A DNA stretch of 63,884 bases, filler included, from Chrysochromulina tobinii (Eukaryota), in the NCBI GenBank assembly GCA_001275005.1. It is 7 parts of 7 records of this genome, joined end to end, with 100 filler letters (N's around TTAATTAATTAA, not from the genome) between each part and the next. Parts side by side here need not be neighbours in the genome. Positions count along the whole stretch, not along the records: positions 43,059 to 53,049 come from JWZX01000657.1; 6 more parts are not named here. One strand, 5' to 3'. The notes beneath the pieces are model-generated. The model saw only the letters and a list, made by a program, of their open reading frames with translations. It was not told where the DNA came from and searched no databases. The position numbers and the translations under genes were made by a program. Shown here in pieces: positions 1-63,884 of the stretch (positions within the stretch are counted from its first letter, which is position 1; each line of letters opens with the position of its first letter).

Positions 1-3
1 AAC

Positions 4-594
4 TTGCTGCGGGGCCATTGGCCCGCGCTCGCGCAAAACGACATTCGCCACCAGGCCAAGGAGACACTCGACAAGCTCCTGAAGCAGGCGAGTGGACGTT
101 CGAATCGGCTGAATGTGTTGGTCCAAGGGTCCGCGTTTATTCAGCTACTGGAGAATGGTCTGCGGCCGCAATATCTTTTCAAGCAGGCCGAAGCTAGTAT
201 GTGGGACTCCCTTGGTGTCACTTTCAACAGAAACCTGGAGGCAAGACAGATTGGATCCAATTTGCCAGAATCGTCGAGGTTTGGTGGCTTTGTGGTGCAA
301 GCGAGAGTGATTAACGAGGCAACCCGGAACCCCAATGGGGTTCCGGGCCGGCCTTGCAAGCACTCGCGCTATTGCGTGCGCCGTGAGGCTCATACGACGA
401 AAACATGCATTCACTCTCGCCAGAAGATGGAGGGTGGAACGACCGTTGGTTTCATCGGCTTTGCAGCTATCGGCCACCTCAGTGGCCAAAAGGATTATGC
501 GATCCACTCGCACCTGTCCCCGCCAAGCGCGCTGGCCATCAAGCGCTTGCTTTTGGGCAGCTTCCAGATGGAGGAGATCAATGTCTACATTTGA
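4..594 (+). CDS. Hypothetical protein, probably 5'-truncated by the window edge
   Basis: Open frame from the window start to TGA at 592-594; no recognisable motif. Confidence 0.35.
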   Translation: MLRGHWPALAQNDIRHQAKETLDKLLKQASGRSNRLNVLVQGSAFIQLLENGLRPQYLFKQAEASMWDSLGVTFNRNLEARQIGSNLPESSRFGGFVVQARVINEATRNPNGVPGRPCKHSRYCVRREAHTTKTCIHSRQKMEGGTTVGFIGFAAIGHLSGQKDYAIHSHLSPPSALAIKRLLLGSFQMEEINVYI

Positions 595-986
595 GGCCCG
601 AGCGGGGAGATGCCCGAGACTGTGCGTGGCCAAGTCGTGTGTGTTTTGTGTACTGGGTTAGGTCGAGTCGCTCTGTTACCGCCGCGCGATAACCCGCCTA
701 ACGACCTCCTTCACCCGACACACGACCCGGGGTCGTCGCGTTCCCCCGACCCCCGACAACTCTTATTTGGCGGATGCCCATGCGGATGCCCCCGTGTTTG
801 CCGCATGCCCCGTTATTGCAATTTCGAATAGGCGGCCTGTTAGGCCTCCCGGGGTATCGGCCGACGTTAAGCGATCAAGACAGGCATTTGCCATTCGACG
901 AGATCAGTTCCTACAGGATTCGACCACTTATCAGGGGCACTCAGGGGTTTGAGCCCGTGCGTGGTGCACGACGGGGTGCACAATCG

Positions 987-2276
987 TCAATCCACAAAGA
1001 GAGGTGGGCTTCTGTGAAAGCCGGGCAGAGTGAGGTCGATCTCGTACTTCTCGAGGGTGACGAGCTCCAGCGTGCTAGTCTCCCATCGAGTAAGACCGGG
1101 CACGCTGTCGTTGAGCCCATTGCAGTAAAGTCGGTACAGTTTAGGGCGCTCAGAAACAACAATGCGATTGTGTGCCTCAACGCCTGTGTAGATGGGATCG
1201 CCACCAGAGAGGTCCTGCGGATAGACTTGTCGCGGATGCTCCCAACGAATCCCGTTCTTGCTCAAGACAACATATACATTCCATGTGGGTGGTACGACGT
1301 CGCCCTTGATTTGAGTAGGATAGAATGCGACGTAGGATTGAAGGTCTTCTGACCACAACGGATCGAAATCTCCGACGACGCCGAATCCTCCCTCCTCCCA
1401 ATGTGCCATGTTCGGCATGAGATCGATAGACGCGCCTCCTAGAGCAGGTTGCGACCAGTCTGCGCCATTCCACTTGTTGAACACGGGAGTCGTTCTCCCT
1501 GAAGCAGCTGCCACAATCAAGGATAGCTTGCATCGCGACACAGCCAGTTGATGCTTCACGTTGTTAGCCTGAACATCAGCGTGATAAACATACATGTAAC
1601 TGGTGCCTTCCGACTGGACGATCAGAAAACCCCCGTTTCCCATAGCCTTGTCTCCCGAGTACGACTGCTTGTTGTGGCTGATGATTTTGCCCATGTCGGT
1701 CCAGTTAGCGCCCCAGTTGGCCGAAGAAGCCATGCGGAGCGACACCATCGGAGTGTCGCCAGGCGCAATGTCTTGGCTGTAGTCCTCGTGGTGAGTCACC
1801 ATGAGCAGTAGTCCACTCGGCTCGTCATAATACACTGGCCCACCGGCGCCCTGCCACCCGATGAGCCTCGTCGAAGATTGGTTGATTGGAAACGGTGGCG
1901 AGGCGGCAGATACAGACCTTCGCAGCGCAGACGTGATTTTCTACCCGTCACTGGAAAATGTTGCTCGATAGATGTCTGCTCCGTCGACACCAGCCCCAAA
2001 GGCGAATCCATAGGTCGTGTCGCCGTTGCGTGCAAATCCAATCGTGGAATCGGGCCACGCTTCGAGGCCGAGGCGGTTCAGTTCCGAGTGGTTTGCGACA
2101 AGCGTGAAATACTGTTGGCGATACGAGTAAACCGGCTGCTCCTTCGCCCGTTTGAGGCCGAGGCCGAGACCGAGGCCGAGACCGAGGCCGAGCCCTAGCA
2201 CAGCCACGAATGCAATGAAGGTCACCTTCAGGCCGGACGCAGGTGCCACCTCAGTGCGGAACGTAGTCGTTTTCAT
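987..2276 (-). pseudogene. Type II membrane beta-propeller glycoside-hydrolase-like protein interrupted by one in-frame TAG (1941-1943)
   Basis: ORFs 1941..2390 and 987..1835 share a frame: ...ATFSSDG*KITSALRR...GWQGAGGPVYYDEPSG. N-terminal TM plus GLGLGLGL. Asp-box-like SANWGANW and SKNGIRW motifs. Confidence 0.55.
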
Positions 2277-2643
2277 CGAAGATCGCGACTGCTGACCCTT
2301 AGCGTTGTTCACCTCTCTCGAAGTCACAGACTGGGTCTTCTCCATACCCCCGAGTTGTCCGCGTTGGATCCCCAAAAATCCAAAGTCCAACTTCCGTTTC
2401 GTCGATCAGAAGGTGCGATTCGGTACAATACTGAACAGTATATAATTTGGCTTGGGCAAGTGGGCCTAATAAACGGGGATGCGGCTTTAAAGCACCCGCA
2501 ACGAACGACTTGACGAAATGTACACGATAAATATAGAAAACCCGGTACTACGGTATCGTAAGGACCCACCCACATAAGATCGCTCTTCTTTACCGCGACT
2601 CATCCCATACCTTCTGACCAACCACCAATCAGCGACCCGAAAT

Positions 2644-3630
2644 ATGACGATCACCGAGGAACCCGTGGCCATGGGCGCTGCGATGCGCGGCCGCTCCGTC
2701 TCCGACGCGATGAGCCGTTTCTCTGCCAACCTGCGCGAGGCCAACGTGGCCTACGCGGCCTACACGCAGGAGGAGGTTGAAAGCCACTTTGCGCGGTTCA
2801 AGCAGTACGACCTGGAGAACACGGGGTTCGTCACGCCGGCGGACCTCAAGGTAGTCCTCGAGGCTCTCGACCTTCCGGAGATCACCTACGCGCAGTGCGC
2901 CAACATGATCGAAGAGGTCGCCATCCTCGTCGGCCACGAGCACGACGGCAGGCTGAGCTTCCGCGACTATTTCGCACTGATGACGTACGAAGCAAAGAAG
3001 TTGCTGGAGGACGAGGTGCACCAGGCGGCCGAGGAGTTGCGCACCAGCCTGCACGAGGAGCCGATCCCCGAGAGCCAGGAGGCGGCCGCGCAACCGCCCG
3101 TGCTTCCGCTGGCCGTGCCAACGCTCGAGGTGTCGGCCGACGAGTCGGCACTCGCAGAAGAGCTTCACGACTCGATCCGCGTGGAGGAGCCCGAGGAGGG
3201 TGCTGGTGCGGTGTCAGCGGAGCCCACCTCATCCCCTGCCGCCCCAATCGTACGCAAGCGCGGCTCGAGTTTCGCCGTCCTCGACACGATTGCGACCTCC
3301 CGCATCGAACGGTTCGAACAAGTGATCCAGGACACGGCGGCTAAGGGGCAAACGGATCCGCGGGCACTTTACCAACAGAGGGCCTTCGAGAGCAAGCTGG
3401 CCAAGTTCAGGGCTCTCGAGCAGGCCGGCGGACCTGCCGCGCTCAACGCCGAGGACATCCATAAGAAGACTCTCAAGGCCAAACTGCATGCATTCGAAGC
3501 CGCATGCAAAAAGGAGCCTCCCGTCGCTTTCAAGGAAACGTGGAGGAATGTGCGCACGGGCTGCTGGCAGCCCAAGAAAACGATCGCCGGGGGTGTCGCG
3601 CCCAAGAAGAGCATCCAAGATTGGCTGTAG
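2644..3630 (+). CDS. EF-hand calcium-binding protein (EFhd/swiprosin-like)
   Basis: FKQYDLENTGFVTPADL and HDGRLSFRDY EF-hand pair; charged coiled C-terminus. Confidence 0.8.
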   Translation: MTITEEPVAMGAAMRGRSVSDAMSRFSANLREANVAYAAYTQEEVESHFARFKQYDLENTGFVTPADLKVVLEALDLPEITYAQCANMIEEVAILVGHEHDGRLSFRDYFALMTYEAKKLLEDEVHQAAEELRTSLHEEPIPESQEAAAQPPVLPLAVPTLEVSADESALAEELHDSIRVEEPEEGAGAVSAEPTSSPAAPIVRKRGSSFAVLDTIATSRIERFEQVIQDTAAKGQTDPRALYQQRAFESKLAKFRALEQAGGPAALNAEDIHKKTLKAKLHAFEAACKKEPPVAFKETWRNVRTGCWQPKKTIAGGVAPKKSIQDWL

Positions 3631-4161
3631 CGAGATCTCGCCTCCCTAATTTCGAGCACCCCAAACGAAGAGCATCTGTCCAAGGCTCCAAGCGCACCAA
3701 GCCACGGATCTCGGAAGCAGATAGCAGTTCCGGGTCGGACCGTGCGGTCGAGCTCGAGGAGACACTCTTGGAGACACTCACACAGTTTGTAGCGGCACGT
3801 CTTTGGACGCGTCCTTTTGTTCGGGAGTTCAGTGGTCAAATGAACATGATCGTTCAGACTTCACGATGTTCATAAGAGCATGTTCATAAGTCTTCAACCG
3901 AAGCCGCGACGTAGCTACCGTGGGGCGTGCGCGCCGGGCGCGTCTAATAGCGTCACACTCAGGCTTAAGACAAAGGCGAATTAAACTCATGTGGCCCTGT
4001 CGTCCCAGCACAGGGCACATGGGTGTCACATGCTCATCTAAGGTCTATCCGACTAGACATCTAGAGTCTAGTTGTCTAAGTTGCCGTCTCACAGGGTTAA
4101 GAAATCACACAATTAGGCCTGAAGGAGTCTAGTAGGTGATGCCCTTTCGAGTTGCACAGGC

Positions 4162-4578
4162 CTAGCTGTCAGAGGAGCGAGGTGGGTTTTCGTCGTCATC
4201 CGCTTCTGTGAACCGGCGCCGTTGTCGCGGCTTGCGCTCGGCCACGTCAGCCTCCTCGCCTCGCGTCCGCCGGTCCGACCCCGAGTGCTTGGTGACCGAG
4301 GGCTGTGCTGGCGGGTAGAAGACGCGCCCAAAGCTCCCGGGCGCGACCGAGTACATGCCGCCTTCTGGTCGGTCCTCCGGCTTGGGCACGGGTATGATGG
4401 AATCCCTGCTTGCGACGGCGGCATTGACCTGCGCTTCCAAGGCTGCCTTGGCCTTGATTGCAGCCTGCCGAGCAGCCTCCTGGTGGGCCTCCTTGTCAAC
4501 AACGATCTGCTGGTCCCAGCGCGAAGAGCGTGCGTTCGAAGGTTCCTCCTCACGCTGCTCTGGCGGAGCGGAGGCCAT
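4162..4578 (-). CDS. Small hypothetical protein
   Basis: 138-aa ATG ORF with coding-like composition, divergent from the lysozyme gene. Confidence 0.45.
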   Translation of the reverse strand: MASAPPEQREEEPSNARSSRWDQQIVVDKEAHQEAARQAAIKAKAALEAQVNAAVASRDSIIPVPKPEDRPEGGMYSVAPGSFGRVFYPPAQPSVTKHSGSDRRTRGEEADVAERKPRQRRRFTEADDDENPPRSSDS

Positions 4579-4710
4579 TGCGCTGATTGTCGCGATGGCG
4601 CGATGGCAAAAAAATCAGCGCAATCAGCGGGCACCTCAAAAGCTTGTACAAGTCAAGTCAGTTTGCCCTCGAGGCATTCACAGCCAAAGTTGTGAATCGC
4701 GGCGCTCGGC

Positions 4711-6231
4711 ATGCGCCTCGCAGTGGAGCTGCACCTCGCCGCAATCGTCTTGGCGGCTCCGTCGTCGTTGAAAGACATTTGCGGATGGCCGTCGCTGGCC
4801 CCCGGCGGCCTGTTCGGCCCGCCCACCGTCCGCCTAGCTCAGCGCATGCTCGGCTACGCCCTCGGTGACCCCTATGCGGTGGCGGACGGCAACTTCACCT
4901 CGGCAACGGTCGCAGCCATCGAGCAGTTTCAGAAGATGGCGAACATCAGTGCGAACGTGTCCACGCCGGGCCATCTAAACGCGGGGACCTGGCCCAAACT
5001 CGTCGATGCTTGCCTCACCGCGCCTCTGGCGGAGTCGAGTCAGCTCATCGAGGCAGCCCAGGATGCTCTCACGTTCAATGGCTTCGCTGCGCCGGTCACA
5101 GGTCATCTGGACGCGCAGACGGTGCAGGCCCTGAGCGCGTTCCAGCAGGCACGCGGCGCATCCGAGCAGCCTCCCGGAAGCGCCGACGCCGCCACCTGGC
5201 ATCTGCTCGCCACAGGCTGCCAAAGCGGAGCTGACGGCGGCCATTTTTGGTTCGATGCCGGCTGGCCGCAGGGCAACATGAGCGTCGAGAGCCTCTCGTG
5301 CATGCGCGAGCACGGGTTCGAGTTTGCGACGTTCGAGTGCTGGGTGGAGTCGAGCGGGCATGCGGGCAAGTTTTGGAGCGGCTGCCCCCAAAATATAGCC
5401 AACGCCCATGCAGCGGGTTTCGCTCGGGTCGGTGCGTACATGTACCCTGGCCGTAACGGCGACCCGACAGAGCAGACCCGATGGCTGCTAGGCAACCTGA
5501 GCGAGCACTCGGTCGACTTCGAGGCGGTCATGCTCGATGTGGAGGGGGGTGACTGGGCACAGCATAGTCACGAGGAGAATCGCGCGTTCATGCTTGCCAT
5601 CAAGGTGCGTGATTGCTGATGATGCTTGCCATCAAGGTGCGTGATTGCTGATGATGCTTGCCATCAAGGTGCGTGATTGCTGATGATGGCTAATGATTGC
5701 GGCGGATTGCCGACGCAGATTGTGCCGCTGATGATTGTCGCCATCCAGGTGCGTGCTTGCTAATGATTGCGGCGGATTGCCGACGCAGATTGTGCCGCTG
5801 ATGATTGCGAATTGGTATTGATGGCGCTTGATTGCTCTCGGCCATGTATGCAGTCCGTCCTGGAACAGGCTGGCGTGCGTTACACTGTGTACAGCGGGCG
5901 GAGTTGGCCTACGTACTTTGGGGACACGTTCACAGCCTTCAAGGATGCTCCTTTGATCTACGCCCACTACGACCTAGTGCCCTCCTTTTACGACGCCGTG
6001 GCCGCGCCCATGTACGGTGGATGGGAAGGGTGCGTGCAGCGGATTCGGCCTCTGACCGCCTCTGATCGCATCTGATCGTCTCTGATCGCCTCTGATTGCC
6101 TCTGGTCGCCTCTGGTTGCCTCCCTCATCAGGTACGTGGGCAAGCAGTTTTGGGACGGGCAGGGCGCCGAGTACCAGCTGTGTGGCACGGGCGCATTGGA
6201 TTGGGATTGGAGCCCCAAACCTTACTGGTGA
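4711..6231 (+). CDS. Secreted lysozyme: signal peptide, two peptidoglycan-binding domains and a GH25 (protist Lys-type) catalytic domain; 3 exons
   Basis: Exons 4711-5604, 5854-6029 and 6132-6231 splice in frame (389 aa). PG_binding_1 motifs DGNFTSATVAAIEQFQ and TGHLDAQTVQALSAFQ. GH25 motifs VMLDVEG, YAHYD, YGGW, GKQF. Confidence 0.85.
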
Positions 6232-7030
6232 GCTGCGTGTGTGCAATCGCACTTTCCAGTGAAATCTGTCGGGCGCAGTCGCTGCGCATTGGCGGGGCGG
6301 TGTGCACCGTCGCGCGTCGGGACGCCCTTGGTTAGGACAACCGGGTCGGACAGGCAGGCTGCAGCTCGCAGGAGGGTACAGCTCCGGGTCCTGAAACGTG
6401 ACGACTTACAGCATGGTTGCTGTATGACGTGAGAGACAGTCGTGACAAGACGGACTAAATTCTCGAAGAAATGAGCCATAAAAGAGCCACACCCGCCGGG
6501 TAGGCTTGACGACCGGACGTACACCTACACATTCACGGGGGTATACATGCACCGTAACGCCGAAAGCGACACTCGCTACACACACCGATCACATGGATTC
6601 CGCGGGCACATGCTCGTACATGCTCGCGTCGCCAGCCAATGAGTGTTGACTCAGTGGCTCGGCTCAGAGCGAATAGGTACCGTTGGCTCATACATGCACG
6701 CCCGAGCTCACGGGACGTCCACTCACGGGACCGCTCACAGGTCATGTCACAGGTCCCGCCACATGGCCACAGGTCCCGCTATAGGAAACGCCACAGCCCC
6801 CACTGACGCATACCTGTCATCACGTCAAGTTACCAGTGATTGTACCCCTCCCCAGCCTCTCCACCACTCTCGCGCGTCGGCCTTGAGTTGGAACGGCTGG
6901 CGCGACTGAGCCGACGTCCTCAGACCGCTCACAGGGCATCGGCAGAGCCCGCCGCCAGCTGCAGGAGCAGGGCATGGACTTGTCCGAGGAGCTCAAGCTC
7001 GCGGCAGTCAAGGCAATGCAAGTTGAGGGA

Positions 7031-10000
7031 TTAGGCAAGTGGCACATCCCGTGTCGAGAGTGCCTCTCGCGTCTTGAAGTGGGCGTCGGCGAGCTTGTAG
7101 AGGATGGCCGAGAGTCCGCCCGCCAGGCCCTTGCCTATGGACACGTTGGCGCCCGCCTGGAGGTACTCGTATTCGTCCTTGGACTCATCGTTCGCCGAGC
7201 AGATGGCGATCGTACCAAAAAAGCCGCGCGTGCGCAACTCGCGACATATCTCGGTGCCTTGTATCACACCCTCGGTGGCGCACTCATGGTACTGGTCAAT
7301 GTTCTGGTCCAGGAGGACGATCATGCGCTCCTCGCCGTGTGCCGCGGACAGCTCCATCACGCGCGCGAGGCACGTTTTCGCCTCCTCGTACGTCTCGCCC
7401 AGGATGAGCGACGCCTCCAAGTTGGCCTTCGCCGCCCTCAGGACGGCGTCCGCGTAGATCCGAGGCATGTCGTCGTCGTCCAGCCACACGAAGACCAATC
7501 CCGCGGGCAGCACGCGCATCTCGGCAGCGGACGCATCCTGCTCGACGAGCACCACGTCGAGCGTGATCGAGAAGGCCACCTCGTGCGCGCCGATAGCTAG
7601 GCTTGTGCGCGCGGGCGGGTTGAAGGCTTGCGCGTCGCGCAGGATGGCGCCTAGACCGAGGTATGTCGAGTCCACAGTGCCCACAGCCATCTTACTGAGC
7701 TCGCGCGAGGGCTTGCACAGCTCCGAACTGTCCCCTCTGGTTCTTACCCTCTGATCATTGGACGGAGCGCTGCCCTCGCCAGCACGGATGGCGAGCAAAT
7801 CCGCATTGCCCTTGGCCTGCGTGAAGGCGAAGAGCTTTGCGTGGTTGACTCCCGGGGCGTTGCGGATGGCGACCGTGAGGTAGGAAGGGCTGCCATCGCT
7901 CAGCACGGCGCCCACATGCACAGTTCCACCCTGCTCGCCGTGCACTAGCGCGTTCTGTGACGCGTTGAACAGGATGCTTGTGAGGAGCGCCTTGTCGGCC
8001 CGCATGCTACGCGTGTCGGCGGCGTCGATCACAACACGCAACGCAGCGCTCAGCCCGAGGTGCTCGAAGATCTGCTCCAGGGTGAACTCCTCACGCACTG
8101 GATGGTATTCGCCGCTGATGATCGACGTCTGCAGCAGCACAGTATTGCACATGTGGAAACCTGCGACGGACTCGGCGAGGGTGCGGCGCAGCCGCTCGAG
8201 CAGCACGCTGCGTTTCGAGTCGTCGGCCTCGCTCAGCGTGAACGACGTCAGCTGCTTCAGAGCAAGCTCGCACATGAGGGAGGTGTTGCTCATCACTCTC
8301 TTCGAGGTATGGTTGATCACGCGGTTGCCCTTGCTCTCGGCCTCGGCCTGTGTTAACGCGTGCGCCTTGACCGATGCCGCAAGATTGGCCTTCTCCTCGT
8401 CACATTCAGCGTGGGTCTCGGCGTGCGCCTTGACCGATGCGACGAGCTTCGCCTTCTCCTCGTCACATTCCGCGTACGTCTCGGCCTGCATCTTGACACC
8501 TGCCATGGAGTCGGCAAAGGTGCGCCGCAGCCCATCGAGCAGAACGCTGCGTGTCGAGTCGTCGGCCTCGCTCAGCGTGAACGACGTGAGCTGCTTCAGA
8601 GCAAGCTCGCACATGAGGGAGTTGTTGCTCATCACTCTCGGAAAGGTTTGGTTGACCGCGCGGCTGCCCTTGCTCTCGGCCTCGGCCTGTGCTAGCGCGT
8701 GCGCCTTGACCGATGCCGCGAGCTTCGCCTTCTCCTCGTCACATTCCACCTGCGTCTCGGCGTGCGCCTTGACCGATGCCGCGAGCTTCGCCTTCTCCTC
8801 GTCACATGTGACCTGCGTCTCGGCGTGCGCCTTGACCGATGCGACGAGCTTCCTCGTCTCCTCGTGACATGTGACCTGCGTCTCGGCGTGCGCCCTGAAG
8901 GAAGCCGCGAACTTCGCTTTCTCCTCGTCACATTCCGCGTGCGTCTCGGCGTGCGCCTTGACCGATGCCGCGAGCTTCCTCGTCTCCTCGTCACATTCCG
9001 CGTGGGTCTCGGCGTGCGCCTTGACCGATGCCGCGAGCTTCGCCTTCTCCTCGTCACATTCCACGTGGGTCTCGGCGTGCGCCTTGACCGATGCGACGAG
9101 TTTCGCCTTCTCCTCGTCACATTCCGCGTGCGTCTCGGCATGCGCCTTGACCGATGCGACGAGCTTCCTCGTCTCCTCGTCACATGTGACCTGCGTCTCG
9201 GCGTGCGCCTTGACCGATGCCGCGAGCTTGGCCTTCTCCTCGTCACATTCCGCGTGCGTCTCGGCGTGCGCCTTGACCGATGCGACGAGCTTCCTCGTCT
9301 CCTCGTGACATGTGACCTGCGTCTCGGCGTGCGCCCTGAAGGAAGCCGCGAACTTCGCCTTCTCCTCGTCACATTCCGCGTGGGTCTCGGCGTGCGCCTT
9401 GACCGATGCCGCGAGCTTCGCCTTCTCCTCGTCACATTCCACGTGGGTCTCGGCGTGCGCCTTGACCGATGCGACGAGCTTCGCCTTCTCCTCGTGACAT
9501 GTGACCTGCGTCTCAGCGTGCGCCCTGAAGGAAGCCGCGAACTTCGCCTTCTCCTCGTCACATTCCGCGTGGGTCTCGGCGTGCGCCTTGACCGATGCCG
9601 CGAGCTTCCTCGTCTCCTCGTCACATTCCGCGTGCGTCTCGGCGTGCGCCTTGACCGATGCCGCGAGCTTCGCCTTCTCCTCATCACATTCCGCGTGGGT
9701 CTCGGCGTGCGCCTTGACTGATGCGACGAGCTTGGCCTTCTCCTCGTCACATTCCGCGTGGGTCTCGGCATGCGCCTTGACCGATGCCGCGAGCTTCGCC
9801 TTCTCCTCGTCACACGTGACCTGCATCTCGGCGTGCGCCTTGACCGATGCGACGAGCTTCCTCGTCTCCTCGTGACATGTGACCTGCGCCTCAGCGTGCG
9901 CCTTGTAGGAAGCCGCAAACTTCGCCTTCTCCTCGTCACATTCCGCGTGCGTCTCGGCGTGCGCCTTGACCGATGCCGCGAGCTTCCTCGTCCCCTCGTC

Positions 10001-10296
10001 ACATTCTGCGTGCGTCTCGGCGTGCGCCTTGACCGAAGCGACGAGCTTCCTCGTCTCCTCGTGACATGTGACCTGCGTCTCGGCGTGCGCCTTGACCGAT
10101 GCCGCGAGCTTCGCCTTCTCCTCGTCACATTCCACGTGGGTCTCGGCGTGCGCCTTGACCGATGCGACGAGCTTCGCCTTCTCCTCGTGACATGTGACCT
10201 GCGTCTCAGCGTGCGCCCTGAAGGAAGCCGCGAACTTCGCCTTCTCCTCGTCACATTCCGCGTGGGTCTCGGCGTGCGCCTTGACCGATGCCGCGA
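7031..10296 (-). CDS. Hybrid histidine kinase: repeat coiled coil, DHp-like segment, HATPase_c and receiver; 5' end lost in the gap
   Basis: N-box ILFNASQNALVHG; G2-like STYLGLG. Receiver VWLDDD...VLLDQN...CSAN...GKG. Putative H-box INHTSKRVMSN. Confidence 0.8.
8700..10296 (-). repeat. Coding 63-bp tandem repeat (~25 copies) of ECDEEKAKLAASVKAHAETHA
   Basis: 63-nt periodicity read directly; the array runs into the gap. Confidence 0.95.
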
Positions 10297-10396
10297 NNNN
10301 NNNNNNNNNNNNNNNNNNNNNNNNNNNNNNNNNNNNNNNNTTAATTAATTAANNNNNNNNNNNNNNNNNNNNNNNNNNNNNNNNNNNNNNNNNNNN
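10297..10396. other. Artificial contig linker/gap
   Basis: 44 N + TTAATTAATTAA + 44 N. Confidence 0.99.
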
Positions 10397-11012
10397 GGCG
10401 GCCTGGGCGGCGGCGAGGGTGGCGGTGCCGACGGTGTTGGCGAGGACGGCGGTGGACTGGGCGGCGGCGAGGGCGGCGGCGGCGGCGGCGCACACTTACC
10501 GGTGTGTTTTTACCGGTAACGCATGGTAACGGTAAAAAGACACGTGGTACGCCAGTTACCGGTTTTGACACGGCCGCGGCTTCGGTCGTCGCGCTGACGT
10601 GCGGGCTGTGCGTTGGTGGGTTTGGATGGTTGTGACTTGTGAGGTTCGTGTGTCCTTGACCTTGTGCGCCCGTGTGTCATAGCCGTGTGTGCTGTGTGCG
10701 TCCCGTGTGTATGTCCCGGCTTACCGGTTTATAGAGGTTCTGTACCGGTTCGAAGACACCGGGAACCCGTTAAAAGGCAGCAAGACACCCACTGGGGGAG
10801 CCGGGACCACACACGGTTCACACAAGCACCGGCCCGGCGGTCACGGAAACGCGTCAAGTTAGCTCAAGACCAGCTACGGACCGGTCCGCGACTCACGGGT
10901 GGTCGGGCGCACGCCGCGCGCACAGGCCAGCCCTCCGCCATTGATACCTCTCGGCCCACACGGCGGCCGACTCAAGAGAGGCCGCCGGCACACATTGTGC
11001 ACAATCACTAGC

Positions 11013-12668
11013 TCACGAGAGCTCCTCGTCCTCTCCTTCGACGCCCTCGTCTGCGCCGGCGTCCTCCTCCGCCGCGCCGTCCGGATGGCCCAGCACGGCG
11101 CCCAGGCGGAAGCGGATGGCCTGGCGCTCGGCCCCTTTGACCATGGGCGCGAGCGAGCCCGACGGCGCAAGGAGAGCGGCCACGCTCACCGGCGGTTGGC
11201 CAGGCGGGGTGCAGACGAGCACAACGCAACCAGCACGGCACCGAGCCTTGAGTGCCGTAAAAAGGGGCAAGAGGTCCGCGTCTGCACACATCTGGACCAC
11301 TGAGAGGTGCCGGCCCACCGTCGGCGCCGTGTTGGGCGGTACCCCTGCCGCCGAGGGCGACGGCGCAGAGACGGGCGCCGCGGCGGGCACTGCGGGCGCG
11401 TCGACGCCATTATTGGTGCCCTTGGCGTTCGTTGGGACGCACTCAAGCAGGCGACAGAGGGCGCGCGCACTACACGTGACTCTTTGCTCCCTCATGTACG
11501 GTTCCACCAGATCAATCCCGTCCTGGCACACCCTGTGTGAGCACGAGCACCCCTTGGCCTCGTCACGTTCGAAGAGGCGCGCACCCGTCTGCACGACGCG
11601 CAGCACGCCCGCGGCGTCCGCTCGGAGAAGTGCGAGACACTCGGGTGCGAGCAATAAGAGCGAGCGCGCGGTCGGCGAGCGCACGACGAGTCGGTGGCAA
11701 GGGAAGGTATGGCCGAGCCCGTAGGCCCGCATGACCTCCCCGAGCAGCACCGCCGACGGCACGAACAAGGGAGTGTAGATGGCGCGAGCAGCAGCGCGCG
11801 CCGCCGCCTCAACGGTCGCGCCGCCGTGGGCGTGCAGCACGCCCTCGTGTGCCGCACATTCGCGCACCCGATCGGCGTCCTCGCACTCGTCGCCCTCGCG
11901 CGCACTACCGGATGCTGCCCAAGGGTCCGCCTCGCGGCGCCGCCACGAAGAAGCTACGGGCGGGGCGTCAGCAGCGTCTGCAGCGTCTGCAGCGTCTGCG
12001 TCGGCGGCGAGGACGGGCGGGCTCTCAACAGGGGCATTGGTCGAGAGAGCCTCGGGCAGCACCGCGCTGCCCTCGACGACACACACCTCCGGCTCGTCGT
12101 CAGGAAGGGCGCCCGCCATCGGCGCGTGCTCGCCCTTTTTGTGGAAGACCGCCACGAAGAAGCCGCCATAGTCCTGGTCTTGAGGCGCAAGCCTGACACA
12201 GCGTTCGAGGCGGAGGGACGCCATATCCACCTCGGGTGGCACGAAGAGACTCTCCAGCTTCGATGGCGTCTTCTTGGGGAAGCGTGCTTCGATGGAGGCG
12301 TAGTCGGCGTGCCACTGGCCCCGATGCCACACGCGCCAGCTCTGGAGCCCAGGACGGCGCGCAAGCCCAGGAAGCGCCGCGCTCAGATCGACGAGCTCTA
12401 GGCATTCGGGCCCAAAGGTGAGCAGCAGCCGCGTGACCACGGCCTCATTCTCGATCGGGTTGAGAGAGCACGTGGAATAGACCAGCCGGCCGCCCACCTT
12501 GAGCAGCCGAACGCTCTTGCACGCAATCTGGAACTGGAGCGAGTGTAGCATGTTGCCCCCCGCGGCCGCCCAGCGTTTCCAGATGAGGGGATTCTTGCGA
12601 AGCGTGCCGTCACCCGAGCACGGGACGTCGCAGAGGATGCGATCGAAGCGCCACGGCGCTGGCGCGCA

Positions 12669-12707
<39 letters not shown>

Positions 12708-13631
12708 ACGGCCGCCAGCGCGCACCATCAACTCGGGGAAGAGGCGCGCGTCGTGGTTCGTCACCATCAGGCTCGGAGAGTGTAGACGGGACGCTCGGGA
12801 CGCGAGCAGGTGGCACCGTTTGAGGTCTGCATCGTTCGCGATCAGCAAGCCGCGTACCAAATTAGCAGGCGCCGTACCGAGCACCGTGCCGTCGACATCC
12901 GCGCCGGCGCCGTCAGCCAGCGCAGTGACATCCGCCTCCTCCCTAGCTGGCGTTGTGCCGGCTGAGGCGGCAACGCCAGCGACACCGGTGGGCGAGGCAG
13001 CGGCGGTGCGGGGCTCAGCGAGCAGTTCAAGAATCTGCTGCGCCTTGGACCCAGGGCTCGCGCATGCGTCGAGGACAGTGTGGCCCGGTTGCACGTCCAG
13101 CACAAGTGCCGGCACCATCGAGACCGCCTCCTGCCGATGAACGTGGCCGAGCATGTTCTCTCGCAGCAGCCAGCCGTGAAAATCCTTCACAGCCTCCGAG
13201 CGGCCCGCGGCGCCCGGCGCGTCGGCACCCTCCCAGTCCTTGCCGCGCAGCGCCATCCGCGACAGGTCAATCTGCCAGGCGAGCCGGTCGGGATACCAGG
13301 GCAGCGCGTGCGGCGCCGCCGCGTCCATCTGGGGCAGCAGCGCAGTCTCCATTCGCGCCCGCAGCGCCTTGGCGCTCTCGCCGTTCCCGCTGAAGCGGAA
13401 CGTGACCGGAAGCGGCGACCGGAGGCTCGCCTCCATGGAAGCCCACTCGTCGTCGGACAGCTGCAGCTGGCTCTTATAGTAAGTGACAAATGCTGGGTTT
13501 TCGAACTTACGCAGCTCGGCCTGACCGATCATCGACTTCTCGGCGGTCTTCTTGGCCTTCTTGGCCTCCCGCTCGCCGCCCTTGCCTTGCTTGGCTTTCT
13601 TGGCCGGTGGAAGTGCATCGTTGGTTGGCAT
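11013..13631 (-). CDS. NSUN2: tRNA (cytosine-5)-methyltransferase, NSUN2/Trm4 family
   Basis: RQEAVSMVP, VLDACASPGSK, FDRILCDVPCSGDGTLRKN, YSTCSLNPIENEAVV, GGFFVAVF. Confidence 0.93.
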
Positions 13632-14084
13632 TATAGTGCAGTCAGAGTGGCGCTCGTGGAAGAGAGTGGGCTCCGTCGCCGTCCACACGCGACGACGTCC
13701 GTGAAGTTTGACAAGTCAAGTCAAGTCAGGTAAGCGCGGGCTCTGCCATCTCCAACGACTCCCGTCCTCCCCAGCTGGTTTCCGTACAATTGTATGATGG
13801 TTGTCTGTTGAGCCGAGCGTTACACAATATAAGTACTTTTGTTGAATTATTGGACAGATCTACAGAATTCTGAATTGTCAGTTGTCGCACGTGCAGCGCA
13901 CGTGTACAGCCACAGTTCTGCACGGCATAATTTGGACACATACGCACCTACTGTATATGTGATTAATTGAAAGCAACCGACCGCGGACAGACTGAGTGAC
14001 AGAGATCAGCGCCGTCTGAGGTGCTGACACAGACCGAGAGAGTCGAGTCCCAGGCCGCTGCTGCTGCCACGTGCCACCTGTGGG

Positions 14085-14726
14085 TCACCACCTTATTGGC
14101 TCGTCCTTGTTATCCCATCGCGAAACGTCGTTGTCTGGGAGGATCTCTGTCGATATTCCCGAGATGTACTGTCCGCAGAGCGGGCACTCGAACACAAAGT
14201 CGGAACACGGCCTGCAGAGCACGGCATGCCCGCAGGGCCGCAGCGCGACACACTCGCCGACTTTGTTGCATGCGCGGCATCGGTTGTCGCTGTGCACATC
14301 CGACGCACGAAGAACGCGCTGGTGAATGAGAGGGTGGGAGCTGCCACGGCAGGGCAGGTGCAGATTGGGGTGTGAAAGCCGCAATGCCGCAGACCTCGGC
14401 TGGAAGACGGCAGCGGGTAGCGCAGAGAGCCGCACAAAGTCGCGCGCTGGCGTGCCAATTGATGCGATATCCGACGACTGCTGTCGATGCCGTACGTTCG
14501 AAGACGACGGGGTGTTCGAGAGCAGCGGCTCCTGCTCGCTCTCGCCATCCTCGCCACGGCGACGTCGAAGTGTTCGCCACTGCACGATGCAGATGCAGCA
14601 GCAGCACGCGCCGAGCAGCAGCATGGCCAGCAGCACCGCGCTCTGCTGGCCAATGGGCGCTACTTTTGCATTTGCTTGCGACGCGGCCAGCAGAACGCCC
14701 ATCGGCACGCCGGACTTCGACGCCAT
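14085..14726 (-). CDS. Single-TM protein with a C-terminal IAP-type RING (C3HC4); likely E3 ligase; may contain an intron
   Basis: CRAC...RPCGHAVLCRPC...CPLC; hydrophobic N-terminal segment. Confidence 0.75.
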   Translation of the reverse strand: MASKSGVPMGVLLAASQANAKVAPIGQQSAVLLAMLLLGACCCCICIVQWRTLRRRRGEDGESEQEPLLSNTPSSSNVRHRQQSSDIASIGTPARDFVRLSALPAAVFQPRSAALRLSHPNLHLPCRGSSHPLIHQRVLRASDVHSDNRCRACNKVGECVALRPCGHAVLCRPCSDFVFECPLCGQYISGISTEILPDNDVSRWDNKDEPIRW

Positions 14727-14893
14727 TGACAAACAAGCCCGTTACAACGCGCCTAATCCTTGAACCGCGGGCTCGCGACAGCGCTCTTTCCGGTAAGCAT
14801 CGAGACAAAAATGTTTCTCGCGCGCTTTAGCGCTCTTGCTGATCGGACTCGAGCGCCGCGCGCCGACTTGCCCTCACCCACGCGGGGACGCGT

Positions 14894-16975
14894 ATGCTCC
14901 ACGCCCTCGGGTCTCGCGAGGTCGGCGGGCGGCGCCCGCGGCCGGTCGAGATGCCCCGGCGCTACACGCTGCTGCATCCCACGCCCGTGATCACGCAAAG
15001 CGTCCCCATCATGGCAGCACGCATCACCGCGCTCCCGCACCGGGACGAACACATGTTCTACACGTCCGATGGCTCAGGGAGGGTCAAGTTCGGGCGCGCC
15101 GGGGCGGACGGCATGAACTCATGCAACATCACTACCCTTCAGCTCCACCGCAACGCCATCTTCGACGTGCTCGTGCCCTCCTACGACGGCGATCCAACCT
15201 CGCGCATCGTGACCGCAGCTGCTGATGGAACATGTGGCATCTTTGAGCTGCAGGGCGGCGTGCGCCGCGTGGCCACGCTGCGCGGCCATACCCTGTCCGT
15301 GAAGAAGATCGCGCAGCGCCCTGGCTCCCTCACCTACTTTGCCACCGCTGGCCGCGACGGCCGGGTGCTGCAGTGGGACGTGCGCGCGCCCAAGGCAGTC
15401 TCGCAGTCAGAGCCAGAGGGGGCGGCAGTGGCGGCGACGCCATCCTTTCTCGTCGCGTCCGCGTCGCTCGAGGACGCGCACGCGGCTGCGCCGTCGCTCT
15501 TAGGCGCTCGCTCCCGCCTTCCTCCCAAGCGGAGCCGCAGCGGTGCCCCTGTGGCCGCGCCTGCGCCTGCGGTCACGAGTGTCGAGTTCTGCACCGAGCA
15601 CCTTCTGGCGAGCGCGGGCGCGGACGGAACCGTGCGGCTCTGGGACGCACGCTGCGGTGTGGGCGCCGTGCGGCTGCGCGCGGGCACCAAAGTCACCGCC
15701 GGCGCGGCGGCCCACCCGCTGCACACGCTGCTGCGGCCTTCGGCTCGGGGATCGTACCGTGGAGTTTCCACGCTCTCGGCAAGCGGTAACGGCACGCGGC
15801 TACTCGTGGCCTCGGTGGACTCGGTGCTGTCGGTGTATACACTGGCCAACTGCGCGGCGCCGCCTGTGCAGCTGTGCGGCCACCTCGCTCGCAGCTTCTA
15901 CGCGCGCGGCGCGTGCCTGAGCCCCGATGGTACTACTGCAGCCGCGGGAGGCGAGGATGGACATCTCTACCTGTGGGATGTGGCGACGCCGAGCCAGCCG
16001 CCGCTCGTGCTGCGCTCGAGCGCGGTGCGGCCGGGCGAGTCATCGGGCGCGGACGCGGGCACGGACGCGGGCGGGTGGCACAGAGCGAATGGAAGCGCGG
16101 CCGAACGGCTGGACGCCTCCTTGGAGGTCTTGGAGCCGATGGGCGCAGGCACCGAGGAGATCTGCTGCCTTGACTGGGCGCGCCGCTCCTGCACGGGCGA
16201 CTGGCTGGTGAGCGGCAGCGACGATGGCGTGGTCCGCGTTTGGTCGGTGCAGCCCGAGCGAGGCCTCGCACCGACGGCCGAGCCTGCAAGGCCGTGCGTG
16301 CCAACGCCGCCTATGTCGTTGCCGTGCATGCCAATGCCGACGCCGCTGCCGATGCTCTCGACGCCCCTGCTCTCGACGCCCGTGCCGACGCTCCGCGCAG
16401 AGCCCGCCGTCGCGGCCTTCCCCACGTCCGTCGCTCCGGCAGCCGCTCCGGCGGCCGCCGCGGCAATGGCCACCGCCGCTGCTGCATCCTTCGCCGCGTC
16501 CTCTTCCGCCGCGCCCTTCTCCACAGCCTCCGCTGCCTCGTCCGCCGCCGCTTCGTCCGGCACGGCCGCCGCGCCGCGCCATCTACTCACCTCCTTCTTC
16601 CTGCCCTCTTCGCGCCGCGCGACCACGCCGCCGCGCCCTCTGGCACCTAACCCGAGGCGCTCCAAGGCCAGCGCGCGCCTCGCCGAGCTCGAGGAGCTGC
16701 TTTCTCACGACGCGTGGGACCCGGTGCCTGGCCGAGAGGCTCTCTGGAATGAGGCGGCGTGGCTGCTGCGCGAGTACCCGCAGCTGCGCACGTGCCTCAC
16801 GCTGCCCGCCGACGCCGCGCCTGAACTGCCGCCCGAGCTCGACCCAGCGAGACCTTTGCCCAAGACGGCGCGGCACGCCCCACACCGCACCGGAGCGAAC
16901 GCCTCGGGTGTGAATATGAACGCCTCGGGCGCCTCCTCCTCCGACGCGAGGGTGCGCCGGCCGCTGCCGCGCTGA
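14894..16975 (+). CDS. DTL: WD40 protein CDT2/DTL (CRL4 substrate receptor)
   Basis: HRNAIFDV, GHTLSVK and SFYAR motifs typical of Cdt2; several WD repeats; PIP-box-like HLLTSFF at 16580-16600. Confidence 0.8.
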   Translation: MLHALGSREVGGRRPRPVEMPRRYTLLHPTPVITQSVPIMAARITALPHRDEHMFYTSDGSGRVKFGRAGADGMNSCNITTLQLHRNAIFDVLVPSYDGDPTSRIVTAAADGTCGIFELQGGVRRVATLRGHTLSVKKIAQRPGSLTYFATAGRDGRVLQWDVRAPKAVSQSEPEGAAVAATPSFLVASASLEDAHAAAPSLLGARSRLPPKRSRSGAPVAAPAPAVTSVEFCTEHLLASAGADGTVRLWDARCGVGAVRLRAGTKVTAGAAAHPLHTLLRPSARGSYRGVSTLSASGNGTRLLVASVDSVLSVYTLANCAAPPVQLCGHLARSFYARGACLSPDGTTAAAGGEDGHLYLWDVATPSQPPLVLRSSAVRPGESSGADAGTDAGGWHRANGSAAERLDASLEVLEPMGAGTEEICCLDWARRSCTGDWLVSGSDDGVVRVWSVQPERGLAPTAEPARPCVPTPPMSLPCMPMPTPLPMLSTPLLSTPVPTLRAEPAVAAFPTSVAPAAAPAAAAAMATAAAASFAASSSAAPFSTASAASSAAASSGTAAAPRHLLTSFFLPSSRRATTPPRPLAPNPRRSKASARLAELEELLSHDAWDPVPGREALWNEAAWLLREYPQLRTCLTLPADAAPELPPELDPARPLPKTARHAPHRTGANASGVNMNASGASSSDARVRRPLPR

Positions 16976-17292
16976 CGCATCGCACCCCAGCGCCCATCGG
17001 CCCTTTCGTCCACCAGACCACCACACGCTGCATGCTCACCTTATGCTCACCTTAGATTACCGTGGCCGCGCTGCTCCGCGTCCGCGTCCGAGCCGCGGCC
17101 CGCGAGCGCCGATGAATCGCCGTGGTGCGTGGATGCATCGCGGCCGTACACCGCATCCCCGAGTTGGTGTCGCAGCGAGGCGGCTCGCCCATTCTTCCAT
17201 GTTCCTCACTTCCGCGGTTTACGCCGGTTTCGTCGGGTTTCGGGCGTCGCATGGTAGTTGGCCGAACTAGATTCCCAGGTGTGAATGAAACA

Positions 17293-19209
17293 ATGTCGTT
17301 CTGGGATACGCACGACGCTCTTCCGCGGCGCAGCACGACGGCCCTTGGCGGTTCGTTTGGTGGTTCCGCAAACGTCCGATCCGGCGCATGCAGCCCTGCA
17401 TGGCGCCGAGCGGCGCTGCTTGGTAGCTTGGTAGGTCTTGCTGTGGGAATCATGGTGCACAGCAACCGCTTCGGTGCCGTAGTCATTCGTCACGCAGCGA
17501 GCTCCTCCAAGATGGCTTCTCTAGCTTCTCTGGTCGAGCTATCGTCCAACGTGGCTTCTATGGCCGATCTATTGTCAGCCCACTCGTCTCTGCCAGTGCC
17601 AACGAAGACGCCATCGCCTACGCGCTCGCCCTCGCCACCTTCTCTTCGACCTATGCCGGTGGTTGTTGGAAGGCCTGCAATCGTCGCCGTGTGCGTGGGC
17701 GGTTGGCTGGAGTTAGCAACGCCGCGCCGCGGCCAGAGCCTGCGGGACCACATCCTCAATGTCATGCCGTCCGATGTGTTCGTGGCTGGCACGATCCGTG
17801 GCAACGTGACAGAGTCGCGCGTCGACGCGGCATTGGACGGGATCTCAGCTCTCGCTCCCTTTGCGTCAGCGTCGGTGATCCGTATGCCAAGGCCCAGTGA
17901 GCTACGGTCCGAGCTGAAAAGGTCGGGCCACTGGGAAGGCTTCAAACTCCAGGCGAGCAAGGGTGGCTCGGGCCGGTTCAATTGGGCCGACCCTAGTTTT
18001 GACGACCCCCGGAATTGGGTTCCAATCATGATGAGCCCTGCGCTGGGCAACCCAAACGGCAACACGCTGCAGGAGTTCCACTACCAGAGCCGGTGCATCG
18101 AGATGATCAATGCGCACGAGGCAAGCGGCGGCCCGCGCCGGCCAGCGCGCACGCCGTATGAGCGTGTCATGTTCACACGTCTTGAGTTCGAGTGGCTCGC
18201 TTCACACCCCCCTCTGCACCTGCTCGATCCAAAGTACCTCTGGGTACCCACTGGCGAAGACAACACCGGCGTGAACGATCGGCACTGGCTCGCGAGTCGG
18301 CGCGACGCGGAGGGCGTCTTCCGGCGATGGGACGCGCTCGTAGAGGGCAAGTTTCACGGCATCTTCTTCGCCACCTCGCAGGTGCGACCGCGGTGATTGC
18401 ATGCTGTTTGCCTCTTGATTGCCACTGAAGACCGCTGATTGCCCTCGCAGGTGCGACCGGTCTTCGTGTCGTCGGAGACCTTCAACAAGCTCCATCTGCA
18501 ATACCGCAAGGTGGGCGTGGCTCGCTTCCCCAACGTCGCGGCACTCACCTGTTGCGAGAGCTCATATGCCGAGGGGACTGGGGCGGCGGCGCGCCGCGGC
18601 ATGAAATGCTTTGCCAAGGCGTGCTTTCGCGCCAGGTGCCCGAGTGGGGCCCAGCTCCCGACGCCGAGATGCGCCCACAACGGCGCCACCGACGGCCCGA
18701 ACCATCTGGCCTTCAAGTACGTCGATGAGGGCCACTCGGCTCTGTTGCATGGGACGGCGCTCGCACTGCCCGGAGCCACCTGGGAGGTGGCGGACGATGC
18801 GACGCCGGGGCGTCTGCACATCCGCGTACCCGGGGCTGCGGTGGCTGCCGCCGCCGGGCGAGCCGCCAGCCACGGCGGCGGCGGCAGCACCAGCGGCGGC
18901 GGCGGCGGCGGTAGAGGCGGCATCGTCACCAGCGGAAGCGATGGCTCTGGCTTGCTTTATACGTGCAAGACGTGTGAGGGAGGGCCGGACGTACCAGATC
19001 CCGTCTCGATCAACGTGACCTCGTGTCTCTTCCGGAGGCATCCGTACGCTCACCCCACCCTCGAAGCAGCCCGCAAGGTGCACCCGTGCCGCTACTTCGA
19101 CATGGCGGTGCTCGCAACGGTCTGCGCGCAGCTCGGAACCAAGGAGGTGCGAACAGGCAACTTGGGCTGGTTTTGCAACGACGCCGAGATGCTGGCCACG
19201 GCACTATGA
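17293..19209 (+). CDS. Type II membrane protein, glycosyltransferase-like or unknown; 2 exons
   Basis: Exons 17293-18381 and 18451-19209 join in frame. TM near the N-terminus and a Pro-rich stem. YERVMFTRLE...HPPL...GEDNTGVNDRH motif. Confidence 0.65.
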
Positions 19210-19468
19210 TATCCACCACACCATAACCACACCAGCGCGTGGAGACTGCAGACCGGGCCGCCCCGCGCCCGTGGCCGTGCGGTACGGGGGAAAACCGCGC
19301 GCCGTACCGCCCGCTGATCGTAGTCGGTACGCGCCGTCGGCGTATTATATTCCAGTCTCGATCCCGGTCAGCGGTCTGCAGGTGCAGCGTAGTGTACTAT
19401 AGATCAAGTATAAACTACGTGGAACACACTTAGTACACACTTAGCAGACACTTAGTTATTGCTTTTTG

Positions 19469-20785
19469 TTATAGCTTATTGCGGATACAATCTGAGTAGT
19501 TTAGGACCGCATCGTCAACCACGCTCAACCGCCGCGGGATTCCCCGGCGCTCCAGCACCGTGTGCGTTGGCCGTTGCCGCCGTGGCTGCGATTCCGATTT
19601 ACGATGATCCAGGACGGCCAAGGCCGAGTCGCGAATCCATGCGCCCATGTGCGCATGCATCTGCTCGGCGAATAAAGCCTCGGGCAGCTGCGGCTCCGAG
19701 AAGAGCGCCACCTGCTCGCTGATATCGAAGCCGCGCACGCGCACTGGCACGTGCGGCGCGGCACGGCGCTCAGGCAGCCGGGCAGACCAGAATGGCGTAC
19801 CCGTGGCTTCGAGTCGGTCGTCCTCGCCGTACTGCGGCCCAGTGAAGTCGAGGACGAGTTCGCGCCCCGCGGCCGTGCGGCACCACACTAGCTGGTGCAG
19901 CGCGCCGCCGTGCGCTGCCTCGCGCGGACCCTCGGCAAAGCGCACGCGCTGCCGCAACCGGAGCGGCTGCGCGGGGAAAGGAGGGGCGACGACGCCAGGG
20001 TTGCTGTCGGCGGCGTGAGCGTCCTTGCCATCGTTGTCATCGGCCACGGCGGTCTCGACGGTGCAGCCCGCACGTGGCACCATGACATGGCGTACAAAGG
20101 GCGCGATCCGGAGCGCATTGACCATGCCAAAGGCGACGATCGGGCTGCCGTCGTCGTCGTCGAGCACGGCGAGCCCGTGTATCCCGACGAGGCTCCTCAG
20201 CGTGAGCAGCGCGCCCGTATGCAGAGCCTCGCACGAGTCGGTCGAGACGATCTTCCAGTAGAGGAGCTCTGAGGTGGCCGCATCGGCGGGCGCACCGTCC
20301 GGGTGCGGCGCCAGGAGCTCGTTGGGCAGCACGGGCGCGTTCGAGGTCTCCACGAAGACGAGCGCGGCCTGTGCATGCGGTACGAGCGCAGGCAGCTGCG
20401 GCGCGTCGAGCGCCGAAGCGCTCACGGGCGCGAGGCCGCCGCCGAGTGCGGCCGGCGCGGGCACGACGCGCGCGAACAAGGTCATGGGCAGCCGGTCGCG
20501 CGGCGGCTTGTGCTGCAGGTCAAGCGCCCACTGATCGCCAAGTCGCGTCGCGCCCGCGCCAGCGGCGACGAGGCTCGCAAAGTGTGAGATGGAGAGCGAG
20601 ATCGTGCGCAGCGAGGCGAGCAGCGGTGGCGGCGTTGCGGCGCGGCGGCACGCGTGCCAGGACGAGCGATGGCTCGAGCGGCGCGAGACGAGTACGGAAG
20701 CCATCCTGACGGCGTGTGAACAGAAGGAAGAAGAGTTCAGTCTCGGCGACTGGAACCCTACCATTTCGAGTGTAGCGGGACGCAT
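19469..20785 (-). CDS. Hypothetical protein
   Basis: 438-aa ORF with coding-like composition, divergent from enkurin. Confidence 0.5.
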   Translation of the reverse strand: MRPATLEMVGFQSPRLNSSSFCSHAVRMASVLVSRRSSHRSSWHACRRAATPPPLLASLRTISLSISHFASLVAAGAGATRLGDQWALDLQHKPPRDRLPMTLFARVVPAPAALGGGLAPVSASALDAPQLPALVPHAQAALVFVETSNAPVLPNELLAPHPDGAPADAATSELLYWKIVSTDSCEALHTGALLTLRSLVGIHGLAVLDDDDGSPIVAFGMVNALRIAPFVRHVMVPRAGCTVETAVADDNDGKDAHAADSNPGVVAPPFPAQPLRLRQRVRFAEGPREAAHGGALHQLVWCRTAAGRELVLDFTGPQYGEDDRLEATGTPFWSARLPERRAAPHVPVRVRGFDISEQVALFSEPQLPEALFAEQMHAHMGAWIRDSALAVLDHRKSESQPRRQRPTHTVLERRGIPRRLSVVDDAVLNYSDCIRNKL

Positions 20786-20891
20786 GTAACGTGAACGAGC
20801 TGGCCGTGAATCCTTTTTTCCAAAGCCTTACCGGCAAAGCTGTTGTTTCTCGTCAGTGCGGCCGCTTCTTGCTGGATCGCTGCGGTTGGCG

Positions 20892-22022
20892 ATGGCGACC
20901 GAGTCGATCTACAACCTGATCCCGCAGCCCGTGCCGCCGCCTGTCAAGGAGGCGCTCTACCGGAGCAAGCACCCTGGCGACAAGCCTACCACCTTTTCGA
21001 CCTTTGGCCTGACGGGCACGTCGAAGCCGGGTTATGTCAACGTCGCTGGCGCGGAGGAGGCGACCAAGGGCGGGCAGCACGAGTACAAGAAACCGTTCGC
21101 GACGATGGGTAAGGACGGCAACGCGGTGCCGCCGACGGAGGTTCTGAAGAAGAAGACGGGCGGCGGTGGTGGCGCGTATGCAGCAGCGATGGGCTTGAGC
21201 GACCAGAGTAAGTGCTGCCTGATGCCATTCTGCGCGCGCGAGTGCCTGCGTCGCGCCGCGCCGCGCTGGCGTCGCCGCGGCCAGAGCTGCCGCTGGACGC
21301 ACGCGCTCGGCGTCGATCTGAGCTGCGGCGCGCACGCCGCTGCCAGACCTCGTTGGAGCTACAGCGGTTGGCAACGTCGCGAGCTGCTGCTTCTCCTGCT
21401 GGCCTCGAGCAAGCTCGCCGCCGCCGTGTTGCTCATTCCGCCGACTGGCCGCTCACCGCCCGCGCGTGCGCCACTCCCTTCGCCTGTGCCCGCAGCCGGC
21501 GCGTTCCTGTACTCGGATCGCCTGAAGCCGGCGCTGCCGTCGAAGGAGGAGCTGAAGCAGGTGCTTAAGGCGAGCGTGGCGGTCAAAAAGGCGGAGCCCA
21601 AGAACTTTGTGACGTCGAACGCTGTGGAGAATATCCTGGCGGTGCCGAAGCGCGAGCCCGAACCGATCAACTGGTTCCAGAAGCCGCACTTTGGCACCAC
21701 GCCGCCCTACTTGGTGAAGATCAAGCAGGAGATTGCCGACGAGTACGAGTACATTCGGTCGATGCAGCAGCAGGACGACTCCGGCGTGCCGCCCGGCATG
21801 AAGCAGCTGCCCGAGGAGGAGCGCCAGGCGCTCGTGGATGCGCTCAAGTCCAAGTGGCAGGACGTCAACAAGGCTTACCAGGGGTCATGTGTCCTCTCGC
21901 TCAAGTCGCTCGACACCATCGGCAAAGTCAAGAGGAAGGAGATGTATGAGGCCCAGCTCGCGCAGATTGAGAAGGACATCGAGAAGCTGTCCAGGAAAGT
22001 GATCCTCGTCGCGGATGATTAA
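20892..22022 (+). CDS. ENKUR: Enkurin (flagellar protein); 2 exons
   Basis: MATESIYNLIP...YRSKHP N-terminus, KNFVTSNAVENI, FGTTPPYL, RKEMYEAQLAQIEKDIEKLSR. GTAAGT..CAG phase-1 intron at 21208-21495. Confidence 0.9.
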   Translation: MATESIYNLIPQPVPPPVKEALYRSKHPGDKPTTFSTFGLTGTSKPGYVNVAGAEEATKGGQHEYKKPFATMGKDGNAVPPTEVLKKKTGGGGGAYAAAMGLSDQSKCCLMPFCARECLRRAAPRWRRRGQSCRWTHALGVDLSCGAHAAARPRWSYSGWQRRELLLLLLASSKLAAAVLLIPPTGRSPPARAPLPSPVPAAGAFLYSDRLKPALPSKEELKQVLKASVAVKKAEPKNFVTSNAVENILAVPKREPEPINWFQKPHFGTTPPYLVKIKQEIADEYEYIRSMQQQDDSGVPPGMKQLPEEERQALVDALKSKWQDVNKAYQGSCVLSLKSLDTIGKVKRKEMYEAQLAQIEKDIEKLSRKVILVADD

Positions 22023-23317
22023 ATGAGGAGGCGGCGCGCCGTCTAGTGACGGCGGCGGCGGCGGCGGCGATCGGCAGGGAATTTACAATTCAGGGAGGCC
22101 TCGGCCCTGCCTTCCTGGCCACCACAGTGATGAGGCGCCACTGGAGCACCACCGGCGCGGCGGCGGCGGTACCTACTCGCCGCCGGAACCCATTCCGCCA
22201 CCGCTGGAGTCGCCCGCGAGCGGATGGCGAGGGCGACGTTGCCGTCGCTCTGAGCCTTTCCAGATGGTTGATGCGCGCGCTTGCGCGTCTGGGCCGTGGT
22301 CTCCAGCCAGGGCGCTTGGCGGCATGCCGCGAACGTTGTGTTCAGACTTGGTGTATTATCGAGAACCTGAAAGTCTTGCGGTGTGTGTCATGTGTGTTTG
22401 TGAGTTCGACGCTGGGATTGCGCGCGTGTGTGCGTGGTGCTCATTTGTGGTGCTGGTCTATAGTTAAAGTTATCTGTTATGACTTATGTCTCGATTTGTC
22501 CAGCCGCACTGATTCAAGGTAGCCGACGTAGCGTTTCGAAGCGTATTGGAGTCGAGTTTGATTAAGAGTTTGAACCATGAAGATGAACGCCCGGCCCGGG
22601 ACCCGCGCGCGTTGACCGATGTCCGCGTGCGCGGTGCGGCGACGTGTCGCGCGCGCCGCCAAACTCCAAAGCGGGAATAGCCGGGCGCGGGTAAGGCGCG
22701 GGCCCTAACCGAGAAACCGACGGGGCGACGCCCCCGGCGGGCCCGCTGAGCGAACCTGCCCAGCGACCCGATCGTCGGACGTCGCGAATCGGGCGCGGCG
22801 CGGCACTAAATCAAACTTTGGCGAGCCAACCTGCAACCAGACGGACCGCGCTGGTGCGCTAGGGCTGAGCCTGAGGGGCCGGTTCGCTCGGGACGGGTTT
22901 CACGTGCGAACCTTCCGCAAATTCAAATAGAAATACTTATCAGATATCACGATTTCACGTCACGGGTCGCTTGATCATGATGATGATCATCCGATCCGAT
23001 GGTATGGTTTTGGCCTTTAAAGGGTCTAAGAAAGTACTGATCAACACAACGCGCAGGAAGGAAGGACCGCTTCCGTATGATCTCATTCGATTCCCACAGG
23101 TCCATGAGGCACATGCACGATGAGAGATGACACTTGACACAGCAGAGACATCAGTTAAGCAACAGTGAACAGAAAGCGACAGAATAGCAAGAAAGCGACC
23201 TGCACCACCGGCACTGTCCGAGCCATCAAAGATCAATCACCAATCATCACTACCGCGACTCATCACTGCCACAAACCAAAGCAAAGTTCGCGATTGATGT
23301 AACGGACGCACCGATCA

Positions 23318-24373
23318 TTAATGACTGCTCCGGCTTTGGTTGAGTGACAACAGCACATGGTAGAGAAGCACGTTTAGCAGGCTGAGCGGCCCGTTTGCAT
23401 TCGCACAAAAATGAAGGCAATCGTTCGCCCACGGTCTGTGTGCATCCACACGTCGGTAGAGCGGAGCTGCATCGAGAAGCGCCACGCCAGTGCGTGCCGC
23501 GTGTGCGCGAGCCATTTGGTCCATGAATGGAAAATGGATGAACTGTGCCTTGGTATACGGGCGTAACGGCTCCACGAAATCCGGAAAGAAGCGAGCTATC
23601 GAAACGTTGTTGCCAAGGTCAAAGTTGACGCCGGGCTCAGGATTCGTGTCGAGAATCGTGCTGCCGCATCCGCCGGGATTTGAAGTCATCCACACGGCCC
23701 GTCCTGGCAGCTGCTCCGAAACGGTGTCGAAGATGTTCTGGAGGGTCGCGTTATAGTGTGTGGCATTGAAGTGATGATGCCTTGGTACAAATTTGGTGGC
23801 ACCGCCCATATTCTCGAACTGGTGGGCGTACGTTGACAACACGACCAGATCCGGCTTGAATTTGTGCATCCCCCACGACAAGCTACGACCCCGCTCAAAG
23901 TAACGAGGTGTTATTTGTCGGCTGAGCAACTCGGACTTCGAGAAGACGACCTGTTTGCTGCACAAATCACTCCCGTGCAATGCGCTCATGAGACTCATAG
24001 CGAACAGTTGCATCGTGGAGTCGCCGACGAGCAGCATGGTGCGATTCTGAAGCGCGTCACAAAAGTGGCGTGCCGACCAATCGTGTAAACGACAGGAACG
24101 TGGAGTCCACACGGTATCATTGAAATGATCTGGTGCGCAGCAATAAGGAAAGCTCAATGGTTTGTTCGTCGATATGTTGCGACACTTCCGCATCAACGAT
24201 AGCCAGTTGCCTTGAAGGCCTCGGTATACTGAATCGTCGTGACCACAGCAATCCCATGAATGTTGCCAAGCAGTGGGACGCACGGTCCACGAGCCATCCG
24301 TATGCTCGCCAGGCCGGCACTCTGCTCGGCGGTGCAGATCGGCGGTGCTGTTGTGCGTCGACGCCGACTGCAT
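23318..24373 (-). CDS. TBL/PC-esterase family SGNH polysaccharide O-acetyltransferase-like protein
   Basis: WTPRSCRL, LLVGDSTM (GDS) and DCLHFC (DxxH) motifs. Confidence 0.8.
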   Translation of the reverse strand: MQSASTHNSTADLHRRAECRPGEHTDGSWTVRPTAWQHSWDCCGHDDSVYRGLQGNWLSLMRKCRNISTNKPLSFPYCCAPDHFNDTVWTPRSCRLHDWSARHFCDALQNRTMLLVGDSTMQLFAMSLMSALHGSDLCSKQVVFSKSELLSRQITPRYFERGRSLSWGMHKFKPDLVVLSTYAHQFENMGGATKFVPRHHHFNATHYNATLQNIFDTVSEQLPGRAVWMTSNPGGCGSTILDTNPEPGVNFDLGNNVSIARFFPDFVEPLRPYTKAQFIHFPFMDQMARAHAARTGVALLDAAPLYRRVDAHRPWANDCLHFCANANGPLSLLNVLLYHVLLSLNQSRSSH

Positions 24374-24552
24374 CCCCGAATCGAGGTCGTGGAGTGGCAG
24401 TGGTGCGGGGGCGTCAGACGAGCTCCGCCAGACGAGAGACGTCGAATTTTGGGGGAGGAAGCAAGGCGACTTTTCGATACTCGTAGAGATATTTTGCGCG
24501 CGCAGCGCGCAACAAAATTGCGCCGCGCAGCGGCGCCAAGCGGCGCCGCAGG

Positions 24553-24652
24553 NNNNNNNNNNNNNNNNNNNNNNNNNNNNNNNNNNNNNNNNNNNNTTAA
24601 TTAATTAANNNNNNNNNNNNNNNNNNNNNNNNNNNNNNNNNNNNNNNNNNNN
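24553..24652. other. Artificial contig linker/gap
   Basis: 44 N + TTAATTAATTAA + 44 N. Confidence 0.99.
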
Positions 24653-27451
24653 CCCAGCACGCGCGGCTGCGCATGGTTGCGCCGACCACCAACTACGCCA
24701 CCGCCACCGAGGTCTTCTGGGACGGAAATTCAGCGTGCGCGGCAAGCGGCGCACAAACCCCTCTCTCTGCCGTCGTGGTCGGCTCGGCTACATCAGCTGC
24801 TGCTCCCAGCGGCCTCATCCGCTTCTGTGCGTGCCTCGGCCTCACATTTGTGCGTGCCTCGCCTGCTGCCCGCAGGATCGATGTCGATTTCGTGCTGATG
24901 AGATTCGACCTGAGCGCGCTCTCGGTCATGGCTCCCATCTCCCGCGCGCTCTTCCGCTACACCGTGACAAACCCTGGCGACGCGGCGGAGATGCACGAGT
25001 TCCGCCGCGGCTGGAATGCGAGCAACGTGACGTACAACAGCCTGCCGATGCCGCAGATGCCTCTTCCCTTTCCTACGGCGCTCATCGACACGTACTGGGG
25101 CCCGACGGTCAACGACGTCTTCACGCCTGCCGCCGGGGCCGCGGTAACCCTCGACGTGACGCCGAGCATTAACAGGTGGCTCACGGGCACGCCCAATCAC
25201 GGCTGGATCTTCGTGCCGACCTTCGGCGACAGCTGCGGCATTTACACCGCAAACTGGGCTACGGTTGCGCAGCAGCCGGCGCTCGAGGTGCACTTTGACG
25301 CGCCGCCCGCGCCGCCGTCGCCGCCCGCCCCGCCTCTTCCCCCCTATACCATCCCGCCGCCGATGGGGCCTCCGCCCACAATCCCCGGGATGCTCGAGTT
25401 CAACAGCCAGACGGCCACCGTCTCTGGCGGGTGCCAGTCGACCATGCTGAGGTCGAGTACCCCGGATACCGCCCAGTGGCAACAAACGAATCTGTGGTGG
25501 GATGGCGAGCAGGCTGATGGCACCCGCGACTATGTCCTCGTGCAGTTCACCGACATCATTGGGAACGCAGGGTACCACGTCCATCGGCACGATATCATCA
25601 CGAGCGCCAAGCTTCGCTACTTCGTCGACCTCTCGGCCTCGTCCAACTCCGTCGGGGACTATGCTGGCGTGCACGAGGTCCTCAAGCCATGGGAGGCCAC
25701 GAGCGCGACGTACAACAGCTTCGCGGGCAACCGTGGCCTCATTGTGAACGAGGACTTCAGCTCTGTGGAGGTTGGCATTGTAAGAGCCGAGGTGGCCGGC
25801 TGGAATGAGGTCGACGTCACCTCGTCCCTCGGTCCCTGGCAAGCGGGCCGACCGAACCACGGCTGGATCTTGGTGCCCACGGGCGGTAACGACGGTGCGG
25901 CTCTCCAATCCTGCAACGCGCCCGCCGACCGGCGCCTCAACCTGCGGGTCTACTATCAGTGGGCGCCGCCCGCGCCGCCCTCGCCGCCCTCGCCGCCGCC
26001 CTCGCCGCCCCGCCCGCCGCCCAAGCCTCCGCCGCCGCCCCCGCCGCCGCTAGACGTTATCATTCTCTCCGGCCCGAGCGCCTCGAGGTCGACCTGGATC
26101 CGCTCGACGCAGCCCACAACTGTGCAAGCGGAAGCGCCTTATCCGAACAATGTCATCTGGTGGGACGGCAACTCCCGAGATGAGACGGACCGCGACTATG
26201 TGCTGCTCTGGTTCGACATTTCGGGGATCCCAGCGAACCGCTTCCAATCCGCGACCCTCCGGTACGTTATCGGCGGGGACGGCAACTCGCCAGGCAACAT
26301 GGGCGAGCTGCACGACCTCCTTGTCCCGTGGAACATGTCCACCTCGTACAGCTCGCTGCCGTACGTGCCCACCAACATCACCGGCGGCTCGTCGAGGACC
26401 TACGGCGCGGCGGAGCACAACATGCCGTGCATGCTCGGCCCCCACTCGGTCGATGTGACCGACTCGGTCACCTCGTGGCTCTCGGGCACGCCCAACTACG
26501 GCTGGATCGTGGTGCCGACCTTTGCCAACGGCTGCGGCATGCAGTCGCACCTCTCCGCCACGGGCGACGCGCCCCAGCTCATCGTCTCCTTTGTGAGGGC
26601 CCCGTCGCCGCCGGCGCCGCCCCCCCTGTCGCCGCCGCCGCCGTTCGATAGCTTCCCGTCCTTCACGTACGCATTCAACGGCGAGAATTCGAGCTACACG
26701 GGCGGCTGCCAGTCGACGTGGATCCGCTCCAACACCCCCGACTACATCGGCGCCCAAGACACGGGCCTGTGGTGGGACGGGAGCAGCTCCACCGGCCACT
26801 ACGACTCGGTGCTCGTGCAGTTCCCCGACATCATCGGGTCCGGGCCGAACCAGCTGCGCCCGCACGAGTACATCCAACGTGCGACGCTCCGGTACAACGT
26901 CGACCCAACATTCTCGACCAACGCGCCGGGCGCCTCCGCCCAGCTGCACGAGATCTCGAAGGAGTGGAGCGCAAACTCCACGACGTTCCGCACCTTTGCG
27001 GGTGCGCAAGGCCTCAACGAGGCCGAGTACCGCACGCCAGCGATCGCGACTGCGCTCGCGAATCGGACGGGCTGGTTCGAAATCGACGTGACGGCGAGCG
27101 TCCAGAGCTGGGTCAACGGCGTCGGCAACAACGGCTGGATCTGGATGCCATCGCCGCAGTATCTCGGTGGATCTGGCGATGGCTCCTCGATGCGCGCGTG
27201 CAGCGCGCCGCCAGACCGTCGCGTCAACCTGGTCGTGCTCGCGGCGCAGCAGCCGCCCAGGCCGCCCTCGCCGCCCGCGCGGCCGCCCTCTCCGCCCGCG
27301 CGGCCGTATAGGCCGCCGCCGCCGCCGCCGCCCCCCGCGCCCCGTTCACGGTCATGACGATCCGCAACGCCCAGCACGCGCGGCTGCGCACGGTTGCGCC
27401 GACCACCAACTATGCCACCGCCACCGAGACCGTCTGGGACGGAAATTCACC
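24653..27451 (+). CDS. Partial multi-domain surface protein: four complete DNRLRE/CBM96-like repeats plus the start of a fifth, with Pro-rich linkers
   Basis: Repeated WWDG...LxxFD...DVTxSxxxW...PNHGWI units. Intron 24735-24875. Apparent frameshift in the C/G run near 27310-27345. Confidence 0.75.
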
Positions 27452-27574
27452 GTGCTCGGCCAGCGGCGAACAAGCCTTTCTCTCTGCCCACGTGGTCGGC
27501 TCAGCTTTTTCAGCTGCTGCTCCCAACGGCCTCATCCGATGTCGATCCGCTCCTGTGCTCACACGCGTGTATGC

Positions 27575-27823
27575 CGTCCGACGAAAGAGCTCAAGTCGAA
27601 CTTGATCAGGAGGGCGGATGTGTCAGTAATGACGCCTGAGATGACCTGTGTGGCCGAGATCGTCAATGGGCCGTCCCACCATCCTTGAGATTCGGCGTTT
27701 AAGTTCCAGGTCGGCCAGATGTTCCTGATGTATGTATCGGAGACGACACTCGGGCCTCGGATGATGACGCCCGCGGCCGAGGCGACCAACGCGAGGAAGA
27801 GCGTGGCTTTGTGCGACGTCATC
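27575..27823 (-). pseudogene. Inverted N-terminal fragment (signal peptide plus start of a DNRLRE-like domain)
   Basis: MTSHKATLFLALVASAAG...DTYIR...WWDG...LLIKFDLS on the minus strand, ending abruptly against the plus-strand DNRLRE gene. Confidence 0.55.
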
Positions 27824-27873
27824 GAGCAAGAGGACACGACGGCGGCTCGTTTCTCGGCTGCATGTCTGACGAG

Positions 27874-28710
27874 TCATCGGATTGGTTGAACGCCGGCTTC
27901 TTCGATCGCGTGCCTGGTACTGCCAAGCTCGGCAAGAAAAGGTTGCACCTGCGCCAGGAACAACTCGGGCACTTCCGCGAACGATGCGTGGCCGCACGGC
28001 AGAGCCGCCAGCCGTGCAGACGGAATGCTCTGCAACGCCGCCTTGCCATCCTTGTGCGCCGGAATCGCCGGATCATGTTTGCCGAACAGCAACAGCGTGG
28101 GCGCCTTGATGTGCGTAGACGCCTGGCGCAGATCGTTCTCGGGCCGAGCAAAGCTGCGCCACATCGCGCGATTCAGCGCCACTCGCTCCGGGGTGGACTG
28201 CAACGTTGCCGCGCGCTGCAGCATCGCATTGGCAGTCGGTGTGCGGTGCTTGAGATACAGGCCGGCAAAACGCCGCGGCGAAAGCGAAAGACCGCTGCCC
28301 TGAAGGCGGCAGAAGCTGCGCGTCAGCAAACTGTGCGGCGTGTAGCCGCCGGGTGCCACCAACACGAGTCCGCGCACAAGATGCGGGGATTCGACCGCCA
28401 GTCGCGCGGCCGCATTGCCACCAACCGAGTTGCCGATGAAGAAGGCCGGCGGCAGCGCGAGCGCAGTGATGAACTCGCGCAGGACCCTATAGAAGTGCAG
28501 CACCGTCATCGAACCGGGGTCCGCCGGTACATCTGACCCACCGTAGCCCGGCCAGTCGAGCGCCAGCACGCGATTGGTTTGCGCAAGCGCAGGGATGACT
28601 GCGTCGAAGTCCTGGCTGTCGCCTGGGTTTGCATGCAGCAGTACAAGCGGTGCGCCCTTGCCCTGCTCCATGTAGTGCACGGTGCCGGACGAAAGAGTCA
28701 GCAAAGGCAT
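27874..28710 (-). CDS. Alpha/beta-fold hydrolase (Abhydrolase_1), bacterial-like
   Basis: LVLLHAN, ALDWPGYG, GNSVGG nucleophile elbow, GKHD acid, CGHA His; intronless, 278 aa. Confidence 0.88.
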   Translation of the reverse strand: MPLLTLSSGTVHYMEQGKGAPLVLLHANPGDSQDFDAVIPALAQTNRVLALDWPGYGGSDVPADPGSMTVLHFYRVLREFITALALPPAFFIGNSVGGNAAARLAVESPHLVRGLVLVAPGGYTPHSLLTRSFCRLQGSGLSLSPRRFAGLYLKHRTPTANAMLQRAATLQSTPERVALNRAMWRSFARPENDLRQASTHIKAPTLLLFGKHDPAIPAHKDGKAALQSIPSARLAALPCGHASFAEVPELFLAQVQPFLAELGSTRHAIEEAGVQPIR

Positions 28711-28935
28711 TGTGCGGCACCTGCAATGAAGTGTTGGGCGACACGTGTGGTGTGCGTGCAGATAAACGGCGAGTTTTGGACGGGCCGGAAAATTTGCCCG
28801 AAGGCATTCATTTTTCGAGGCCCAACGAGTTTGGGACAGAACGGAAATGTCGGACCGCTACATGTATTAGACCTCCGTGAAGAAACCCTTGAACCTTTTT
28901 GCCAAGATAAATCATGTATGTGTGGCCCCCCTGCC

Positions 28936-30165
28936 TCAGCGCATATGCAGTTCTCCTCTCGTCGTGCTGTTAGTGTTCAGGTAGCCGTGGTGGTAGTCCC
29001 ACTTGAACCTATGGTAGAATCTGCTCGGGTGCGAGTCGTTGGCGAGCGCGTGATGCGGCACCGTCTCGAAGCCGATCGCCACGACGGAGCTGAACCCATC
29101 CATATTCACACGACGGCCTTGCGCGCCGAAAAATTGCGCTCCGGGTGGCTGCGCGTTCTGCAACGACGACCACGTGCAGCCGGACAGCTCCAGAATCTGC
29201 GCGCGTTCGAAGACGGTGGTGTTGCTGGCGTTCTGCGCCTCCCGCCGCTCACGCTCCATCCGCGCACAAGTGCTTGGCACACGCATCTCGCAAAAAGCAA
29301 AATTATTCTCGTCTTCGAGATCTTCGACGACGCGGCGTAGCAGCCGTCGACTGTAGCGCATCAGCTGCGTTGAGCTGTACATGGCGTCCTTGTACTCGAT
29401 GAAGCTGTGGTTCACCTTGTTTTTATGCGGGTAGTTAGCGTGCGCACCTTCAAGCTCGTGCCCAAGCAGGTCGTACGCAACCCGTAAGCCTTGAGCCCGA
29501 CCTGCAATCGTGCTGTTGGCGGAAAAGGGCTCGCCATGAAAGGCGGCAAGCATCCTCGGCAAACTGCCGGTCCATACCGTATCCCACTCCATGGTCCAAA
29601 AAAATTCGTACCGTGGCAGCGTGGCCGTGCAATTCGAAAACCAGAATAAGACTGCGGCGTCGCCCGAGTTCCAGGACCACTGGAATGACTTGTTCGTGGC
29701 CGACAAGTACCTCGTGTGCGGCCCTGCGCGGCGCATGCGCGCGACTGACGCGTAGCTGAGCGCGGGAAGTGTTGCTGATATTGTATCCGACTTGATGCAG
29801 GTGAGGTTTTCATACGAGCCGAGCTCGTCAGCAATGGCCTTCAGCGTCGACTGGCACTGCTCGGCATGATCAGCCCAGAGAGAGACGTGGTGGTCCATGG
29901 CGATCGATTTAACCAAGGGGTGGCCAGCCCGCCACTGTACGATCTGCTCGCGAGCGCGTCTGAAGATGTAGGCCGGCTTTGCGGTGTGCGTGTGCTGCAA
30001 GACAGCGATTCGCATCGCAACCGCCCCGTCTCGCTTTGCTGCTGCAGGCGTGGGACTGACATCCATCGTCCACCACCTCCGCCGCCGCCGCTTGCTGCCT
30101 GCGCGCGCACTGATGAGCACTGTGCCTCTTGCGGCTAGGAATTCGACCCCACATTGGCACGGCAC
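28936..30165 (-). CDS. Hypothetical protein, DUF3405/glycosyltransferase-like; start uncertain
   Basis: YEFFWTMEWDTVWTG motif; long ORF. Confidence 0.55.
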   Translation of the reverse strand: MPCQCGVEFLAARGTVLISARAGSKRRRRRWWTMDVSPTPAAAKRDGAVAMRIAVLQHTHTAKPAYIFRRAREQIVQWRAGHPLVKSIAMDHHVSLWADHAEQCQSTLKAIADELGSYENLTCIKSDTISATLPALSYASVARMRRAGPHTRYLSATNKSFQWSWNSGDAAVLFWFSNCTATLPRYEFFWTMEWDTVWTGSLPRMLAAFHGEPFSANSTIAGRAQGLRVAYDLLGHELEGAHANYPHKNKVNHSFIEYKDAMYSSTQLMRYSRRLLRRVVEDLEDENNFAFCEMRVPSTCARMERERREAQNASNTTVFERAQILELSGCTWSSLQNAQPPGAQFFGAQGRRVNMDGFSSVVAIGFETVPHHALANDSHPSRFYHRFKWDYHHGYLNTNSTTRGELHMR

Positions 30166-30379
30166 GATGGAAGTGTGAAAACATTAGCTGTGAAACAGAA
30201 CGTTTTCTCGATTTCCTCAAGGGTAAAGGCGAGCGTTCAAAGGCGAGTCCGTTCGTCAAGTTGCAACAAGGACTTTGGAATTTCCTATTTTGTACAGCTT
30301 TTTGCATCTTGACGAGTCTTCCGACGCAAACGCCGAATCGCCGACGCCGCCGCGCTGACGTCGCCGCTGCCGCGACGCG

Positions 30380-30990
30380 ATGCAATTCCTCTCGCCCCCG
30401 CGCGATTACCTCACGCCCCCGCGCGATCCCCACGTGAGGCCAGTCACCTACGCGGAACTCAAGCACATCCTGGAGGTAGCTGGCCAGGTGCCGCCGAGCG
30501 AGCTATTCCTCGCGTCGACAAAACACGAGCTCGTCGATCTTGTGCACAAATATCGCGTCAAGCTCCCCGTCGGGATTTCGCTCCCGGTATCGCCGGATCG
30601 CTCTCCCAGCTCGGTGATGTTCGGCTATGATGTGACGAACATGACAATCAAGGACACCCCTATGATCCCGCCCAGGTTGCCGCCTCTGTTCGCCCACCGC
30701 CTGCGGTTTTGGCTTCTGTTTGGGTCCCTGCTCGCCCTTGTCTTCTTCTCGGTCAGCATCGGCCTCTTCGAGAGTGAGTCGCCGATCGAGCTGACGCGTT
30801 CGACAGGGCCACTGCTCCATCTCATCTCCCCTCTGGGCGCACTTATGCGTGGCTTGGGCTTCTCCGTTGGAGTCATCAACTACTATCAGCCACCTTCGCT
30901 GCCGCCACCGTCGCCCCCGCCCCTGGCGCCGCCGCCACCCTCGCCGCCGCCTCCGAGCACGCCGCCACCGTCGCCGCCGCCACCGTCGCC
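30380..30990 (+). CDS. Membrane protein with a Pro-rich (PPSPPP) segment, 3'-truncated by the gap
   Basis: TM FWLLFGSLLALVFFSVSIGLF; the Pro repeat runs into the linker. Confidence 0.6.
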
Positions 30991-31090
30991 NNNNNNNNNN
31001 NNNNNNNNNNNNNNNNNNNNNNNNNNNNNNNNNNTTAATTAATTAANNNNNNNNNNNNNNNNNNNNNNNNNNNNNNNNNNNNNNNNNNNN
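30991..31090. other. Artificial contig linker/gap
   Basis: 44 N + TTAATTAATTAA + 44 N. Confidence 0.99.
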
Positions 31091-31843
31091 GCCACGCTCA
31101 CGCCCATCGTGCAAACAAGACTGGAGCACGAGGTTGAAGAGGTGGGTGGCAGCACTCAGGGCACCAAGCGAAATGAGGGGCACCAACCGGGCCCATGCAC
31201 GGGGCTGGATCATAAACCAGGCCAGAAGCGTAAACATGACGCCCACATCATATACGCGGTGTGGGTGCATAGCCAGGTACACGGTGATCTCGAGGAGGAC
31301 GCGCCGGCATGCCGCCAAGCTGGGATCTTGGACAGGCTGGCCTGCACGCTCGAACCAGTGGAGCGTGGCGGCAAGGCCGTGGCCGCAGCTCGAAGACGTA
31401 AGTACCACGGCGGCTTCAGCGGGCGAATGTGGCCCAGCGGCGAAGTGGCGCTGACGAGGAAGCCAGCCCGACACGCCGTCGAGCCGGCAGCGATAGTCCG
31501 GCATCGCATGGTGCGGCGGAAATCCTCGCGAGGCAAACATGCCGCATTGGGGGTCAACAAAGCCGAGCGAAAAGGAAGACTGGGTCTCCTCCGCATTAGG
31601 GGTCGACAAATTCCACAGATCCGCACAGCGGGGCGGGGGGAAAACCACATCTTCACTGGAGACGGGGGTGATAGTGGCGAAAACGTCAACAGGCGCCGCC
31701 GAAGAATTCCCGGAAGGGAAGCCATATCTCGTGAACGCAGGGTCAAACGAGGCGAGAAAGAGAATGAGAGACACCATGGCTCCACTCAACAACAAAACAC
31801 AAACATCCACGTATCCACTAATTCCCCACAGGGAATTCCCCAC
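31091..31843 (-). CDS. Hypothetical membrane protein, truncated by the gap
   Basis: ORF with an N-terminal and two or three C-terminal hydrophobic segments. Confidence 0.45.
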
Positions 31844-32492
31844 AGTGGTTACTGACTAAACCTGACTAAACTAACAGGTACTTCCGTATAAGGGACGATT
31901 TGGCGCACTGAGCATGCACATGCCCCGTGATAAAGACAACTCGGACCAGCCAGTAGAACCAGTACTGTACAAAGCGGACATACGTGGATATCATCAGGCA
32001 CTTTCCCTTTCAGACAACACACATCTCGCCTTCGCGTGCTCATATGCATGCATGCTAAGCATGCATCCTTGAGACGTGCATATTTGTAGAGACTCTGTGC
32101 ATATCTTCAGTACTGTACCTGAGCGTAGCGCTACATGTACATGTATCGGGACCCAGTTCGGGACCCAATTATGCGACTCGCGTCTCTGACTGACTCCAGT
32201 ACTAAGCCAGTACGACACGTCTCACGTGCGTGTTATAGTGCTACACCTACACGCACACTAAACGCACACAGAACACGCCCCCCCAATATCAATGCCCTAT
32301 ATTCCCCGTCGGCGCGCGAGTAGAACGGAGCTATATCCTCGTTGTACAATTGTACACTACAATTGTATCCGTGCGTGAGGGTCCGAACTCAACCCGTTTT
32401 GGGTCGGCCAGGTCGGCCTCAAAACCCGGGCAGTCAAATTTGACTTCTTGGAAATCCGTCCAACGTATAGTGACGCTCACCACCCTTAGTCC

Positions 32493-33935
32493 ATGAACTG
32501 CACGCGGCCGCTTGGAGGCTCGCTGCGCTCATTCGCTAATCTCATCTATACCTATCTGCCTGAGTTGCTCTGGTGGCTTGGCGGCCCCGCCGCATGGGCA
32601 TTGCAAGCGTATCGGCTCATGCTCTTTGTGGTGCTCCTTTTGCCGGGCTTCTTGCCGCACGCGTTTCGCTACTTTTTCACCTCTCCGCACGTGTGGGCCT
32701 CCTCGTACGGCGATTCGGTGCGGCACCGGCTCGATGTGTACGTGCCGCTGGGTCCCAACGGTGAGCCGCTCGCCACCAAGGAGGGTGCCGCCGTGCCGAT
32801 CGTGGTCTTCGTGACAGGTGGCGCGTGGATTATTGGCTACCGGATGTGGGGCTTCTTGCTCGGGTTCGCGCTGCAAAAGCACGGCGTGATCTGCATCTGC
32901 GTGGACTACCGCAACTTCCCGCAGGCGCGCATCCCGCAGATGATCGACGACGTCTCAGACGCCCTTGATTGGGTCTACGAGCACGCCTCTACCCTCGGCG
33001 GCAGCCCCGACGACATCACCCTCGTCGGCCAGAGCGCGGGGGCGCACTTGAGCGCGATGGTCTTGCTGCGAATCATGCGCCAGCGCAAGGACGCCACCTC
33101 GCGCCCACCTCTCCGCCGCTTCGTCGGCATCTCAGGCCCGTATGACATGCCCAAAATCAAGCCGTCGCTCTCAAAGCGTGGGCTGCACCCTGGGCTCATC
33201 GACGCGCTGGCGTGCGGCCGGCTTGCGGAGGTGTCGCCGTCGCTGCTGCTGCCCGTCTCGGCGACGCGCCGACCAACACCTTCGTCCATCGTCGGCGACG
33301 TGGAGCACGGCGAAAAGGCGCCCACCGCCGTGGCATTCGCGCCCACCGCCGCCACCGACTTCGCGCCCACAGCCGCCACCGACTTCGCGCCCACCGCCGC
33401 CACCGCCTCCGCGCCCGCCGCCGCCACCGCCACCGTGCCCGCCAGCGCTGACGACGTGGACGGAAGTCGCTCTCGCCGTCGGCGCGCCTCATCGGACGGC
33501 GCGAGCTCGCCTGCCGGCGCGGACGGAGCTCGGACTCGCCATCGGCGCGCCTCATCGGACGCCTCGATGGCGCTGCTGCGGACGCTCGGGGCCGCGGCGG
33601 ACGCGTCTAGTTGGAAAGCCGACTGGCCGCCAATCGTCCTCTTGCACGGTACAGCCGACCAGACGGTGCCGTGGGAGCAGAGTCACGACTTTGCCATGCG
33701 GCTGCGCGCGTGTGGCGCCTACTCCGTGACCGAGCGCTACTACGAGAACAAGTCGCACACCGATCCGATCGTCGAAGATCCTCTGTGCGGCGGCGACGTA
33801 CTCCTCGCAGACCTGCTCGACATGGTGCTCGGGCCGGCGGATCGGACGGCGGAGCTCAAGGCCGGGCTGTGGCCCTCTATGCTGCCCGCGCCCCGCTGGC
33901 TGTTCCCGCTCGCCAAGAGGATCAACCCTTTCTGA
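32493..33935 (+). CDS. Isoprenylcysteine alpha-carbonyl methylesterase-like (ICME family)
   Basis: FVTGGAWIIGY, DYRNFPQ, GQSAGAH, HGTADQTVP, SHTD and C-terminal INPF. Confidence 0.88.
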   Translation: MNCTRPLGGSLRSFANLIYTYLPELLWWLGGPAAWALQAYRLMLFVVLLLPGFLPHAFRYFFTSPHVWASSYGDSVRHRLDVYVPLGPNGEPLATKEGAAVPIVVFVTGGAWIIGYRMWGFLLGFALQKHGVICICVDYRNFPQARIPQMIDDVSDALDWVYEHASTLGGSPDDITLVGQSAGAHLSAMVLLRIMRQRKDATSRPPLRRFVGISGPYDMPKIKPSLSKRGLHPGLIDALACGRLAEVSPSLLLPVSATRRPTPSSIVGDVEHGEKAPTAVAFAPTAATDFAPTAATDFAPTAATASAPAAATATVPASADDVDGSRSRRRRASSDGASSPAGADGARTRHRRASSDASMALLRTLGAAADASSWKADWPPIVLLHGTADQTVPWEQSHDFAMRLRACGAYSVTERYYENKSHTDPIVEDPLCGGDVLLADLLDMVLGPADRTAELKAGLWPSMLPAPRWLFPLAKRINPF

Positions 33936-34508
33936 GGGCGCGCTGCGGATGCTGGCCTACGCAGTATTTATCTGGGCATCTAGCATGTTCAACTACACCC
34001 GAGGTAGCGGGGGAGCGGCCGACGGGAGGCGGGGTCAAGGGGAAGGGCCTCCGGTACTTCGCACTTGTATACATGCGTTGTATGGGCAGGCATCTACGCA
34101 TTTGCCAGTAATATTAACGCATGGTTGAACACGAGAACGTGAATAAGCTGTGAAAAGCGAGAATTACACTCTCTTCTGACTTGTACTTGTTCTCGTGGCA
34201 CGACCTGGGGCCCTGGGGGCGTCTATGTATGGCAGGGCATCCAATTGCCAATGCGGCTGGGGCTGCGACCCTGCGGCATGGACCCTGGTCGCTGCACGCT
34301 GGTGCGTGGCCTCTGGGCCCTCGCTGTGGCACCCCTCGCCCCTGGCCAGGCGGGTACATGCTTAAGACTACCGTAACTGAGAAGGAAAAACCAAACTTTG
34401 GGAGGCAAGAAACCATCTTTGGCATTAGTCCTCACATCTGTCCTTCTATGGGGCGGCGGCGTGGCGCGCTCTCACCACCTCTTAGTCCTCCTCGTCTGCG
34501 AGAGCCAG

Positions 34509-35579
34509 ATGTATCACCAATACTTCTGCTCTTCTGCATGGGTCGTCTCGGCTTACGGCCTCGGTGGGCTCATCCTCACCCTCTGGATAGTGAATGCTTA
34601 CCTCAACGTGCAGCTCAACGCGTGGACAGCACGCTTCTACGACCTCATGCAGAACGCGACGAAGATGGAGCCGGGCGTGGTCACATTCGATGATGCGCAG
34701 CCGCTCTTTGTCGAATGGGCCGTCATGAGCGGCATCAACGTGTGTAGTAAGCCGATCATCAACTGGCTAACACGGCACTGGGCCTTCTACTGGCGCGAGG
34801 CGCTGACCGCCGACCTCCTGTTCCGATGGAGAAGCAAGGCGGGAAGCGAGAGTGCGCGCCGCATCGAGGGCGCGAGCCAGCGCGTGCAGGATGACTGCTA
34901 CCAGCTCTCCAGGTTCCTATGCGATCTCGGACAGGGGATCCTCGCCGCCTTTTTGGAGCTGATCACCTTCTGCCCGGTGCTCTGGTCGCTCTCATCGGGG
35001 ATCGAGGGGCTGCCCAACGGGCTGCTCATGTGGGCGGCCCTCGGCGGCTTCGTCCTCGGGTACGCTGTCTCCATCCTCGTGGGCTGGCGTCTAGTGAGCC
35101 TCGAGTACAACAACCAGGCCGCCGAGGCCGCTTTCCGCAAAGAGCTTGTGTACGCCGAGGATGAGGTTCAGGGGCACGGCGAGCTGTCCGTCAGCCATGG
35201 GCTCTTCCGTGCGCTGCGCCGTGTCTACTACACGCTGTTCGCGCATCTCCTCTATTTCGAGACGTGGAGCGCCCTCTTCCTCAAGGCGATGTCTCTCATC
35301 CCATTGGTAGTGCTCGCACCGCACGTGTACAATCGGAGCATCACACTCGGCACGTACATGCAGGCTGTGGGCGCGTTCAACAGCGTGACCGAGGGCATGT
35401 CCCAGCCCCTCAGCCGGTGGGTCGACTTCAACATCATGCTCTCGGTCGTCCGCCGCCTGCGAGAGTTTGAGAGCGCGTTGCCGCCACGTGAGGTGCTCAA
35501 AACCTATGATGAGAGCAGTCGGCTGATAGGCTCCGGCCCCGAGCCGGAGCTTCATGGAATGAGGACTATAGAGGAATAA
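34509..35579 (+). CDS. SbmA/BacA-like peptide transporter (ABC-type transmembrane domain with no ATPase domain)
   Basis: IEGASQRVQDD and LEYNNQAAEAAFRKELVYAED match SbmA/BacA signatures; ends SVVRRLREFE with no Walker motifs. Confidence 0.82.
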   Translation: MYHQYFCSSAWVVSAYGLGGLILTLWIVNAYLNVQLNAWTARFYDLMQNATKMEPGVVTFDDAQPLFVEWAVMSGINVCSKPIINWLTRHWAFYWREALTADLLFRWRSKAGSESARRIEGASQRVQDDCYQLSRFLCDLGQGILAAFLELITFCPVLWSLSSGIEGLPNGLLMWAALGGFVLGYAVSILVGWRLVSLEYNNQAAEAAFRKELVYAEDEVQGHGELSVSHGLFRALRRVYYTLFAHLLYFETWSALFLKAMSLIPLVVLAPHVYNRSITLGTYMQAVGAFNSVTEGMSQPLSRWVDFNIMLSVVRRLREFESALPPREVLKTYDESSRLIGSGPEPELHGMRTIEE

Positions 35580-35716
35580 ACTACTAATGAACTGAGTAAG
35601 TGGTTAGATGAGGTGATGTGAAATGCCTTTCTTTCACACCGGTTGATCGCGTCTGTCGTGTTAACGTTCACACCGGCAGTCCCAGACCACAGACTGACAA
35701 ACGGACTGACAGCGTC

Positions 35717-38700
35717 ATGGACTCGTGGTGCGACCCGCGCGTCGCGGCCGCCGAGCGGCTGCACGAGGAACTGTACGGAGCCTTCTCCCGCCGAGCCGTG
35801 CGCACCGAGCCATCTGCGCCGCTGACGATCGATCTCACCCGTCTGTTGGGCGTGCTCCGTGACCTGAAGCGCATGCACCCCGCTTGCGAGCTGGAGACCG
35901 AAATGTACCTGCGCCGTGAGCTCGCGGGCGAGAGCGAGGACGTTGCGCTCAGCTTTGGCCGCGTCGAGACTCTCTTCAACGCCGTCGTGCGCTTCCAGAC
36001 CGCTGAGGGCTTGAGCACTGCAGAGCGTCGCTCCAGATTTCCTAAGGCCAACTACGTTGACGAGGAGGGCAGTACCGCGTTGCTTCGAGCCGTCGAAGCC
36101 GCGGACCTGCCGCTCGTGGAGGCACTCCTCAACCTCGGTGCCGACGCCAACCTGCCCGCGAGCGGGCGCACGCCGCTCTACATCGCGTGCGAGCGTGGGC
36201 GCGCAGAGCTCGTGGGCGCGCTCATGCGAGCCGGCGCCGACGCGCACCGGCTGATCGACCAGATGGGTGCGACACCGCTGTACATCTGCTGCCACCGCGG
36301 GCATGTGAGCTGTGTGGACGAGCTGTTGCTCTTCGGTGCCGACGCCAACCGTCGGCTGCGCGATGGCTCGACTGTGCTGCATGTGGCCATCAAGGCCAAC
36401 CACGCCGAGGTGGTGTCGCTGCTCCTCAGTGCGGGTGCGGACCCGAATTTGCACACGAGCAAGGGCGTGGCACCTCTGCTCCGGGCGTGCGCGACGGGCG
36501 CCTCGGCGACCATCGTGCGGGCCCTCCTTGGAGCGCACGCCGACGCCGATGACCACGATCCGCAAGGCGTGACCCCGCTGCATGAGGCGGCGGCGCGAGG
36601 CGACCAACCGGTGGTCGAGCTGCTCCTGAGTGCGAACGCGCAGGTCGATGCGCGCGACTACGGAGGCGCGAACACCGCGCTGCTGCGTGCCGTTGGCGCG
36701 GGCCGCTTCGGCGCCGCGCGCGCCCTCCTCACTGCCCGTGCCGACGTGGCAATGGCCAATGCGGGAGGAGTGACGCCGCTCCGCCTAGCGAGGTCACTCG
36801 AGGCTCGCCAGCCTCCGTCGACTGGCGCGGCGGCGGCGGCGGCGGCGCTGGTGGAGCTCCTGATGGACTTCGGCGCGCCATATGACGTGCGCACTCGCTC
36901 GGGACGTACGCCCCTCTATCTCGCGGCGCAGCTCGGAGATTGTGACGAGATCCGCTGGTTGCTCGCTCGTGGCGCCGCAGTGGACCGACGTTGCGACGAT
37001 GGCGCGACGCCGCTGCAGGTCGCATGCCAGCAAGCTCACGTGGGCGCTGCGGCGCTCCTGCTTGCACATGGTGCGTGTCCGCGGCGCCTCGCCAAGGTCA
37101 TGGATGACGGCCGCCATCATCGAGGCGGCGACGACGACGACGACGACGACGTGGAGGAAGTCCACCTGCTCGCCTCGGTGCCGCCAGTCCACCTGGCATG
37201 CCTCTGCCAATCGCCCGACGCCGCCGCCGAGCTGCTGACCTGCCTGCTGGCCGCCCGTGCCGACCCCGACGAGAAGGATGCGCAAGACTACACGCCACTA
37301 AGGCTGCTCGCCTGCCGGGGCAACGACGCCGTTGGCGCAGCCGAGCTTGCGGCGATGCTACTGGCGGCTGGCGCGCAGCCAGAACTGGCGGACGGCCGTG
37401 GGCGCACCGCGGCATGGCTTGCGGCACAGCACAACGAGGGCGCCATGCTCCGTACGCTCCTCGAGGCTGGCCGTGCGCACCCGAGCGTGCCCGACTGCAC
37501 AGGTACGACGCCACTCTGGTCGGCCGCGGCGCGAGGCAGCCTTGAGATTGCAATCTCCCTTCTCTCCTTTGGCGCGCGGGCGGACGAGACCGACGGGCAC
37601 GGTAGCCCAGCCATCTGCGCCGCGAGCCAGCAGGGCGAGGTGGCCCTTGTGAAGCGGCTGCTCGAGCATGGCGCGTCGGCAAACTCGTCCGACGCGAGCG
37701 GCAACACGTGCGTGCTACTCGCGGCGCAGCAAGGGCACCTGCCCACAGTGCGCATTCTGCTGCTCGCGCGAGCATCGCCCAGCGTGGCCAACGACGCGGG
37801 CTTGACACCCCTGCAGGCTGCCCTGGATAACCGTTACCCGGCTGTGCGGGCTCTCTTGCAGGAGGCTGGCGCCGATCCTAGCAGGCTGCAGCAGTCGAAG
37901 CGGCGAGAGTCGCTCGAGACGCCGCTCTTCACCGTCCAGTACACGCCCACGCCGCTGCCGGCGCCGGTGGCACTCTTCATGCCCCCTGATCCGGACGGGC
38001 GTGCAGCCGCGCAGCTGCTCGCCACGCATCCTCTGGCCGACGATTCGCATTCACAGGCGCATTCACAGGGGTACGTGGCGCAGAGGGTGTGGACGCCCAC
38101 TCCTCCCATCTCGTGGATCGAACGCTGGGCCACCGAGGACGAAAAGGCGCTGACGACGCTGCCGGCGCCGCGCGGCGAGGGCGAGGGCGGGGGCGGGGGC
38201 GGGGGCGAGGGCAGGGGCGAGGGTGGCTACGAAGATGACTTCGAGGGCGCCCCATCCGCTGAGGGTGGCGAGGCGCTACCAGCGATCTGCGCTCAGCCTG
38301 CGCACGTGGCGGCGGAGGCTACTGGGCTCGATGATGGCGACACCACCGCGAGCACCGGTACGGCGCTCGGTGGCTCAGCGTCAGCCGAAGCTCCTCTCGT
38401 GGATCGGATGGCAGCGGACATGCCCGACGAGAACATCTACACCGGCCAGCTCGGCGAGCCCCACATGCTGCCGAAACCCGCCAAGCCGGCAGCCTTTTCA
38501 GCCGTAGCGCCGTCCGCAGCCACGAACGCTGCGACGAGCGCTGCCACGAACGCTGCGACGAGCGCTGCGACTGATCGTAAGGCGGCGCTCGCCGCGCGCC
38601 GCGCCCAGCTCGAGCTCGAGCGTGCAGCACTAGCGACGCGCCGCCAAGCCACGGCTTTGCTTGCGATCGTCAAGCTGCAAGCCAAACTTCGAGGCAGACG

Positions 38701-39532
38701 CGCGAGAGAGGTAGTGTGCGGCGGAGGCGGCGGAGGCGGCGGAGGCGGCGTTGGCGGCGGAGGCGACGGCGTTGGCGGCGGAGGCGGCGTTGGCGGCGCA
38801 GGCAAGGGCGGTGCCGGCGAGGGCGGCGGCGGCGGCGGTGTTGAGGCCGGCGCCGGCGTCGACGGCGCAGAGGAGCGTGGTGGACATGCTGTCCAGGAGC
38901 AGCAGCAGGCGGCAGCGGCGGCAGCGGCAGCGGCGGCTACGGCGGCGGCGTTGCAGATGCAAGCGGCTGCCCGCGGGCGAGCGGTGCGGCAGCAGCTGCA
39001 GCAGCAGCGCCAGGCAGGCGAGGCGGCAGTGCAGCAGCTGCTCGAGGAGCAGCAGCAGAAGGCGGCGGCGCAGATGCAAGCGGCTGCCCGCGGGCGAGCG
39101 GTGCGACAGCAGCTGCGCGGCATTGGCGCTCACGACGGCGCGGTGGAGGACGAGGAGGTGGCGCTCGAGATGGCGCTTGCATCCCTCTCATATGACATGG
39201 AGGTGGCTGAGAGAGCTCTCGATGCCCAAGTCGACGCTGCGCAGGCGGACGCGGCCGTGGCGCTCCAGGCAGCGGCTCGCGGCCACGCGACGCGCCGCCG
39301 ACAACTGCTCCGCCATGACGATGCAGGCGCGGACGCGGCGGGCACGGGCGAGGCGGGCACGGGCGAGGCGGACGCGGACGCGGAGGCTGCGGACGTAGAG
39401 CTGATGGCCAAGGCGAGGCACGAGGCTGCTGTTGCCATGCAGGCTGTACAGCGTGGTCGCGCGACGCGCCGCAGCGCGCTACGCCCCGCCACCCCAGATT
39501 CCACCAATGAGCCCTTTGAGATTGTATCATAG
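35717..39532 (+). CDS. Ankyrin-repeat protein with C-terminal IQ calmodulin-binding motifs
   Basis: Many GxTPLxxA repeats. Five IQ-like motifs: LQAKLRG, MQAAARG x2, LQAAARG, MQAVQRG. Confidence 0.88.
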   Translation: MDSWCDPRVAAAERLHEELYGAFSRRAVRTEPSAPLTIDLTRLLGVLRDLKRMHPACELETEMYLRRELAGESEDVALSFGRVETLFNAVVRFQTAEGLSTAERRSRFPKANYVDEEGSTALLRAVEAADLPLVEALLNLGADANLPASGRTPLYIACERGRAELVGALMRAGADAHRLIDQMGATPLYICCHRGHVSCVDELLLFGADANRRLRDGSTVLHVAIKANHAEVVSLLLSAGADPNLHTSKGVAPLLRACATGASATIVRALLGAHADADDHDPQGVTPLHEAAARGDQPVVELLLSANAQVDARDYGGANTALLRAVGAGRFGAARALLTARADVAMANAGGVTPLRLARSLEARQPPSTGAAAAAAALVELLMDFGAPYDVRTRSGRTPLYLAAQLGDCDEIRWLLARGAAVDRRCDDGATPLQVACQQAHVGAAALLLAHGACPRRLAKVMDDGRHHRGGDDDDDDDVEEVHLLASVPPVHLACLCQSPDAAAELLTCLLAARADPDEKDAQDYTPLRLLACRGNDAVGAAELAAMLLAAGAQPELADGRGRTAAWLAAQHNEGAMLRTLLEAGRAHPSVPDCTGTTPLWSAAARGSLEIAISLLSFGARADETDGHGSPAICAASQQGEVALVKRLLEHGASANSSDASGNTCVLLAAQQGHLPTVRILLLARASPSVANDAGLTPLQAALDNRYPAVRALLQEAGADPSRLQQSKRRESLETPLFTVQYTPTPLPAPVALFMPPDPDGRAAAQLLATHPLADDSHSQAHSQGYVAQRVWTPTPPISWIERWATEDEKALTTLPAPRGEGEGGGGGGGEGRGEGGYEDDFEGAPSAEGGEALPAICAQPAHVAAEATGLDDGDTTASTGTALGGSASAEAPLVDRMAADMPDENIYTGQLGEPHMLPKPAKPAAFSAVAPSAATNAATSAATNAATSAATDRKAALAARRAQLELERAALATRRQATALLAIVKLQAKLRGRRAREVVCGGGGGGGGGGVGGGGDGVGGGGGVGGAGKGGAGEGGGGGGVEAGAGVDGAEERGGHAVQEQQQAAAAAAAAAATAAALQMQAAARGRAVRQQLQQQRQAGEAAVQQLLEEQQQKAAAQMQAAARGRAVRQQLRGIGAHDGAVEDEEVALEMALASLSYDMEVAERALDAQVDAAQADAAVALQAAARGHATRRRQLLRHDDAGADAAGTGEAGTGEADADAEAADVELMAKARHEAAVAMQAVQRGRATRRSALRPATPDSTNEPFEIVS

Positions 39533-39813
39533 GTCGCGCTGGTGCAGGCGAGTCTCGGGAAGAAATAATTAAGGTGTGCCTAGGGATCAGTGGCAAAGAG
39601 TTATAGTAACAGCCAGGTGGTTCTAATCGCTGGGAGTTTATCTGAGAAATAATTTCATATCTTGTACTTCCGTCCCATGTGCCCAACCCCATGTCGCATG
39701 CCGCCATACTCTCACACCGCGACATCCCCTTCAAATTCCCCAACCGACCACGCCCACTGCAATTCAGGGGATCCCGCCAATTGGTAGGTAGCTTGGTCAG
39801 TTACAAATCTCTC

Positions 39814-39875
39814 TCCACCTGGACCACCACCTCCAATACAGAATGTACCTATGTATGGTCGAGAAGAAACGCCCA
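39814..39875 (+). repeat. Dispersed direct repeat, copy 1 (copy 2 at 42609-42689)
   Basis: Identical TCCACCTGGACCACCACCTCCAATACA, plus shared TATGGTCGA and GTCGAGAAGAAACGCCCA. Confidence 0.8.
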
Positions 39876-40313
39876 CCAGGTGATACGTTTACGTTTAGGT
39901 TGTCCGCTCACATGGTGTACATGGGGCGGAACCTGATCTCTAAAAACACTGAAGGGATTTGGACGAAACTCGAGCCAGAGGTGTCCCGCTGTCCCCTGCT
40001 CTCCCATTGAGTTCTAGCTCAAAACTTTCAGAATCGAACGCGGAAATCCCATACTCTAGTTCACAAACCAGCCAAAAACCTAATTTCGCATTAAAAAGCA
40101 AGCGGAAGCGCGGGAAATGCCCCCTGAGACTCGAACCAGCTTGATTTCACTGTCTGGCTCCACCGTTGTCCATTCTTTCCCCATCCTCCCCGCCCCGGGG
40201 CGCGGGGGCCCCATCCTCCCCCGCCCCGGGGTCTTTGGCACTCATTTATTTATGTAGGGCTCATTTCCAAAATTACCCTAAAGAGTGCGAGCGGACTAGG
40301 AAGGTCGGAGGTA

Positions 40314-40591
40314 CCAACCCAAAGAGACAGACCACGTCAAAGTGCCACACTGCACGTCACACTGTGAGGCGCAGTGTGACGGAAACCCCTCACACTGAGG
40401 TGGAAGCGTGGAACTCCCTCACACAGGACACACACGATGAGGGTTTTGCGTCACAGTGTGATGGTTTCGCGTCACACTGTGAGGGGTTCCGTCGAGGGGT
40501 TCCGTCACAGTGTGACGCGCGCGCGCCTCACAGTGTGAGGGAAATCCGTCTCAGTGTGATGACTTTGGGTTTGTCTGCCTCTTTGGGTTGG
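40314..40591. mobile_element. MITE (Tc1/mariner-like; TA target duplication)
   Basis: 19-bp TIRs CCAACCCAAAGAG(A/G)CAGAC with 1 mismatch, flanked by TA on both sides. Internal CACACTGTGA/TCACAGTGTG subrepeats; no coding capacity. Confidence 0.8.
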
Positions 40592-40664
40592 TAATGGACT
40601 AATGGTTGTTACCTCTCCGACCTAGAATCCCTACTATCGAAGTTTCGTTAGAGTACATGTAACG

Positions 40665-42212
40665 ATGGCCCCCAAGAGACCCAAGAGCAAGACTTTCGGC
40701 GGCGAAAAGCGTACGGCTCCGCAGCGGTACGGGTCAGTACGAGTGGTCCTTGACGGTTCGGATGAGGACGAGCACAGTATTGATGCGCTCTCTGAAATCA
40801 AGGTGAAATCCTCCAAGACTTCCACGCGTGGAGCCGAAAAAGGCGAACTGTGTACTGAGCGCTCGCGCGGTCTCAAAATGCACAAGGTATCAACTAAGGT
40901 ATCCATGCAGAAGGTGCCAATGGCGGAGCCGATGGACCTGGGCAAGGACAATGACAATTCGCCTTTCAGCCTTTGCACCCGCATGTACGCTGCAACATGT
41001 GTTGGTACTTTCCTATTGATCGTCACTGGCGGCTCCATCTCGCATTTCTCGCTTGCAAGTCTTATCGTGCGCACGGAGACCACAGGCCTGAGCGGCATGT
41101 CATGGCTACAACTCTCTCCATCTCGACCCTTACCCTCGCTGCCACCACTGTCGCCCTCGCCGCCTCTCGATCCTCCACCTTCGCTGCCGCCACAAGCCCC
41201 ACAACCCTGGCCGCCGCCGCTGATGCCACCGCCGCTGATGCCGCCGCCGCGCTCGCCGCCGCCGCGCTCGCCACCGCCACCGCCTCCTCAGCCTCGGTCG
41301 CCCTCGCCGTCTCCGCCCCCGCACCCCCCCAGCAACGCTGTTGAGGTCGCAAGTCGCCTCAACCTTCGCTTCCGAGCCGGTGCCGCCTCCAATGTGCTCG
41401 AAGAAGCGGGTGTGGTGATACATCAGTTCGATGGATACGAGGCATCATGGAACGAGCAGTGGAAATGCCCACTGAACGGCCAGTTTGGTGGGCGGCTCAG
41501 TGCCATGCTCGCCTTTCGTGGCATGAGAGCTCGCCGTGATCGCGTGGCGGTGCCACTCATCAACAATGACGGGGGCGTGGTCGTCAGCCCATCCATTCCC
41601 ATCGCGTGCGCATACGGCGACGATGGCTCGACGTATCGAGCACGAGAGAATGGCTGCTATGCCCAATGGTGCCAGCGCAAGGACCCGCACGCAGGTTCAG
41701 GGACTGGCGGCCGGAAACCGTGCGGCTTCGGCAGCCGGGGCCAGATCAACGCAGCATGGCGCCCGAGCGATCTCGACGTGATGCTCGGCTTGTACAACGA
41801 GCACTCCCAGCCCTACCGCACGCCATCCTTCTACTCTGGGTACAATGAGCTCGTGTACGGCTGCAGGGCGTGGAACGAGCGCCTCGACCGAACAATCGAA
41901 GCCTTCTTCATCGTCCAGACCAACACTCCAATCGACTTGACGAACAATCCGACGGCCCGCCGGCATCGCGACTTCCTCCAGCACACGCCTGGGCTGTCTC
42001 TGAGCAGTGCGGACCAAGTGCCTCTCCTAATCTTCAACCCACGCGACTGGGAGAGCCCCTTTAGCGTGGTTAGTGGGAGCCACGCCACGCCAGCTGTCAC
42101 TCAGGCAAGGCAGCAACCTTGCCAAGGTGCGCCGTTATGGTGCACGACTTGGACTTGTGACGAACAATGGTGTAGTGGAGGGCAGCTGCCCGAGCCTTGC
42201 ACTAGGTGCTGA
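40665..42212 (+). CDS. Type II membrane protein with a Pro-rich stalk and a Cys/Trp-containing domain of unknown function
   Basis: TM segment, PPSPPP stalk, GVVIHQFD and YNELV motifs. Confidence 0.7.
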   Translation: MAPKRPKSKTFGGEKRTAPQRYGSVRVVLDGSDEDEHSIDALSEIKVKSSKTSTRGAEKGELCTERSRGLKMHKVSTKVSMQKVPMAEPMDLGKDNDNSPFSLCTRMYAATCVGTFLLIVTGGSISHFSLASLIVRTETTGLSGMSWLQLSPSRPLPSLPPLSPSPPLDPPPSLPPQAPQPWPPPLMPPPLMPPPRSPPPRSPPPPPPQPRSPSPSPPPHPPSNAVEVASRLNLRFRAGAASNVLEEAGVVIHQFDGYEASWNEQWKCPLNGQFGGRLSAMLAFRGMRARRDRVAVPLINNDGGVVVSPSIPIACAYGDDGSTYRARENGCYAQWCQRKDPHAGSGTGGRKPCGFGSRGQINAAWRPSDLDVMLGLYNEHSQPYRTPSFYSGYNELVYGCRAWNERLDRTIEAFFIVQTNTPIDLTNNPTARRHRDFLQHTPGLSLSSADQVPLLIFNPRDWESPFSVVSGSHATPAVTQARQQPCQGAPLWCTTWTCDEQWCSGGQLPEPCTRC

Positions 42213-42958
42213 GAGCTGCATTGCTGAGACGCTCGGAGCGCTGCAGGATGCTCAGGTAATACTTAGAACTGTACGGTACACCGGAATTCGGAAATCGCCC
42301 CACAGTAGGATCATACCGGCCGATGTGCGATGACCAAAAACTTAAAAACAAGATCAGCGGATTCGGGCCGTCCCGAATCCCTGCTTGAACGACGTCGCGT
42401 TCGTTTCGGGAAATGGAAAATTCCTTTCGAGGGCGGTCGGGTGTCCCTAGGCATCAGCAGACGAGAGCGAGTTTTATACTAGTGCGACAGCATCTCCGGG
42501 GGACTGCAGCATTTACCATTTTCCACACATTCCACCGTTGACATTCATGACGGGTGGTTCTCGTCTCTAATCCTGGTGAGATATTATTTCATACTATACG
42601 TATGTACTTCCACCTGGACCACCACCTCCAATACATTGTACAGACTAAAATTATGGTCGACCCGACCCGACGTCGAGAAGAAACGCCCAGGAAGGTAGTC
42701 CGCTCATGGTGTCACACGGCGGAGGCCAAGGTACCGCACGGGTCGGACGGCGGCGGCGAGGGCGACGGTGGTGGCGGCGAGGGCCGTGGCGGCGGCGGCG
42801 AGGGCGAGGGAGGCGGCGGCGAGGGCGAGGGCGGCGGCGGCAAAGGTGGCGGTGGCGGCGGCGAAGGAGGCGGCGGTGTCGGAGGCGGCGGAGAGGGAGG
42901 CGGTGGTGTCGGCGGGGGAGGCGGGGGAGATGGCGGGGCGGGTAGCGGTGGTGAGAGC

Positions 42959-43058
42959 NNNNNNNNNNNNNNNNNNNNNNNNNNNNNNNNNNNNNNNNNN
43001 NNTTAATTAATTAANNNNNNNNNNNNNNNNNNNNNNNNNNNNNNNNNNNNNNNNNNNN
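42959..43058. other. Artificial contig linker/gap
   Basis: 44 N + TTAATTAATTAA + 44 N. Confidence 0.99.
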
Positions 43059-45408
43059 ACGCGACTGACGAGCTGAAGCAAAAGTGGCTCCCGCCGCTCG
43101 TCTCCGGCGAGTTTACGGGCACCATGTGCCTGACGGAGCCCCAGTGCGGCTCGGACCTTGGGCAGGTGACGACGAACGCCAAGCCCAACGGCGACGGCAG
43201 CTACAAGATTAACGGCACCAAGATCTTCATCTCGTGCGGCGAGCACGACATGACCGAGAACATCGTGCACTGCGTGCTCGCGCGCCTGCCGGGCGCACCT
43301 GCGGGCACCAAGGGGATCTCCCTGTTCCTCGTGCCGAAGAAGCAGTACGCGGACGGCGCGGTGGGCGACTTCAACGGCGTCACGACCAGCCGCATTGAGG
43401 ATAAGATGGGTTGCCATGGCTCGCCCACGTGCCAGGTGAGGGACTGGCCTCTATGGCCTCTGATGGCCTCTGATGACCTCGTACCAGATTGAGTTCGAAG
43501 ACGCCCAAGGGTGGCTCATTGCCTCCAATTGCCGCTCATTGCCTCCAATTGCCTCTCATTGCCAGATTGAGTTCGAAGACGCCCAAGGGTGGCTCATTGG
43601 TACGGAGAACCGCGGGCTCAATCACATGTTTACGTTCATCAACACGTCGCGCGTGGGCACCGCGGTCCAGGTGGAGTCTGATTGCGGCTGATTGCGACTG
43701 ATTGCGGCGGCACCGCGGTCCAGGTGGAGGCAGCGCGTGGAGACCTCTCTGCCTTGCATGCAAGTGCTCACCACGGCGCCCTACCCTTTCCCCACCGCGG
43801 CACAGGGCGTGGCGGCGGCCGAACTTGCGTTCCAAAACTCGCTCTGGTACTGCAAGGAGCGTCGCTCGATGCGCGCGCTGTCGGGCGCCAAGGACCCCGA
43901 GCATGTCGCCGACTCGATCATTCATCATCCGTCGGTGCGCACGATGCTTCGGTTTCCGTCCCAAACTTGGTTCCCAAAAGGCGGTCTCCGTCCCAAACTT
44001 GGTTCCCAAAAGGCGGTCTCCGTCCCAAACTTGGTTCCATAACGGCGGTCTCCGTCCCAAACTTGGTTCCATAACGGCGGTCTCCGTCCAAGCTGCATGC
44101 TGAGTGCCCTCCCTCACGAGTGCATGCAGGTGCGCACGATGCTCCTGTTCCAAAAGGCGGTCTCCGAGGGGGGGCGCTCGATGGTGTACGAATGCGCCAA
44201 GCTCGTCGACAAGATGACGGACTGCGAGCGCGCTGGCGATCACAAGGGCGCGAAGGAGGTACGGTCTGATGCCTCTGATGGCCTCTGGCCTCTCATGGCC
44301 TCGAATGGCCTCGAATGGCCTCTCATGGCCTCGAATTGCCTCTGATTGCATGCGTGCTCGATCCAAATTGTGCATGCAATCAGGTCGATGAGCGCCTCGC
44401 GTTCCTGACGCCTATCCTCAAAGGCTTTCTCACCGAGGCTGGCAAGGAGGCCGCCGACCTTGGCATCCAGGCCTACGGTGGGCACGGCTACATCAAGGAC
44501 AACAAGGCCGAGCAGGTGATGACCGCTGATGACCGCCGATGACCTCTGATGGCCACTGATGACTGCTGATGACCGCTGATGACCGCTGATAACCGCTGAT
44601 GACCTCAGGTGTTCCGCGACGTTCGTATCGCGTCGCTCTGGGAGGGCACGACCCAAATCCAGGCGCTCGATCTCCTCGGCCGTAAGATCCTGCTGCAGGT
44701 GCGATCTCCTTTGATCTCCTTTCGATCTCATTTCGAGCTCATTTCGATCTCCTCATGCTCCCTTGATCTCCCTTGATCTCCCTCTGACCGAGCCTCTGGT
44801 CGAGCGTGCGAGCTTATTCACATTCACAGAAGCTCAAGCCCATCGGCGAGCACTGCGGCGAGCTGCGTGCGCTATGCATGCCGCTGCTCACCTCGGGCAA
44901 CGCGGGGCTCCGTGGACGTGCTTGGTCCCTCTTCTACCACACGCTCGAGTGGCAGTACCTCACGTACCGAGTCGCGTTCCGCTCGACGAAGGATAAAGAG
45001 TGGATCTCGTCGGCGAGCGTCGACTACCTCATGTGCGCGCGCCCACCACGGCGCCACACGCGCGCTCCGTCAGCGAGAGCTGCATGCATGTGCCCACCAC
45101 GGCGCCGTCGCGCGCCGTCAGGAGAGCCGCATGCATGTGCCCACCACGGCGCCCTCGCTTCCCTTGCCCACAGGTACTCTGGCTGGGTCACCCTGGCGGC
45201 CCACTGGCTGCGAATGGAGCAGGCGGCCGTGCACTCGCTCGCCAAGGGCGGCGACGAGGAGCCTGATTTTTACAACGCCAAGGTGCAGACGTCCGCATAT
45301 GTCTTCGACCGGCTGCTGGCGCGCACGCGCTCGCACAAGGCCGGGATGCTTGCGGACCTCGGCTCTGTCATGGCATGCCGCGCAACTTCTCTTCGACACT
45401 CGAGGTAA
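43059..45408 (+). CDS. Acyl-CoA dehydrogenase, 5'-partial, at least 8 exons
   Basis: Exons 43059-43435, 43566-43670, 43806-43934, 44130-44258, 44384-44515, 44609-44698, 44830-45032 and 45174-45408 join in frame. Motifs GTMCLTEPQCGSD, KIFIS, KMGCHGSPT, GGHGYI, WEGTTQIQALDL. The C-terminus is uncertain. Confidence 0.92.
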
Positions 45409-46368
45409 GCGAGCTCAACCCGAGCTCAACCGAGATCCGACCCACTGCCAATCAAGGCGCCGGCAGATGTCTCCACCGGCAGGGACGATCCAGGGGTGTA
45501 TCCAGGGGTGGACAGGGCGAGGGGCAGGCACAGGGCTCTCTCGTGATCTGGGACACTGTGTGGGCGTGCTGTGTACAGTAGGGACCCAGCGCGCGCCGCG
45601 CAGATGGGTGTGCGGGTGCGGTGTCAGTGAGAGCCCAGGTCCCCAGGACGGTCGTCGATCCGCTCTCCGAGATATGTGGAGTTTCACGCCTTTGGTTTAT
45701 GCGGAGACCTAAGGTGTGTCCGAGCAAGACAAGCGACCATACGCGGCGTGTCCTCTTCAGTTAACGCTCCGACATCGCTACCATGATCGCTACACAGCGT
45801 AACGGAGTCATGTTGGTTCGAACTTGCAACTTCGATGGTTGATGGTACCGAGCCGACATAAAACACCGACAGTTGCACCGCACGCGCGGTCGGCGGTGAC
45901 CGGTGTAATCTGCTTCGGCCAACAAGCGGACCCGGAAGTAGGGAAGTTGCCACGTTAGCGCCAGGCCCGCCAGCGCCAAACAGGTCGCACTCACACATGC
46001 ACTCACTGACAGCAGCGCAGCACACACTCCTCACGGCGCCATCTCCACCATCTCGCAAGTGCAGTGCCAATCACGCGCGATCCGATGACACGTGCTCGTC
46101 CTTGAACAGCTTCCACTTTGCGCCTCTCTCAAACCATAAACGGGTATGCTGTAAGCACATATGGCTCTCCCATGCCGAGCGACTGTGTGCTCTGGCCTCT
46201 TGCTCTGGCCTCTTGCCCGGCCTCATGCCCGGCCTCATGCCTGGGCCTTACAGTAGATGTTCATGAAGCTGCATGGAGCATGCATGCATTTGGCGTCATT
46301 ATGAAGCTGCATGGGGCATGCATGCACTTGACGTCATTCTTCTGCGTCGGCCGTGACGGCGCCTCAGT

Positions 46369-49300
46369 CTACAGCCGCGACTGTGGCACGAGGAGATTGC
46401 GGTGCGTGTACTTCTTCTTGCCCGAGTGGAACTCTCCCACGAGGTGTGACGAATCGGAGATGAGGCGGTTACGCGTGGTGAGCAGCCCTTCCACACCCAC
46501 AGGTCCTCGTGCGTGGATGCGCGAGGTCGAGATGCCCACCTCGGCGCCTAGCCCAAGCCGGAAGCCGTCTGCGAACCGGGACGACGCGTTGTGGAAAACG
46601 TCGGCCGAGTCGACCCCGTTTAGGAAGGTCTGTGCCGCCCTCGGGTCCTCCGTCACTATGACGTCGGTGTGCCCGGAGCCGTGCGCGTTGACGTGCTCGA
46701 TGGCCGCCTGCAACGAGGGCATGAGCTCGACCGCCATCAGATGCAATCAGCGGCCATCAGTGGCCATCAGAGGTCATCAGAGGCCATCAGAGGCCATCAG
46801 AGGCAATTAACGACACTCACCTGCACAGAGGGCACAAGCTCGACCGCCATCGCGAGCGCCCCATACTCGACGCGCAACGAGGCGGCGGGCGGCAAGCCGA
46901 AGGCGACGACCGCTTTGGGGCCGCCGTACAGGGTGACTTGCGCGTCGAGGACCGCTTCCACAAGGCGCTTCGCCGCGCCGCTGCCAAGGAGCGACTCGTG
47001 GATGAGTAACGTCTCGATTGCGTTGCATGCGGCCGGGTAGTCCTTCTTCGCGTCGATCGTGAGCGCGATCGCCTTCTCAAGATCCGCGGCCGCGTCCACG
47101 TACAGGTGGCAAATGCCGTCGGCGTGGCCGAGGGTTGGGATGCGCGTGGAGCTCATGATGTGCTGCACCATCGCGTTCGAGCCGCGAGGGATCACGAGGT
47201 CGATGTCCTTATGGAGGCGTAGCAGCTGGGCGATGGCCTCCCGCCCCTCCACAAACCCGAGCACGCTCCCGCCCACCCGACCAGCACTCGACCGCTCGAT
47301 GGCGGCGGACAGCACCTGATGATGGAGGCAATCAGATGCAATCAGATGCAATCAGGCGCAATCAGGCGCAATCAGACGCTCATGGAGGGGCGCGGACAGC
47401 ACCTTGTGAAGCACCGTGTTGGTGCGTAGTGCCTCCTTGCCGCCCTTGAGCAGCACACCATTGCCACTCGCCACCGCAAGCGCCGCCACCTGCGGCAGAA
47501 CGTCCAGCCGACTCTCAACGGTGTGAAGAGTAACCAAGGGCAATCCAGTGTAATCAAGGGAGATCACACCTGCGGCAGAACGTCCGGCCGACTCTCAAAG
47601 ATGACGAGTAATCAAGGGCAATCCAGTGTAATCAAGGGAGATCACACCTGCGGCAGAACGTCCGGCCGGCTCTCAACGGTGTGAAGAGTAATCAAGGGCA
47701 ATCCAGTGTAATCAAGGGAGATCACACCTGCGGCAGAACGTCCGGCCGGCTCTCAAAGATGACGAGTAGCACGCCGATCGGAACCGTCTCCTGCTCGAGA
47801 TCGCGCGAGATATCGACGAGATCGCGTCAGAGAGAGCGGTGGCGCCATCCGTGGCAATCAATGGCAATCACACCTGCTCGAGCACGAGCCCGGGCGAGAT
47901 CTCGACGGCAATCAATGGTAATCAATCGCAATTAATGGCAATCAAACCTGCTCGAGCACGAGCCCGGGCGAGATCTCGACGAGACGCGTGGTACGCCCGA
48001 GTGGATCTGATTGCGCGCCGAGGGAGCGGATGCCCTTGGCCACGTCACCTGATGAGGGAGGCAATCAGAGGTCATTAGAGGCCATCGTAGGCCATCAGCG
48101 CCCAGGGAGCGGATGCCACGTCACCGAGCTTCTTGGGCTGATGAGGGAGGCAATCAGAGGAGGGAGCAGATGCCACGTCACCGAGCTTCTTAGGCGTTAG
48201 CAGCAGTCGTTCGGCGAGCGCGTTGTTCGCCGCGTCGCCGCCCTCCTTTGCCTGATTCGCCTCCCTCGCGCTCGCAAACGCGGCCACGTCCTCCTGATTG
48301 GCAGATACGATCTCGCTTAATGGCAATCGATGGCAATCAATGGCAATCGATGGAAATCAGTGGCAATCAACGGCACGTGCCTGATTGGCAGCTACGATCT
48401 CGTTTACGTGCTCCTCGAGCGCATCAGCCATCGCCTTCAATATGTGCACGCGCTCCTGGTAGCTGAGCAGCTGCAGCGCGCGCGCCGCCGCACGCGCCGA
48501 CTGCGCCTGCGACTGCGCACTCGGCTGTGGGGAGAGGAGGGGGCGCCGTGGTGAGCACTCGCCTGCGCCTGCGCCTGCGCACTCGGCTGCCATCAGAGGT
48601 CATCAGAGGCCATCAGACGTCATCAGACGTCATCAGACGTCGTCGGAGGCCATCGGAGGCCATCAGAGGCACCCATTTACCTGCCGAGACTGGGCGATCT
48701 CGGCGGCGAGATTGCTCGCCATGGCGCTCCGGTGGTCGAGGAACACGGTGCCGAGGTCTTCACCGGCAACGAGACGGGCAATCGACTCCTGTGGGGAAGA
48801 GAGGAGGCGGGAGGGCGCCGTGGTGAGCTGTGGGGAAGAGAGGAGGCGGGAGGGCGCCGTGGTGAGCCCTTGCATGCCGGGTGTGCATGGACGATGGCGC
48901 CGTGGTGGGCCCTTGCATGCTGGGCTGTCAGCACTGTCCGCAGGTGGGTGGTACCTGTGCGAAGCCAGAGGCGATCACGACGGCGCCGACGCCCGATTCT
49001 GCCGCCTGGAGCGCAGCCTCCACCTGTGGGGAGATGGGGTGGCGCCGTGGTGAGCACTTACATGCAATCGGATGCAATCAGACTCCACCTTCGCTTCCAT
49101 GCCGCCGCAATTAGCCGCAATCAGCCGCAATCAGACGCAATCAGGCCGCAATCAGGCTCCACCTTCGCTTCCATGCCGCCGCGGCCGCGTTCGGACTTTT
49201 CGCCAAAGGAGATCGAGGCGAGGCTGTTGCTTGTCACTATGGGCAGAAGCTCGGGCGTCTCTCCCGGCAACGGCTTGCGAGCGTACCTGATGAGGGGCGC

Positions 49301-49969
49301 AATCAGCGGCAATCAGAGGTCATCATCCATGGGCCGAAGCTCGGGCGTCTCTCCCGGTCACGGCTGGCGAGCGTACACGCCAGACACGTCCGAGAGCAGC
49401 AGCAGCAGGTCCGCCTGCAGCTCGAGCGCGATCAGCACCGCGAGAGAGTCGTTATCGCGGAAAAGCGAGCGCTCCTCTGGGCGTGCGGTCACGTCGTTCT
49501 CGTTGATCACGGGCACGCCGCCCGCGTCGAGCAGCCAGCGCAGCGAGTCGCAGAAGCGCTCCTTGCGCGTGGAGGTCTGGAAGTCGAGCTCCGTCACGAG
49601 CAGCTGGCCGCACGCGACCGAATACTGGGAGAAGAGCGTGTCGTACAAGCCCATCAGCCCGCCCTGGCCCGCGGCGGCGCGAGCTCGCGCGGACGCCGAC
49701 GAGCCGTTGTGTCCGGTCGGGTTGATAAGGTGCGCGCGGATGCTCTTGGACAGCACGGCCTGCTCGTTGAGCCGTGTCGAGCCCACGCCAATCGCTCCGC
49801 TCGCGACGAGCACCACGCGCTTGCCCTGCAGGCGCAGCTGCGCGATCTGCTCCACGACCGAAGCAATGCGGCCGATGGCGACCGTGCCGTCGGGCCGAGA
49901 CACGACCGACGTACCGACCTTGATGACCACGGTTTTCGCATCCTTGAATGTCGCACGTACGTCGGACAT
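46369..49969 (-). CDS. P5CS: Delta-1-pyrroline-5-carboxylate synthase (fused glutamate 5-kinase and gamma-glutamyl phosphate reductase); 11 exons, 744 aa
   Basis: Exons 49969-49377, 49286-49163, 49023-48955, 48788-48681, 48524-48381, 48293-48182, 48048-47948, 47790-47728, 47489-47403, 47315-46821 and 46707-46369 total 2235 nt in frame. Motifs [51 protein letters not shown]. Confidence 0.95.
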
Positions 49970-50137
49970 GGCGCGGTAAAAGAGGGGCGGCTGGCTGGAC
50001 CTCGGCACGAGGACTGGCCGTCTCGTTTCATTACACGAAACTCGCGATGAAGAGGTTATGAAAAACGAACACAGAGGTGATTTCCCAGCCCAGTTTTTCA
50101 CAACTTCACAGCTTCTTTGCGCTTGAACCGATGTCGG

Positions 50138-51930
50138 ATGTTTCGAGCGTCGCGCCGGGGTCCTTCCGACCCTTCCGTCCCCAGATCTTCTGCCGACACC
50201 AGGGAGCTGTTGGACGGCGAGCAGTTTGGGAGCCCGAATGGTCAGGATCCGGTGGTGAAGCTGAACGTGTGGATCCGCAACATTTACGAAATCGACGAGC
50301 AGAAGTTCTCGTGGACTGGCAAGATTGATCTGGAAGCAGCATGGCACGACCCCACGCTGGTAAGAGATAGGCAAGATGGCGAGAACTGGCCAGACACGGA
50401 TAACGAGCTCTGGCCACCGCAGTGCCCGTTTGTTGCGGCGAAAACAAGCGATGGACGCCGCGACTGGGCATTGACAACCTGATTGAGAAAAAGGCTGAGG
50501 AGACGTGGTACAAGGTGTACGAGGAGACGAAACTGCACCGGCATAGCCTCGAGTCGCCGCTGGTGGTATTCCGGACCGTGATCCACGGCGTCTTCACCTT
50601 TGACTTCGATCCTCATAAGCTTCCGTTTGACGTGCAGGAGTTGCCTATCCGGGTAGTCTCCTACCGCACGAGCGCCGACCTCTCGGACCGGCACAAGCGC
50701 CGATTCGCGCGCCTCGTCTTCGACGGCCGCCCGGGATACCCGTCCAAGGTCTTTGGGCGCGCGAACCTCCTCGCGGGCCAATGGGATCTCGACGGTACGT
50801 GGGCGATGCAATTAGAGTGCAATTAGAGTGCGATGAGAGTGCGATGAGAGTACGATGAGAGTGCGATGGAGTGCGACTGAGTGCCCTTGATGGCCTCCCT
50901 CATAGGTGAGATCAAAGTGTACGAAGGGGAGACGTCCCAGCGCTCCAGCTACTGCCGATACCCCGTGGTCGAGCTTCGCGTCCGGATGCACCGGCGCGCG
51001 AGCTTCTACGTCTTCTCTGTCTGGCTGCCCAACTTTCTGCTCGTGACGCTCGCCTTCCTCGTGCTCACGATTACATGTAAGGAGGATAACGTGAGTGAGC
51101 GCGTCGGGCTGATCGTGACGCTGCTGCTCACGTCCATCGGCTACCGTGCGAGCATGGGGCTGCCGCGCACCTCGACCCTCTCGTGGCTCGATGCCTACCT
51201 CCTCGCCTGCATCGCCGCGCTCGTCACCCTCGCCGTGTTTGCACTGAATGCGAAGATCACGATCACCTCATGGAGGGCGGTTTCACAGCTAGGGCTCCCG
51301 TTGCTCGGTCTCATTGTCGTTCAGTTGCTCGGTCTCATCTGCCTCGATCACGCTTGCCGGCGCAAGCCTGACGGTGCGGTGGAACGCAAACGGCGCTCCA
51401 CAGTCGCACTCACCACGGCCATCTTCGTCGCCTTGGGCGCCGTCTTGGGCGCCGTCTTCATCGGCAATCCGACCCCAAACAATGAGCCTCTCAAGAGCCT
51501 GGTCGAGATCTGCTTCCTCATCTGGCTGCTCCTCAACTTGGAATTCTTTATGCTCTTTTTCTTCCGCTCGCCGCTGCTGCAGCCCAGTATCAACTGCGCA
51601 CCCGATCCGAGAGAGAGCCTGATTGCGGTGCCGATTGCGAAGCTGGCGGCTGCCGCCACCCATGGGCTCCATCAGAACGTGCCGGGCACGAGCGCTGTGC
51701 CGGGCACGAAACCAGCGCGAGCGGCAACCTCGCCGGCGCGAGATCAACATCTCCACAGGGTCGCTTTTTCAACCTCGACGCGCTCGACTCAGCGCTCGGC
51801 CACGCCGTCCAGTCAGCCTCTGCCCCGTGAATATTCACACCTGCTCCGACGCGGGTCGTCCATGTCCGAAAACTCCATCAGCTCGGTCGACTCCGAAAGG
51901 GGAAGGCGGTGGCGACGGGATGGGGGGTGA
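50138..51930 (+). CDS. Cys-less pentameric ligand-gated ion channel (Pro-loop family); one intron and one apparent frameshift
   Basis: WHDPTL, WTPRLGIDN, LPFDVQEL, M1 WLPNFL, M2 SERVGLIVTLLLT, M3 SWLDAY. Intron 50795-50905. The frame change near 50441-50444 is fixed by one extra A in an A-run. Confidence 0.8.
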
Positions 51931-52538
51931 GGGTGGAGGAGACGGTGGCGGCGGAGAAGGGGGGGAGGTGGCGGCGACGGCGGTGGCGACGGCACTGGCG
52001 GAGGGGAAGGCGCTCGGTCGACTCTTTCCGAAGTAGACCAGAGGCCCACCCTTGTCAGCAGTACAGTATTTTGAGAGGAGCCCGGGTGCCCGGGAGGTAT
52101 CGAAGCGTAGGCAATAGGGTGACTGTGCGGCCCCGCGCTCGGCGGCCCTCGCCGAGCCGTCTTGCGTCTATCTTGGCCCCGCCCCAACGCCAAGGGCTCC
52201 TATCTTAGCTTAGCCGATACTTTCACGCGCCGCGCTACTTCGTACCCAAGAGGGGGCGGGTTAAGGGCGGGGAGTTGGGCGGTCGGATTATATCTGGATT
52301 CGCACCACCGCGTCCTCTACCCTCAGAGATATCTGATTTCAAACTGAGTGATTTACCGTTACCCAACGAAGGGGGAGTTGGGCGGAGGGAAGGTCAGAAA
52401 GCGGAGGTGGTGCGCCGCGGCTGAATCTCATCTTGAGCAACGGCCAGATTACGTTAGGCAAAAGCTCGTCGTGCCGAAACGCGCCGTCCCGAGCGTCCAA
52501 ATGTAGTGCCGTCCTTGGAGCGTCGTCCCGAGCATGCG

Positions 52539-52911
52539 TTAGATCCCGAAGCCGCCCGTCACCTCGAGCGTATGTCCGGTGATGTAGGATGCGAGCGGCG
52601 ATGCAAGAAAGAGCATGCCCGCCGCCGCCTCCTCGACGGTCCCCTGCATGCATGCCATGAGGAGGCCATCAGCATGCAATGAGGGAGGCCATCAGCATGC
52701 GACGAGGGAGGCAATCAGTGGCACTCAGAGGCACTCAGCGGCACACAGCGGCACTCAATGGCACTCAGTGGCACTCAGTGGCACTCAGCGGCACACAGCG
52801 GCCATCAGAGGCAATCAGAGGGGCAAGCGCACTCACCTTGCGCGCGAGCGGTACGACCGCCTTGAGCGTCTCGGCTGAGCTCCAGATTTTGGCCACGTGC
52901 TCCGGGAGTCC
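52539..52911 (-). CDS. 3' end of a short-chain dehydrogenase/reductase (FabG-like)
   Basis: Exons 52911-52837 and 52643-52539 give VPLARK/GTVEEAAAGMLFLASPLASYITGHTLEVTGG. Confidence 0.85.
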
Positions 52912-53049
52912 CTGATGAGGGAGGTCATCAGCATGCAATGAGGGAGGCAATCAGCATGCAATGAGGGAGGCCACGTGCTCCTGGAGTCCCTGATGAGTGA
53001 GGTCATCAGTACTCATCAGTGCTCATCAGTGCTTATCAGTGCTCATCAG

Positions 53050-53149
53050 NNNNNNNNNNNNNNNNNNNNNNNNNNNNNNNNNNNNNNNNNNNNTTAATTA
53101 ATTAANNNNNNNNNNNNNNNNNNNNNNNNNNNNNNNNNNNNNNNNNNNN
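53050..53149. other. Artificial contig linker/gap
   Basis: 44 N + TTAATTAATTAA + 44 N. Confidence 0.99.
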
Positions 53150-56100
53150 GGGGCGGGGAGGCAGGGATGGATGCCGAGGGGGGGGAGGGGGTGGCGCAGA
53201 GGTCCACTGCAAGAGGGCAGGGCAGCTCGTCGATCGGTTCGGACGGCGCGCGGCTCACGATCGGATTCGACTTGCGCGCCTTGCCAAGCACGAAGCACAC
53301 GCGCGACGACTGACGAATGTCTTCCTCGAATTGCGGCGACACGTCCAGGTCGGTGGCGCCGGTCTCTTCTTCGAGCATGTACTTGCGCGCGATGGCAATC
53401 GCTTTCATAGCCTGGTTGATGGCGGCCGGACCGGTCGCCACCACCTTGGGAGGCTCGCCGGACTCGCGCACCACGTAGCAGATGGCGCCTGCGACTTTGT
53501 TGGGCGTTGAGTCGGCCTTGACCTTAAGCAGGGGGTCATCGGAGGCGGCGACGTCGCTCACGCTCGCCATTGACATGTGCGAGTCGCCGGAAGAGCCGAG
53601 CCGAGGAGAGGCCGAGCGCGCGTACGGCGTCGATCGGGTCGAAGGACGCGAGCCCGAAACACCTGGTGCCTTGCCGCCGGAGCTGGGGGGTTGACCGCCA
53701 CGCCGGGCGCTATTAGAGTCGCGTGCGCCGCAAGTGCCGTGGCCGCCGCCGCCAGTGCCGCTGCCGCCGCCCTTGCCCTTCTCGCCACCGCCGCTGCCGC
53801 CGCCCTTGCCCTTCTCACCACCGCCGGGGCTTTCGCTGAATCCGGCGCCCTTGCCTCCGCTGCCGCCGCGTGGCGACTGAAGGGCGCCGGTGGAGCCAAC
53901 GCTGCCGCCGCCTTTGCCGCCGCCCTTGCCGTCGCCGCCGCCCTTGCCGCCCTTGCCGCCCTTGCCGCCGCCGCCGCCCTTGCCGCCCTTGCCGCCCTTG
54001 CCACCACTATGACTCCCTCGACTTGGAATACAAGATTTAACTCCCTTGAGTCCGGCCACGACCATGACTCCCTCGACTCCAACGTCCTTCCCCTTCAGGT
54101 CCAGCTCCGTGAGCGAGTTGGCGCGCATCTCCTTGATCGGGATCCCGTTGAACATCTCGATCTCGAGGTTGCCAAGGACAGCAGCTGCGAGCTGCACAGC
54201 GCCGTCGCCCGCAATTTTGTTGTGGCGGACGTCGATGCTTGTCAGCCCGCCCATGACGGGTATGAGTCCCGCCACGACCATACCTCCCTCGACTCCGACG
54301 CACTTCCCCTTCAGGTCCAGCTCCGTGAGCGAGTTGGCGCGCATCTCCTTGAGCGGGATCTCGTTGAACATCTCGATCTTGAGGTTGCCGAGGACAGCGG
54401 CTGAGAGCTGCGCAGCGCCGTCGCCCGCGATGTTGTTGCAGCGGACGTCAACGCGTGTCAGCGCGCCATTGACCAACAGCGCATCTGCGATGGCTTTTGG
54501 CCCTTCAGGGGTGGAGACCGGCTGGTGCCTGTAGCCGTTCCAATGAGAATGGCCGCCAATCTCATTGGATGAGAGATTTAACGCTGTCAGCGCGCCTGTG
54601 ACGGCCATCATAGCCGCCACAGCGTTTGCTCCAACTGGACCGATGCCGTTGTCCTTGAAGTTGAGCGACGCGAGCTTGGTCTCCTTGTTGCTCTGGATGG
54701 CCTCGCAGACTGCGCTTAAGCCCTCATCCTTGAGGTCGTTGCAGGACAAATCCAGGGCCGTCAGTGCGCCGTTGACGCCAAGCATGTCTGCCACATGCTT
54801 AGCGCCTGCTTCCCCGCCAATATTGTCGCGACCAGACAGATCGAGCTCCTTGAGCGTCTTGTTCTGTTTGAGAGCTTCGCAGATGGCCTTGGTGCCCTCC
54901 TCCCCTAACTCGTTCCACGCCAGGGACAGCTTCGTCAGCGCGCCATTAACGCGCAGAGCGTCGGCAATTGCTGTGATCCCTTCTGCAGTGTAAGTTCCAC
55001 GCCCATCACGATCGAGGCCGCACAGCTGGTTGCTGGAGAGGTCCAGGCTCGTCAGCCCGCCTGCGACGGCCACCATGGCCGCCACAGACTTTGATCCCAC
55101 TGGACCAATGCCGGTGTAACTGAATTTGAGCGACGCGAGCTTGGTCTCCTTGTTGCTCTGGATGGCCTCGCAGACTGCGCTTACGCCCTCATCCTTGAGG
55201 CTATTAGAGGACAAATCAAGGGCTGTCAGCCCGCCCATGACGGGTATCAGACCCGCAATGACCATGCCTCCCTCGACGCCGACGCCCTTCCCATTCAGGT
55301 CCAGCTCCGTGAGCGAGTTGGCGCGCATCTCCTTGATCGGGATTTCGTTGAAATTTTCGATCTTGAAGTTGCCAAGGACAGCAGCTGCGAGCTGCACAGC
55401 GCCGCCGCCCGCCATGTTGTTTTGGCGGATGTCGACACGTGTCAACGCGCCATTAACGCGAAGGGCCTCGGCGATTGCAGTGATGCCCTCTGCAGTGTAG
55501 GTACCACTGGCCATTTGGGTCACTCCGCAGAGTAAATTATTGGAGAGGTCCAGGCTCGTCAGCCCGCCGTTGACCAAAAGCATATTGGCCACATGCTTGG
55601 CACCTGCTGACCCTCCGATGGTGCCATTGTACCTGCTGCTGATGTCAAGCTCCTTGAGCGTCGTGTTCTGTTCTAGTGCCTCGCAGATGGCTTTGGTGCC
55701 CTCCTCCTCCAACTCGTTTTGGGCGAGCGACAGCTTCGTCAGCGCGCCTGTGACGGCTACCATAGCCGCCACAGCGTTTGCTCCAACTGGACCGATGCCA
55801 TTGTTCTTGAAGCTGAGCGACGCGAGCTTGGTCTCCTTGTTACTCTGGATGGCCTTGCAGACTGCGCTTACGCCCTCATCCGCGAGGTCGTTGTAGGACA
55901 AATTCAGGGCCGTCAGCCCGCCCATGACGGGTATGAGTCCCGCCACGACCATACCTCCCTCGACGCCGACGCCCTTCCCCTTCAGGTCCAGCTCCGTGAG
56001 CGAGTTGGCGCGCATCTCCTTGAGCGGGATCTCGTTGAACATCTCGATCTTGAGGTTGCCGAGGACAGCGGCTGAGAGCTGCGCAGCGCCGTCGCCCGCG

Positions 56101-57368
56101 ATGTTGTTGTAGCGGACGTCAACGCGTGTCAGCGCGCCATTAACGCGCATGGCGTCGGCGATTGCAGTGAAGCCCTCTGCAGTGTAGGTGCCATGTAGGT
56201 AGGTGCCATGTGAGTTGCGGTGGGCAGGAATGAGATAAGAAACGAGCATGGCCCCAGGCCCACAAAGCCTCTCTTTGCGCAAGTCGAGCTCCGTCATGGT
56301 GTCCTCCCGTATGTGCTGCACCGGAATGCCGCATGCCACACCTGAGCCCGCACAGGCGACGGCTGCGATCGTCAGCTTCAACGGTGCCTCTCCGTCGCCT
56401 GATATGCAGCTGTCCAGAGCAGCCTTAGCAGTACCACGAAGCAAGGATCCTTCCTGGCCCTCGTCGTTGTTCTCGTCGTTGTCCTCGTCGTCTTTTTCAT
56501 CTAATGTCGCGGCGCGTACTTTCGCCACGTCCACCACAAAGCCGTAGCCACGAAGGCGCGCCAGCCCTGGCAGCATTCGCCCCGCAAGGGCCGTGTCCCC
56601 GGGACGGCCGGCCTCGATGAGCAGCTCAACGTCCAGGTCGGTGATCTCTTCCAGATGTGTGGGTGCCGGCTGCCCGCGGCCGCGGCACAGGCGCGAGCAG
56701 AGGACACGCCGTGACAGCGCACGCCAAAAACGATTCACGCCCTTGAGCTCGCACAGCGTGGCCACGTCCACAATGGCCAGAGCAGCCTCCCTGGCATCCT
56801 CCGTGGCTGGCACCCCCGAGAGCGAGGGCTGCCGCAGAGGTGCGGGCGGTGCCGAGGAGCTGGCCGCGCCGAGCTGCTGCGGCGCCTCGTAGCCTTCTGG
56901 CAGAAACGCCGGCTCAGCGAGAGCCTCCGCGCGCTCCTCCGCGCCATCAAAGTCACCACTCGCGCCTAGCACCACGCAGAGGTCCTGAGCGCGCTGGCCG
57001 TTGAGCCGTCGTGCGATCGCACGCTGGATGTGCTCGAGCGCCCTATCGGCGTCGAGAAAGAGGGCACCCTCGACGAGCTCCATCAGCTGCGGCATCGAGC
57101 ACTCGTCGACACTTGGCCGTGTGGTGCCAGGATCACTCAGCTTCCCCAGCAAGTCGAGCGTCCAGGCCGCAATTTTTGGCACTGGGTACACGCCATCCTC
57201 GGGAGGGGCGTCGTCCATGAGATCCTTCAAGGTGCCCGCATTTCGCGCGGCCTCGCGCGGCCACGTGACCTCTTCTCCCCCTCGCGCTCGCACGCGGATT
57301 CGCTCGTCGGCCGTGCCCGTTGTAAGAGCGTCAGTTGCGCTGGTGCCGAGTGCGTCGCGTGCGGCCAT
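53150..57368 (-). CDS. Fusion protein: Skp1-like, F-box-like, RI/NLRC3-type LRRs, Gly-rich linker and SpoVS domain; 3' end in the gap
   Basis: AARNAGTLKDLM...YPVPKI...LMELVEGALFLD...IARRLNG...GDF (Skp1-like). VDVATLCELKGVNRFWRAL (F-box-like). LTxLDLSxNxI...AIAxAL repeats. LKVKADSTPNKVAGAI...GPAAINQAMKAIAIAR (SpoVS). Confidence 0.8.
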
Positions 57369-58076
57369 CGCGTCAGCACGTTGCGGGACAAGGCGCTTGA
57401 AGGTGATGGGCAAGGCTCGGAAGATGAGGCAGGGCCCGTGCGCGCGCTCGGGAGATGAAGTGTGAACGTTAACACGACAGACGCGACAACCGGTGCTACG
57501 GCACTGTTACTGCCCGCTCAGAATACGCACACCTTACTAGTACATGAAGTGTGGGAAAAAAGGAACGTGAAAGTGAGAACACGCTTGACGTGAATACATG
57601 TAGAATGTAGTCTGGCACGACCTTTTCACACGTTCGCTGTCGACGTGTGGCCAGATGAACATCAGCATCCAGCAAGATAGTGATATACTTTCGTTTTTTA
57701 GCACACGACAATCATGCGTGATTGCGACAAATGTATCGTTTATTCCAGTCTTTCAACGTGACCGCACACCGAGTTGCTTCCGTGCTCTCTGCCTTCCGTT
57801 CTCCCGCCGACACATACTCATACACGCTCCGTCGTCGTGAGAGTACATGAACCGCGGCGTACACCGCTCCAGAAATCCAGCAACAGTACGCCGTGCTGCC
57901 CCCACACTTTTGCGCCGCCTGGGGTTTGGCCATCGGGCGCGGACACCCCCGTGCCAGGCATCTCGCAGTGTCGGGCACCGCCGTGTCGGCGATCTCGCCA
58001 ATGATCACCCAGGCATGGGCATAGCACCATGAGGTTCATGTTCACACCATGAGGTTCATGTTCACCATGAGCGGAG

Positions 58077-61000
58077 CTACGCGGCGGCCGCCGTCATCGT
58101 CGTGTTCGAACACCACGGACACCACCATTGTACGTTTGTTTTTTGTTTGCTGAGCTGCTCAGCCGCCACCTGGGGCTCAGCCGTGTCGGGCACCACCGGG
58201 TCGGCAGCGTTCGCGTCAATGGCGTCGATGATGGCGGGAAGTAGCTGCTCAGGTGCGGGCGCCTCGGACGCCGGCGCCGTCGCCGAATCGGTCTCCTCGA
58301 CCTTCCGGGGCGCCGTATCGGGCGGCTCCTGAGCCTCCGGCTTCGCGGCCTCGTCGGGCGCGGGCGCCGTAGCGGGCGCCATATCGGGCGCGTCGGGCCC
58401 CGGCACCTCCGCAGGCGCCGTAGCGGGCGCGTCGGGCGCCGGCACCGCCGCCGCCCCGGGCTCCCCGGGCTCCGCGGGCGCCGTCTTGGGCGGCTCCCAG
58501 CCATCGGGGCACCCGTCGACGCAGCCCAAGAAGCCGCCCTCGGGATCCTCGGGCGCCGGCACCGCCGTCGCCCCGGGGGCTGGGAACGTGGGACCCTCGC
58601 AGCCTGAGTAGGTGGCCTCGATGAAATGAGCCTCGCGATCGAGCTGCATGTAGTCGGGGGGGAAGACGGACGTCTCGGGGAGCGGTTGCTGCTTGCGGCC
58701 GTAGACTTGAACGAGGAGGCGGCTGTACTGCCCTTGCGGTTCGACGATGGCCTCGGCGAACTTCAGGACGTCGGCGAGCGTGACGGTGTCCATCGCTGCC
58801 GCAAGCTTGGCGTTGTAGTCAAACGAGCTGGTGCAGTTCTCGCTGATCTTGCTGAACAGGGTCACGCCCAGGCCCTTGCCCTCATCCTCAATGGAAAGCG
58901 GCGTTTGCAGCAGCGACGCTTTCGTCGAGGCGACGTAGGAGCCGAAGTCATCGGCGGTGAGCTGCTTGACGAGCTCGGGCATCGAGTCGACGAAGGTGAG
59001 GATGCACTTGGAGACGTTGGCCGGCGGCTGGGCCGTGCCCTGCACGAGGAAGACGAGCTCGCGGATCCCAAAATGGGTGCCCAGCGCCGCCTGCACCACG
59101 TAGCCCAGCTGCTGCTGCGTGCGCAGGTCGGCAAAGAACTTGCCAGGGAGGAACTTGCCCAAGATAAGGGCGGCTGCGTCCTGCCGGATGCCGAGCTTGT
59201 CCCGGCGCCCGAGCTGAATGGTGAGCTCCACCGCGGATTGGGTCTGATCGGGGCTCGGGTGCTCGATGGCGTAAGCCAGTCGGCTGCCGCTCGGCAGCAG
59301 CACACGCGCCTGGCCGAGCGGTGCCTGGACGGGCATCGAGGAGGCAGACCCCCCGGCCAGCTCAGTGGTCGACGTCACATCGCCGAAGAGACGCTCGTTC
59401 AGGTCCGCGTGAAGCCCCGAGGCGACCGAGGCCTCAACGTTGCCCACGGCGAGGAAGTCGAAGGCCTTGACACCAACTAGCTTCTCGTTCTCACCCTCCG
59501 AGGCGTTCAGCGAGGCGCTCGGCTTGGCCTCCTTCCTGTCGTCTATCGGGGCCGCCGGCTCCGGGTTGAGGAGTGCGTTGAATTCGAGCGCGCCCTTTTT
59601 GGCCGAGTCGCCCCGCTTCTTGCGGAACGCCACTGGGCCGCCCTTCGTCTCCTCCCACTCGTTCGCCGGCTCGGCGGCCTCCAAGCCGATGTCATCGATG
59701 TCCGTGAGGAGCTTCCCGATGTCGTCAATGTCGGTGAGAGGCGCGGTGAAGTCAGGGGGAGTCTCTGTGGGGGTCTCCTCCTCATCCTGTTTCAGAGCAT
59801 CCTTGCCCTCGATCAACTTGTAGTCAGGCTCGAGCACGGGCGACACCTCACGCAACATGTTGAGGTGCGTCCGGTTGCCGAAGAGGCCCTCGAGTGTGAG
59901 CTTGTCGAGCAGCGCCTCGTTCTCCGGGGGCAGCTCGACAGCAAGGAAGCTCATCAGCGAGCTCGTGAGGGTGGCCGCCGTGCGACTCGGATTGGCGGTG
60001 GCCCAGGTCTCCTGCTCGTCTCGCGTCGACTCCATCGCCACCGCGAAATGGTCGGGGCAGGCTGTGAGGTTGGACAGCTGGTCGAGCGTGGCGAGCATCA
60101 CCTGTGGCAGCCGCTCCGAGAAGCCCGCCAGCGTGAGTTCGAGTCCGGAGGAGGTGGGCGCGAGGTCCATCTGGACGCCCGCATCGAGCAGCTGCTGCTT
60201 CAGTGCGCGCATTTGCTCGTTCGCCATGCCGACCAGCACGCTCGTCGCGACGCGCCCGAGTCCGGAGTGCGCCGCGTGCGGCAGGTAGAGCTTGAGCCCG
60301 AAGTAGGCCATCGGCATGCCGAAACTCACATCGAGCGCATGCCACGTGCGCGAGCGCGCATCGGAAGCGAGCAGCACAGGCACCGTGATGGGCCCAGCTG
60401 CGGCGTCGTACGGCGTCGGTCCGCCTGGCTGCATCGTCTCCGGCAGTGGCTCCGGGGAGGCCTCCGGCGGGGCCTGCTCGGCGACGGTGATCATCTTCAA
60501 CCCCTCCTCAGATGGATAGTAGGGGTTGACGCCCGGTTTCGTCAGCTTCGCCTCGAGCTCGGCCGACGGCGCCGCGTAGCGAGCACGCTCCTCCTCAGTG
60601 AGTAGGCGCGATTGGTACTTGGTCCCGTACCACTTCTCGACCTCCCATGCGTCCGTGTCGTCGTCGTCGTCGTGCTTGGCGGTGCCGTACAGGATCGTGA
60701 CGCGCTCGAGGCTCATCAGGCCGAGAAGGCGCACGAGCTCATCCGCATCCGGCTCCCGCGCCACATAGGCCGCCCGTGGGAGCTCGAGCGGCTCATAGTT
60801 CTGCTTGAGCAGCCCCGAAAGCTCGACCATCTCCTGCGACACATCGGGGGGCTTCGCGTACATGAAGGCGAGCTCCTGCGCGCGCACATCCTGCTCCCAC
60901 CACTGCGGATCGGTCGCAGTGTCTTTCGCCTTCTCGACGGCGGCGAAGACCGTCTGAATCACCTCTTGTACGTGCTCGACACCAGAGGGGGTGAGCGTGG

Positions 61001-62387
61001 CGCTGATCGAGAAGACGGTCTCGTCCTCTTCCTCCTCGTCCGCGCCCGCCCAGAGCTCCTCGATCCAGCCCTGTTCCGCGAGCGCCAGCGTGAGTGAGCC
61101 CTCCGTCTCTTTGCTGAACAGCGACGAGAGAGAGTTGAGCGGGTGCGAGCGCGTCCGGTTGAGCTCGCCTGGCAGGAACCAGACCAGTTCGAGAGAGTCG
61201 GGGCCGAGGGGCTCGTAGCGCACCAGACGCGGGAGCTGCTCACTCGGCACCGCCAGCTCCCATGAGGAGGCGCGACCGGCGATGACGCCCGGCCGGCGCT
61301 CGAGAGGCCCGAAATACGCGAGCGCCCAAGACTCGAGGTCATCCAGGCTCTGGTTGCCCGTGAGGGCGAGGGACATGATGTGCGACGAGTAGTGGCTCTT
61401 GTACCACGCGGTGAGCGCCTCACGCAGCTGCTCGCCCCCCGTGAGCGTCTCCTTGTTCCCGGTCGAGAACGAGTGATGCTTGGAGAGGTTGGAAGAGAGG
61501 GAGTGCAGCAGTTGATCCGTTCGCCACTCGTCGTCCTGCAGGTTCTTTGAGTTCTCCGAGTCGACCGCGTTGCGCTCGCGGTCGACCTGGTCCGACGAGG
61601 CGCCCGTCGCGAACGTGGGCGCGACGAAGAAGGCCGCGAGCCGCTCGAGCGCCGGCTCAAGATAGCCGGTGCTCACCTCGAAGAAGAAGTTTGTGTGCGT
61701 CTTGTCCGTGAAGGCGTTCGAGCCGCCGCCCGCCGAGGCGAGGAAGGTCTCGTACTCGTCCTCCTCTGGAAACTTGGCATTCGAGAGGAAGAGCATGTGC
61801 TCGCAAAAGTGCGCGATCCCCGGGTACTCAATCGGGTCCGAGTAGCTGCCCGTGGACACGTCGACAGAGGCCGCCGCCATAGTGGCGCTCGGGTCGGAGC
61901 CGAGAAGCACCTTCATGCCGTTGTCGAGCTCGACGTACCGATACGAGCGCTTGTCCGTGTGGGCGAGCGAAAAGCTACCCTGGTAGCGCCTCGTCACGGT
62001 GGGGTTGTAGGGCACGTAGGGCGAGGAGGGTTCCGTCGCCACGAGGTTCGGCTCCGGCGACGCGGCGTGGTCAGTCGCAGCCGGCTCCGGGCTCGGCGAG
62101 GCGGATGCGACGAACTCTTTCGCAACGGGCTCCGGCGACACCATGGGCGTGGTGGAGCGAGTCACCTCCGGCTCTGGCGGCACGGTGGCAGCGACTGGCG
62201 TGGCTGAGTGACGGGCGCCCCACGCCTCCTCGGTCGTTCCCGGGACGAAGTCTGGCTCCGGGACGAGCTGCTCGGCCGAGACGCTGCTCAACTGACTCCG
62301 GACGGCGCTTAGCACGCTCTTCCGCTGTAAATCAACGGGCAGAGCAATTGTTGTCGCTATGGCCGCGGTTATCAGGAGTCGTCGCAT
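58077..62387 (-). CDS. Insulinase family (M16A) zinc metallopeptidase with a signal peptide
   Basis: GIAHFCEHMLF (HxxEH), SNAFT, ERNAVDSE, FADLRTQQQLGYVV; hydrophobic N-terminus MRRLLITAAIATTIA. Confidence 0.92.
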   Translation of the reverse strand: MRRLLITAAIATTIALPVDLQRKSVLSAVRSQLSSVSAEQLVPEPDFVPGTTEEAWGARHSATPVAATVPPEPEVTRSTTPMVSPEPVAKEFVASASPSPEPAATDHAASPEPNLVATEPSSPYVPYNPTVTRRYQGSFSLAHTDKRSYRYVELDNGMKVLLGSDPSATMAAASVDVSTGSYSDPIEYPGIAHFCEHMLFLSNAKFPEEDEYETFLASAGGGSNAFTDKTHTNFFFEVSTGYLEPALERLAAFFVAPTFATGASSDQVDRERNAVDSENSKNLQDDEWRTDQLLHSLSSNLSKHHSFSTGNKETLTGGEQLREALTAWYKSHYSSHIMSLALTGNQSLDDLESWALAYFGPLERRPGVIAGRASSWELAVPSEQLPRLVRYEPLGPDSLELVWFLPGELNRTRSHPLNSLSSLFSKETEGSLTLALAEQGWIEELWAGADEEEEDETVFSISATLTPSGVEHVQEVIQTVFAAVEKAKDTATDPQWWEQDVRAQELAFMYAKPPDVSQEMVELSGLLKQNYEPLELPRAAYVAREPDADELVRLLGLMSLERVTILYGTAKHDDDDDTDAWEVEKWYGTKYQSRLLTEEERARYAAPSAELEAKLTKPGVNPYYPSEEGLKMITVAEQAPPEASPEPLPETMQPGGPTPYDAAAGPITVPVLLASDARSRTWHALDVSFGMPMAYFGLKLYLPHAAHSGLGRVATSVLVGMANEQMRALKQQLLDAGVQMDLAPTSSGLELTLAGFSERLPQVMLATLDQLSNLTACPDHFAVAMESTRDEQETWATANPSRTAATLTSSLMSFLAVELPPENEALLDKLTLEGLFGNRTHLNMLREVSPVLEPDYKLIEGKDALKQDEEETPTETPPDFTAPLTDIDDIGKLLTDIDDIGLEAAEPANEWEETKGGPVAFRKKRGDSAKKGALEFNALLNPEPAAPIDDRKEAKPSASLNASEGENEKLVGVKAFDFLAVGNVEASVASGLHADLNERLFGDVTSTTELAGGSASSMPVQAPLGQARVLLPSGSRLAYAIEHPSPDQTQSAVELTIQLGRRDKLGIRQDAAALILGKFLPGKFFADLRTQQQLGYVVQAALGTHFGIRELVFLVQGTAQPPANVSKCILTFVDSMPELVKQLTADDFGSYVASTKASLLQTPLSIEDEGKGLGVTLFSKISENCTSSFDYNAKLAAAMDTVTLADVLKFAEAIVEPQGQYSRLLVQVYGRKQQPLPETSVFPPDYMQLDREAHFIEATYSGCEGPTFPAPGATAVPAPEDPEGGFLGCVDGCPDGWEPPKTAPAEPGEPGAAAVPAPDAPATAPAEVPGPDAPDMAPATAPAPDEAAKPEAQEPPDTAPRKVEETDSATAPASEAPAPEQLLPAIIDAIDANAADPVVPDTAEPQVAAEQLSKQKTNVQWWCPWCSNTTMTAAAA

Positions 62388-62510
62388 TCGGACGACGCGA
62401 AAAGCCCTGCTGTTCCGAATTTGGAAATAAAAAATTGTGACCTTTTCAGGAATGCCACTTCACAAATGCATGCAAGCTCTAAGTCCTCTTTTCCCATGGT
62501 TTTCCCACAC

Positions 62511-62721
62511 TCAGAACTCGAAGTCGCACGGCTCGCACATGTGGCCGCAATAGAGCATGTCGTCCTCGAGCGTGCACTCGCCGGGCTTGGCTGAGGGTAG
62601 CTGCTCTTGCATGTACGTGTCATAGGTGAAGAGGAGCACCGCGCGGCGTCCTTTGGTATCCGTCTCGTAGCAGCGCCAGTAAAAGTAGTAGGTGGGAGTG
62701 GCGGGAGGCGCAGGGGGGGAG
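62511..62721 (-). CDS. Probable C-terminal fragment of the Pro-rich protein across the gap
   Basis: Open frame SPPAPPATPTYYFYWRC...CGHMCEPCDFEF* starting at the linker edge. Confidence 0.55.
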
Positions 62722-62821
62722 NNNNNNNNNNNNNNNNNNNNNNNNNNNNNNNNNNNNNNNNNNNNTTAATTAATTAANNNNNNNNNNNNNNNNNNNNNNN
62801 NNNNNNNNNNNNNNNNNNNNN
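62722..62821. other. Artificial contig linker/gap
   Basis: 44 N + TTAATTAATTAA + 44 N. Confidence 0.99.
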
Positions 62822-63848
62822 GTGGCGAGGGAGGCGGACTCGGCGGCGGCACGGGCGGACTCGGCGGCGACGGCGGCGGCAACGGTGGCGGGGGCGACGG
62901 CGGCGGCTTCGGCGGGGGCGATGGTGGCGGAGGCGATGGCGGAGGCTTCGGCGGAGGGGAGGGAGGTGGTGGAGACGGCGGCGGCGGCACTGGCGGCGGC
63001 GGCGATGGTGGCGGAGCGATCCACTCGCGCAGATGCAGAATGCCTGCGACCGTCTCGACCCACGTGCCAGGAAAGACTCCGCCCGGCTTCGCCTGGTGGT
63101 AGTTGAGGTCGTTCGATGCGTGACTGGGCACAAAGTAGCGCAGCGTCGAGTCGGATGCGCACTGGTCGGCGCCGCGCATCGGTGCGGCAATCACGAGCCG
63201 TGTCAGCCGAGACACAGCAAAGTTCTCGTTGTCGCAGGTCGAGTTGATCTGCAGCTGGACGCACATAACACTCGGGGTCGACGACGTGCACTCGTCCATG
63301 CCCACATCAAAGAGCAAGCTGAACGCCGTCCACCCAGATGGCAGCTGCACGCGGTACCAGCTGCCGCCCGACAACACCTCGCTCAGCACGGGCGCGACCG
63401 AGTGCAGGCACGCCGGTGCCTCGTTGCAGTCGTAGTAGCACCTGTTTGCGGCCAGATTGGACGGGCATGACACGTGCCAGTTGGCCACGATCGTGGCCGC
63501 CAGGTTGCGACGCCGGCGCGCGCAGTCACTCGGCCCCTCAAGAGCGCCCGAGGGAGTCAGCACAGCGCCTGCCTGTGACAAGAGCATGAACGTGTTGACT
63601 CCCAGGCCCGTCAGGTTCTGCAAGCGGACCTGACGACCGTAGTCGAGCACGTTCACCTCACCATCCGGCACGAAATCGCCGCCCGGCGAGAGCGCTTCGG
63701 GCGACGCCATGTCCCAGCAGTGGAAGTAGGCAAGGTCTGTGTCCGCAAGCACCGCGGGGCCGCACTGCGACTCGACGCCGAGGGCGAGGGCGAGCATGAG
63801 GCTCGATTGCTGAATAAAGTTGGCCTGGAGATTGGGCCGTCCAGTCAC
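62822..63848 (-). CDS. Secreted Cys-rich protein with a PPSPPP stalk, partial
   Basis: Signal-like MLALALGVESQC, a Cys-rich domain, and a Pro repeat running into the gap. Confidence 0.65.
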
Positions 63849-63884
63849 GATGCGGAAGCCCTCGCACGTGACAGCGGGCGTCGC

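Follow-up and report, generated by a model that had tools for sequence, protein, structure and literature searches.

Introns of Chrysochromulina tobinii that carry copies of their flanking exons: a possible origin by templated DNA repair

The origin of new spliceosomal introns is a long-standing question, and surveys hold transposons that leave short target duplications of fixed length responsible for most mass gains. Introns of Emiliania huxleyi reportedly contain 10-11-bp tandem repeats, not tied to exon duplication or intron birth. Repair-born introns have precedent (PMC4202315, PMC3443670), and for Daphnia pulex a published repair model already covers presence/absence alleles, gains in parallel and breaks that recur inside young introns (PMC4202315). 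Described introners include a marine Chrysochromulina family (family 5) with a 4-bp TSD and no TIR, and an E. huxleyi family (fam24) with '10bp terminal direct repeats'. In a search that was thin on subscription journals, we found no publication on the introns of C. tobinii that are described here.

The window, that is the whole stretch of DNA analysed, is 63,884 nucleotides long, and its positions 43059..53049 are a single contig between N linkers. The original prediction had placed 20 introns in these 10 kb, and all of them are present: seven in an acyl-CoA dehydrogenase (ACAD) gene, ten in a P5CS gene, one in a channel-like gene and two in an SDR gene, where one is truncated at the contig end. 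In L007, an independent assembly 99.7-99.96% identical to the window contig, the SDR has 4 introns. Removal of the introns was said to restore in-frame enzymes, and it does so: P5CS with its 10 introns out encodes 744 aa, identical to a relative's protein in 597 of 747 columns (80%), and spliced ACAD runs for 454 aa without a stop. The intronless genes claimed elsewhere in the window were also recovered, as 11 stop-free, Pfam-supported ORFs totalling 26 kb. Checking the junctions by RNA succeeded in part. Six ACAD joints were seen as GT..AG in 3/3 RNA runs and in 0/1 DNA run, and excision of ACAD intron 3 and P5CS intron 10 was deduced from RNA contig pieces, giving RNA support for 8 of the 20 introns; the other 12 are based on reading frame and homology. 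One P5CS donor (intron 5) is GC. Read contigs show single bases missing from the window at 45373-45409 and 50436. The genes and introns are listed below with position and strand; modules A and B are two shared acceptor modules, found in mixed combinations across genes.

43059..45410 (+): ACAD gene, 3' two thirds, 7 introns; the 5' 489 nt are in L007 (Pfam, RNA contigs, homologues)
43436..43565 (+): ACAD intron 1; a 45-nt copy (43/45) across the spliced junction, with filler on both sides; the distal AG is the one used (RNA contigs)
43671..43805 (+): ACAD intron 2; filler, copy of the upstream exon, acceptor module A (RNA contigs)
43935..44129 (+): ACAD intron 3; 20-nt downstream-exon copy forming the donor, and a 32-nt tandem unit with exon sequence (RNA contig pieces)
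44259..44383 (+): ACAD intron 4; filler, exon copy not significant (RNA contigs)
44516..44608 (+): ACAD intron 5; nearly pure 10-nt filler flanked by CAG|GTG repeats (RNA contigs)
44699..44829 (+): ACAD intron 6; filler with a unit that matches the upstream exon over 11 nt, p=0.047 (RNA contigs)
45033..45173 (+): ACAD intron 7; three units of module A (RNA contigs)
46372..49969 (-): P5CS gene, 744 aa, 10 introns (homology of the spliced protein)
49287..49376 (-): P5CS intron 1; first 48 nt a downstream-exon copy (44/48) supplying GT, then filler and a module B acceptor
49024..49162 (-): P5CS intron 2; filler, 30-nt copy spanning the donor, module A
48789..48954 (-): P5CS intron 3; three units of module A, exon copy not significant; unit number differs in L005 and L008
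48525..48680 (-): P5CS intron 4; filler, 32-nt spliced-junction copy, module A
48294..48380 (-): P5CS intron 5; GC donor, filler, 26-nt upstream-exon copy forming the acceptor; L005 has one more 81-nt unit
48049..48181 (-): P5CS intron 6; downstream-exon copy forming the donor, internal copy, module B; 57 nt longer in L005
47791..47947 (-): P5CS intron 7; internal upstream-exon copy, 35/35; 74 nt shorter in L005
47490..47727 (-): P5CS intron 8; three 80-nt units (filler plus exon copy), a 29-nt copy forming the acceptor; L005 is without the intron
47316..47402 (-): P5CS intron 9; exact 11-nt downstream-exon copy forming the donor, filler, module B
46708..46820 (-): P5CS intron 10; filler, 31-nt upstream-exon copy (27/31) forming the acceptor (RNA contig pieces)
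50795..50905 (+): intron of the channel-like gene; 11-nt filler and module B, present in L008 too (gene label tentative: the exon tested has no Pfam match)
52644..52836 (-): last intron of the SDR gene; made of filler and repeats of module B, exon copy not significant
52912..53049 (-): third intron of the SDR gene, 193 nt in L007 and here truncated by the contig end; filler, a copy of 24 nt from the downstream exon, module B
5605..5853 (+): predicted intron of a gene with a peptidoglycan-binding domain; a unit of 32 nt (upstream exon, donor and filler) occurs three times
6030..6131 (+): predicted second intron of the peptidoglycan-binding-domain gene; filler and module B
18382..18450 (+): predicted 69-nt intron outside the main contig, the cleanest case; filler between perfect 17-nt repeats with CAG|GT

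Comparison of introns with their flanking exons, as the original prediction proposed, found a significant copy of the intron's own flanking exon in 15 of the 24 introns tested (p<=0.01 against random windows from its own gene set). The same threshold upheld the figure of nine of ten for P5CS; among the 20 introns of 43059..53049 the count was 13, and copies were not significant in 9/24 and 7/20, respectively. The duplications are long and variable, as anticipated: 22 copies span 15-48 columns each and are 91% identical overall (607/665); a further copy, exact and 11 nt long, lies in P5CS intron 9. Together, exon copies occupy 695 of 3453 intron bases (20%). Junction-anchored copies of at least 9 nt occurred in 11/24 own pairs versus 22/552 non-own pairs (p=6e-10). 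These anchored copies, 9-48 nt long, furnish six donors and five acceptors; the other 13 introns have 0-7 nt per side. Long repeats on both sides of an intron were present in 0/24 of those tested, and the 18382 intron, found separately, has a repeat of 8+9 nt, with both splice sites derived from the duplicated CAG|GT, and taking it out restores a 629-aa ORF. Thirteen copy mismatches were polarised by an outgroup, whose base equalled the exon base at 8 and the copy base at 1. Filler-to-copy joints show weak microhomology, with a mean of 1.8 nt vs 0.84 (p about 0.04, n=9). Extra copies at existing acceptors start with AT, CC, GG or GA, which means that a GT is not required for copying as such. 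Many internal copies appear to be later additions, and they still vary between strains.

The filler has the period of about 10 nt that had been described, with 46 successive TGA spacings of 10 and none among the exon spacings, and its orientation favours the sense strand by 55:3. Shared modules placed 92 of 276 intron pairs above the best shuffled control, against 2/276 for the reverse complement, and the best pairs align only partly, through filler and 25-50-nt modules and not end to end. Modules from one gene were not more alike than those from different genes (p=0.46), and such free mixing is what a genome-wide pool predicts. The idea that an intron is copied from its neighbours in one transcript is unsupported (within versus between genes, p=0.46; adjacent pairs, p=0.62). 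In DNA contigs, bins with modules and filler reach about 200-1900x the depth of single-copy bins. The filler variant differs from intron to intron, which suggests that much of the filler grew locally after birth and makes a single telomerase-like template unlikely. The end of L083 has the same layout with another filler unit, and the haptophyte loci L010, L012 and L013 each have their own filler.

Intergenic DNA, of which about 14 kb was covered, held one of 59 module matches. Introns are concentrated in few genes (10 in P5CS, 1.6 expected), and the 5' ends of genes are spared (P=6e-5), a lead drawn from five genes with a post hoc threshold and approximate CDS lengths, in a test that omitted two L007 genes whose first introns lie, by eye, at about 370-400 nt. 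Phase 0 was found in 18/24 introns, and the upstream exon ends in AG or GG in 17/24. Scans for short motifs gave 0, 0, 0 and 1 match in viral contigs and 2 matches in prokaryote genomes, taken as chance.

The original prediction was to be refuted by intron positions conserved in distant relatives; this check did not refute it, since none of the ten P5CS sites is occupied in the closest relative (80% aa identity). Its P5CS is found as two ORFs (P0001 and P0316) on a 14.4-kb contig, which together span the gene with a single break at a site not in the window, hence the count of 0/10; their genomic origin was judged from this intron-like break. Intronless sequences that look like transcript contigs (L001-L004, L009 and L024) were excluded as genomic outgroups. 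ACAD sites 1-4 are read through in ORF P0137. Two lineages at greater distance do have P5CS site 8 occupied (L010/L011; ORFs P0003/P0318 end at this site), and the intron in L010, a distant haptophyte, is unrelated in sequence (score 7.5, as by chance) and has a 14-nt repeat of its own, 13/14 identical. On these comparisons, the intron positions are lineage-specific, and the introns are best read as spliceosomal introns confined to the C. tobinii lineage.

Among strains, L005 differs from the window by 12 SNPs in 1347 exon positions (99% identical). It has an exact empty site at P5CS intron 8, on a single short-read contig in which gain and loss are not separable; the intron concerned carries a 32-nt repeat, and loss or collapse over that repeat is possible. 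Indels of at least 10 nt occur in 7 of the 8 introns covered in L005, and the six besides intron 8 differ by whole units. Two strains besides that of the window have the same exon copies, including their mismatches.

Hallmarks of mobile elements were sought in the introns. No TIRs had been noted, and 0/24 introns exceeded the control (own ends scored 4-7; control mean 4.8, max 10.5). All six intron ends examined for a terminal hairpin fold no better than shuffles (z>=0.04), and intron ends vary, with no constant termini seen. An Rfam search returned one chance-level match only (E 0.4), and a tRNA search of L007 returned 0. The window holds no polymerase, reverse transcriptase or template RNA, with no reverse transcriptase among 23 scanned ORFs, and the notion of a dedicated intron-generating 'system' is unsupported.

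Lineage-restricted introns that combine an exon copy with a shared repeat, one of them missing in a near-identical strain, point to error-prone DNA repair copying pieces of other introns as the likely source. The full form of this reading, templated break repair with a back-slip of 10-50 nt, in which a common pool of introns is the source and selection the filter, we rate as an even call. A DNA break or stalled copying step within an exon would start the process; repair would copy a piece of another intron from the same genome and rejoin 10-50 bases behind the start, and this back-slip would leave the exon copy as a target duplication. The filler would come from the genome's own high-copy intron pool, which would make an element-encoded enzyme unnecessary. 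Selection would remove insertions that are antisense or not exactly spliceable. Strain differences suggest that copying may recur at existing introns, as a nearly neutral change that would bring in further exon copies, filler and acceptors, and that recombination between repeats may expand an intron or delete it exactly. The junction-anchored copies, the 18382 intron, the empty sites in the relative, the L005 allele, mismatch polarity, module mixing, high depth, the extra copies that start without GT and the L083 layout all support repair. Weak joint microhomology, the introns without a significant copy, the filler variants particular to each intron, the single short-read contig behind the empty allele and the occupied site 8 in L010/L011 count against it, as does the lack of an enzyme or template in the window. 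Random repair should also place modules in intergenic DNA, where they are nearly absent; gene clustering and 5' sparing hint at a link with transcription that plain repair does not explain. As to the distinct slippage or template-switch mechanism first proposed, a copy-and-slip-back origin fits; the general repair model is already published for Daphnia (PMC4202315).

An enzyme could instead have driven copy-and-paste with variable target duplications. The route might be target-primed reverse transcription, acting on excised intron RNA or on a SINE-like RNA with the acceptor module at its end; a non-autonomous HUH (Replitron-like) element is the other candidate. The long variable duplications, the constant acceptor end where the donor comes from the copy and the sense-only, gene-only distribution suit this proposal. 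So does the behaviour of Replitron-1, whose insertions follow RG, have a single orientation and carry duplications of variable length (PMC10288648), set beside the AG/GG exon ends here, though RG is ordinary splice context as well; the C. tobinii genome has yielded one Replitron protein (PMC10288648). Yet mirror-image introns exist, in which the copy is the acceptor and the insert the donor, others are module-free (18382, P5CS 5, 8 and 10), and there is no tRNA or Rfam-level RNA head, hairpin above shuffles or terminal repeat. We consider this route somewhat unlikely. An older burst of short-TSD introners, followed by slippage and unequal exchange that doubled exon ends, filler and splice sites until the outer copies took over in splicing, seems unlikely to us. 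Many marine Chrysochromulina MAGs have reported introners (PMC9860276), strains differ in their internal copies and filler numbers, nine introns lack a copy, and the copies are 9% diverged versus 1-3% between strains, all as such a history would have it. Against this, the copy starts exactly at GT with no remnant of an earlier donor in P5CS 1, P5CS 9, SDR 2, ACAD 3 and the 18382 intron, so that the burst needs two coincident events; the exact empty site falls at an intron with a 32-nt repeat, and C. tobinii has 0 introner families in the published survey.

Two further options, ancient introns that relatives have lost and repeats that are artefacts of short-read assembly, are largely refuted and in our view very improbable. 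Site 8 is shared with two distant lineages, and all assemblies compared are short-read, with DNA contigs that break inside repeats; but the closest relative shares 0/10 sites, the L010 intron is of unrelated sequence, L006 and L007 both reproduce the window contig, copies and mismatches recur in two other strains, and the introns are removed exactly in RNA. Returning to repair, a more speculative version, which we regard as doubtful, is a self-feeding intron factory with no element-encoded enzyme, in which host repair patches gene-body breaks with intron RNA (or intron DNA in transcribed chromatin). If true, existing introns would template new ones and the process would be active in natural strains now; it would account for sense-only, gene-only, 5'-sparing insertion and for long variable duplications, and would be invisible to introner surveys that require end-to-end similarity. 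The C. tobinii introns offer unusually long origin footprints, a high-copy repeat pool and strain differences down to an exact empty site. As this is a cultured, sequenced species with many environmental strains, intron birth, growth and loss could be counted and an enzyme sought.

Several described systems share features with these introns. Replitron-1 of Chlamydomonas reinhardtii (PMC10288648) likewise shows orientation-specific insertion after RG and variable-length duplications, but Replitrons are 0.9-3.6 kb long with constant termini and a hairpin, none of which was seen here. Non-LTR/SINE retroposition also leaves a variable-length target duplication, but its tRNA- or RNA-derived head was not found. 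Short-period repeats are concentrated in haptophyte introns both in E. huxleyi and here. Tandem duplication of an AGGT-containing exon segment (PMC3443670) would likewise give both splice sites from duplicated CAG|GT, as in the 18382 intron and P5CS intron 8, whereas only 20% of intron bases here are exon copy and foreign filler lies between copies. With introners (Gozashti 2022, 2025; Roy 2020) the introns share lineage specificity, splice site(s) from the duplicated target, phase-0 bias and sequence common to unrelated genes. They differ in that TSDs, in the published parts available to us, are fixed per class at 3-8 nt and here vary from <9 to 48 nt, and in that similarity is modular, not end to end, in a species listed with no families. 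With the Daphnia introns born at staggered double-strand breaks (Li et al. 2014, PMC4202315; PMC3443670) they share junction direct repeats, parallel gains at one site and repeats within young introns; the presence/absence alleles of Daphnia have a possible counterpart in the one exact empty site on the single L005 contig. The repeats here, however, are 10-48-nt exon copies in up to 10 introns per gene, and the insert is high-copy, strand-specific filler with shared acceptor modules in place of unique DNA. The introns of C. tobinii thus resemble both the repair-born introns of Daphnia and introners, but fit neither.

The stretch at 43059-53049 is a single contig, bounded by N linkers, which carries genes for an acyl-CoA dehydrogenase (ACAD), P5CS (top match with a species name Prymnesium parvum, 62%), a channel-like protein and a short-chain dehydrogenase (SDR). 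Five of six window proteins were present in the protein collection, and two of these, both single-exon, shared 90% clusters with named Chrysochromulina tobinii proteins, which makes the source C. tobinii or a sibling. The 20 introns claimed for it in the original prediction were confirmed as real. Six ACAD exon pairs were joined at GT..AG in 3/3 RNA runs and none in the DNA run, and contig pieces supported two more introns, the 195-nt third one of ACAD and the 113-nt tenth one of P5CS, giving RNA or contig support for 8/20 introns. Removing its ten introns leaves a P5CS of 744 aa, identical to a relative in 597/747 columns. As two near-identical independent assemblies (L006 and L007) reproduced the contig at 99.7-99.96% identity, and two other strains had the repeats in common with it, the repeats are not assembly noise. 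At 45373-45409 and 50436 the window is missing single bases (seven C, one G) that 4/4 runs contain; these are assembly errors that shift the reading frame of ACAD and of the channel-like gene. The stretch at 46150-46340, which separates the 3' ends of these ACAD and P5CS genes, is rich in 12-nt and 38-nt repeats and has GT and AG bounds on the + strand; no skipping of this stretch was seen in the RNA-run contigs.

Copies of flanking exon were scored against 400 random coding windows per intron in 24 introns, namely these 20 (the two SDR introns in their L007 form) plus four others, two of them additional SDR introns of L007 and two located at 5605-6131. An algal gene with two peptidoglycan-binding domains (4711-6230) contains two filler introns. 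Fifteen introns scored at p <= 0.01, including nine of the ten in P5CS, as had been predicted. A copy of at least 9 nt was anchored at the splice junction in 11/24 introns, versus 22/552 non-own pairings (p = 6e-10). Six of these introns start with a downstream-exon copy that supplies the GT and finish in insert-borne sequence, and five finish in an upstream-exon copy that supplies the AG. At copy/exon mismatches the outgroup base agreed with the exon eight times, the copy once and neither four times. One further predicted intron lies outside the 24-intron set:

18382-18450: predicted intron, 52 nt of filler flanked by perfect 17-nt repeats containing CAG|GT

Two further introns predicted on the - strand of L007 (~2634-2735 and 4960-5046) were left out of the statistics; one, in an FKBP-like gene, has a GC donor, and the other has filler.

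The filler is a 10-nt unit based on TGA, in a variant local to each intron, with a sense:antisense ratio of 55:3 in introns and 1:2 in exons. Module A, whose core CACCACGGCGCC is followed by a pyrimidine tract and CAG, was present in 6/24 introns. Module B, which is CCTCCCTCAT or a variant of it, was present in 7/24. This sharing is strand-specific: 92/276 intron pairs exceeded the best shuffled control, and 2/276 did so in reverse complement. Terminal inverted repeats (TIRs) were not found on the introns tested. In the DNA contigs, bins with modules or filler had a depth ~200-1900x that of single-copy bins, a ratio that is not a copy number; very roughly, the pieces may run to thousands of copies. 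At the end of a phage-like viral contig (L083, 3874-4049), two 39-nt copies flank four 10-nt units followed by module A, probably host intron DNA at a chimeric contig end. Intergenic TTGCGTA-type tandem repeats in L007 (~20570-20830) bear no relation to the filler.

Of the 59 module matches in the window, one lay in intergenic DNA, which amounted to ~14 kb after rough masking. P5CS has 10 introns versus 1.6 expected, and 26 kb of other ORFs have none; the C. tobin genome averages one intron per gene, according to the available text of Hovde (2015). This gene-only, clustered, 5'-sparing pattern suggests a link to transcription. Other ORFs in the window include a leucine-rich-repeat ORF of 1424 aa that carries a bacterial SpoVS-like domain towards the C-terminal end (53150-57368), an intronless SbmA/BacA-like transporter ORF of possible bacterial origin (34377-35579) and a long ORF with a 63-nt coding repeat x25 and no Pfam match (8697-10296).

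The closest relative (80% aa) encodes P5CS on a 14.4-kb contig as two ORFs (aa 2-420 and 420-744), its single break lying where the window has no intron, so that 0/10 window sites are interrupted; introns of other haptophyte loci sit at different positions. The sites are lineage-specific with the exception of site 8, the position of P5CS intron 8 (47490..47727, -), where L010/L011 have a 90-nt intron and the homology of ORFs P0003/P0318 stops. This occupied site counts against a clean story. As the L010 intron has no sequence in common with the window's and carries its own 14-nt repeat, it is read as a putative parallel gain at a conserved CAG|GT; such gains are common in Daphnia (Li 2014, PMC4202315). 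Two ~200-nt P5CS introns of L010, a distant haptophyte (~1330-1530 and ~2588-2789), are alike (93/122 aligned) and, judged by eye, open with 6-10-nt exon repeats; they are probably a conventional introner family. In another haptophyte (L012 ~2065-2155, L013 ~2308-2403), a P5CS intron has a different repeat filler, and no exon copy was seen in it.

Strains differ by turnover of units. L005, a genomic contig since it spans the divergent promoter, has 12 SNPs in 1347 exon bases relative to the window and lacks P5CS intron 8 exactly; 6/7 of the remaining introns covered have indels of 10-81 nt. L008 differs in 3/4 introns. One crossover between the outer copies in the window does not account for the L005 exon. 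The empty site of L005 may have arisen by two-step collapse, or by assembly collapse over a 32-nt repeat.

The chances are about even that these introns were born by templated repair. DNA synthesis at a break would jump to another intron and copy filler from it, in some cases together with an acceptor module; the strand would then rejoin 10-50 nt behind its start, leaving an exon copy; selection would retain only sense, exactly spliceable products. That staggered breaks yield duplications is established (PMC8355091). The event would recur, nearly neutrally and frequently, at existing introns, which would yield the compound introns ACAD 1, P5CS 4 and SDR 3, where a new acceptor follows a copy without the initial GT. 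The interpretation originally proposed was partly supported: its long variable duplications and lack of TIRs stood. What the data show is splicing, junction copies of exon, strand-specific modules common to several introns, lineage-specific sites and turnover of units among strains; the route itself is inferred. Templated repair has weak points: microhomology support was marginal, copying in cis was not supported, no candidate enzyme was found among the scanned ORFs, and the distribution within genes hints at a transcriptional link. An enzyme-driven route with variable duplications, by intron-RNA retroposition or a Replitron-like element, is a less likely alternative. An earlier burst of ordinary introners, remodelled afterwards, seems rather unlikely. 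That the introns are old, or an artefact, is very improbable: site 8 is occupied in L010/L011, but all ten sites are uninterrupted in the closest relative, and an artefact is opposed by the agreement of L006/L007 and the repeats in two other strains.

The footprints are unusually long, and variation among strains makes intron birth testable here. Literature searches yielded no published description of these introns; preprint supplements or authors' sequence files may list related families. In the 2025 survey (Gozashti 2025, PMC12130899) C. tobinii has 0 introner families and E. huxleyi has 3, and Gozashti (2022, PMC9860276) places introners in marine Chrysochromulina MAGs. The introns work like the repair-born introns of Daphnia (Li 2014) and resemble introners in taking splice sites from the target. 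They differ from the described introner classes in having no end-to-end family, fixed short duplication or TIR, and are not members of them.
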